DNA of 51,803 nt from a virus. Lineage: Duplodnaviria > Caudoviricetes. Within the stretch, counting starts at the first letter, position 1, and every line of letters starts with the position of its first letter. The stretch lies in IMG/VR virus record IMGVR_UViG_3300033485_000347, positions 1 through 51,803 of that record; one strand, written 5' to 3'. Below, piece after piece: positions 1 to 51,803 of the stretch. The position numbers and the translations under genes were made by a program. Below the pieces are notes generated by a model. The model ran no database searches and was not told where the DNA came from. It saw only the letters and a list, made by a program, of their open reading frames with translations.

Positions 1-142
1 GTCGTTCAACTGTTTGACCTCGTGGTCATCCATCACCGACTCGACCATGAGTGAGGGCCAATCCCCGTAGACCTCCGAGGACGAGAAGTGGACGAGTCGG
101 AATCCCAGCGCCTCCTGCAAGCGAATCAGGTGCTTGGTCCCG
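1..142. repeat. Terminal direct repeat, copy 1 (circular assembly overlap)
   Basis: 1-142 matches 51662-51803 except at 127/51788 and 139/51800 (C vs T on the + strand). Confidence 0.97.
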
Positions 143-444
143 ATGACGTTCGTGCGCCACAACTGCTCGTAGAAGTCTTCCCCGTTCCACCGCCCGAACT
201 CCGCCGCGCAGTGGTAGACATAACTGAACGGCCCACATTCAGCGAACAGCCGATCCAGCTGCCGGAACTCCCCGACGTCGCACCGCACGTAACTGGGGGA
301 CGGGACATCGGACCGCACGGAGAACCCGACCTCGTTGGGTTGATGCGCGAGGTCGCAGACCACCACCGGATAGCCCATCCCGCGCAACCGCTCCGCAAGC
401 GCCCTTCCGATGGTCCCGCAGCCGCCCGTCACGAGGATATTCAT
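1..444 (-). CDS. NAD-dependent NDP-sugar epimerase/dehydratase, N-terminal part (continues across the junction to 51152; about 317 aa in total)
   Basis: ATG at 444 overlaps the radical SAM stop (ATGA). Manual translation gives MNILVTGGCGTIG (GxxGxxG Rossmann motif)...YHCAAEFG...NVIGT...HFSSSEVYG. The ORF track misses it because it runs off the window edge. Confidence 0.92.
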   Translation of the reverse strand, partial: MNILVTGGCGTIGRALAERLRGMGYPVVVCDLAHQPNEVGFSVRSDVPSPSYVRCDVGEFRQLDRLFAECGPFSYVYHCAAEFGRWNGEDFYEQLWRTNVIGTKHLIRLQEALGFRLVHFSSSEVYGDWPSLMVESVMDDHEVKQLND

Positions 445-1634
445 TTCTTGTATGTCCGTTCGATATGGACCCAGGCATCGTAAATCTGCTGCGTCGTCAG
501 GGCCGACGTGCTGATAGTCCCGTGGTACTCTCCAGGTTTCCCCTTGTAGAAGGTGCTGGACATCGGCTGCCCGTTCCACTGGATATCATACCGCTCCCGG
601 TGCTCCCAGATCGGGCTTCCGGGATACGGCTGGAATATTTTCGCGTCGATCTCATCCAGTCGCGCCTCTTCCAGAAACCGCTCGGTCTCCGCCAGGGTCT
701 CCAGCGTTTCCCCCGGCAAGCCGATCACGAAGAAACCCCGCGTGCGGATACCTTCCGCTCGAAGCATACGGATGGACTGCATGATGGTCTCGGCGGTCTC
801 CCCCTTGTTGATCGTCTGGAGGATCTGGTTGGACCCAGACTCCACGCCGATGCCCACCGCCTTGCAGCCGGACTCGGCCATCATGCGGAGGAAGTCCCGT
901 CCCCGCCGGACCACCAAGTCTGACCGCACGAGGCACCGCCACTCGATCCCGAACACCTTGAGGGCCGCGCAGATGTCTTCCGTGCGAGTGCGGTTCAGGA
1001 TGAAGATGTCCTCGGGGAACGCCAGGACGTCGTAGCCGAGTCCGTAGCGGAGATATCGGACCTCCTCGATAGCCCGCGAGGCGCTCATCATCCGGACGTG
1101 ATCATGGTTCTTGCAACAGAACGCGCAGGCATGGGGACAGCCCCGCGCCGAGACCATGGTCGTGCCAGGCCGTCCGTTGGCCTGGTAGTGATAACTCCGA
1201 ATGTTGAGCACCGACCGGTCGATGATCGGATACTCGTCCAGGTTCGCGTCCTCGGCGATGATCAGCGACGGGCCCCCCAGGAAGGCCCCCTCGGACACCC
1301 GTTCCCCGTCGCCCGCCACGACACAGTCCCATGGATCGTTCAGGCATGCCTGCCAATTGATCGTGGCATGCGGTCCACCCAGCACCACACGAGACGTGGG
1401 GTTGTGCCGCTTGATGCGAGCCAGGGTCTCTAGCGCCGAGGGATACTCCGGGGCCGTAGGACCGAATCCGTAGTAGGGCAACCCCAAAGGCACGTCCTCC
1501 AGCGCCCCGTCGTGGATCGTGACCGTATGCCCCGCCTGCTTGAGTCCGGTGGCCACCGCCATCAACCCAAGCGGGGGGAACATGCGCTCGTCGATCAGAA
1601 ACGGGGAGGGGCACCGGACCAGGCAAATGTTCAT
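441..1634 (-). CDS. Cobalamin-binding radical SAM protein (class B methyltransferase-like)
   Basis: N-terminal PPLGL..VA..L...GH.V...D and GGPHAT motifs of the B12-binding domain; RGCPHACAFC (CxxxCxxC); GVESGS; FVIGLPGET; PYPGSP. Confidence 0.92.
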   Translation of the reverse strand: MNICLVRCPSPFLIDERMFPPLGLMAVATGLKQAGHTVTIHDGALEDVPLGLPYYGFGPTAPEYPSALETLARIKRHNPTSRVVLGGPHATINWQACLNDPWDCVVAGDGERVSEGAFLGGPSLIIAEDANLDEYPIIDRSVLNIRSYHYQANGRPGTTMVSARGCPHACAFCCKNHDHVRMMSASRAIEEVRYLRYGLGYDVLAFPEDIFILNRTRTEDICAALKVFGIEWRCLVRSDLVVRRGRDFLRMMAESGCKAVGIGVESGSNQILQTINKGETAETIMQSIRMLRAEGIRTRGFFVIGLPGETLETLAETERFLEEARLDEIDAKIFQPYPGSPIWEHRERYDIQWNGQPMSSTFYKGKPGEYHGTISTSALTTQQIYDAWVHIERTYKK

Positions 1635-2143
1635 GGAATCGCAAAGCCTTTCAGATCATGCACGTTACTCAAGACCGTAGTCGCCGGATAGGTCTCCGTA
1701 TAATCGTACCGATACTTGAAAAGCGGGAAGATGGGTTCGGAGCGATTCTTTCGCATGCGTCGCCAGAGTCGGTCCCCGCTATCGTGGAGGACGATATATT
1801 CGCAATGCGGGATGCGCCGGATCGTCTCCACTCGTGTCCCCATGGGCAACTGGTCTACCAGCGCGACGGACCAGGGGACACCCACATCCACCGCATTCCA
1901 GTCGTCCACGCGGATCATGTCGTGGAACTCCGTGGCGTACTGCGAGAACAACTCATAGAACCGCACGCTATTTTCATAGGTCACGATCCGGCGCTTCGTC
2001 GGGAGACACATCCAGTGCAAATAGGGCGTCGAGTGAAAGCCTGCCCCAACTTCCAGAATCGGTCCCGTCGTCAGCGAGACCACCTTCATCAGCACGGGCA
2101 AGTGGCTGCCACTGGACGGATCGTCTGGACACGCGATCCTCAT
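1631..2143 (-). CDS. Class I SAM-methyltransferase-like protein (paralog A)
   Basis: ILEVGAGFHST resembles motif I; ALVD and IVLHD strands; ATGA-coupled to both neighbours. Confidence 0.6.
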   Translation of the reverse strand: MRIACPDDPSSGSHLPVLMKVVSLTTGPILEVGAGFHSTPYLHWMCLPTKRRIVTYENSVRFYELFSQYATEFHDMIRVDDWNAVDVGVPWSVALVDQLPMGTRVETIRRIPHCEYIVLHDSGDRLWRRMRKNRSEPIFPLFKYRYDYTETYPATTVLSNVHDLKGFAIP

Positions 2144-2637
2144 GGAATTGCAAACCCTGACAAGTCATGCACGTCACTCAGCACGCTCGTCGCGGGCATC
2201 GTGTCTCGGTACTTGTAATGATAGCGAAACGTCCTCGCGACTTCCCGAAATCCATTCCGGGTGCGCTGCGTGTCGTGGACGATCACATAGTCTGCATGGT
2301 GCAGCCGTCCAATGAGAATCTTGCGATACTCTTCCGGGTCGTTGTCCACAAAGGCAATGCCCCACGGGCGGGAGAGATCGACCGTGTCCCAATCCTGAAT
2401 ACACTGGACCTCATGGAAGTCTGCCTCGCCGAGTTTGGCGAAATCGTAATAGGCGGGAAGATTCTCACATGTCACCAACTTTCGGCGAGTCGGGAAGCAC
2501 GCCCAGTGGAGATAGGGCGTCGAGAACCAGCCACAGCCCAGCTCCAGAATCGGCCCCGTGGTGCTCTGCACGAGTTTCATCAGAACGGGCAAGTGACTGC
2601 CCCGGAAAAAATGCCGATGTTCCCGATTCCGTGGCAT
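2140..2637 (-). CDS. Class I SAM-methyltransferase-like protein (paralog B)
   Basis: ILELGCGWFST, AFVD and VIVHD; clearly paralogous to 1631-2143. Confidence 0.6.
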   Translation of the reverse strand: MPRNREHRHFFRGSHLPVLMKLVQSTTGPILELGCGWFSTPYLHWACFPTRRKLVTCENLPAYYDFAKLGEADFHEVQCIQDWDTVDLSRPWGIAFVDNDPEEYRKILIGRLHHADYVIVHDTQRTRNGFREVARTFRYHYKYRDTMPATSVLSDVHDLSGFAIP

Positions 2638-3278
2638 TAGCAGTACCTCGCAAGAACGTCACTCGCGGACCCCCAGTAGGGGAGACTCATCTCATAGTGG
2701 TGGACGCTGTGGGGCGTCTTCCGGTGCATGTTATGATCCGTCTTGATCGTCACAACCGGACAATTTAGGGTCGCGGTGTCTTTTGTACAATGCCGGAGCA
2801 GCCAGATAAAGTCATCCGCCGTGTTCCACTGTGGCAACCCTCTATACATACGCTCCAACCACCGGCAGGCCATATCTCGACTGACGATCATGGCCGCTTC
2901 GGACGACGCCTTCGGATGGAATCGCTTCATTCTCCCTCGCTGTGCAAAGAGCACATACAGGGGGGCCGCCACATAAAAAGTATCGGCTCTCGGTGGGCGA
3001 AAGGCAAAATAGTCTGGAGGATAGAGCCCGTCAGCCTCACCCACGCAGACGTATTTCGTCCGCGCCTTCTCTACCCCGATCTGGAATTGCCGCCACGCAT
3101 TGTGTCCGGTCACGCCTACTTCCCCGACACAGATGTTCGTGCCAAACGCGATGGGTTTCTGCGACACGGAAATCAGGTCACTGTCCCCCATGTTCGCCAG
3201 GATCGTGTCCTGGATCTTCCGCTCGAAGGATTCCGGCTCTCGGTTCGCCGTGTAGTACACCACCGTCATCTCGGTCAT
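2637..3278 (-). CDS. Putative GT-A-fold glycosyltransferase
   Basis: TVVYYTAN start; GVEKARTKYVCVGEADGLYP resembles the GT-A A.g.yv.f.DxD segment with EAD in place of DxD; lies in the glycan cluster. Confidence 0.55.
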   Translation of the reverse strand: MTEMTVVYYTANREPESFERKIQDTILANMGDSDLISVSQKPIAFGTNICVGEVGVTGHNAWRQFQIGVEKARTKYVCVGEADGLYPPDYFAFRPPRADTFYVAAPLYVLFAQRGRMKRFHPKASSEAAMIVSRDMACRWLERMYRGLPQWNTADDFIWLLRHCTKDTATLNCPVVTIKTDHNMHRKTPHSVHHYEMSLPYWGSASDVLARYC

Positions 3279-3883
3279 TCGGCCTTCACCCAGAACGCCG
3301 TCACGGGATGGCGTGTCTCCTGCGTCACGTACCAGGGATTAATGCAATGGCAATGCGTATAGGCGTTCACCGCCCAGATCACGCCAGGGACATGCGCGTC
3401 ATAGTCGTGCGCCATGATCATGCCGTGTTTGCGGACCTTCGGACACCAGACGATCAGGTCCTCCATCACGTAATCGAACGCATGATCCCCGTCGATATTG
3501 GCAAAGTCGAAGTAGCCATCCGTGAACTGCTTCACCGCCTCCAGGCTGGTGGTGCGGAGGATGGTCACGTTGTAGGGCTTGAGTGTCTCCACCGCTTGCG
3601 TGTGGACCGCTTCCGTCGCGTCCTGGTCGTGGAACCGGTAGGACGTCCACGGGTCCACGCAGGTCAACTCGACGCCGGGGACCGCATCGCAAATCATCTT
3701 CGCGGACTGCCCGGCCCACGTCCCGATTTCTATGCCGCGCCGGTAGCCAAAATCTTGAAACAACGACGCCACCTGGGCCCGCGTGCCTCTCGGTGTACTG
3801 AAAGGCAGGGGCCCCCGGTGGCGTATTCGCATCATCCGGTCAATGTGAGTATGGAGCTGCGCGAGCCGCTCCCCGTCGGTCAC
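3275..3883 (-). CDS. Class I SAM-dependent methyltransferase (Methyltransf_24-like)
   Basis: GIEIGTWAGQSA, CVDPW, FDFANIDGDHAFDYVMED, GMIMAHDY. Probable GTG start at 3883 overlapping the upstream stop. Confidence 0.85.
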   Translation of the reverse strand: MTDGERLAQLHTHIDRMMRIRHRGPLPFSTPRGTRAQVASLFQDFGYRRGIEIGTWAGQSAKMICDAVPGVELTCVDPWTSYRFHDQDATEAVHTQAVETLKPYNVTILRTTSLEAVKQFTDGYFDFANIDGDHAFDYVMEDLIVWCPKVRKHGMIMAHDYDAHVPGVIWAVNAYTHCHCINPWYVTQETRHPVTAFWVKAE

Positions 3884-4725
3884 GGCATCACGAACGCTTT
3901 GAAGCTGTTCCCCGCATCCGCCACGCTGTTGTATCCGACCAACCCCGTGGCGTACTCGCAGCGGAAGTCCGCCGAGTCGTCGGCGTAGATTTCCCCGTCC
4001 GCCAGCCCCTCCATGGCCAGCATGACCCCGATCTCGACGCCGGTCGCAATCGCCGCCACGTCGTTGGCTTCCCGCTGGGCGCACGTCACCCGGAGGTAGT
4101 AGTAGCCGGTCGGCAGGACGGTGGACGTCCACGCGCCCCAGCTGTAGGGGTGCTGCCACACGAAGTCCTTCACCGCTGCCGTGAACACGGTATCGGTCAG
4201 CGTGAAGTTGTCGGTGAACGGCATGCCGGAGGTCACGGTCGTCCACCCGGTCCCGGCGAAGTCGCTGTACTGCACCGTATGGTCCGGGACGGTGGCCCCG
4301 CCGTCGTTCGTCTCCGCCGTGGTGATGTTGACGCTCATCCAGTCGAACGGCACCCGGCAGCCGATGACAAAGCCGGTCTGGTCCGCCCCCGTGACTTGGA
4401 GTGTGGCCGCCGTCTGGGACTGGAGCGTGGACGTCAGGTCCGTGTAGGTCGCGCCGTTCGAGGACAGCCGGCCCCCTATCCAGATGCGGTTCGCCAGCCG
4501 GAAGCCCATCCCGACGTTGGCCGCCGACCCGGAGCGGTTGTGGATCTCCAGTTTGCGGAGGGTGGCCCCTTCCCAGACATCCGCTACCGCCGCGTTACTG
4601 GCGAAGCGGGTGTTGATGGTGGGCGGCACCCAGAGCAGGCCGTTGCGCGTCTGGTGCTGTCCGGTCCCCGCCGCCCCCCCGAGGCGCAGGACCACCGCCT
4701 GTGAGGTATTGACGTTGTGCGTCAT
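3880..4725 (-). CDS. Putative virion structural/decoration protein
   Basis: 281-aa Thr/Gly-rich, beta-type sequence in the operon downstream of the MCP; RBS AGGAGG. Confidence 0.55.
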   Translation of the reverse strand: MTHNVNTSQAVVLRLGGAAGTGQHQTRNGLLWVPPTINTRFASNAAVADVWEGATLRKLEIHNRSGSAANVGMGFRLANRIWIGGRLSSNGATYTDLTSTLQSQTAATLQVTGADQTGFVIGCRVPFDWMSVNITTAETNDGGATVPDHTVQYSDFAGTGWTTVTSGMPFTDNFTLTDTVFTAAVKDFVWQHPYSWGAWTSTVLPTGYYYLRVTCAQREANDVAAIATGVEIGVMLAMEGLADGEIYADDSADFRCEYATGLVGYNSVADAGNSFKAFVMP

Positions 4726-4734
4726 CGCGCCCTC

Positions 4735-5070
4735 CTACACGTAGTCCAAGCGGCATTCGCTTGGAATCTCGGTCGTGAGCGGCGCGGTCGCCCCGAGGTC
4801 AGTCGAGCAGAACCAGCACAGGCCGGTCTTGTAGAGCTTCCCGTGGAAGTTGACCTTGACGCGGGTGGGGTGATCCCCGAACCCGACTTGGATCTGGTCC
4901 GTGATGGCGGTCGTCCCCGGCGTGGAGGACGTGGCATCATATAACTGGATGTAGACTGCCGCCGTCGCGGTGGGCTTGCGCGTCACGGTGATGGACTTCA
5001 GCCGCACGGCGCTGGTAGAGACCACGATGTCCGTGGTGTCGGCCCACGAGGTCTGGACGTTACAGGGCAT
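4735..5070 (-). CDS. Putative small virion (head decoration) protein
   Basis: 111 aa, beta-rich, RBS AGGAGG, downstream of the MCP. Confidence 0.55.
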   Translation of the reverse strand: MPCNVQTSWADTTDIVVSTSAVRLKSITVTRKPTATAAVYIQLYDATSSTPGTTAITDQIQVGFGDHPTRVKVNFHGKLYKTGLCWFCSTDLGATAPLTTEIPSECRLDYV

Positions 5071-5089
5071 GCGAGCCTCCTATGTCTTT

Positions 5090-5117
5090 AGGGTGGGGAC
5101 CCTGCGGCCCCCACCCT
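5090..5117. terminator. Intergenic stem-loop
   Basis: AGGGTGGGG...CCCCACCCT inverted repeat between head genes, without a strong U-tract. Confidence 0.4.
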
Positions 5118-5140
5118 CGGCGCATTCACCGTGCCACAGG

Positions 5141-5671
5141 TTAGATCAGGATCGTGGTCCCCGTGCGATACAGCACCCAGCACCGGATGTCATCCGTGGC
5201 CGGGTTCGTGCCGTCCTCGCCGTCCGCGACGAACGACATGTAGTTGGTGAACGGGATGCCCTTCGGGAAGACATACGGCCACAACTCTTCCGTCAGGTCG
5301 GTGGCCGCCGCCTGGAGCCACACCTGAATCTTGGGAATGTCGGTGACGCGGGTGTCCCCCGCCGCGAAGGCCGCGATGGTGCCGTCCGAGTCATCGCAGA
5401 CGGCCAGGTAGTCCTCCGAGGCGTCCGCCGACAACTGGCCGACCAGCATCCCGTACAGCACGGCCCCCGTCTCCGGGGCGGTCGCCGTGGCCGCGCTGGT
5501 CTCGTCGATGTCCTCGATGGGCTTGAACTCCCAGTCGGTCTGGTCCTTGTGCGACGTCGAGAGCATGATCTCCTTGCACATCTTCACGAACAGGGCCGCG
5601 CTCTCGCCGCCATTGGCGATGCTGCCGATATGGCCTTCCAACAGGGGAATGACAACTTCTGGAGCAGGCAT
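5141..5671 (-). CDS. Putative virion/head-associated protein
   Basis: 176-aa acidic ORF with RBS GAGAGAGGG and high GC3, in the head operon. Confidence 0.6.
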   Translation of the reverse strand: MPAPEVVIPLLEGHIGSIANGGESAALFVKMCKEIMLSTSHKDQTDWEFKPIEDIDETSAATATAPETGAVLYGMLVGQLSADASEDYLAVCDDSDGTIAAFAAGDTRVTDIPKIQVWLQAAATDLTEELWPYVFPKGIPFTNYMSFVADGEDGTNPATDDIRCWVLYRTGTTILI

Positions 5672-5762
5672 CAGTACGTCCCTCTCTCTCCCTTGCCCTC
5701 ATTCAGTCCCGTGCGGGGCTTAGGCATCGGCCCGGGAGCAGGCACACGACGCAGAGAGCCGG

Positions 5763-6365
5763 TCACACGCGAACAATTTCGACGTGCATCGGCTTACCGG
5801 GATCGCGCACGTTCGGGCGATCCACGTAGTTCGGAATGCTCTGGCGGTCGAAGAGTTCCGCCCCGGCCACCGTCGTGGTGGGCACCAGGAACGTGTCCTC
5901 CGGGACCGCCTCGGCATACTGGACGATGTAGTCGTCCTCCACCTTCACGGACCCCGCAATCGCCCAGCCCGGCCCGAGGGCCACCGCCCGCTCGGCGGTC
6001 AGCGACCCGCCCCCGCCGGCCTTCCGACGGAGGGTGCCCGGAATGATGCTGTGGGCGTGCAGATGTTCCGCGACCTCGCTAGGGAGCACCTTGACCTCGT
6101 ACGGGGCGAGTTCGTACACCCGCCCGTTGAACATGTGCTCCCAGGGTTCCCCGGTGCGGTTGTAGATGTACCGGTTCCGCTCCGGGAGGGGTTGCAGGTC
6201 CGCGAGTTGCTCCTCGCGGGTCTTGGCTGGGGCGTTGGCCTGCTCGACCATGGGGGCCTCCGTGGGCGTCTCCGATGGCCAGGATACGGCGAGGTCGGCC
6301 TTACAGGCTTTGCAATACTCCCGCCGGGGCCCGTACAACCGCTCGCCGCATCCTTTGCAGACCAT
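5763..6365 (-). CDS. Hypothetical protein with N-terminal CxxC..CxxC
   Basis: 200-aa ORF directly after the MCP with typical codon usage. Confidence 0.6.
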   Translation of the reverse strand: MVCKGCGERLYGPRREYCKACKADLAVSWPSETPTEAPMVEQANAPAKTREEQLADLQPLPERNRYIYNRTGEPWEHMFNGRVYELAPYEVKVLPSEVAEHLHAHSIIPGTLRRKAGGGGSLTAERAVALGPGWAIAGSVKVEDDYIVQYAEAVPEDTFLVPTTTVAGAELFDRQSIPNYVDRPNVRDPGKPMHVEIVRV

Positions 6366-6381
6366 CAGTCACCGCCCCTGG

Positions 6382-7668
6382 TTAGACGACGTGCGCCGAG
6401 ACGAAGTCGTGCGTGATCCCGGTCAACTTCCACGCCGTATTGGGTTTCTCCGAACTGAGCTGCTCGAAGCAGCGGAATGTCGCCTCGAACGTGTCCACCG
6501 CCGTGGTGCTGCGGGAGAGCACGTCCCCGTCGTCGTCCACCCACCCCATCGGGCCGGGATGCCGCTTGATCCAGCGGGTATCCAGGCCGAACATCTGCCC
6601 GTAGGGGGCCATGTGGTCCTGGTAGATGGGGATGCTGCCGAACTTCAGACCGGTCTCCGCGTACCGCCGCGCCCCGTTGGCCGCGTTGGTGCCCGCGTTC
6701 GGGTTCATCAGGTCCCCGGCGGTGTAGCGCCGGTCGGTCTCCATCGACTTGAGGTAGGCCCGCTTGACGCCCGGCTCGCACCAGATTTCGTTGGTGCGCC
6801 CCGCCGAGAGCTTCGCGGAGACGTCGATGGCGCGCTGGATGACATCCGCGCCGATGGCTCCGACGCTGCCCACGACCGTGGCGTTCAGGATCGGGAACGT
6901 GGTGCGGGACTTCCCGAAGTAGAGGTTGACCAGCGTGGCGTTGTCCACGATTCCCGAGAGGCCCATCGGGTGGTGCATGTACTCGGTGTTCCCGATGGTG
7001 AGTGTCGAGGAGGTCTGGACGCAGCGCACCACGAAGTCGTTGTCGCTCCACGTCACCGCCGAGTTGACGGTGATGGTGGCCGAGGTGGGCACGCCGGTCA
7101 CGCGGTAGGCGGTCGTCTGCCGCAGCGCCCCGGTGGGGTTCACGCCCGCGATCCAGTCGTCCACGTTGAAGAAGCGGGAGCCGTCATCGCTGCCCGACAG
7201 GCCTCCCGGCGCGTCCAAAGTGATGGTGGTGGTCGTCGCCGCCCCGTTGCACAGAGCCAGGACGCCGCGCCCGTCCCCCCAGAACGCCTGGTTCCGGCGC
7301 TGCTGGAGGACTTCCTTGACGTCCTGCATGCCGATTTCCATGGCATCCGCGAACGCCGCTTCCCCCGTGGTGGAGGCTTCCATCAATTGCTTGGTGATGC
7401 TCCACGCATGGTGGTAGTACCGGTTGGGGATCAACAGTTCCCCGATTTCCGGCGTGCCGGCAACCGGCGGAGCCCCGCCTTCTGCCGTGTAGTACCCGCC
7501 CCTGTTCCGGTTGAGGCGGATGCCCTTGACGAGGCCCTTGCCCCCGATGGGCTTGCCCGTGCCGAACGAATCCAGCAACGGGGTTTCGTTGTTCAGTTCG
7601 TTGATGATCCCCGGCTCGATATCCTCCTTGAGGATGCCGCCGAGGGTGCTGGTGGTCGATCCGGCCAT
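6382..7668 (-). CDS. Major capsid protein (HK97 fold)
   Basis: 428 aa, follows portal and scaffold; LKEDIEPGIINELNNE, AEGGAPP and FWGDGRG are typical of phage MCPs. Confidence 0.85.
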   Translation of the reverse strand: MAGSTTSTLGGILKEDIEPGIINELNNETPLLDSFGTGKPIGGKGLVKGIRLNRNRGGYYTAEGGAPPVAGTPEIGELLIPNRYYHHAWSITKQLMEASTTGEAAFADAMEIGMQDVKEVLQQRRNQAFWGDGRGVLALCNGAATTTTITLDAPGGLSGSDDGSRFFNVDDWIAGVNPTGALRQTTAYRVTGVPTSATITVNSAVTWSDNDFVVRCVQTSSTLTIGNTEYMHHPMGLSGIVDNATLVNLYFGKSRTTFPILNATVVGSVGAIGADVIQRAIDVSAKLSAGRTNEIWCEPGVKRAYLKSMETDRRYTAGDLMNPNAGTNAANGARRYAETGLKFGSIPIYQDHMAPYGQMFGLDTRWIKRHPGPMGWVDDDGDVLSRSTTAVDTFEATFRCFEQLSSEKPNTAWKLTGITHDFVSAHVV

Positions 7669-7674
7669 GGTCGC

Positions 7675-8505
7675 TTACCCTCTCTCCCGCAAGCGAGATA
7701 GTCCCCGCGTCATGCCTTCCGCAATGCTCGTTGCGGGTTTGGTTGGTTGGGTGGCACCGGGCCCGCCGCCGCCCCCCATGGGACGGGGGAGCCCAATCGT
7801 TTTTTCCTTGGCGCGTTGGCTCTCCAGCCTGCTCTTGCCCTCCAGCACGGTCTTGGCGTTTTCGAGGTAGATCCCCATGGCCGCCGTGATAGCCGCGCTG
7901 GGATCGCGCTCGAACCGGAAGCGCAGGCGGGAGTTCTTGCGGATGATCGGCTCCAGGGTGTCGCACATGTCCTGCACCTTTTCCCTGGTGGCCGGCATCC
8001 CGTACTGCTTCATCACGTCCGCCGTCGCTTCGACCGCATCGAGGGTCAACGCTTGCCGTCGGGCCTCGCGCTCCTCCTTGTGGGTCTTGAGAAATTCTTC
8101 CATCTCCGAGAGGACCGGTTCGTGCTGTCGGAGCTGTTCCCGGATGGTCTTGCTGGAGGCTTCGAGCTTCTTCTGCTCCTCGGTCTTGGCCTCCCCAGGC
8201 TCCCGGTCGCGCTCCAGGGCCTTGATGCGGGCCTGGGTCTGCTCCAGGGTAGTTTCCAGGTTCCGGGCGTACTCCACGAACTCGGTCAACTGCTGGGGAT
8301 CGCCGAAGTCCTTGTAGGCCGCTGCGGATTGCTCCGCCGCCTTGGCGCGGTCCACCAACCGCTGGAACCGGGCCTTGGACTTCTCGTCCTTGAGGTCTTC
8401 CGGGGGCGTAAAATCGTCTTCTGCGACCACCGGAGCCACCTCGGGTGCGGGGGGCGACGCCGCGATGCTGCCCGTGACCTGCTCGTCACCTGCCATGATG
8501 TCCAC
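7675..8505 (-). CDS. Capsid scaffolding protein
   Basis: Charged coiled-coil (ARFQRLVDRAK) with a Gly/Pro linker and C-terminal helix, between portal and MCP. Confidence 0.75.
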   Translation of the reverse strand: MDIMAGDEQVTGSIAASPPAPEVAPVVAEDDFTPPEDLKDEKSKARFQRLVDRAKAAEQSAAAYKDFGDPQQLTEFVEYARNLETTLEQTQARIKALERDREPGEAKTEEQKKLEASSKTIREQLRQHEPVLSEMEEFLKTHKEEREARRQALTLDAVEATADVMKQYGMPATREKVQDMCDTLEPIIRKNSRLRFRFERDPSAAITAAMGIYLENAKTVLEGKSRLESQRAKEKTIGLPRPMGGGGGPGATQPTKPATSIAEGMTRGLSRLRERG

Positions 8506-8723
8506 TCCTGCCGGGAGCGACGCCGGCTGCGCTCAGATGCGGGGGACGAACCCGCGTTGCGTCCGCTTACTTGATCAGGGAGCTATAAGGGGCCTTTTTC
8601 TCGCCTTTTTGCTTGTTTTCTGTCGCATAGAACACCGATTTGCCCTTTTTCTCACCATACCGCTTGACCATATCTTTCATCACCGCCGCCCCTTTGCCGC
8701 CAAAATGCTTGCTCAGTGGCATC

Positions 8724-10946
8724 TTAGGCCCCCATCGACATGTTCGCGCTCACACCTTGCATCGTATCGGGCGACGCGCCCTGCGTTTCCTTGTCCAAGA
8801 CGGTGTCTTCGGACGTGTAGTCGTCCTTCTCTTCTTCCCCACCCGTTCCTCCGCCGTCGCCGCCCATGCGCGGGGCGTTGCTGCCAGGCTTCATGGACTG
8901 GCCGATCACGTCCTGCCGCATGGCCTGAAAATGGATGGCCGCCCGGAGCTGGATGGCCTGCTGTTTCCACGGTTCCAGGGATTCGAATGCCTCGTCGATC
9001 TCGAATTGGCGGAGCACCTGGAGGTGGATGGGGTGGATATCATACGGCTGGGGCGGGGGCGGTAGTTGGGAGGGGTCCAGGGCCTCCAGGATGCGGTCCA
9101 GCATGCGGCCCGCCTTGATGTAGTCCTTGTTGTAATCCGGCATGAGTTCCGGGATGCCCAGCGCCCGCAAGCCCTGGAACCGTTGCTGCGGATCGAGGGG
9201 GTTCACGAGGCCCTGCGTGATGGCCTGTCCGATGCGGGCGCTCTTGGCGATGAGCGTGGTGGGGCGGTTCATGCCTAAATCGACGGTGATGTCCACGCCG
9301 CCCTGAATCTGCGCCTTGGCGAACTTGCGGGTGGCCCATTTCCCGAAGCCGAGCGACAACATCCGCTCCTCGGTCCAGTATTCTCTGGCGATATTGATGT
9401 TCTGGCGGCTCCATTCCATCCAGCCGAGCGCCCAGTTGTCGAAGATGTTGCTCTGGCCTTGCTGTGCCCGCTCGTCGAGCAACTGGAGGGCCGCGTAGGC
9501 CGTCACGCGGGAGGGGACCTCGCCGCGAGCGACCTCGGGTAGGCCAAAGACTTCCTGCATCTCGGCCTTCTTCTGGTTCCGGACGAGGAAGAGTGTCTGT
9601 TCCAGGGGCACGCCAGCCGCCCTCTCGGGCTTGTGGCCGGTCTGGAGGGGATCGTACTGGATCTCCAGGCCACCCTCGCCGGTGAGCGAGGACACGTTGC
9701 TGCCACGCGGGTTGATCCAGACCGCATTGGACATACGGCGGGCGTGCTGCTTGATGAAGGCGTCGTACTCGTTCAGGTCCTCCTGAAGTTCCACCGCGTC
9801 ATCCATGCGGGTGGACGCCAGGGCCCGGCCCGGCACCTGATCGAACTCCAGGTGGACGATGTTCAGCATCGCCTTGCCGGTCTCGTCGTGATACGGGTAC
9901 TCGCGGGCGATGGGCTGGCCGTCGCGCCCGGTGGCGATCTGGTCCCCGACGATCTCCGCGTAGATGCCGTTCGGCGCTTTCTCCGGATGCGGGCGAATCC
10001 ACAGCCGCGTGACCACCGCCTTCTGCTCGTCGTCCGACGCGGACCCGGACCCCGCCATCCCGAACGCCGTGACCGCGAGGCCGTCGAACAATCGGGTGGT
10101 GAGGTCGTTCCCGCCCCGATAGGCCGCCTGGTCGGCGAACGGCTCCCCGTAGCGCTCCGCCACCCACGAGTAGGGCCGCGTGCGGGTAATGGCCACGTAC
10201 GGGGACTTGTGGAAGCGGTCGGCATAGGGGTCGAAGCGCACGGTGAAGACGTTCTCCACCTCCGTGACGTGCTTCCCCTTGGGGTAGCTGATGCCGACCG
10301 GCACCCCGGAGCCGTCGATGGCGGGCTCGAACTGGGGGTTCTGCTGCTCCATGGGCCCCATCGGCCCGACGCCCATCTCACGGGAGCCGCACGTGGGGCA
10401 CATTCCGCCGGTCTGCTCGCGTTCCATGGGCATGGACGGCGTGAGACAGTGCAGGCACCGCTGCGCGGGCTCGAAGCTCTCGCCGTTCTCGGGGGAGGTG
10501 TCGTAGTTGTTCACGAGCCACACGTTACCCGTGCTGGCCAGCCAGCGGGCGCACAGGGGCTTCAACTCCCGGATGTTCGCTTCCCGCTCGTTGATGGTGT
10601 TCACGAAGTCGGCGACGGAGGCCGCGATGTAGTCCGTGTCCTGATCGCTCCCCGGCCCCCAGGTGATGGGGGGCTTGAAGGCGATGAGTTTCGAGGCCAG
10701 GTCATTCACCAGCGTCTTGACCATGTTGGTGACGGGGAGGAACTTGCGGTCCTGCGTCTTGGGACGCCAGAAGCGCACGGCGGGGCTGTACTGGATGCGC
10801 TGGAGGCCGAGGTAGAAGAGGATGTTCTTCCACGCCTGGGTCTCGACGGCGGTCCAGAAAGGCCGGTGCATCTCGCGGGCGGCCTTGTCGTAGTTCAGGA
10901 TTCCCTGCTGGTCCTGCGGGCCGTTCGGGTAGAGGAGTCGCGCCAT
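8724..10946 (-). CDS. Portal protein (P22/podovirus-like) with Zn-ribbon insertion
   Basis: 740 aa downstream of TerL; VTNMVKTLVNDL, ELQEDLN, FGLPEVARGE and TAYAALQLL match portal-like patterns. Confidence 0.85.
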   Translation of the reverse strand: MARLLYPNGPQDQQGILNYDKAAREMHRPFWTAVETQAWKNILFYLGLQRIQYSPAVRFWRPKTQDRKFLPVTNMVKTLVNDLASKLIAFKPPITWGPGSDQDTDYIAASVADFVNTINEREANIRELKPLCARWLASTGNVWLVNNYDTSPENGESFEPAQRCLHCLTPSMPMEREQTGGMCPTCGSREMGVGPMGPMEQQNPQFEPAIDGSGVPVGISYPKGKHVTEVENVFTVRFDPYADRFHKSPYVAITRTRPYSWVAERYGEPFADQAAYRGGNDLTTRLFDGLAVTAFGMAGSGSASDDEQKAVVTRLWIRPHPEKAPNGIYAEIVGDQIATGRDGQPIAREYPYHDETGKAMLNIVHLEFDQVPGRALASTRMDDAVELQEDLNEYDAFIKQHARRMSNAVWINPRGSNVSSLTGEGGLEIQYDPLQTGHKPERAAGVPLEQTLFLVRNQKKAEMQEVFGLPEVARGEVPSRVTAYAALQLLDERAQQGQSNIFDNWALGWMEWSRQNINIAREYWTEERMLSLGFGKWATRKFAKAQIQGGVDITVDLGMNRPTTLIAKSARIGQAITQGLVNPLDPQQRFQGLRALGIPELMPDYNKDYIKAGRMLDRILEALDPSQLPPPPQPYDIHPIHLQVLRQFEIDEAFESLEPWKQQAIQLRAAIHFQAMRQDVIGQSMKPGSNAPRMGGDGGGTGGEEEKDDYTSEDTVLDKETQGASPDTMQGVSANMSMGA

Positions 10947-11267
10947 TTACCGGTACTCCTGCAACACGGTGGGGTCCCCCCGCAAGATGCGGTCTTCCAA
11001 CGCGGACACCTTCTCCGGGTCCTCGTCGAACACGTCCGGGATGTCGGGCATGCCCCGATCTGGCGGTGTCACCATCGGGAACCCCCGCACGGCCAGTTGC
11101 GCGTCCACGGCCCGGTTGGCGCGGGCGCGTTCCGCCTCGCACTGTTCGTGGAGATCCTTCAACAGGTTCTCCAGGAGTTTCACGTGCAACCGGAGCTGCT
11201 CCCCGATGGCCGCCTTCTCCACGAGGGCTTGGTAGGCGTCTCGGTCCTTGCCGGTGAGTATTCTCAT
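10947..11267 (-). CDS. Hypothetical coiled-coil protein
   Basis: 106 aa, translationally coupled between TerL and portal. Confidence 0.65.
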   Translation of the reverse strand: MRILTGKDRDAYQALVEKAAIGEQLRLHVKLLENLLKDLHEQCEAERARANRAVDAQLAVRGFPMVTPPDRGMPDIPDVFDEDPEKVSALEDRILRGDPTVLQEYR

Positions 11268-12796
11268 CGGGCGATGTACTCCTCGACCACGCCCGGCTCG
11301 TACAGGCGCTCGAAGCGCCGGGCGGAGGCCGCCTGCTCCTCGGCCTTCTTGGCGTCGAACCAGGGCTTCCAGATGCGCTCGCTCCGGAACCGCTCCCCGC
11401 GCTGTTCCGGCGTCTCTTCCACCGCCCCCACCCCGGCCTCCGGCACGAGGACCGGGGCGAGGGCCGCGTAGCCCGCCGCTTCCAGCGCGTGGTCGTTCCC
11501 GTCCTTCGGCTTGCCGGGGTCCTTGTCATCCCACTCGTACTGGAGGATCTCCCGCCGCAGGTTCGGACAGCGCCCCTTGAGGATCTTCCACTTCTTCAGA
11601 TTCAACAGCTCCGACATGCGGATGATGCGAGCGCCCACCGACCAATCCGGCGGGCAGGACGCACTCAACCCCACCTGTCGGAGCTCCGTGATCACCTGCT
11701 TACTATCCCGCCCCGTCATCAGGTACGTGTGCTTGCGAGGGCCGAGCATGACCTGGAGCAGGCTCCCCCGGCTCTGGATGCTCTGGGCCGTCTGGTCGTA
11801 AATCTCCCCCCACCAGTACAGCACCCCGTCCGGACCGTAGGACCCGATTTCGATGGCCGTGGGGTCGCTCCCCCCGCCCGCTCCGTGGTCCCACCCCACC
11901 ACATGCGTCCAGTGGTAGGGAATCTGGAACGGCTCGCACTCGTGCAGCGTGGGGTTGAACGGATAGACCAGCCCGGCATACGAGGACGCCTCCCCTCCGA
12001 ACTGCTCCGCGAACATGGGGGGCGGGAGCGTCTTCCGCGCCTTGGCGATCTGCTCCTCGGTGTACTCCCCCGGATGGAGCACCTCCCCGAAGTCCGGCAC
12101 GTAGGACACCTGGCAGGACCAGTAGTCCGGATCGTAATCCGGATTTGCTTCCCCGCCTACCATGCCCCGCTTGCCGTCCACCCACGGGCCCCACGAGAAC
12201 GTCCGGTCCTTCACCGGCAAGCTCGGCACCCGCACGTCGCTATATACCCAGCCATACCCCTTATGCGTGGTGGGGTAGAACACCTTCCCCCGCCGCTTCT
12301 CCACGCGGGCGTACACATACCGCTTGTGCAGGTTCGCATCCAGCTTGCTGGCCTCGGCGTAGATCACGACGTCCAGTTGCTCACGCCGGAGGTTCTCGTG
12401 GTCCTGCGCGGTGATGACCTGCACCCACGTCCCGTTCTTGATCTCGATTCGCATGTTCCCGCCCCGCACGTCCTTGTGCTTCGTGTTGGCCGTGCGGAGG
12501 ATGCCGAGCTGCGCCCAATCGTCCCAGATGTACCCGAACTCCTTGCTCCCGTCCTCATACGTGGGCGCGACAATCCACATCTTGGTGCCGGGGAACGCCC
12601 AGTACGCCCCGACGTGCTTCGCAATGTGGAACGACTTGCCGTCCTGCGGGGGCGTGAACAGGCCCAGATGCCGCTTGCCAGCGTCCACCGCCGCGTCCAG
12701 CGCGGCCTGCCCTGGCTTCGGCACATGCCCCAGCGCCTCGTAATAGTTCTCCCGCGCCGTGCGGAGCAGCTCGGGCGAGACGTCAGCGAGGAGCAT
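11264..12796 (-). CDS. terL: Terminase large subunit
   Basis: Walker A TPPQDGKS, WIVAPTY, coupling motif TTHKG and RNase H nuclease motifs VVGWDHG and NDHALEA. Confidence 0.9.
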   Translation of the reverse strand: MLLADVSPELLRTARENYYEALGHVPKPGQAALDAAVDAGKRHLGLFTPPQDGKSFHIAKHVGAYWAFPGTKMWIVAPTYEDGSKEFGYIWDDWAQLGILRTANTKHKDVRGGNMRIEIKNGTWVQVITAQDHENLRREQLDVVIYAEASKLDANLHKRYVYARVEKRRGKVFYPTTHKGYGWVYSDVRVPSLPVKDRTFSWGPWVDGKRGMVGGEANPDYDPDYWSCQVSYVPDFGEVLHPGEYTEEQIAKARKTLPPPMFAEQFGGEASSYAGLVYPFNPTLHECEPFQIPYHWTHVVGWDHGAGGGSDPTAIEIGSYGPDGVLYWWGEIYDQTAQSIQSRGSLLQVMLGPRKHTYLMTGRDSKQVITELRQVGLSASCPPDWSVGARIIRMSELLNLKKWKILKGRCPNLRREILQYEWDDKDPGKPKDGNDHALEAAGYAALAPVLVPEAGVGAVEETPEQRGERFRSERIWKPWFDAKKAEEQAASARRFERLYEPGVVEEYIAR

Positions 12797-13295
12797 CGCC
12801 CTCGCTCACCGCCTTTTTCGTCAGCATCTTCTCCACGAGCTGGGTGAACTCCGCGTTCGGCCCCACCGCGACCTGCGTCTGCGGCGTGATGCCGGCGATC
12901 CCCAGCCGGAACTGCGCGTTCGCCGTCCGCGTCCGCTTGTCCTCGTTCGTGGGGGCCGCCAGCGCCTCCACCGTGTCCAGCGTCCGGTGGATCTGCTGAT
13001 GCCGCCGCAGCCGCGCCGACACCCACCCGTCCGGGTCCTGCCGCGCCTGGAGCCACTTCTGCTTGAACTCCTTGCTCTCCAGGCACGCCTGCACCGTCTC
13101 CGGGGCCACCTTGGCATCCGGGTCCGCGATCACCGCGTTGATCCGCCGATGGATCGCATCCCACCGCACCAACCCCGCAATCTTCAGATCCACGCAGCGG
13201 TCCACCAGATCCCCGTAGTCCGCCTCCAGGGTGGCCAGCATGACCTCCTGCACCTCTGGCACCGGACTACTCTGCGTCTGCACCCACTCGGTCAT
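12783..13295 (-). CDS. Putative terminase small subunit
   Basis: 170-aa helical protein directly upstream of and overlapping terL; ATG at 13295 overlaps the upstream stop. Confidence 0.55.
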   Translation of the reverse strand: MTEWVQTQSSPVPEVQEVMLATLEADYGDLVDRCVDLKIAGLVRWDAIHRRINAVIADPDAKVAPETVQACLESKEFKQKWLQARQDPDGWVSARLRRHQQIHRTLDTVEALAAPTNEDKRTRTANAQFRLGIAGITPQTQVAVGPNAEFTQLVEKMLTKKAVSEGDAPR

Positions 13296-13825
13296 GCGTT
13301 CCCTCTCGGTGTGTGAATCGCACAGCAATACGCATCCGGCGCGTAATCCACCAGCCCCCCGCAGGCCAGATGGTTCATGGGGCAGAGGAGTTGTTCGGTG
13401 ATCCAGTGGTACGGCCCCAACCCGTCGCGGACCCGCCGCATGGGCCTTAACCGCATCACCGTATTGGTCGTCCACCCCACCAGCCGCGCCGTCTCCGCCT
13501 GCGGCTCATAGCGGGCAAACACCACCCACGGAGCCAAGCGGGGAATCTGCCACGCCTCCACCCAGAAATATTCCTCCGCGAACCGGCGCTTGAACGTCCG
13601 CGTCTTGACCTCGACTTTCCCGATGGGCGTCACGAAATCCGTGCCCCCATCTCCTCCAAGACGCGCCTGCCGGTCCACCGAGAGGTGATACCGCTCCGCA
13701 AACGCCAACTCCCCCGCCGCGCCGATGCGGTGCGGAAGGTCGGGGGTCGCCGCAAACACGAGTGACGTGCCGGGATCGCCCCCATGCACCGCCTGGCGCT
13801 GGACGCCCAACTCCCGTGCGTTCAT
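13292..13825 (-). CDS. PD-(D/E)xK nuclease-like protein
   Basis: GAAGELAF...DGGTDF...VEVKT motif. Confidence 0.6.
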   Translation of the reverse strand: MNARELGVQRQAVHGGDPGTSLVFAATPDLPHRIGAAGELAFAERYHLSVDRQARLGGDGGTDFVTPIGKVEVKTRTFKRRFAEEYFWVEAWQIPRLAPWVVFARYEPQAETARLVGWTTNTVMRLRPMRRVRDGLGPYHWITEQLLCPMNHLACGGLVDYAPDAYCCAIHTPRGNA

Positions 13826-14455
13826 CTAGGCGGTCTTCGGTTGCACCGTAGCCGCAAACGCCGCCGCCAGCGCCGCCGCAATCGCCTTGACCGAGGCATC
13901 ATCCAGCTGCACGGCCTTGATGGTCATGGTATCCGCCGCGCCCTGCTGGACCGGGTTCCACTGCTGGTCAATGGCGATGTCCCCGTGCCGCACGGCCTGC
14001 TTCCCGACCATGTTGGCCGTCTCCACCGCGTTCTGGAGGCTCTGGTTGGCGATGACCTGGCGCTGATTGTCGAACTGCAAGGCGTCCGACAGCACCTTGT
14101 CCACATACGTCCGGTTGCGCTTGATCGACTCCAGCGACTCCTGCTGGTACTCGTCGTAGGTCCGCTTCGCGTTGGCGAACAGCAACCCGGTCTCGTTGTT
14201 CAGCGACCGCTCGTGGGCTTCCCCGCCCCCCACATCCTCGACCCGCTCGCCGACCGCCTGCGAGGTCGTCCGCGCCCCGAGCGACCCTTCCGTCACTCCG
14301 CCCGTCGTCACCATGAACTTCTGGATCGCCTGGGACACCGCCTGCCCCACCTGCTCCGCGATCTGCTGGGCCACCTGATTCGCCACGTTCTGGGCCGCCG
14401 CCTGGGCCGCTTGCTGCGCGGCCTGGTTCACGTCCTGCGTCACCGGCTCTGCCAT
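13826..14455 (-). CDS. Ala/Gln-rich helical hypothetical protein
   Basis: 209 aa from ATG 14455 with RBS GAGGAGG; QAAQQAAQAAA low-complexity segments. Confidence 0.7.
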   Translation of the reverse strand: MAEPVTQDVNQAAQQAAQAAAQNVANQVAQQIAEQVGQAVSQAIQKFMVTTGGVTEGSLGARTTSQAVGERVEDVGGGEAHERSLNNETGLLFANAKRTYDEYQQESLESIKRNRTYVDKVLSDALQFDNQRQVIANQSLQNAVETANMVGKQAVRHGDIAIDQQWNPVQQGAADTMTIKAVQLDDASVKAIAAALAAAFAATVQPKTA

Positions 14456-14481
14456 GACTCCCTCCTCGCTGCGTTGTTGCC

Positions 14482-14790
14482 TCACGCCACGCTAAACACC
14501 CACGTCCCGTTTGGGACCCCCGCGCTTAACACGAAAGGGACTTCCGCGGACGGGGCTCCCTCCCCCGTCGCGTGCGCGGCCACCATCACCGCGTAGAACT
14601 GCCCCACGCTCCCCGCCGGCAGCACCGTATTGACCGCCGCCCCCGTGGTGCTCACGCCGTACACCTTCTGCTGCGTGTACACGCCAGGGCTGGTCCCCCA
14701 CTTCAACCGCAACTCCGTCGCGGGCACGCTCCCCTGCGTGAACGTCCAGCTGAACCGCCCCGCCGCGTACGTGATCACCACGCCCGCCAT
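14482..14790 (-). CDS. Small fibronectin-III-like protein
   Basis: FSWT...LKWGTSPGVY...FYAVMVAA...GEGAPSAEV FN3 pattern; strong RBS GGAGGAGG. Confidence 0.65.
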   Translation of the reverse strand: MAGVVITYAAGRFSWTFTQGSVPATELRLKWGTSPGVYTQQKVYGVSTTGAAVNTVLPAGSVGQFYAVMVAAHATGEGAPSAEVPFVLSAGVPNGTWVFSVA

Positions 14791-14809
14791 ACGCCCTCCT
14801 CCCGAAAAA

Positions 14810-15178
14810 TTAGGCGGGGCTTCCTATGCGGGGGCTAGACCCCGCAGCCCCGCCTGCCGGTGGTGGAACTGAGTCCACCAGGCCATCCGCGACCACATAC
14901 AGCGCATGCCCCGGCGGATACCAGGGCTTCGGTTGGTTCATGCAGGCCACGCAGTACCAGCGGGCGGGCGTGCCGAGGCCATCGCTCAACAGCACGTGCG
15001 CCACGCCACCGCACGCCACACACGCCTGCGGCGGCTGGGCCGCCTTCAGGCAGTGCCAACACACCGGTGGATGGTAGTCGAGCGTCACGCCTCCATGGCA
15101 CGCACAGGGTTCCGGCGGATTCATCATCACATCGGGCACATCTATCAAGGCATTTTCGTGGTGCGATTCCTCACTCAT
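14810..15178 (-). CDS. Cys-rich hypothetical protein
   Basis: 122 aa with several CxxC pairs. Confidence 0.45.
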   Translation of the reverse strand: MSEESHHENALIDVPDVMMNPPEPCACHGGVTLDYHPPVCWHCLKAAQPPQACVACGGVAHVLLSDGLGTPARWYCVACMNQPKPWYPPGHALYVVADGLVDSVPPPAGGAAGSSPRIGSPA

Positions 15179-15649
15179 GCTTGCACCACACGATGCCGGT
15201 TGACGTACACTGGAATCGCGTCCACGCGCCAAACCGCTCCACCGTACAGGCGGGATCGGCACAGGGACCATGCCAAGAGGGATACAAGGCGTTTTGAGCA
15301 TGCGATGCCGGGGAGGACTTGTCACTGTCAGTGAGGGTGGGGGGAGGGGTGGGGGGGTCACCCTGCGTGCGCTCGTCAGCGTTCAATTGTACGGCATTGT
15401 CAGGTTCAGATAATAGGTAATCTGTAAAGGACGGTAGCACTCCTAACATGTTGATATTGCGTGCGTTGCTGGGATTGTGCAGATTATCCCGCATGGCGTA
15501 TCGCCTCGGATCGTGCCACGTTACTACATCTAGTGGTCACTCCAGCGCAATCGCTAGGGCCTCGAGGATCGCATCGAGCACAACCCACAACCAATCCATG
15601 GCAGCTCCCAGTGTGGCGTTTCACGGCTGGCGAAGACCGTAGAAACCTG

Positions 15650-15967
15650 TTAGGCCGCCACTAACTCCCTCGTTCTTGCCTTCCCCGCTGCCTTGTACGC
15701 TCTGGCGCGGACCACATCGGCGGTGCTGGCGGACGTGGCACGCACTAGATGCTCCAGCCCGAAATGCTCATGCGCCGTCGGCGCCAAGTCGCGATCCAGC
15801 GCGTCAAGCTCTTCCGCCATCGCCCAGTAGCCTTTGGAGACAGAGTGTGCGCTGATGAGCCGAATCACGCTCCCATACCGCAGAAGAATATGCGACCAGG
15901 AGCGTCTATTCCCTGGGGCTTTACCTAAGTGCCGCATGATGGCGGTACGTCCGTTGAGTCGCATCAT
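15650..15967 (-). CDS. Hypothetical protein
   Basis: 105-aa basic ORF upstream of the late operon. Confidence 0.45.
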   Translation of the reverse strand: MMRLNGRTAIMRHLGKAPGNRRSWSHILLRYGSVIRLISAHSVSKGYWAMAEELDALDRDLAPTAHEHFGLEHLVRATSASTADVVRARAYKAAGKARTRELVAA

Positions 15968-16677
15968 CTTATATGCAGAACGGCGCCGTCGCGATCTGGT
16001 GACGCTCCGGCTTGGTGGTAGTCAACGACCAGTGACGAGTTGTGAGCATCTCACGCCTAGGTGTCGGCCCATATCGCGGCATAACAGACGCCAGCCCGTC
16101 CTAACGATACTGCTGCTGGAGTCTGGCCAGCCCTGTATCCAGGGTATGCGCGGCACGTGAGAGACTGCGCCAGGAACTGACTGGTCCAATAAAGACGGCC
16201 AGCCCCGTCGTCACGAGGCTGGCCTTGGCGCAGTCAGTGGTCATGCCTATATCCCGTACCAAACCTCTTCCCACATGTCAAGACAAATTATCATGTCGGA
16301 TTCGCTTACACTCTCCGGTTTCCGTCTAACATGTTGATTATAGGACACAAGAGAGCCGTGAAGAATTTTATTTCCCCTCAGGTGTCGGTTTCCTGACAGG
16401 GACCAGTAGGAAAAGTGTAAGCAATCCCGACAGTTCTCGCCAAGCAGGGAACGCGCTGTGACAGCAAACCCTGTATTTCTCTCATGTTTCATTGTGGCAT
16501 GGCGCATGCTCTCTTGCTAGGTATCTGCAACCCACACATAGGTGCTCCCATGAGCCGAAGATGGTTTGCCCTGAGTGCGGCTGCCGAAGCGAGAGCGTTC
16601 GCGTATCGCGTCCATGGAGAACTCGAAGCGGTGGAGAATGGCTGGCTGGTGTGGTTCTAACCATAGGAGGAAGGACA

Positions 16678-17265
16678 ATTAACATCTCGAGCGGCAATTC
16701 TAAACTGGGGAAAATCCCCAACGTCTCAACGGTCCCTGTCAAAGACTGCGCCAATTGCTCGTGGTGTCGCAAAGACTGCTATGCCTTGAAAGCATTCCGA
16801 ATGTATCCCAGTGTCAGAGCGGCGTGGCGCGAGAACTCTCGAGAGTTTCGGGCGGCGGATAAGTCCGGCAACTGGCGCAAGATGACAGTCGAGATTGATC
16901 ACTATCTCGAGCATCGCACGCCCAGGTTCTTTCGTATCCATGTCGCCGGAGACTTCCTCTCGCAAGCTCATGTCGACTTTTGGGCGGATATCGCGGCCCG
17001 GCATCCTGCGGTGAAATTTCTAGCGTTTACCAAGCGACATGACCTGGACTATGCCGCGACCCGTTTCACCAATTTCACCGTCGTATTCAGCATGTTTCCG
17101 GGTATGCCAGACACCTCTTGGCCTTATCCCAAAGCCTGGATGCAAGACGGAACCGAGACCCGAGTGCCCACTAACGCGATTGAATGCCCTGGCAATTGCG
17201 AAACCTGTGGGATGTGCTTCAATCTTCAGAAGCTCCAGCGAGACGTGGTTTTTGCAAAACACTAA
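16678..17265 (+). CDS. Gp88-like (degenerate radical-SAM-related) protein
   Basis: ISSGNSKLG...C..C..C...CYA...FFRIHVAGDF...FLAFTKR...CPGNCETCGMC. AGGAGG precedes an in-frame ATT at 16678; the ORF is open from 16492. Confidence 0.8.
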   Translation: MNISSGNSKLGKIPNVSTVPVKDCANCSWCRKDCYALKAFRMYPSVRAAWRENSREFRAADKSGNWRKMTVEIDHYLEHRTPRFFRIHVAGDFLSQAHVDFWADIAARHPAVKFLAFTKRHDLDYAATRFTNFTVVFSMFPGMPDTSWPYPKAWMQDGTETRVPTNAIECPGNCETCGMCFNLQKLQRDVVFAKH

Positions 17266-17336
17266 GGAAATTGCCTGGAGCATTGACTAACTAGCTGCAC
17301 CGGGCCGCGCATGGCCACGCGGAGAAAGAGCCGAAC

Positions 17337-17531
17337 ATGAGAGACACACGCAATCGTCAATATCAGACTGAAAAGTATTTCGTTCGGATTCGCGTCTGTC
17401 ATTCCCCAGATGCCTCGCATTGTGTACAGATTGACTATCGCGGCAGCGTCCATGAAGTGTGGTATGCAGCGAATCGTAGAATTGCGGGACAGGGCATTCG
17501 GAAACTGCTCGCTTGGGCAAGGAGTAATTAG
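17337..17531 (+). CDS. Hypothetical protein
   Basis: 64-aa ORF in the small rightward operon. Confidence 0.4.
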   Translation: MRDTRNRQYQTEKYFVRIRVCHSPDASHCVQIDYRGSVHEVWYAANRRIAGQGIRKLLAWARSN

Positions 17532-17678
17532 TTATGTATACCATTTTTGCTACCTTCAGTCACGGAGCGACCGCCTGTTGCCGTTGTGACACTTGCGAGG
17601 AGTTGGTCAACTACTTGGTTGAATGGCTACCCATGGCGCTCAAAATCGAGTGCCGCGAAGTGCGAGAGGAGGAGTAAC

Positions 17679-17942
17679 ATGCACACGCAGTCCTGGTTGT
17701 GGCCGGATCATGTGATAGGGAAGCGGGAGTCTGGGGCCTTGCGCGAAGAGCATAATCGTCTGGTAAATTGCAATGCAAACATGCTCGAAGCGCTGCATAA
17801 GGCAGTCGATGTGCTGTCAGTGTGCGCTGAAATGGCAGAAATCGATGGAGACAATACCTTCTGGAATAAGACCGGCCCAGGATATGATGCCTGCATGGCT
17901 GTCAATCTTGCAATCGCCAAGGCGGAGGGACGGGAGCCATGA
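17679..17942 (+). CDS. Hypothetical protein
   Basis: RBS GAGGAGGAG before ATG 17679; ends AIAKAEG, a pattern common in small phage early proteins. Confidence 0.65.
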   Translation: MHTQSWLWPDHVIGKRESGALREEHNRLVNCNANMLEALHKAVDVLSVCAEMAEIDGDNTFWNKTGPGYDACMAVNLAIAKAEGREP

Positions 17943-18052
17943 ACACCTTCCCGCGTCTCGCCAATGCCTTGTTCTGGTTCGGCCTGGGCCTGTATGTGTC
18001 GACGGTGCTGAGTCGGTCGGACCCGCGATTATGGACGCTGTTGTGGCGATAA
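17939..18052 (+). CDS. Small membrane peptide (37 aa)
   Basis: ATGA overlap with RBS GGAG; MNTFPRLANALFWFGLGLYVSTVLSRSDPRLWTLLWR. Confidence 0.45.
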   Translation: MNTFPRLANALFWFGLGLYVSTVLSRSDPRLWTLLWR

Positions 18053-18068
18053 CCTGACTATACCGAAC

Positions 18069-26237: not shown

Positions 26238-26280
26238 CAAAAAGAACAGACCCCGAAGAATTATTCTCCGGGGCCTGTTA
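26238..26280 (-). terminator. Intrinsic terminator ending the late/lysis operon
   Basis: AACAGGCCCCGGAGAA-TAA-TTCTTCGGGGTCTGTT followed by CTTTTT on the - strand. Confidence 0.8.
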
Positions 26281-26282
26281 TA

Positions 26283-26363
26283 CTATCTTCCCCCACACGC
26301 CAGCACGAGGAATAGCGCGAACGCTAACACCACAATGGTTACGAGCAGCGCCGTTTCCACCAT
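26283..26363 (-). CDS. 26-aa transmembrane peptide
   Basis: MVETALLVTIVVLAFALFLVLACGGR at the end of the lysis cassette. Confidence 0.35.
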   Translation of the reverse strand: MVETALLVTIVVLAFALFLVLACGGR

Positions 26364-26418
26364 GTCACCACGGCCTCAAGTGCGGCCTCAGCCCAACATG
26401 CGAAACGCAGGATGATGT

Positions 26419-26679
26419 TCATGGTGCGGGGGACTTGCTAAAGGTAATCTCGCAGGAATCCTTGACCGTCACCCCGTTTGGCATGACCTTCGTACTGTCC
26501 ACATTGAGGAAGGTAGCCGTCACCGTCACCCCGGCGTAGACCCCCTTAACGCATGTGATGGTCGAGTCCTTGATCTTGGCAAACTCCGCCAACTGTTCTG
26601 GCGACATAGCCGTGACACCCATGCCAGTCGCACACCCGCCGAGCAGTCCGACCACGAGCAACAAGATCAGTCCGCGCAT
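26419..26679 (-). CDS. Lipoprotein (possible spanin component)
   Basis: Lipoprotein signal with LLGGC lipobox, in the lysis cassette. Confidence 0.7.
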   Translation of the reverse strand: MRGLILLLVVGLLGGCATGMGVTAMSPEQLAEFAKIKDSTITCVKGVYAGVTVTATFLNVDSTKVMPNGVTVKDSCEITFSKSPAP

Positions 26680-26688
26680 GCTGTCCTC

Positions 26689-26910
26689 CTAGTGAGTGTG
26701 TGCCGTCGTCAGGGTGATATTATCACTCGAAACGCTCGTGGTGTCTGTAGTGTAGGTGATGGTGGGATACCCCGTAGAGTACGGATTGATCCACCACGTC
26801 TGCGCCTTCCACTCCTTCCCGCACTTCGCGCAGTACGGGACGTCGCACTTCTTGCAATATTTCACGTCATGGTCGCAATGGTTATGGGCCGCGCAATAAT
26901 TGTGTAACAT
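26689..26910 (-). CDS. Cys/His-rich small protein
   Basis: CDH...CKKC...CAKC; RBS AGGAGG. Confidence 0.6.
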   Translation of the reverse strand: MLHNYCAAHNHCDHDVKYCKKCDVPYCAKCGKEWKAQTWWINPYSTGYPTITYTTDTTSVSSDNITLTTAHTH

Positions 26911-26919
26911 GCTGTCCTC

Positions 26920-27102
26920 CTAGTGTGGGGTGCGGCGGTAGGCGTCCACGGCCTTCACGAAGGCGATCGCGCCTCCCGCGCCGATGACGACGAACTGCCA
27001 CGGATCGCTTGGATAATGCTGCATGGACATGATTGCGGTCGCCACGGCAATGGCGAGCGCAGCAAAGCCCTCCCAGAGACAGCCGAGCAGGAATTTCGTC
27101 AT
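26920..27102 (-). CDS. Putative holin (2 TM)
   Basis: Two hydrophobic helices and a basic C-terminus, downstream of the endolysin; RBS AGGAGG. Confidence 0.55.
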   Translation of the reverse strand: MTKFLLGCLWEGFAALAIAVATAIMSMQHYPSDPWQFVVIGAGGAIAFVKAVDAYRRTPH

Positions 27103-27237
27103 GCGGTCCCTCCTTTCTGGAGCAGTAGAGTCGCGCACACTTCGCATCCGTTCAGCCGGCAGATGTCTTCATGGTAGACGCCTCCATCCAGGCTCACGTG
27201 GCAGAAACACTCGAACAGCGACTCCAGGGCGATGACG

Positions 27238-27723
27238 TCAAGCGGGGAGAGTACGGCAATAGGCGGCGAGGGCAAAGAGGCGCCGGAGCCACCCGTAGCC
27301 GTACCGGTCGAACGACGCGCCGAGATGGGCATAGTAGATCCCCCTTTTCGCGCAGTAGTTCGTCAAGAACACATCCTTGTCCAGTCGGTAGGCGGCGGCG
27401 AGTGTCTGGGGTCCGACGATGCCGTCAATCGTCACGTCCAGCGCGTCTTGGAGGAGGCGAATAGCCGGGCGAATGCCGAGGTTGACTCCCGTGTCGAACA
27501 CGGCCACGGCGACTGGGGGCGGGAGGCGGTCAAGATAGGTGGCCCAGTACCGTGTGCGATAAATGTTGATGGCTTTAGCTTTGGTGAGATGGGCGACGTC
27601 GATGTCGGGGTGGGCCCGCTGGGAGATGCCATACCGGGTCAGGCCACCAGGATCGAGGGGGTCATCGCTGATGTCCCCCTCGGCGCTCAGGACAAACTTG
27701 ATCGCACGGTCAAACGTGGTCAT
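27238..27723 (-). CDS. Endolysin, glycoside hydrolase family 108 with PG-binding domain
   Basis: AEGDISDDPLDPGGLTRYGI, FDTGVNLG, DGIVGPQTL, GWLRR. Confidence 0.92.
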   Translation of the reverse strand: MTTFDRAIKFVLSAEGDISDDPLDPGGLTRYGISQRAHPDIDVAHLTKAKAINIYRTRYWATYLDRLPPPVAVAVFDTGVNLGIRPAIRLLQDALDVTIDGIVGPQTLAAAYRLDKDVFLTNYCAKRGIYYAHLGASFDRYGYGWLRRLFALAAYCRTLPA

Positions 27724-27729
27724 GTGCTC

Positions 27730-28056
27730 CTAGTCTTTCGCGTCCTCCCGAGACCAGCGATGCAGCGAGAGCCAAAAGAGAATCAGACAACTGGCGAGGG
27801 TCGCATAACCGACCCAGACCCAGTCCTCAAGAAATTCTCGGGCGGTGAATCCTGGCGATAGATCCGTGTATGTGTCAATCGTGGCGATGGTCGGGAAACA
27901 GATCACGAAGGCCATTGCTGCGAAGACCGCCCGGAGCCGCCGCAACACCTCCCCGTCCCGCTTCTGCGCCCACGCCAATTCGACCAACACAACCAGAAAC
28001 GCTCCGAGACAGACAATCCGCCAGATCAGTCCCAGGGTGCCCAGGCTGATAGTCAC
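27730..28056 (-). CDS. Membrane protein (3 TM; holin candidate)
   Basis: Three hydrophobic segments, directly upstream of the endolysin. Confidence 0.55.
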   Translation of the reverse strand: MTISLGTLGLIWRIVCLGAFLVVLVELAWAQKRDGEVLRRLRAVFAAMAFVICFPTIATIDTYTDLSPGFTAREFLEDWVWVGYATLASCLILFWLSLHRWSREDAKD

Positions 28057-28057
28057 G

Positions 28058-28444
28058 CTATCGCTCGTGGCGGCTGGCGATCACCGTCATGAGCTGCATG
28101 ATTTCGGCAGTCCTGGCCTTGTCGCTGTCGGTAATCGCCTCCACCACGGCCCGCATCTCGTGGCCGATATTCCCCATCCCCTCGATCTGTTTCTGGGCGA
28201 ATTCGTAATGGCGGGTGCAGGTGTTGTGTTGGACGTCGAGCTTCTTGGCGATGGCATCGAGCGCCATGACACTTTGCCGCAGGAGGGCGGCAATCTCCTT
28301 GGTCTGCGGCTGCCAATGTTTCATCTGCACGATCTGGGCGACGGAGACGCCCGCCATGGCCGCGAGGGAAAGCAGGAAGAGGGCCACGAGACCCCACTGT
28401 CGAAAGACCGCTTCGAGGATCGTGCGGATCGTCTCAGGGTCCAC
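28058..28444 (-). CDS. TM plus coiled-coil lysis-cassette protein
   Basis: Single N-terminal TM followed by a helical domain. Confidence 0.55.
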   Translation of the reverse strand: MDPETIRTILEAVFRQWGLVALFLLSLAAMAGVSVAQIVQMKHWQPQTKEIAALLRQSVMALDAIAKKLDVQHNTCTRHYEFAQKQIEGMGNIGHEMRAVVEAITDSDKARTAEIMQLMTVIASRHER

Positions 28445-28471
28445 AAGCCTACTCCATGTTAGGGTGTGTCG

Positions 28472-29908
28472 CTAACTCAGTCGCTCCAGGCGCACCCGCA
28501 GGTCAAAGGTTGGGCTCCCCGTCACGCCCCCGAAGGACACCGCATACTGAATCGTCGTCGTCGCGGCATTCAGAATGATGACTTCCCCTTGTGCATAGGC
28601 CGTCGCGTCGGTGGCGTCCAGCGCGGAGGACGAGGCGGTCTTCAATCCAACGGTGTCTGTCCACCCCAACGTCAACGTCACCGTGCCCCCGGTGCCAGCC
28701 GCCGTCATGGCGAGGTAGTAGGTGGCCCGCCAGAGGTAGGACAGGTAGGGAGTGACGATGGTGGTCGCCCCCACGGCGGTGCCCCGGTCGGTGTACGCCA
28801 CCCACTCTGACCGGGTGAGCGGAAGGCCGCATTCCAGGTTCGCCACATCGGTGGGGTACGCGCCCCCATTCCCCTGTGCCAGCCCGAGAATCGTATTCGG
28901 GTTGATGGACGCGGCGGGAGACCCGGAGTTCATCCACTGACTCGCGGCGGGGATTTCCCAGCCCACGTCCGGCCCCACAAAGAGACATTGGGTAGGGAAG
29001 GACGTATGCACCGAGTAGTCGAAGACGACCCCATAGGTTCCCGCGACGTTGTTAGTCCCGTACACCAGGAGATTGTCGAACCGGCAGGCATCCGCGACCT
29101 GGAGCAGCACCCCGTAGGTGATTTCCGTGCCATCCAGATAGATCCGCGTATTGGTGAACGTCGCATAGCAGGTCGAAGCCGAACCGTCCGCATGTCCGGT
29201 GAGGTAGATCCCATACGCAGCGGCCACGCTCGGCACGTACACGACGATATTGTCAGCCAACAGCACGTCGGTATTGGTGCTGAAGCCCGCCGTGGTGGCG
29301 CTCACGCAGGTGGTGTAGAGGGAGATCGCGGTACAGCCCGTGAATGTCACGCAGGACAGTTTGGCGTTTCCGACCGATTGGATGATCAACCCGTAGTCCG
29401 CCGACCCCGCCCCGTCGAACTGGATGTTGTGGCACTCGAATCCGCGCAGCGGACCCGCCACCGCCATCATCGTCCCGGACACGTCTCCACTCCAGGAGAG
29501 GACTACCGGAGACGCGGGATAACTGAGGGTGTCGGCCCCGTAGACGGGCGGGGCAATGCCGATGAGCCGGACGCCTCGGCGCGTGGAGGCGGTTGTTGTG
29601 GTGCCATCCCCGATATTGATCTGTGCCGTGCAGTCATAGGTGCCCGCCGGGAGCAGGACATCCCCCCCGGTGGCCGGCAGGGCGTCGATGGCGGCCTGAA
29701 TCGCGGTCGAGGTGAAATCGTTGACGCGGATATAGGCCCCGTCGATGACCCACGACCCCCCGTAGAGATAGGGAACGCCGGTCGAGGTGGAGGTGTCCAG
29801 GCCCGTCCCACCCTGATCCACCGCGAGGATGGCGGGAGCGGCAGGCAGGTCCGCCGGGACGGTGGTGTCGTCAGCGCTGATGATGCGGGGGCCTAAGCGT
29901 CCGGACAT
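28472..29908 (-). CDS. Tailspike/tail fibre with pectate-lyase-like beta-helix
   Basis: LAVDQGGTG fibre motif; DFTSTAIQAAIDALPATGGDVLLPAGTY beta-helix N-cap. Confidence 0.8.
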   Translation of the reverse strand: MSGRLGPRIISADDTTVPADLPAAPAILAVDQGGTGLDTSTSTGVPYLYGGSWVIDGAYIRVNDFTSTAIQAAIDALPATGGDVLLPAGTYDCTAQINIGDGTTTTASTRRGVRLIGIAPPVYGADTLSYPASPVVLSWSGDVSGTMMAVAGPLRGFECHNIQFDGAGSADYGLIIQSVGNAKLSCVTFTGCTAISLYTTCVSATTAGFSTNTDVLLADNIVVYVPSVAAAYGIYLTGHADGSASTCYATFTNTRIYLDGTEITYGVLLQVADACRFDNLLVYGTNNVAGTYGVVFDYSVHTSFPTQCLFVGPDVGWEIPAASQWMNSGSPAASINPNTILGLAQGNGGAYPTDVANLECGLPLTRSEWVAYTDRGTAVGATTIVTPYLSYLWRATYYLAMTAAGTGGTVTLTLGWTDTVGLKTASSSALDATDATAYAQGEVIILNAATTTIQYAVSFGGVTGSPTFDLRVRLERLS

Positions 29909-31392
29909 TAGCGCCTCCCTTTGAGCAGGTCGAGCAGGTCCGCATCGGTCTGCCGTTGTGATTGAGCAGCCACGCCTCCACCAACCGCCCCCGCTACCGA
30001 CCCACTACGGTTCGTGGGACGGAAGCTCCGCTCGACATATCCTGGAGGCATCTTCACCCCCATCTGCGGGGATACGCCACCGAGGATCGCCCCAACGGAC
30101 GCAGCGGTTTCTGGAGAGATGCCGATGAGTTTTGATAGAATAACGCCCACCGATCCACCCAAGGCAAGCCGACCTGACCCGAATCGCTGACCGGGGATTG
30201 CCCTCCCAACCACGTCTGTCACCGGAACGATGTCGGCAATATCCTGCCGGATAGAGTCCAACAGTCCCGGGCGAGCCTTCTCAACCGCCGCTGTCCACTC
30301 GGGGTTTGTTTTCATCCATTGTTCGATCTTCCCAGGAGAGGTAATGACTGATTGCCCTGTGCGCTGCGTCACGATACCAGCATGTTCAATGGCGTCTTGA
30401 ATATCCTGACGCAGAAAGTTCAGCCTAGCCGCCCGAATAGCATCAGCATACGACTGGAATGCTGGGTCTTTTGTGGACTTTGCTGCCGCGATCATGTCCT
30501 CATGGACCGACCCAAGCATCTGCTTCCACATGCCGCGTTCTGCCCCGGTGGTGCTGCCGATCTTTTGATTGATTCCCTTGACAATCGCATCTACCTGTCC
30601 TGCGTTGAATTGATTGATGCTTCCCAACTCTGTTTGCATTTGTGTCAGCGTATTGACGAGCGCCTTATCTTGGATGGCCGTGATGGGGTTCTTGGATGCC
30701 TGTGCCGTCATGCGGGACACGGCATTCGTCAGCGAGGAAAGCGGGGCGGTTCCCACGGGAGGCTGTGCCGCAAGACGTTCGGCGGTTCCGTATGCGGCGT
30801 TGACGTCACTGTCTGTCACGCCGAAGCGTTCCGGAACGCGCTCCATCATGGCGGCCCCCGCCGCATGGCGCTCCGCTGGCATGGAGAGATACCGTCCTGG
30901 TGTCTTGACCGCATATCGGCCAACCACTGGAGCCGCCGACGTCGCGCCAGCCACCCCGAGTGTCGTCAGGATGTCCTCTGTCACCCCCGGAGCGGATTTC
31001 CCTTGTCCGAGGGAGGTCATCCCCCGAGCAACTGTAGCTCCTCCAACCGCTCCAGCGGGTCCTCCCGCAACGCCTCCCAGTGTTCCCCCGACGATCTCCG
31101 GAAGCGAGTTGGCGATGGGGGACGCGACATCCTTGACGGTTTGGACCGCCGCCGGTCCAGCGATGCGCGGATCAAGCAGACTTCGGAGTTCGACGTCTTT
31201 CGCCTGGGAGAGATTCCTTCCGGCCTGCACAAGTTCTCCGAAGAGTTGCCTCCCCATCTCATAGGGGGCCATGACGATGTTTTTGGCAGACCGCCCAATG
31301 GCCCCCCCAAACGTATCTTCCTCCCCCACTGGGACCGCATTCTCTAGAGGGTCTTCGGATACTCTAACCGCTCCCTCCAATGGATCAGCCAT
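29908..31392 (-). CDS. Putative DNA ejection/internal virion protein
   Basis: 494 aa, Gly/Ala-rich helical with a GGVAGGPAGAVGG segment, at the usual podovirus position. Confidence 0.6.
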   Translation of the reverse strand: MADPLEGAVRVSEDPLENAVPVGEEDTFGGAIGRSAKNIVMAPYEMGRQLFGELVQAGRNLSQAKDVELRSLLDPRIAGPAAVQTVKDVASPIANSLPEIVGGTLGGVAGGPAGAVGGATVARGMTSLGQGKSAPGVTEDILTTLGVAGATSAAPVVGRYAVKTPGRYLSMPAERHAAGAAMMERVPERFGVTDSDVNAAYGTAERLAAQPPVGTAPLSSLTNAVSRMTAQASKNPITAIQDKALVNTLTQMQTELGSINQFNAGQVDAIVKGINQKIGSTTGAERGMWKQMLGSVHEDMIAAAKSTKDPAFQSYADAIRAARLNFLRQDIQDAIEHAGIVTQRTGQSVITSPGKIEQWMKTNPEWTAAVEKARPGLLDSIRQDIADIVPVTDVVGRAIPGQRFGSGRLALGGSVGVILSKLIGISPETAASVGAILGGVSPQMGVKMPPGYVERSFRPTNRSGSVAGAVGGGVAAQSQRQTDADLLDLLKGRR

Positions 31393-33005
31393 TACTGGAT
31401 CACCCCACCTTTCACGGTTACGGTTGACCCATCCTGTAGTTTGTACGTGCCGTCAGGCTTTCCGGTCTTGGATCCACTCAGTTGGTGTTTCCTCTGAGGA
31501 GTCGTCGCTGGACCTTGTGGGCGTGGACTCAACGGACCCGTTCCGAGTGAGCTTGCGGGACGGACAGACGCCTTAGAGACGTCCTCCATCATGGAGTTGA
31601 CTTCATCGGAAAACCGATTGAGTCCGGCAACAAATACCGAAGGCTCATCGGTCAGGTTGTAGAGGAGTCCCTTCATGCGCCGGTATTCCTGCTCGTTAAT
31701 CTGCGCTCCAGACCTCGCCCGGAGAATCATATCTGAGACATCTAAGACGGCCTTGCGGAACGTGGCCTCTTCTTGGGAGATATTCCCGAAGAATTGCCTG
31801 ACGGCCCCTGCCAACGCTCCCGGAGTGTACTGCCCCTTGATGGCTGCCTGTTCCTGATTCGCAAATTCCTTCTGGACTCCTTGCACGAACGGCGCAAATC
31901 CCTTCCCGACAAACTCAGGTCGATAGAGGTTTTTGACATAATCGGTCTGCCGAGATGCCGCGCTTAACATCTGGTATTTTGACCGATCCGCACCCTGGAG
32001 CGGTTCTGTGATGTTCTTGGCCTGCTGTTGCGAGGCAACCACCGCTGACGCACCAGGCATGGGAGGAAGCGCAGGCTGACCAGGAACGGTCGGGACTGGC
32101 ACTGGAGACAGTTTTCCACGGATTCCGCCTTCGGCTGACGCCTGTCCGACTTGCCCAGCCGCTCCGACTTTCGCCTGCAAAGCCTCTCCGGTATTCTGTC
32201 CAATAGTTCGTCCTGCACCGGACGCTTTCGCAAGAGACTCCTCAAATATGGCCGCAGCGTACTCTGCCTGACGAATATCTCCGGTCGTCTCCATCACATC
32301 ATTGAATACCTGGGCTCTCGGGGAAATCCCCTTCTGCTTCGCATGTCGTTCAACAATCTTATAGATTTGCATTGCCTGTTCTGGATCTGGTAGTTGCCCA
32401 GGAGCGAGTCCAACAGCAGCCCGTGCGATCCCGTATGGATTCGTGAGTGCTGACGTAGACACCGCAGGATCTCGGGGAACCCTCTGGAATCCGAACGAGG
32501 TTTCTCCCTTCGCGGATACATGCGGGATCGGCTGATACTCTTGAGGATTCAACCCGTACAGCCTAGCCATGAGGTCATTTCCCTTGGCGGTCTTGGTAGG
32601 GGGAATCACTCCAGATGACGCCTCTTCCCCGGCACCATAATTCGCGGAACCTGGCTTTGCTGGCATGACAGATGGGTCTTGCGGCACTTCCACATTCCGA
32701 CCAAACAATGAGGCAATGTCATTCGCTGGCGCTTGCTGTTCTCCAAGGTCAATCATTCTTCCATCCGGTCCCATCAGATACCTGGTTCCCTTTGGAATAG
32801 GCATGTATGGAGGTTTTTGGTTGTACTGCCGATCAATCTGCTTTTGGCGTTCGTAGACGCCAAGCTGCGGCTCGACCAGCGACTTGTACGCCTCCACCTT
32901 GTCCGCAATGTTCCGCCGCCGGATGCGGTCCTCGTCGATCCCCTCCGCAAAGCCCCCGGCCAGCGGGAGGCCCCCGTACTGGAGGATGGTTTCAAACGCG
33001 CCCAT
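31392..33005 (-). CDS. Putative DNA ejection/internal virion protein
   Basis: 537 aa; C-terminal RARSGAQINEQEYRR motif of the kind seen in podovirus ejection proteins. Confidence 0.6.
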   Translation of the reverse strand: MGAFETILQYGGLPLAGGFAEGIDEDRIRRRNIADKVEAYKSLVEPQLGVYERQKQIDRQYNQKPPYMPIPKGTRYLMGPDGRMIDLGEQQAPANDIASLFGRNVEVPQDPSVMPAKPGSANYGAGEEASSGVIPPTKTAKGNDLMARLYGLNPQEYQPIPHVSAKGETSFGFQRVPRDPAVSTSALTNPYGIARAAVGLAPGQLPDPEQAMQIYKIVERHAKQKGISPRAQVFNDVMETTGDIRQAEYAAAIFEESLAKASGAGRTIGQNTGEALQAKVGAAGQVGQASAEGGIRGKLSPVPVPTVPGQPALPPMPGASAVVASQQQAKNITEPLQGADRSKYQMLSAASRQTDYVKNLYRPEFVGKGFAPFVQGVQKEFANQEQAAIKGQYTPGALAGAVRQFFGNISQEEATFRKAVLDVSDMILRARSGAQINEQEYRRMKGLLYNLTDEPSVFVAGLNRFSDEVNSMMEDVSKASVRPASSLGTGPLSPRPQGPATTPQRKHQLSGSKTGKPDGTYKLQDGSTVTVKGGVIQ

Positions 33006-33016
33006 GTGGCCCTCCC

Positions 33017-33910
33017 CTACTTGATCAGGCTAGAGTACGTCCGCTTGAGGCCCTTGCGGACTTCGCGCTCCTTGCCCTGGAATCCCTTGCGCTTCATCTT
33101 CTCTGGGACAAAGATCGCCGTCTCATCCCCGCCTTCGCCAACAAGAGGACGAGCAGGCCCCCGGAACTTCTTCACGCCTCCCTTGGCCCACGCGCCCCCC
33201 GTCCCAGCGGCATCGGAGCCAACATCGCTCGACCCGCGAGCGCCATCTTGGTCTGCCCCTTGGTCCGTGGTTCCTCCTCCGAACATGCCTTCCTGGTCGG
33301 GGTTCCCGACGCTCGGTGCGCTCACGCCTGACGGTCCAGTCGTCCCGTAGCCGCTTGGCCCAACGGAGACCCCACCCACAATCCCTTCCGGTGCGCCGGG
33401 CATCCCATACCCCAAGCGGTCTGCCATCGCCTGACGTTCTGCCATGGTCGCCTCGATGATGTTGCGCTCCGGGCCCATTCCGAAGAAGGACCGAACTCCA
33501 GGATTGTTCAAGGCGCTGACCCCAAGGCGTGTCGCACCCATCATGGTGCTCATGGGTCCAAGGCCCAGCGCGGAAAGCCCCATGCTCGCCATGGTGCGCC
33601 CGGCGGAGACAGCGGCATTCTCTCCAAATGACCGATTCCCTGGCTCCGAGCCAAACGCCGAGGCAACGGAAGATACTGGATCGGTCAACGAGTTGAACTG
33701 CCCCCGCTCGGCAGACGTCATGGGACCGGACACGTCAGGGCCGATCCCCGTCCCTGGAGTGCCCCCGCCCTCCTGCTCCAGTAGATATTGGTACGGCTCG
33801 ACAGGAATCTGGGGGGCCGCCGGCTGCGCCAGGAGGTTCTGATACGGTTGAGGAGTGGGTTGACGCACAGTGGCCCACGGTCCACGGTTCCAGAGCACTG
33901 GGTTCGCCAT
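33017..33910 (-). CDS. Putative internal virion protein
   Basis: Gly/Ser-rich, with AKGG...LVGEGGDE motif. Confidence 0.55.
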   Translation of the reverse strand: MANPVLWNRGPWATVRQPTPQPYQNLLAQPAAPQIPVEPYQYLLEQEGGGTPGTGIGPDVSGPMTSAERGQFNSLTDPVSSVASAFGSEPGNRSFGENAAVSAGRTMASMGLSALGLGPMSTMMGATRLGVSALNNPGVRSFFGMGPERNIIEATMAERQAMADRLGYGMPGAPEGIVGGVSVGPSGYGTTGPSGVSAPSVGNPDQEGMFGGGTTDQGADQDGARGSSDVGSDAAGTGGAWAKGGVKKFRGPARPLVGEGGDETAIFVPEKMKRKGFQGKEREVRKGLKRTYSSLIK

Positions 33911-33919
33911 GATGCCCTC

Positions 33920-34588
33920 CTAGAGTCCCCAGACGTTCCCGAAGTCAAAGTTGAACGGGGTATCGTAGTCCCACAGGCTTGTGGCTGCATCGGTGGCCGG
34001 GGAGGCGTAGTCCGCTCCCGATAGGTAATCCGGGCTGAACCCCCCGCTGAGATCGGCATAGGCGCTATTGCTCAACCCGCTATACATTCCGCCGTAGTCC
34101 GGCTGGTACGCCCCGGCGATGTCATTGGCCACAGGGGCAGAAAGGGCCTGGTACTGTTGGCTGAGTTGCTGGGGGGTGCTATTCCACATATCCGGCTTGA
34201 GGCGCTTCCAGATGTCCGGTGAAGCCTCCTTCAGGATCGCCCCGCCGATTGCGCCGCCCATGCTGCTGAGAGATTGGAGCCCAGATGGCTTGACGGCTCC
34301 AGGACTCCGCATCACGTTGTTCATTGTATTCGTATATTGCAAGCGATTCCCGAAATCGGTTTGGGCGTCGCTAATGTTGTAATCGCTCATCAGTCTAGAA
34401 TACATGTTTTGGGCCGCACCCCGCGAGGATGTCTGCCCACGTCCCGCCGCACTTCCCGCAGAAATCTGCCGAGATTTATTCATCGCATCCTTCAGAAGCA
34501 CATCCTTGGTCTGCGGGTAGTCGAAATACAAACTGCTAAACGGCTCGACCATTCCGGCGTTCGTGAAGTTTTGCTTGGGGACTGCCAT
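33920..34588 (-). CDS. Putative ejection (pilot) protein
   Basis: Low-complexity S/G/Q/N/Y sequence with a GGAIGGAIL hydrophobic segment; RBS AGGAGGT. Confidence 0.55.
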   Translation of the reverse strand: MAVPKQNFTNAGMVEPFSSLYFDYPQTKDVLLKDAMNKSRQISAGSAAGRGQTSSRGAAQNMYSRLMSDYNISDAQTDFGNRLQYTNTMNNVMRSPGAVKPSGLQSLSSMGGAIGGAILKEASPDIWKRLKPDMWNSTPQQLSQQYQALSAPVANDIAGAYQPDYGGMYSGLSNSAYADLSGGFSPDYLSGADYASPATDAATSLWDYDTPFNFDFGNVWGL

Positions 34589-34651
34589 GGCTACCTCCTA
34601 CGTTTTCGAGGTGTTCGTGTTGCTGCCTACGTGCAAAACAACCCCTCTAGT

Positions 34652-35764
34652 TCATGTTTTGCTCGACTGCGTATTTGATCCAAGAGAATCTGCCTCAAAA
34701 TGAAAGTCTACTTCCAGCAAGAGTGGGAGCTGTCCGGTTGTCGTGCTTGCCCACGTATCATCTGTGCCCGTATCGCTCCGACGCACGTTACACACCAGCA
34801 TGGAACTGATCGTCTTGGCAGCGGTGTGGCCGTCAATCGCCACCGCAGCGGTCATCTGGTGCTTATGGTCTGTCCCATCGCATGCGTCCGAGAGGTCTGC
34901 CGTCTGCATGTCGGGAAATGTCCCATCGATATTCGCCCATGCGTAATCGACCTTCCACCCGACTGTTGCGCCGTTCTCTTCGTTCCCGCGAGGACCTGGG
35001 GTCCAGTGGATGTGGACTTCTATATCCGTTCCATGCTTGTAACTGTGTGGCATCTGGACGGTGAAGCTGGCGAAATCGTTCTTGGCGAACTCCGGGAGAT
35101 AGGTGCCAAGGCCCCCCCCGTTCGGGTAGTAGATAACATAATCTGGGTCCGCCACCCCTGGTCGGTCGAATGACCCCGGCGTGATGCGTAAGTCATCCCA
35201 CACGGTCGCCGTACCCGCCAAGGTAATCCCAGTGGCATTGGCGGTCACGGTGTTGCCGCTGCTCCCGGCGACAACGCTCGTCGTCCCGGTCACGGTAGTC
35301 ACGCTGGGCGTCGCGGAGTAACTGGGAGCCGCCCCGGTGGTGCCGACCAGCACCGTGCCGGTGGCCCCCTCCGCCGTCGCCGCCACTGCCGCCGTGGCAT
35401 TCCCGTAAAGTACCCCGTTGTCGGTCAGCGTCGTAGCGCCGGTGCCACCCAGCGCGACGGTCAACGTGGCGAGGGACGTCAAGAGCTTGGTCGCATTCGT
35501 GACCACCAACTGTGAGGCGGTCAACCCAGAAAGCGTCACGCCGGTCAGCGTCGGCGTGGCATCCCATTCCGGAGCGACGTCGACACCCTTGGAGGCAATG
35601 ACCTGGCCCGCCGCCGATCCATCGATCCACGCGAGGCTGAAGCTGTTTGGATCAAAGAGGTTGAGGATCGCCAGCATTTGCGAGAGGAGATCGTTCAGCC
35701 GGCCCAGTTGTTCGGGCTTCGTGAGATCCGTGAGCTTCCCGCCGATGACCAGGCGCTCGGACAT
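34652..35764 (-). CDS. Tail fibre/needle-like protein
   Basis: Thr/Gly/Ala-rich shaft (LTVALGGTGATT, GVLYGNAT) and a C-terminal globular domain. Confidence 0.65.
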   Translation of the reverse strand: MSERLVIGGKLTDLTKPEQLGRLNDLLSQMLAILNLFDPNSFSLAWIDGSAAGQVIASKGVDVAPEWDATPTLTGVTLSGLTASQLVVTNATKLLTSLATLTVALGGTGATTLTDNGVLYGNATAAVAATAEGATGTVLVGTTGAAPSYSATPSVTTVTGTTSVVAGSSGNTVTANATGITLAGTATVWDDLRITPGSFDRPGVADPDYVIYYPNGGGLGTYLPEFAKNDFASFTVQMPHSYKHGTDIEVHIHWTPGPRGNEENGATVGWKVDYAWANIDGTFPDMQTADLSDACDGTDHKHQMTAAVAIDGHTAAKTISSMLVCNVRRSDTGTDDTWASTTTGQLPLLLEVDFHFEADSLGSNTQSSKT

Positions 35765-35765
35765 C

Positions 35766-37064
35766 TTATCGCACCGTCAACACGGGCGTCCCGATGGGCG
35801 CACCAAGTTCAAACGCTCCAAGGTCGAATCCGCCGCCCTGGGGACGCGGATCCCCATCATAGTCGAGCTCCACCCCGTAACTCGTGCGCCCTCCGGAAAC
35901 GGACACGCCCTGGTCTACCGCCAGAGTCGATCCACCCGTGAGGTGGAAGTCGTGCGTGGTGCGATTGGTGAAGGCGGGATCGCCGCTGGTCAGGTTGTGG
36001 TCCGCTGTGATATCCGCTCCCGCCGATCCCCACTCCGTCGCCGCCGTGGAGCAGTTCGAGAAGATATTGTTCCGGAAGATGATGTCACCGGACAGCAACG
36101 CCGTCGTGGTGTTACAGTACGCGCCATAGGGGTTGCCGTCCACCGTGTTGTGATAGAAGTAGACGTTCTGCTTGACCCCAGGGCTGCCGCCCCAATCTCC
36201 GGGCAGCCGCAGACCAGACCGATTGTTGTCGTACACGAGGTTGTTGTAGACCCAGATGTCATGGCACAGTCCACCTTCTTCCGACTCCACGATAATGCCG
36301 TCCCGTGCCATGGTGACGCTGTTGTCGTAGAAGTAGATGTGGTGCGTCTCGTTGCTGAACGCATCTACCCCCAGCCCGTAGCGATCCGAGTTCTGGGCGT
36401 CCGCTCGCGTCAAGTCTATCGTGTTGTGATGCACGTAGACATACGACGCGCCGTCCTTGATGTTGAGTCCTTCCCCGCCCGTCGCGCCAATCGTCCGGTT
36501 CCCGGCATACAGGGTATTGTAGGAGACCTCCACGTTCGTCGAGCCATACGCAATCGAAATGATCTCATCCGATCCGGCAGGCATGTTGGAGTTGTAAATC
36601 GTGTTCCCGTAGACGACCAGATTCGTGGCGCTCCACGAGGCGATCCCGGCCCGCGCCGTGGTGTCGGTGATGCAGTTGCGAATATCGGTATTGGTCGCCG
36701 ACAGGATACAGATGCCGGTATGGCCGCTGTTGATGATCTTGAGGCCATTGATCGTCACGTTGTTCGTCCCCTTGATCCAGACGACGCCTTCCTCGTAGGG
36801 GTCCAGGTCGATGCCCGTGCCGTCCAGAATGGCGGTCCCCACCGTATCGCTCGGATAGCGGGCATAAGTCACGGTACTCGCGTAGGACTTGTAGGAGAGG
36901 TTCAGCGCCTCGTTCCACGTCCCGGAGCGGAGATAGACCGTATCCCCGGATGTCGCCGTCGCCGTCGCTTTGGCGAGCGTGAGCCAGGGTGCCCCAATCG
37001 TTCCGGCGTTCGCGTCGTTTCCCGCCGGCGAACTGGCAGCGGTGGCCACATAGTAGGTGCTCAT
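35766..37064 (-). CDS. Right-handed beta-helix protein (virion depolymerase/adhesin-like)
   Basis: TYYVAT...GNDANAGT...PWLTL...GDTVYLRSGTW cap, repeated xxYNNxxY rungs and C-terminal DPAF...DFHL...DLGAFE; ATG at 37064 overlaps the upstream stop. Confidence 0.8.
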   Translation of the reverse strand: MSTYYVATAASSPAGNDANAGTIGAPWLTLAKATATATSGDTVYLRSGTWNEALNLSYKSYASTVTYARYPSDTVGTAILDGTGIDLDPYEEGVVWIKGTNNVTINGLKIINSGHTGICILSATNTDIRNCITDTTARAGIASWSATNLVVYGNTIYNSNMPAGSDEIISIAYGSTNVEVSYNTLYAGNRTIGATGGEGLNIKDGASYVYVHHNTIDLTRADAQNSDRYGLGVDAFSNETHHIYFYDNSVTMARDGIIVESEEGGLCHDIWVYNNLVYDNNRSGLRLPGDWGGSPGVKQNVYFYHNTVDGNPYGAYCNTTTALLSGDIIFRNNIFSNCSTAATEWGSAGADITADHNLTSGDPAFTNRTTHDFHLTGGSTLAVDQGVSVSGGRTSYGVELDYDGDPRPQGGGFDLGAFELGAPIGTPVLTVR

Positions 37065-39013
37065 GCCCGCCTCCATTGCAACATCCCGTGGAGTGTGATC
37101 GGCCAGTAGATGGACACCTGCGCTTCGACCGTGCGGAGCCGAATCTGTATCCAGGGAGACCGGAGATGGAACCCGATGCCACCCCAGTCCGCCCCGGTGG
37201 TGCTGGCGCTCATGGTGATGGATGCGATGGTGGAGTAGGACGCGGCGGTGAACTCCCGTGGGTGGTGCGCGGTGCGGGCTTCCACGATGAGCGTCCCGCT
37301 GGACTGCGTCTCGAAGTTCAGCACCAGCTTCCGCCAGGAGACCACGGGATGCGGGCGGCCTGCCGAGATCCACGGGAGCGTGACAAACCGCGTGATGGCC
37401 GTCCCGTCCCAGCTCGTCCCAGTGTTCTGCTCTAGCACCCTCCCCGTGTAGTCCGGGGTCAGGAGATACTCCACATCACTTTCGATGACCGTTTCGGCCA
37501 AGGACACCGACCGGCCCACGATTGGCAGGAACGCCTGCTGTGTGGCATTGTAGGCGATCCCGCTGGTGTTCGTGGTGCCCCCGGATGGCGTCCACCACCA
37601 GTAGAGTTGGTTGGCGTCATGGAGCCGCCCGCCCACCACATACTCCAGCCGCGTGGATTCGATGTCCGCCAGGGTGGGGTCCACGATCTCGCTCGTTTTC
37701 ATGGTCCCGATGCCGGCGAAGGCGTGGAGGTTGTTCCGCCAGTGCATCCACACGCGCCCTGCCGCCATGACCATGCTGCGGTGGGACGTGCAGCCGTGTT
37801 CAGAGGTCACTTCCTGCCGGGTCATGTCATAGTCCGGATATAGGAGGTTCCGAAACTGCACATGCAACGAGTGGACGCTGCTGTCGGTGGTGATAAGCAT
37901 ATAGTCCGCGTACTCGTGCATCCCCGTCACGACGCTGCCACCAGACGTCGGGATGACCACCACGGAGGTGTCGATGCTGTCGAACTGGTCCACCGCCCCG
38001 GTGGCCGAGTAGTAGACGTCCATCCCGGACGACCCCAAGAGCATGCCTTTGAACTCCCGGACAATCTGACAGGCGGGCATGACGTTCGCATAGATGGTGT
38101 AACAGTCATCGAACGAGGCGTTGATCGTCGCGCCCGTCGAGTCGAGGGTAAACGTCAGCTTCGCCAGGGAGGCCCAGGAGGGGGACCCCACGGACCCGAA
38201 TGCCGACCGGAGGGCGTGGACATGGTTCCACCCTGCCGACAGAGATCCCCAGGAACTCCCGAGGAGCTGATAATAGTTGGTGTCGGCCACGTCCCCTAGC
38301 CGGATATTGCATGCCGTGAGGTCCAGGCCCGTCACCGTGTCGAAGTAGACCCAAAAGTCGAGATAGTCCGTGTCGGCGAAGTCGGGTGCCGCGAAGAGTC
38401 CCGACGTCAGATCCCAGGCGGTGGCCGGCGTGAGGGACATCCCAACAGGAGAGCCGGTGGTCGTGAGCTTGAGCGACCGGACCCCCTGTTTCACATTGGT
38501 CGAGTCAACAGCACCCCCCACCCATGTTTCAGTGGACTCCATGTCGCAAATGACTTTGGCCCCTACTGGAATGCAGCGGGTTCCGTCATACTTCAGGTTG
38601 CCGTCGGTGCCGTTCCCCATGACCAGATATTCGTCGATCTGGGTATGGCTCCACCAGGACGCCGCGCCGGTTGTGAGGCCCCGGCGAATGCTCGCCCAGG
38701 TCGCTCCCCCATCCGCAGACTTGTAGACGTGGCCATTCTGACACGCCATGAGGTAGACGGCGGTGCCGGTCGGAGGGCGATACCGGGCCAACATCTGGGG
38801 GGCGGCACTATCTGGAGCCAAGAACCCGGCGATGTGGAGGGTGCTCCCAGGCATCCCGGACGGATAGCCGCCCTGCGTGGTGATGTTCTGGAGGCCCGGC
38901 ACATGATCCGGGGAGGTCTCCGTGGACTCGGACTGGCTATCCAGTCCCTTGTTGAGGTCCTTGATCGTGACGGTCAGTGACCGATCTTCTGCAACCTGGA
39001 CGTCAATGGGCAT
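37061..39013 (-). CDS. Tail nozzle/tube protein (T7 gp12 / P22 gp10-like)
   Basis: 650 aa, beta-propeller-like with HGCTSHRSM and a terminal WIQIRLRT strand; follows the adaptor. Confidence 0.7.
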   Translation of the reverse strand: MPIDVQVAEDRSLTVTIKDLNKGLDSQSESTETSPDHVPGLQNITTQGGYPSGMPGSTLHIAGFLAPDSAAPQMLARYRPPTGTAVYLMACQNGHVYKSADGGATWASIRRGLTTGAASWWSHTQIDEYLVMGNGTDGNLKYDGTRCIPVGAKVICDMESTETWVGGAVDSTNVKQGVRSLKLTTTGSPVGMSLTPATAWDLTSGLFAAPDFADTDYLDFWVYFDTVTGLDLTACNIRLGDVADTNYYQLLGSSWGSLSAGWNHVHALRSAFGSVGSPSWASLAKLTFTLDSTGATINASFDDCYTIYANVMPACQIVREFKGMLLGSSGMDVYYSATGAVDQFDSIDTSVVVIPTSGGSVVTGMHEYADYMLITTDSSVHSLHVQFRNLLYPDYDMTRQEVTSEHGCTSHRSMVMAAGRVWMHWRNNLHAFAGIGTMKTSEIVDPTLADIESTRLEYVVGGRLHDANQLYWWWTPSGGTTNTSGIAYNATQQAFLPIVGRSVSLAETVIESDVEYLLTPDYTGRVLEQNTGTSWDGTAITRFVTLPWISAGRPHPVVSWRKLVLNFETQSSGTLIVEARTAHHPREFTAASYSTIASITMSASTTGADWGGIGFHLRSPWIQIRLRTVEAQVSIYWPITLHGMLQWRRA

Positions 39014-39016
39014 GGC

Positions 39017-40009
39017 TTACCCCGCCACGTGGTCGATGACGATTCTCGGCGTATCCAACTGCCGTTCGGTGACGTCGGAGATCATCCGCTCCGATTCCTT
39101 GGCCGCCAACTTGGCATAGGCGTCGCTGGTCTTGTTCTCTGCCTTCCCCTTGATCCGTGCCACCAGGGCGTCCACGATCTGTGCGTGGTGTTCCGGGGGC
39201 AGTTGCGGAACCGTGGCCAGCGAGTAGCCCACACCGGGAGCACTCGCCTTGAGCCATGCCCCGGTCAGGGTCAACGCGCTGTCGCTGTCGATAGTCTGGA
39301 CCGCCGGGTAGATGGCCGAAGGGTCCACCCACGTCCCGCCCGTCGTCTGGGAGACCACCTTGGGAGCGGTGGCGTCGGCGCTAACGATCAACTCCATCGT
39401 GTTCCGGGCTTCGTTGATGACCCACTCGGTTGAGCCACCCGACACGGTGGCCGCCCCCTGGGTGAGCGACACGGTCCCCGTGCTATAGATTTGCAGTGGG
39501 GCAGAGCGGCTGATATAGGAGATCTCGATATCCACCGTAGTCGTTGGCGGATAGGCCAGGATGAGGGTGTTGTCGCCCACGATGTCATACAGCAACTCGC
39601 CGTCGATGGTGCTCCCCCCGGTGGCATACGCCTGCCCGTCCTTGAACTCCTGCCCGGACATGTCCACTTCCCGGAAGGTGATGATGTCCTCGTAGCCGGA
39701 GGTGATGCACCGGATCGACTTGAGCGTGAGCAAGTCCGGGGGCAACGAGATCCGGTCGCTGGTGGTGCTCAATTGCAGGACGGAGGGGTCGTAGGTCACG
39801 CCGCACCACCGGTAGGCCGTGTCGTTCGACTGCACCACGATCATCCCGTAGTCTTCTTTGGCCTTGTGTAAGGCGGCCTCCGCCGCCCAGGCCGCATCCG
39901 TGGCCCACGCCAACAACTCGGGCAGGCGGAACAGCGGGTCCGTGGTGTCGTCTTGGTTGACAGCATCGGCCTGAAAGAGTGCCAGCCGAATGATCTGGGC
40001 AGCATTCAT
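39017..40009 (-). CDS. Head-tail adaptor protein
   Basis: MNAAQIIRLAL...ISLPPDLL...LAYPP...PQLPPEHHAQIVDAL pattern with a central insertion. Confidence 0.7.
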   Translation of the reverse strand: MNAAQIIRLALFQADAVNQDDTTDPLFRLPELLAWATDAAWAAEAALHKAKEDYGMIVVQSNDTAYRWCGVTYDPSVLQLSTTSDRISLPPDLLTLKSIRCITSGYEDIITFREVDMSGQEFKDGQAYATGGSTIDGELLYDIVGDNTLILAYPPTTTVDIEISYISRSAPLQIYSTGTVSLTQGAATVSGGSTEWVINEARNTMELIVSADATAPKVVSQTTGGTWVDPSAIYPAVQTIDSDSALTLTGAWLKASAPGVGYSLATVPQLPPEHHAQIVDALVARIKGKAENKTSDAYAKLAAKESERMISDVTERQLDTPRIVIDHVAG

Positions 40010-40022
40010 GGACGGTCTCCCC

Positions 40023-40484
40023 TCACCCGTTGATGCTCATGCCCCCCTCGGGGGCGGTATGGGCCGCACTCTCCGGGAGCGTCCGGATGGCGTTTCGATA
40101 CCGATACCGCTCCCGCGCATGGTGGCGCACGTAGTAGCGGAACTCATCCTTGTTCTTGGCGATGGCCGCAAAATACTTCCGGTCGATCTCGTCGGCGATG
40201 GCGTCCGCGCCCCCCTGCCTCCGTATGTCGGTTTTCCAGAGGGTGTAGAAGACGCGCTTGTCCAGCGCCTCCCGGTCCACCTCGAACAGGATGATCTTGC
40301 GGGCCCCTGCCGACACATGGTCCTCGATGTCCACATGGCCCTGTCCGCCCCGGAGCGTGCTCTGCTCGGGCACTGTGCGCTCGATCAGCCAGCAGGACCG
40401 GTGATCGGACCAGCGGCAATCCAGGGCGCTGTCATACTCCTGCAACCGTCGGAGAAAGTCTCGGGGAACATCTAACGCTGGCAT
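40023..40484 (-). CDS. Hypothetical protein
   Basis: 153 aa, RBS AAGGAG, in the structural operon. Confidence 0.65.
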   Translation of the reverse strand: MPALDVPRDFLRRLQEYDSALDCRWSDHRSCWLIERTVPEQSTLRGGQGHVDIEDHVSAGARKIILFEVDREALDKRVFYTLWKTDIRRQGGADAIADEIDRKYFAAIAKNKDEFRYYVRHHARERYRYRNAIRTLPESAAHTAPEGGMSING

Positions 40485-40493
40485 GTGCGCTCC

Positions 40494-43400
40494 TTAGTGA
40501 GCCCGCTTGAATCTGTTGCGAATCCGGCCAATCCACAGGGCGAACGGGTGGTACTCGGCTTCCTCGGCCTCTGCCGTCGCCGACGGGGTTGCGGATGGTG
40601 TAGCAGACACCGTGGCGCTCGGCGATGGGGAGGGAGAGTGGCCTTCCGTGTAGAGGGCGACGGCGAAGGCGTGCTTCGCGGTGACGGCGGTGGATGCGAT
40701 GATGTTGATGTCGCCCGTGTCGCCGGAACTGCTCCACTCGCAGTGGCCGAAGGTGTGCGAGAACCCCGACAGGGCCGTCCCTTCGTCGTAATCCTCCAGC
40801 CAGTCGTTGTCCAACTCAGTCGGCTTGGTGAACGTCACCGGGGAGGTGTAGGCGACCGACCCGGCGTATATGATGGAGGCGTAGGCATTCGGGACGTTGA
40901 ACGTGGCCGCCCGGACCATCGTGTTGTCGCTCGTGTAGGACGTGTTAGAGACCGCACAGATGGGATGCGATAGGTCAAACCCGCTGCGGTATGCCGCCAC
41001 GGTTATCTTGGTGGCTGATGACGCCGCCCATTGCCAGGTGTAGGTGGCCGATTCGCTGCTGGCCAACCGCCAGTAGAGCCACCACCCGTAGGCGCCGGCG
41101 TTCTTGCCCAGGAGCGTCCACCCTGGAGACTCCACACTCGGGTCCGTCGTGTCGCCCCGGGTGATGAGGGTGAACAGCCCGTCGTTGTCCACCACCCCGG
41201 CGGGGCGATTGACCGTGGCCGAGGCGCTGTTGTCGCTGTTGTAGGTCGCCGCACGGACGAAGAAGGTCTCGGTGCCGATGGAGGGGGTGGCCGAGGGAGT
41301 GGCACTCGGGCTTGGGGTCGATGACGGAGTCGCAGACGGCGTAGAACTTGGGCTCGGCGTAGCCGACGGCGTCCCAGATGGCGTTGCACTCGGGCTGGGG
41401 GTCGCGCTTGGCGTGCCAGAGGGCGTCGCGCTCGTCGTGGCAGACACGGTTGCTGATGGCGACTCAGTGGCCGAGGGAGTCGCTGAGACGGTGGCAGATG
41501 GTGTCGCAGAGACCGTTCCGCTTGGCGTCCTTGACGGGGTGGCCGAGACCGTGGCGCTGGGCGTCCGAGAGACGGTCGCGCTGGGGGTCGCCGAAGGCGT
41601 CGCGCTTGGGGTTAGGCTTGGCGTGCTGGACCGAGTGGACGAGGGGGTTGCAGACGGAGTAGCCGATGGGCTCTCCGTCGCAGAAGGAGTCGCGGAGGGT
41701 GTGGCTGAAGCGGTAGCCGACGGCGTCCGCGATGGGGTTGCCGAAGGCGTGGCAGATGGGGTAGCAGACGGACTCTGGGTCGCACTCGGGGTAGCCGATG
41801 GAGTTGCTGAAGGCGTCGCCGAGGGCGTAGCGGAAGGTGTTCCTGAAGGTGTGGCCGAGGGGGTCGCACTCACCGTGGCGGAAGGGGTCGCCGACGGCGT
41901 CCCTGACGGAGTCGCAGAGGGAGTCGCCGACGGTGTGGCCGATGGACTCTCTGTCGCCGACGGGGTGGCCGATACCGTGGCACTTGGGGTCGCGCTAGGC
42001 GTTACACTCCAGGTGACAGAGGGAGTCGCGCTCGGAGTCGCGCTGGGAGTTGCGCTCGGACTCTCGGTCGCCGACGGAGTGGCCGAGGGTGTGGAGGATG
42101 GACTTAGGGTTGCACTCGGTGTGGCCGAAGGCGTTGCGGACGGTGTTGCCGACGGAGTAGCCGATGGAGTTGCGCTTGGTGTCGCGGATGCCGTAGCCGA
42201 CGGGGTAGCCGACGGGGTTGCCGAAGGAGTCGCACTCGGGGTTGCCGATGGGCTTTGGGTTGCCGACGGAGTGGCTGATGGAGTCTCCGAGGGTGTCGCG
42301 GATATGGTTGCAGACGGAGTCGCCGAGGGAGTCGCGCTTGGCGTCGCAGAAGCAGTCCGCGAAGGGGTAGACGAAGGCGTCGCCGAAGGGGTAGCCGAAG
42401 GAGTCGCGCTTGGCGTCCCGGAAGGTGTCGCGCTGGGGGTAGCGCTCGGGGTAGCCGACGGGCTTTGCGTAGCCGACGGCGTGGCGGACGGAGTCGCCGA
42501 TGGGGTCGCGCTCGCCGTCCTGGATGGCGTCGCTGAAGGGGTCGCAGACACCGTGGCGCTGGGGGTCGCAGAGGGCGTGTGGGACGGCGTGGACACGGTG
42601 GTGTAGGAGAACCACACCTCGTTCGAGTAGTCCCCTTCCACCGTGCCGTTGAGCGGGATGATGACGGCGTAGTATTCTCCGTCACCTCCGATGAAGTCGA
42701 CGATGTTGATGGTGCGAGTGTCCGCATCCCCGAAGTCATATTGGTTCGGGTAGACCCCGCTGACGGTGCCCCACCGCACACGCCACCCGTCCTGCCCAGA
42801 CCCGTCCCACGTCCAGTCCAGCGCCGTGGCGTTGATGTGCATGCTCGGCGTGGCCGAGGGCGTCGCGGAGGGAGTGGCGGATGGGGACTGTGTAGCCGAG
42901 GGGGTCGCGCTTGGGGTGGATGACGGCGTCTGAGACGGGGTCGCGCTTGGCGTCGCTGACGGGCTTTGGGTGGCCGATGGCGTCGCGCTTGGAGTCGCGG
43001 ACGGCGTGCGGCTTGGGGTCGCAGATGGAGTAGCGGAGACCGTCGCGCTTGGCGTGGCCGATGGAGTGGCAGAGACCGTTGCTGAGGGCGTGGCGGATGC
43101 GGTTGCCGAGGGCGTGGCGGATGCGGTAGCACTCGGAGTCGCGCTTGGCGTTCCTGACGGCGTCGCAGATGGAGACTCAGTGGCAGACGGGGTAGCACTC
43201 GGCGTGGCGGATGGCGTAGCCGATGGGGTCACGCTTCTCGTCAACGATGGAGTTGCGGAGGGCGTGGCGCTCGGAGTCGCGGATGGAGATAGCGTCGCCG
43301 ACGGGGTCGCACTGGGCGTCGCGCTCGGCGTGGCCGACGGAGAGGGGTATCCGGACTCGTAGGCCCCCATGTCCGGGTTGCCGATGATGGCGTTGCCCAA

Positions 43401-46400
43401 GTAGTCCGTCGTCAGGCCGACATCTACGCCAGCGTTGCGGCAGGGAGACAACGCCCCCAGGTGGAAGTCGGCTGGGGCGTTGACGAAGAGGGGGTCGGAA
43501 TTGAGGTCGGTGCCAACACCGGTCAGCGCGTTCCAGGTGGCGAGGACGTTCCCCCCCGTGGCATTCCAGAAGTACCAGTTGGTGGCAGCGGAGTACCAAC
43601 AGTTGTTGGTGATATCTAAGGCATTGTCGTAGGTGGTTGAGTCTAAATAGATGGCATAGGTATTTGCGACAGTAGCGACAGCAATGTTATTTTTAATCGT
43701 GGCTGTGGTGAGATTGTTCGAGGACATCAGAAGGATTTCTGATTTATTGTCCATCCCTCCGAGAGCATTATTCCCATAGGTCACGTTGTTATAGAGAATC
43801 GTCCCCGCCGCATCATAGGCGTAAATGCCTGCGCCTTGATTTCCTCGGGAGATGTTGTAATAAACAGAGTTATTCGCACACCACTGATCAATGGCGATTC
43901 CGGTTCCGTCGTTTCCTCCCCCCATCTGCCCGTAGACGAGGTTGTACCGCACGATGTTGTTGTCGCCGGAATTTTCCCCGTTCTCCGAGTAGAACTTGAT
44001 CCCCCCCCACCCACCAGACCCCGAGGTGCCGTTGTTATAGACCGTGTTGTTTTCGACGATCCAGTAATTGGCGCGGATATGGATGCCGTCGTTCAGGTTG
44101 TTGTAGACTGTGTTGCCGGTGATGTACGTTTCATGTCCGGATGTTGACCCGCTGTCAATATACGAGGAGATCCCGTTACGGAGCTGGGAGTAAATGGTAC
44201 AATTCTCGACGCGGTTATCTCCGGAGTTCCCATAGGAGAACATGATCCCGAAACCGCCGCCGTATCGGATGGTGGAATTTTGCAGGATAAAATTATTGAC
44301 GAGATTGTTTTCCGTCTGAACGACGCCCTTGTTGGTATTGTTCCCACCTTCCAGCACCAACCCATCGACCGTTACATAGTCTGTTTCAATAACCAACACG
44401 CTCGCCCGATAACTGGCCTCAATTCCTGGGTCTGTAAATGCGCTATCGGGGTCCGATGCAGAGTAGACGTACAACAGGTTCGACGCCCAGAACCATTCGT
44501 TCGCAGCGTTGATGGCCGCCAAGGACCCGGCATTCGTCCCAAGTGTTCCATTGAACAAGACCTGGAGAGGTTCAGTGGTCAGTGCGGCCTGCCAAACGGT
44601 TTCACTCGTAGTAACCTTGTAGACCTTGAAATAGAGGTCGCCTGCGTAGGCATTTCCCCATGCCGGAGTGACTTCGGTATACCTCTGGCAAATGCCACCA
44701 GCATATGATCCGGTTCCGCCATTCGCGGTAATCGTATAATAGTTGGTCGCATCAACCGCTCCGCTTCGGTCGAGGACAATGTGGTATTGGGTCGATCCTG
44801 TTAGGGAAGGTGGCGTGGCGAAGGTGAACGTATATTCCGCCATCGAGGTGGTCAGCGTCCCTCCAGCAACATCACCGCTTGTTCCGTTTGTGACCACGGT
44901 GCCTGGGACGCCAGCGGAATCGTTATAGATATAGACCGTCAAGTTGTCGGTGGGACTCGACGCTTTTTTTAATTTGAGAACGATCGAAGAGACCGATACG
45001 TTTCCGCTAGGAGTATATCCCTGCGCCCACATCGTCTGGGTATTGACGTTCCCAAGATTTAGCGCAGGAAAGTCTTGTCCGGTTTGGCTCGCGTCGAGTT
45101 CCGTGGTAGAGATTGCGCTAAAGGTTGTAATTAAGTTAAACGCAGAGAGTTTTGGATCGTCCCCCGTCCCATACGCCCCGAACGTGATCGCGCCTTCTAC
45201 GCTTCCGCTGGATGGGGGGGTGAGTTGCTCGCGCCAGGTACAGCCACGCTTGAAGAGGATGGAGTCGCCAGCGGAGAACGAGGACGCATTGACTTTGGCC
45301 ACCGTCTTCCAGGCCGTGAGTTCGCTCAGGCCATCCCCAGTATCGTCGGCGGCTGCCGTATCCACGTAGTAGGTCTCGCCGACTGCCGGGGTGGCGGACG
45401 GAGTGGCAGACGGGGTTGCGGACGGAGTGGCACTGGGGCTTTGCGTCGCAGATGGGGTGGAGCTGGGCGTTGCGGACGGGGTGGCAGATACGGTCGCTGA
45501 AGGCGTCGCCGACGGAGTACGGCTTGGGGTAGCCGAAGGTGTAGCAGAGGGCGTTGCGGAGACGGTCGCAGACGGGGTAGCCGATACGGTGGCTGATGGC
45601 GTCGCACTGGGCGTGTTACTGGCCGAGATGAACGCCAACCCCGGAACAGCCAGCGTATTGGCGATCCACTCGTGCGGCGTGGCATCGCTCGTCAGGCTGA
45701 AGACTCCTGGGTCTTCCGTCTGCGCGGAGGCGAACAGGAACGCCACCTGCGTCATACAGGTGGTGCCGGACGCCGCCGACTCCACTTCCGCTACTTGCGT
45801 GTACCCCGTGGGCCACCACGTCGCGTTGCCCCCGGCATCCTGGTCCGCACCCGCCGTGGCAATGAACATCCAGTCGGTGTCGGTTCCGGTGTTCAGGCTA
45901 GGTGGATCAGGCTGCCAGGTGCTTCCGGTGGCCGACGTGCCTGCCAAGACATCCGCAATGCTGTGGCATCCGTGGTTGATGATGCGGGTGGAGACGACCG
46001 CGTAGTCCTGCGCCGCGCCGGTGAGGACCGCTGCATCATCCCCCGTGGCGATCTTACCGAAGACGGCATGCTTGATGACGTTGCCCGCATAGGCGGTCTG
46101 GAAGATCGTCGTGTACCCGGACATCGCCATGTCGGTGGTGCCCGGCGTGTCTTGGGTACAGAAGTGTAGGATGAGGTCGCCGACGGCGATCCCCGCCGGC
46201 ATGTTCAGCGAGACACCGGACCCAAGGGTGATGCCTGCGGTGGTATTCTGCGCGTAGACAAACGGGTAGGCGGCTTCCGGGCTGGGGGTAGCCGAAGGCG
46301 TGGCCGATGGGGTTCCGCTGGCAGTCGCAGACGGGGTCGCCGAGGGTGTCGCGCTCGGCGTCGCCGAGGGCGTGGCGGATGGAGTAGCCGAGGGCGTGTT

Positions 46401-47021
46401 GGAGGCGGTGTTGTCGGCGAGTTCTCCAAAGGAGAAGTCGTCCATCGCCACAAGGACATCATCGGTTTCGACCGCGTAGTATCCGGCGGCAGTGATCGGG
46501 GACGAACTATCCGTGATGTTCCCGCCAAGTTGCGCCCACGCTCCTCCGGAGTATAGGTAGGCTTTGAGTGTCGTGGTGGACGTTCCGGAGGCGGACAGCC
46601 CTAACTTGTTCCCGTCCACGATGGTCAGGTTCGTCCAGGAGACGAGATCCGCCGGGGTGCCGTTGACCACCTTGATCACGCAGTATTGGTAGTTGGATCC
46701 GAGAATCCGTAACCCAATCGCGTACCCGTCGTAGGTGGTCAGGGTGGGGTCGGACACGCGGAGATAGAGATACATCTGCCGCGTGTTGGTGTCCATGAGG
46801 TCGTTGAACGTAATGTGGACCTCACAGGTCGCCGACGTCGCGGGCGTGGTCCAGTACGCCGCCGCCCAGGTGCCCGACGTCTCGGAAGAAAACAGCGTTG
46901 ATCCCCACGCCTGGAGTGCCCCTTCCGAGAACGCCGTCGCCCATCCGCTGGCAATCGGATCTTCCGGGTCAGGATCTCGACCAAACCCGTCTACCAGGAC
47001 CGCATAGTCTGGAAAGGCCAT
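40494..47021 (-). CDS. Giant (2175 aa) multidomain mucin-like virion protein
   Basis: Five (TPSA)n blocks separating beta-rich domains, including a beta-helix and an FN3-like domain; no signal peptide; RBS GAGGT. Confidence 0.85.
41280..42600 (-). repeat. Longest (TPSA)n block, about 110 tetrapeptide units with codon-degenerate 12-nt periodicity
   Basis: From translation. Other blocks lie at about 40575-40640, 42843-43348, 45385-45620 and 46278-46400. Confidence 0.9.
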
Positions 47022-47023
47022 AG

Positions 47024-48082
47024 CTACCTCACGCTCAAGATCGGTGTGCCAATAGGAGCGCTTTCTCCCGCGTTAATCGTGATCTCTTCCCCGGATGAGA
47101 CCTCCCCGGTGGAGTCCACCACATATAGCCACGCAGAGCCGGAAGAGGCAAGCCCTCCGAGATTCACCGTGGCCGTGATGCTACTGGTGCTCCACGCCGA
47201 GGGAATTTGCGGTTCGCGGATGGTGCAGTCGTCATACGTGTTCGCGTTTCCAAGCATGACCCGCGACAGCGTATTATCGAGATACACGTCATCGAAATAC
47301 GCATAGGCACTCGCCGAGGGGCCCTCGTAATTGGAATAATAGTTCTGGAAGCAAAACCACGAGTTCGGATGCGGCCCGTTTGCGCTCCATCCGAGAAATC
47401 CGCTGCTATTGACAATGAGGTTGCAGTTTTCCCAATACTGCGCCGAGGCGTCGTATTCCCCATACGTCCCGCAATCAATGATGAACTCTTCGGTAAACCA
47501 TTGTTGATAGGGCGGTTCCCGCCTCCCGTAATACTGGACCTCGTAGTATTCCGGCATGTAGTAATTCAGAATGCCTTCCGGAATGCCGTTGGGGTCGTTC
47601 CCCATGTTGATGTAACTGAGCAGAATCACGTCAGGGGCAGACTCGCCAGTATTCGGCCCCATGCGGTTGACCTTATACTGCCCGAGGTCTCCGCCATACG
47701 TGCCGCGCAGCATGTTGTTCTCCGAGTAGTACCGCCGGCAGAACCCGAAGATCTGCGGGTTCGCGCCACCGGGGGCGACCCGGACCTCCACGTTTCTGCT
47801 GACTTCCCCCCAGTTGGTGGTGCCCACTGGTGAACTGGCCGAGGTCAACGGCGTGCCCCCGATACAATAGACAGACCGGCTTCTGGGGTTCACCGTGAAG
47901 AGGTTGGCATTGTCGTATAGAAGGGTTCCGGAACTCAGGGGCGACTCCTCAAGCACACCCTCCTCAAAGTCCGCCCACACCAGCGGAGCGGCTGGTGACT
48001 TCGTCAAGAATCCGCTTCCGCTGATGATCACAGACGATCCGTGGGACCACGTGCCGTTGATCGAAGAAATCGAGGGAGCCAT
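47024..48082 (-). CDS. Putative virion carbohydrate-binding protein
   Basis: APSISSING...IISGSGF IPT-like start, lectin-like body (YFDDVYLD), C-terminal [11 protein letters not shown]. Confidence 0.6.
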
Positions 48083-48085
48083 CGC

Positions 48086-49045
48086 TTATCCTTTCGGCAA
48101 GGCGTCGAGGTCCGCGTCCGTCCACCCGTCCACGGGCCAGAACTTCTGCACCAGCCACGACAGCGGACGCGCCTGCAATTTCCACTCGCCGTTGCGCCAG
48201 AACTTCCGGCTGTAGATCCGCGCTCGCTCTTGATCATTACCCGAGATGGGATACGGGAATCCCGCCTTGTTCACGCGGAAGTAATGGCTGAACCAAGTCG
48301 TCTTGTTCACCACCTGTCGCCCCCCCGAGAGCCAGGACTTACAAGACACCTCCGTCCCGAACTGCCCCCAGGATCCGTGGCCCTCGTCCAGGCAGCCCAG
48401 CTTGCGGAAGCGGTCCCTCCGCATAAAGAAGCAGGCCCCCACGGAACTCATCACGTCTGCAATGTCCGTCTGCGTCTCAGGGCGCTTCTCGTACCGGGGC
48501 CAGTATTGGAAGTGGAGTTCGCTATCGAACCTGGCAAAGTCCGTGCGCCGGGACTTGCGGGGACTCCACACCACCGACTTGTCGAACTCCGTCCCTTTAC
48601 ACTTCGGGCACTCCGTCGGCTTCCCGCCCTGATACGTCTTGAAGCGGTGGCACGTCTGACATTCCCAGTCGTACACGTAGAGGTTATACATACGCGGAAT
48701 AGACGTGACATCCACGCCCAGCGTGCCGTTCTCGTAGGGGGCCGCCATCTTCACGTCGAAGTCCTTGTCGATGGCACTGTGGGCGTCCAGTTTGCAAATG
48801 TACTTTGCCCGGCTCACGCGATACCCCAGGTTGACCGCCTTGCGCTGTCCTGCCGGGGTGTTGAAATGCAGGACCGTGAGGCGCGGGTCATCCTTGAGCG
48901 GGGGGTCCGGCCAACTCGCATCACAGACCGCAATGACCTCGCTGTCCTTGGACAGGTTCGTGAGTAAATCTTCCACGGTGCGGCCAAACCACTCCTCGTT
49001 CCGACCGGGCACAATCGCGCTCATCAGCGGAGTCCGCTCAGCCAT
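48086..49045 (-). CDS. Glycosyltransferase, GT27 (polypeptide GalNAc-transferase)-like GT-A
   Basis: RNEEW..RTV, EVIAVCD, LDAH (DxH), GACFFMRRDRF..LG.LDEG..SWG...E.S.K.WLSGG, SHYFR..FPY. Confidence 0.8.
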   Translation of the reverse strand: MAERTPLMSAIVPGRNEEWFGRTVEDLLTNLSKDSEVIAVCDASWPDPPLKDDPRLTVLHFNTPAGQRKAVNLGYRVSRAKYICKLDAHSAIDKDFDVKMAAPYENGTLGVDVTSIPRMYNLYVYDWECQTCHRFKTYQGGKPTECPKCKGTEFDKSVVWSPRKSRRTDFARFDSELHFQYWPRYEKRPETQTDIADVMSSVGACFFMRRDRFRKLGCLDEGHGSWGQFGTEVSCKSWLSGGRQVVNKTTWFSHYFRVNKAGFPYPISGNDQERARIYSRKFWRNGEWKLQARPLSWLVQKFWPVDGWTDADLDALPKG

Positions 49046-49067
49046 GAGAGTATCCAAGAATTAGTTG

Positions 49068-49096
49068 TTGCATGTCTCGTAGGCTTCTCGTAAAAT
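49068..49096 (+). promoter_or_regulatory. Sigma70 promoter of the HNH gene
   Basis: TTGCAT-17 bp-TAAAAT. Confidence 0.65.
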
Positions 49097-49168
49097 AATC
49101 GAGCCGAGACAGCGTTGGAGCGCCATCCCGGCTCTTGCCACAATGGAACCTTGATAGGAGGTTCGATC

Positions 49169-49696
49169 ATGGCTGACCAAGAGTACCTCGTAATTCATTC
49201 CCTGACCAGAACTGAAATAGACAGAATTTTTAACAAAATAGAAGTCGATCCAGTAACTGAGTGCTGGAATTGGACTGCTAATAAAACTCCGTCTGGGTAC
49301 GGAATTATATGGTTTCATGGAAAAAACGAGTCCCCGCATAGGCTTTTGTATGCTTGGAGGATTGGTCCTCTTCCAAGAGGAAATGGCAGAGACATCCCAC
49401 AGATAGATCATATTGTTTGCAGCAATCCTAGTTGCTGTAATCCAGGGCATCTCATCCTTACGTCTCTTATAGAGAATGTTCTTAGGAGTGATGCCATTCC
49501 AGCCGTAAATGCGAGAAAAACACATTGTAAGCGCGGTCACAAACTTCCTCCGTACGTTCCTGGTAATTTCAGAAGATGTGAAGAATGCGATGCCATTATT
49601 GATAGAACTAAATATCGCAGGACGTACTACCTCCGACATCAAGAGGAGGTTAAAGAGAAATCCAGAGCGTATCGACTCAAGCATCGTAAGCATTAG
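49169..49696 (+). CDS. HNH homing endonuclease (free-standing, antisense)
   Basis: ECWNWT...GYG...HRLLY...IDHIVCSNPSCCNPGHL...EN...KTHCKRGH; AT-rich; RBS AGGAGG. Confidence 0.9.
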   Translation: MADQEYLVIHSLTRTEIDRIFNKIEVDPVTECWNWTANKTPSGYGIIWFHGKNESPHRLLYAWRIGPLPRGNGRDIPQIDHIVCSNPSCCNPGHLILTSLIENVLRSDAIPAVNARKTHCKRGHKLPPYVPGNFRRCEECDAIIDRTKYRRTYYLRHQEEVKEKSRAYRLKHRKH

Positions 49697-50463
49697 GTTT
49701 TGCTGTATCCTACTCCAGCGCCTTTTTTAGAAAAGATGCTGGCATTAAGATCGCTCTTCCTGCTGAGATTGTGGAAAAGTCCGAATGGATTATGATCACA
49801 ATCTCCGCACCACTGTCCACCTGGGAACATGTAGATCGTGGGCCGCGTGTCCATGTCGCAGTCTTTTGCCGTCCCATTCTTCACCGCCTGCATCCACGCC
49901 TTCTTGAACCAGCGGTCCTCCCCCTGCGGGTACGGCTTGCCGACGCAGTCCTCCCGATAGCCCCCGATCTGCCAGTAGACCTCCCGCCGCATGGTGAAGT
50001 TGTTGGGGTGCGGGGGCATCTTCACGCCCCGAGTCGGCACCCGCTCCGGGAGCAGGCCGTACTGTAAGAGCGTGGGAATGTCCTGCGTGAAATTGCCGTG
50101 TTCATCCAGCACGCCGAACTCCCGGTGGAAGGCAAGACGATCCCCAGTGAATGTCAATGACCGGGCGATGGCCTCCTGCGAGATGATGTAGTCCAAGTCC
50201 GTCATCAGGAAGTAATCACCCTTGGCGGCCTTCGCCCCGGCATTGCGGGCGAGTGCCCACGTCCACGGGCGGAAGTCGTTGGTCACGAGGATGCGGAAAT
50301 TGCGGGGCGGGTCCGGCACCGTGATCGGGGGATCGCTCCCGTCGTCCACGTAGATGATCTCCACGGAGTTAGGGAGGTCCAGTCGCTTGAACCAGAGCAT
50401 TTGCCGCCGGACGATCTCGTGGCTGTTCAGGACGGGGACGATAATCGACAGTCTTATTGCCAT
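49693..50463 (-). CDS. GT2-family glycosyltransferase (GT7-like C-terminal motif)
   Basis: LSIIVPVLN, IIYVDDGSD, ARNAGAKAAKGDY...DLD, IGGYRED...GED. Confidence 0.88.
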   Translation of the reverse strand: MAIRLSIIVPVLNSHEIVRRQMLWFKRLDLPNSVEIIYVDDGSDPPITVPDPPRNFRILVTNDFRPWTWALARNAGAKAAKGDYFLMTDLDYIISQEAIARSLTFTGDRLAFHREFGVLDEHGNFTQDIPTLLQYGLLPERVPTRGVKMPPHPNNFTMRREVYWQIGGYREDCVGKPYPQGEDRWFKKAWMQAVKNGTAKDCDMDTRPTIYMFPGGQWCGDCDHNPFGLFHNLSRKSDLNASIFSKKGAGVGYSKT

Positions 50464-51155
50464 GCGCCAGTCCTCGCGGTCCAGGGGTGTCGTCCTGCCG
50501 TCGCTTCAATAATCTTCCACTTCGCCAAGGAACGGGCTGCGCGTTCCCCTTCTGGAGTGCGGTGTGGCCTGGGATGATCGTAGTGCCATCCAACGATGTC
50601 ATCACAAAAGACGAAGGAACATCCCCGATGCTCCAGGCAAGATGAGAGCCACCGGTCCTCCCCACCATCTGGGTATTTGAACTCTTCGTCGTTCCCGCCG
50701 ACCGCATATAGGTCTTCTTTCCAAAGCGCCCCAAGGAAGAAATACGAGCGATGTATTCTGGTGCGTGGCCAGTAGTCGCTCTGCACCCTGTTACCGCCTT
50801 CGTCTACATTTTCCACTTTCGCAAACACACAGGAGGACGGCGTCAACCGACTAGCGAGTTTCGCAATCGTTCCGGGCGTCCGGTGTTCGACTTCGTCAGA
50901 TTGCGCGATAATGATGTCGCCCTGCGCTTCCCGGTAGCCAAGGTTCCGCGCCGGTCCTGGGTTCCGGAGTCCGCTACGGTGGAGATAGAAATAGCGGATG
51001 GGGAACTCCTGCGCGAGTGTCACGGTCGCATCGTCCGACCCGTCGCTCACGACGATCACTTCACACTCTGGTGGAAGATGCTGCGCGTAGATGCTCCGCA
51101 GCGTCCGCTTCAGCGCGGCATACTTGTTATAGGTGGCAATCACCACGGAGATCAT
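50454..51155 (-). CDS. GT2-family glycosyltransferase (GT7-like C-terminal motif)
   Basis: ISVVIATYN, VIVVSDGSDD, ARNLG, VGGNDEEF...GGED...HYDH; ATG at 51155 overlaps the epimerase stop. Confidence 0.88.
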   Translation of the reverse strand: MISVVIATYNKYAALKRTLRSIYAQHLPPECEVIVVSDGSDDATVTLAQEFPIRYFYLHRSGLRNPGPARNLGYREAQGDIIIAQSDEVEHRTPGTIAKLASRLTPSSCVFAKVENVDEGGNRVQSDYWPRTRIHRSYFFLGALWKEDLYAVGGNDEEFKYPDGGEDRWLSSCLEHRGCSFVFCDDIVGWHYDHPRPHRTPEGERAARSLAKWKIIEATAGRHPWTARTGAWQ

Positions 51156-51803
51156 GCGAGTCGGTATTCCTTCCGCATCCAATCCGCCGTGAGCTTCAAC
51201 CCGTCTCGGAGCCCATGCCGCGCCATGAAGCCTAAGTCGTGGATCGCCTTGGCCGTGTCCACTTCCTTGACCTTCGTGGTCATCCGCTCCGTGTCCTGGT
51301 ACGACACGAGGGACATCGACGCCCCAGTTACTTCGAGCACCGCGTCGGACAGTTCCTCGATGGAGTGCGAGGTTCCTCCCCCGATGTTGTAGGTCTGCCC
51401 TCGGTGAAAATGTTCACAGATGTTCGCCAGGGCATCCACCGCGTCATCCAGATAGGTCGAGGTCCGCCGATGGCCCCGGTAGACGACCCACGGAAGGCCA
51501 TGCAGGGCGCAGTACAGGAACCGGCAGTTGACCGAGCGATAGGGCGTATAGCGCTCCCCCGGGCCATACGTGTTGAACAGGCGCACGATCACGGACTGCG
51601 TGTTATGGAGATCCTCGGAGTTCCGGATCTGCATCTCGTTGACCCACTTGGTCATGGCGTAGTCGTTCAACTGTTTGACCTCGTGGTCATCCATCACCGA
51701 CTCGACCATGAGTGAGGGCCAATCCCCGTAGACCTCCGAGGACGAGAAGTGGACGAGTCGGAATCCCAGCGCCTCCTGCAAGCGAATTAGGTGCTTGGTT
51801 CCG
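51152..51803 (-). CDS. NAD-dependent NDP-sugar epimerase/dehydratase, C-terminal part
   Basis: SSSEVYG, catalytic YAMTK (YxxxK), RLFNTYGP, TYNIGG; in frame with 1-444 across the overlap. Confidence 0.92.
   Translation of the reverse strand, partial: GTKHLIRLQEALGFRLVHFSSSEVYGDWPSLMVESVMDDHEVKQLNDYAMTKWVNEMQIRNSEDLHNTQSVIVRLFNTYGPGERYTPYRSVNCRFLYCALHGLPWVVYRGHRRTSTYLDDAVDALANICEHFHRGQTYNIGGGTSHSIEELSDAVLEVTGASMSLVSYQDTERMTTKVKEVDTAKAIHDLGFMARHGLRDGLKLTADWMRKEYRLA
51662..51803. repeat. Terminal direct repeat, copy 2
   Basis: Matches 1-142 with 2 mismatches. Confidence 0.97.

Follow-up and report, generated by a model that had tools for sequence, protein, structure and literature searches.

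A predicted GT27-like O-glycosylation cassette and its giant repeat protein in the structural operon of a podovirus-like genome

Glycosylation of virion proteins in mycobacteriophages was reportedly described by Freeman et al. in 2023. In such phages, phage-encoded glycosyltransferases (GTs) and an O-methyltransferase gene modify virion proteins, according to the accessible parts of PMC11600133, PMC12619734 and PMC12582341; the glycans lie on the C-termini of capsid and tail tube proteins, and those parts of the first two sources report no dedicated repeat substrate. The chlorovirus PBCV-1 also employs viral GTs and class I methyltransferases (A064R, A061L) to build a methyl-capped virion glycan, but it is a eukaryotic giant virus with an N-linked capsid glycan and no repeat stalks (PMC9614988, excerpted text). 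Among bacteria, the serine-rich repeat proteins of streptococci, staphylococci and lactobacilli carry Ser at every second residue, bear binding regions on repeat stalks and are encoded together with a cluster of 2-10 GTs; in the available portion of PMC6973325 they rely on a GtfA/GtfB initiator, SecA2/Y2 export, a long signal peptide and an LPXTG anchor. The ppGalNAc-transferases (ppGalNAc-Ts; family GT27; PDB 8v9q, 1xhb, 8uhv) combine a GT-A fold, a metal site made of DXH and a further His (PMC11074326), W-G and H-x-F-R motifs and Pro-adjacent Ser/Thr acceptors with a membrane anchor and a ricin-type lectin domain, and their specificity for GalNAc involves Arg208, Gly308, Gly332 and Glu334 (PMC13071866).

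Here we describe a stretch of 51,803 nucleotides from IMG/VR record IMGVR_UViG_3300033485_000347 (hereafter the window), in which a cassette of enzyme genes adjoins the gene of a 2175-aa repeat protein. Probably, the inserted cassette acts in the host cytoplasm, where it would O-glycosylate and methylate the Thr/Ser stalks of this giant protein, which would then decorate the virion. The evidence directly in hand is the gene order, the finding that enzymes and repeats are either both present or both missing, the alternation of hydroxyl residues, and the GT27-like fold and metal site of the lead enzyme. The locus differs from serine-rich repeat systems in its GT27-like enzyme, T-P-S-A units, methyltransferases and place in a structural operon, and although the alternating hydroxyl residues are shared, the long signal peptide, LPXTG anchor, SecA2/Y2 export and GtfA/GtfB initiator of those systems are missing from the window: the giant has no hydrophobic N- or C-terminus, and the cluster genes match other families. 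The cassette is real, widespread and apparently unpublished, joining a substrate like the serine-rich repeat proteins to a GT27-like enzyme; our literature search found no description of this combination.

A joint insertion in the structural operon

The window represents a circular podovirus-like genome of 51.7 kb with profile matches to a terminase, a P22-like portal, a capsid protein and an SU10-type adaptor. The contig ends overlap by 142 nt with 2 mismatches (1-142 repeats 51662-51803), and both mismatches are silent in the frame of a short-chain dehydrogenase/reductase (SDR; epimerase-type) gene, so that this frame runs across the junction and, by arithmetic, encodes 317 aa. The IMG/VR record classes the genome as linear and 58% complete, a label that is probably due to the two end mismatches. 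In sequencing run X1, which may be the source sample, one contig continues for 994 nt past the end of the window and shows exactly 2 differences, and two contigs (39500-42537 and 42508-50205) cover the giant reading frame without differences.

Read around the circle on the minus strand, the major capsid protein (6382-7668) and four head-region genes (block 3880-7668) are followed by a Methyltransf_24 protein, a 213-aa GT-A protein, two methyltransferase-like paralogs, a B12 radical SAM protein, the SDR enzyme over the junction, two GT2s, the GT27-like enzyme, a 352-aa protein, the giant, and finally a 153-aa protein, the SU10-type adaptor and a putative nozzle (37061-40484). This is the order from capsid to nozzle that the earlier note had proposed after circularising, and its remark on overlapping enzyme genes also stands, with overlaps of 1-10 nt from 3883 via the junction to 49693. 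The gaps between the GT27-like gene, the 352-aa gene, the giant and the next gene are 3, 2 and 9 nt. The true starts of the Methyltransf_24 protein, the first GT2 and the GT27-like enzyme are probably at 3883, 51155 and 49045. The cassette block spans 15.05 kb, or 29% of the circle. Because nearly all window genes lie on the minus strand, co-orientation of the cassette genes means little. Both flanks are kept in two cassette-less relatives (L291 and L293), which have neither the enzymes nor the giant; this supports a joint insertion of the cluster into the structural operon, where it had been placed earlier.

An HNH gene had been placed in the minus-strand order. It is present at that site but lies on the plus strand (49115-49696; phrog_826, E 4e-31) as a free-standing gene of 44% GC, and a 210-aa minus-strand reading frame there has no family match. 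It is a late insertion outside the pathway, and it is missing between the same two genes in a sibling phage (L208:1-11715; capsid 85%) found in a MAG titled Anaerolineales. The sibling has the same enzyme block with one methyltransferase-like paralog versus two in the window, and its GT27-like reading frame, called at 245 aa, may be split.

Elsewhere, the window encodes a GP88-family protein (16492-17265, plus strand), a DnaD-like initiator (18802-19602), Erf (22738-23535) and a repressor-like protein (26000-26197), and a 12-nt GC-rich tandem repeat in 14 copies (25150-25322) lies within a 218-aa reading frame (25100-25756) that matches DUF7666. Neither an integrase nor a DNA polymerase was matched among the window reading frames scanned.

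A giant protein with five repeat stalks

The giant protein (40494-47021, minus strand), a predicted glycosylated virion spike, consists of five (T-P-S-A)n stalks and globular domains. The stalks occupy residues 205-248, 466-543, 1227-1394, 1475-1915 and 2129-2148 (44, 78, 168, 441 and 20 aa), and the globular domains measure 204, 217, 683, 80 and 213 aa, followed by a 27-aa aromatic and basic C-terminal tail. The estimate of about 750 aa of TPSA repeats, roughly half Ser/Thr, holds in amount (751 aa in sum, 51% Ser+Thr and 21% Pro), but the repeats form five blocks between domains and not one tract. Ser or Thr stands at 374 of 375 alternate positions, Thr making up half of them. The 105 exact TPSA units are written in 81 different codon forms, which argues that the repeat is maintained at the protein level. 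The giant is the sole protein of the window with such an alternating tract.

Its 683-aa part contains a right-handed beta-helix (Beta_helix, 2e-10) and a choice-of-anchor R domain (NF041539, 9e-12, over the cut-off), and family profile searches place choice-of-anchor R/Q domains between stalks. Domains 2, 4 and 5 share 39-46% identity with a 1388-aa repeat protein of another phage locus (L001), and domain 2 also resembles unnamed viral clusters. The C-terminal tail, a candidate anchor, is similar to tails in L001, L034, L063, L078 and L079. The stalks separate domains of carbohydrate-binding type, and their likeness to bacterial serine-rich repeats is as great as that to mucins.

Where would such a protein act? 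By analogy with its relatives, the giant is likely a virion spike. Among 113 non-repeat segments of relatives, 17 match named virion families and 88 match nothing; the matches include the major tail protein (L006, L008), Dit (L062), fibre J (L047) and the tail terminator (L029). The 352-aa protein encoded next to the giant (47024-48082, minus strand) has Ig/TIG-like ends, and its relatives bear domains of polysaccharide-lyase type, with matches to PF14099, PF21294 and TIG. It is likely a virion-attached carbohydrate-binding protein. It shares its last 11 residues, 9 of them identical, with a beta-helix spike encoded at 35766-37064 (47024-47056 and 35766-35798). The shared C-terminus is a candidate virion-docking peptide. 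A point against a virion spike comes from the sibling L208, in which the gene called directly behind the enzyme starts with a signal-peptide-like stretch before the contig ends.

Alternatively, the giant could be glycosylated by the cassette but act off the virion, as a decoy released at lysis or displayed by the host. This is unlikely, although profile searches match none of its own domains to a named virion family, choice-of-anchor R/Q domains are described, by name, from cell-surface proteins, and the cassette has cellular copies. Against it, sequence scoring finds no signal peptide or transmembrane (TM) segment in the giant, the gene sits between head and adaptor genes, relatives have their repeats as fusions with proteins of the tail tube, Dit and fibre, and the adjoining 352-aa protein shares its C-terminal peptide with a tail-region spike.

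The cassette enzymes and a proposed pathway

The lead enzyme (48086-49045, minus strand), a predicted initiating protein O-glycosyltransferase with a four-Cys zinc-ribbon insertion, has a GT-A fold to which, among all solved GTs, those of GT27 come closest. Its Mn site (D91, H93 and H258; DXH and a third His) is kept in 95/95 alignment rows, and W-G and H-x-F-R motifs are present, so the GT27 likeness noted earlier is supported by fold, metal site and motifs, with about 20% sequence identity to ppGalNAc-Ts. In contrast to these, the phage enzyme is cytoplasmic, carries the zinc ribbon, has no ricin-type lectin domain or membrane anchor (the catalytic fold spans the whole 318-aa protein, which has no hydrophobic segment), and is encoded beside its predicted substrate. 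By sequence alignment, the residues at Arg208, Gly308, Gly332 and Glu334 are Val, Val, Gly and Phe, and the Glu334 position is F, M, V or Y in all 95 family rows. A full ppGalNAc-T identity is not supported, as equivalents of Arg208 and Glu334 and the lectin domain are missing, and the donor is probably a sugar other than GalNAc. The family has at least 575 viral contig matches and 1156 protein clusters. None of 50,697 phage records contains it at full length, and cultured phages give no full-length match.

Together with this enzyme, two partners form the cassette core among 82 viral loci anchored on it. The 213-aa GT-A-fold protein (2637-3278, minus strand), with an invariant E-x-D, accompanies the family in 66/82, often as a fusion; its Atlas model reaches TM 0.70-0.74 to GT2 clusters, and a PDB sequence search gave no match. 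The class I methyltransferase (3275-3883, minus strand; Methyltransf_24, 1e-19) is a partner in 61/82. The remaining enzymes, all on the minus strand, are two methyltransferase-like paralogs 47% identical to each other (paralog 1, 2140-2637; paralog 2, 1631-2143, with a weak O-methyltransferase match at E 0.002 and no Pfam match), a class B type B12-binding radical SAM protein (441-1634; PF04055 9e-22, PF02310 3e-11; no equivalog over the cut-off) predicted to C-methylate or otherwise tailor, a soluble 233-aa GT2 (50454-51155; PF00535 2e-20; GtrB-like phrog_841 4e-8; no TM segment) and a 256-aa GT2 (49693-50463; PF00535 8e-10), a predicted extending enzyme. None of the eight enzymes scored has a TM segment, and the ninth, the SDR enzyme, belongs to a soluble family.

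The SDR enzyme had been taken for a GalE-type epimerase supplying UDP-Gal/GalNAc, which finds no support. Both its C-terminal part (51152-51803, minus strand) and its N-terminal part (1-444) are closest to Mth373 (8w3u; 3e-60 and 2e-42), and every GalE-named entry scores worse by tens of orders of magnitude (best for the N-terminal part, 6e-7); human UXS matches the C-terminal part at 7e-10. GalE identity was also rejected by the scores of the halves, 43-44 bits versus a TIGR01179 cut-off of 262. The enzyme keeps the equivalents of Mth373 Ser112, Glu114, Tyr142, Lys146, Arg75 and Asn171, including the Ser/Tyr/Lys triad, and differs at Tyr73, which is Phe; the Phe/Ser pair it carries at the Tyr73/Gly184 positions is termed typical in the accessible part of PMC12820599, where Mth373 (8w3u/9ar1) is assigned as a UDP-xylose synthase from bound product, not from an assay. 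The SDR enzyme is thus likely, on sequence grounds, of the UDP-xylose synthase type. Its relatives occur in 3/82 viral loci, which makes it an accessory gene, and the sugar added first is not necessarily xylose.

In the proposed pathway, the SDR enzyme would convert host UDP-glucuronate into the donor, most likely UDP-xylose; the Mn-dependent GT27-like enzyme would add the first sugar, probably not GalNAc, to Thr/Ser beside Pro; the 213-aa protein and the two GT2s would extend it; and capping or tailoring of the sugars would fall to the B12 radical SAM protein together with the three proteins of class I methyltransferase type. The glycans would turn the five stalks into stiff rods, with a summed length of about 190-230 nm if extended, which would space the carbohydrate-binding domains and shield the particle, with the aromatic and basic tail as candidate anchor. 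Of the original proposal of donor synthesis, initiation, elongation and methylation on a dedicated spike, the GT27 likeness, the linkage, the insertion and, by analogy, the virion location remain, whereas the GalE/UDP-GalNAc step falls away.

Linkage, cellular copies and meaning

Same-strand repeats of at least 50 aa occur in 61/82 enzyme-anchored viral loci versus 0/80 capsid-anchored loci (64/82 versus 0/80 with a broader detector); since the loci are kin, Fisher p-values overstate the case. With identical enzymes removed the count is 59/73, and among loci of at least 15 kb it is 45/48. Three of these 48 show no repeat. Around L016, L023 and L081, long loci that lack a nearby repeat tract, some neighbours carry signal-peptide-like N-termini and beta-helix domains. 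The enzyme is found in 0/50 whole records of capsid relatives (the 50 longest of 80, mostly partial), and seven nearly whole ones have no alternating tract. Enzymes and repeats are thus gained or lost together, as in L291 and L293.

The co-occurrence suggested earlier holds in this direction, but the reverse is weaker, with the enzyme within 10 kb in 3/80, 4/25 and 11/76 repeat-anchored loci. Outside giant viruses it is present in 13/25 repeat-anchored loci with at least 100 repeat residues versus 2/57 with short repeats, and in giant viruses in 0/19, in a set that retains some near-duplicates and several loci overlapping the enzyme-anchored set. Among 17 further whole records, 3 match the enzyme, one at full length; most others are 3-36% complete and one 52%. 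G211 (96% complete, repeat-bearing) has no match to the GT27-like enzyme, and its near-twin G213 has another DAH-motif GT, best matching GalNAc-T12, directly behind repeat tail proteins. Repeats therefore do not imply the GT27-like enzyme. A siphophage (L449:5443-19525) has Ser-Pro repeats in tail-tip proteins and, behind their genes, encodes GT2s, methyltransferases and enzymes of a distant second lineage that resembles ppGalNAc-Ts. At L413:3118-10167, in a 76-kb partial record that does not match the enzyme family, lies the gene of a viral protein of 2349 aa with TPSA units, Cys and 1784 alternating Ser/Thr residues.

Three further readings were weighed. That the enzymes glycosylate other virion proteins, such as capsid or tail, while the repeats serve as bare, stiff Pro-rich spacers is quite improbable: known phage virion glycans lie on capsid and tail tube, and many viral Pro/Thr repeats have no GT27-like enzyme, but a bare spacer needs no Ser/Thr at nearly every alternate position, enzymes and repeats come and go together, and the giant alone in the window has such a tract. 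We give very little credence to a role unconnected with the giant, in which the enzymes would modify LPS or some other polysaccharide on the host surface for serotype conversion or superinfection exclusion. One GT2 does match a GtrB-like PHROG, and cyanophage clusters of nucleotide-sugar enzymes and GTs have been interpreted in this way (PMC12801897); however, no enzyme has the membrane segments of a GtrA/GtrB/GtrC system, no flippase or integrase was matched among the reading frames scanned, the lead enzyme is nearest to protein-acceptor GTs, and the cluster is linked with repeats. Hypermodification of phage DNA with methylated sugars is highly improbable even though phage GTs glycosylate DNA (PMC12619734, accessible part) and the Methyltransf_24 protein matches a PHROG labelled DNA methyltransferase (5e-15), because the reading frames scanned (some small ones left out) include no hydroxymethylase, TET/JBP, nucleotide kinase or DNA polymerase match, the cluster lies among structural genes far from replication genes, and the same cassette stands beside giant repeat proteins on cellular chromosomes.

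The GT27-like family occurs in 163 stretches of GTDB genomes, and 49 of the 80 fetched have repeats. Some of these belong to phage contigs that ended up in bins, yet many have cellular genes around them; the titles of these latter records name Woesebacteria, WWE3, Daviesbacteria, Levybacteria, Parcubacteria and Saccharibacteria. Copies titled Gammaproteobacteria fall in the same 56-row clade, with checked genomes near 1 Mb, and we infer that these are Patescibacteria as well. On small cellular chromosomes (L282:11119-19722, L239:12087-20486, L279, L398-L400), the cassette precedes a signal-less (S-P-S-x)n protein of 900-2400 aa and then tatA/tatC. Five such proteins share a C-terminal motif that is reminiscent of phage fibre domains. 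The tatC gene lies within 10/80 cellular loci, single-copy in 5/5, and TatC is present in 6/7 genomes with the full-length enzyme versus 10/143 without, in a sample of one class that includes incomplete MAGs and with no correction for kinship. Nine of these ten enzyme-less genomes were inspected; in four, tatC adjoins other Ser/Thr-rich proteins of 850-3020 aa, and two of the four loci carry pairs of GT41 O-GlcNAc-transferase genes, possibly a swap of one protein O-glycosyltransferase for another. At L393:2045-17812 and L396:2-17728, where tatC is present but the GT27-like gene is not, two GT41 genes stand together with those of an FkbM methyltransferase, a large Ser/Thr-rich protein and a beta-helix protein.

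A broader reading, which we offer tentatively and think rather doubtful, is that of a mobile prokaryotic mucin module, in which a lectin-less cytoplasmic GT27-like family would be the nearest prokaryotic relative of animal mucin initiators and would build methyl-capped, non-GalNAc (possibly xylose-containing) brushes on (S/T)-x repeats. The brushes would form the glycocalyx of hundreds of unrelated phages, and Patescibacteria would have domesticated the module, exporting their signal-less giant glycoprotein by a dedicated Tat system much as SecA2/Y2 serves streptococci.

The window offers a clean case: its repeat variant contains Thr, the insertion site is defined, and the enzyme that makes the donor suggests a sugar that can be tested. 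The small soluble GT27-like enzyme should express easily and may serve the glyco-engineering of mucin-like brushes. If the cassette acts on the stalks as proposed, giant repeat proteins and the rare Tat genes of Patescibacteria would gain a testable function, light would fall on how mucin-type O-glycosylation arose, and phage virion glycosylation would reach beyond a few mycobacteriophages to a self-contained cassette that is widespread and brings its own substrate.
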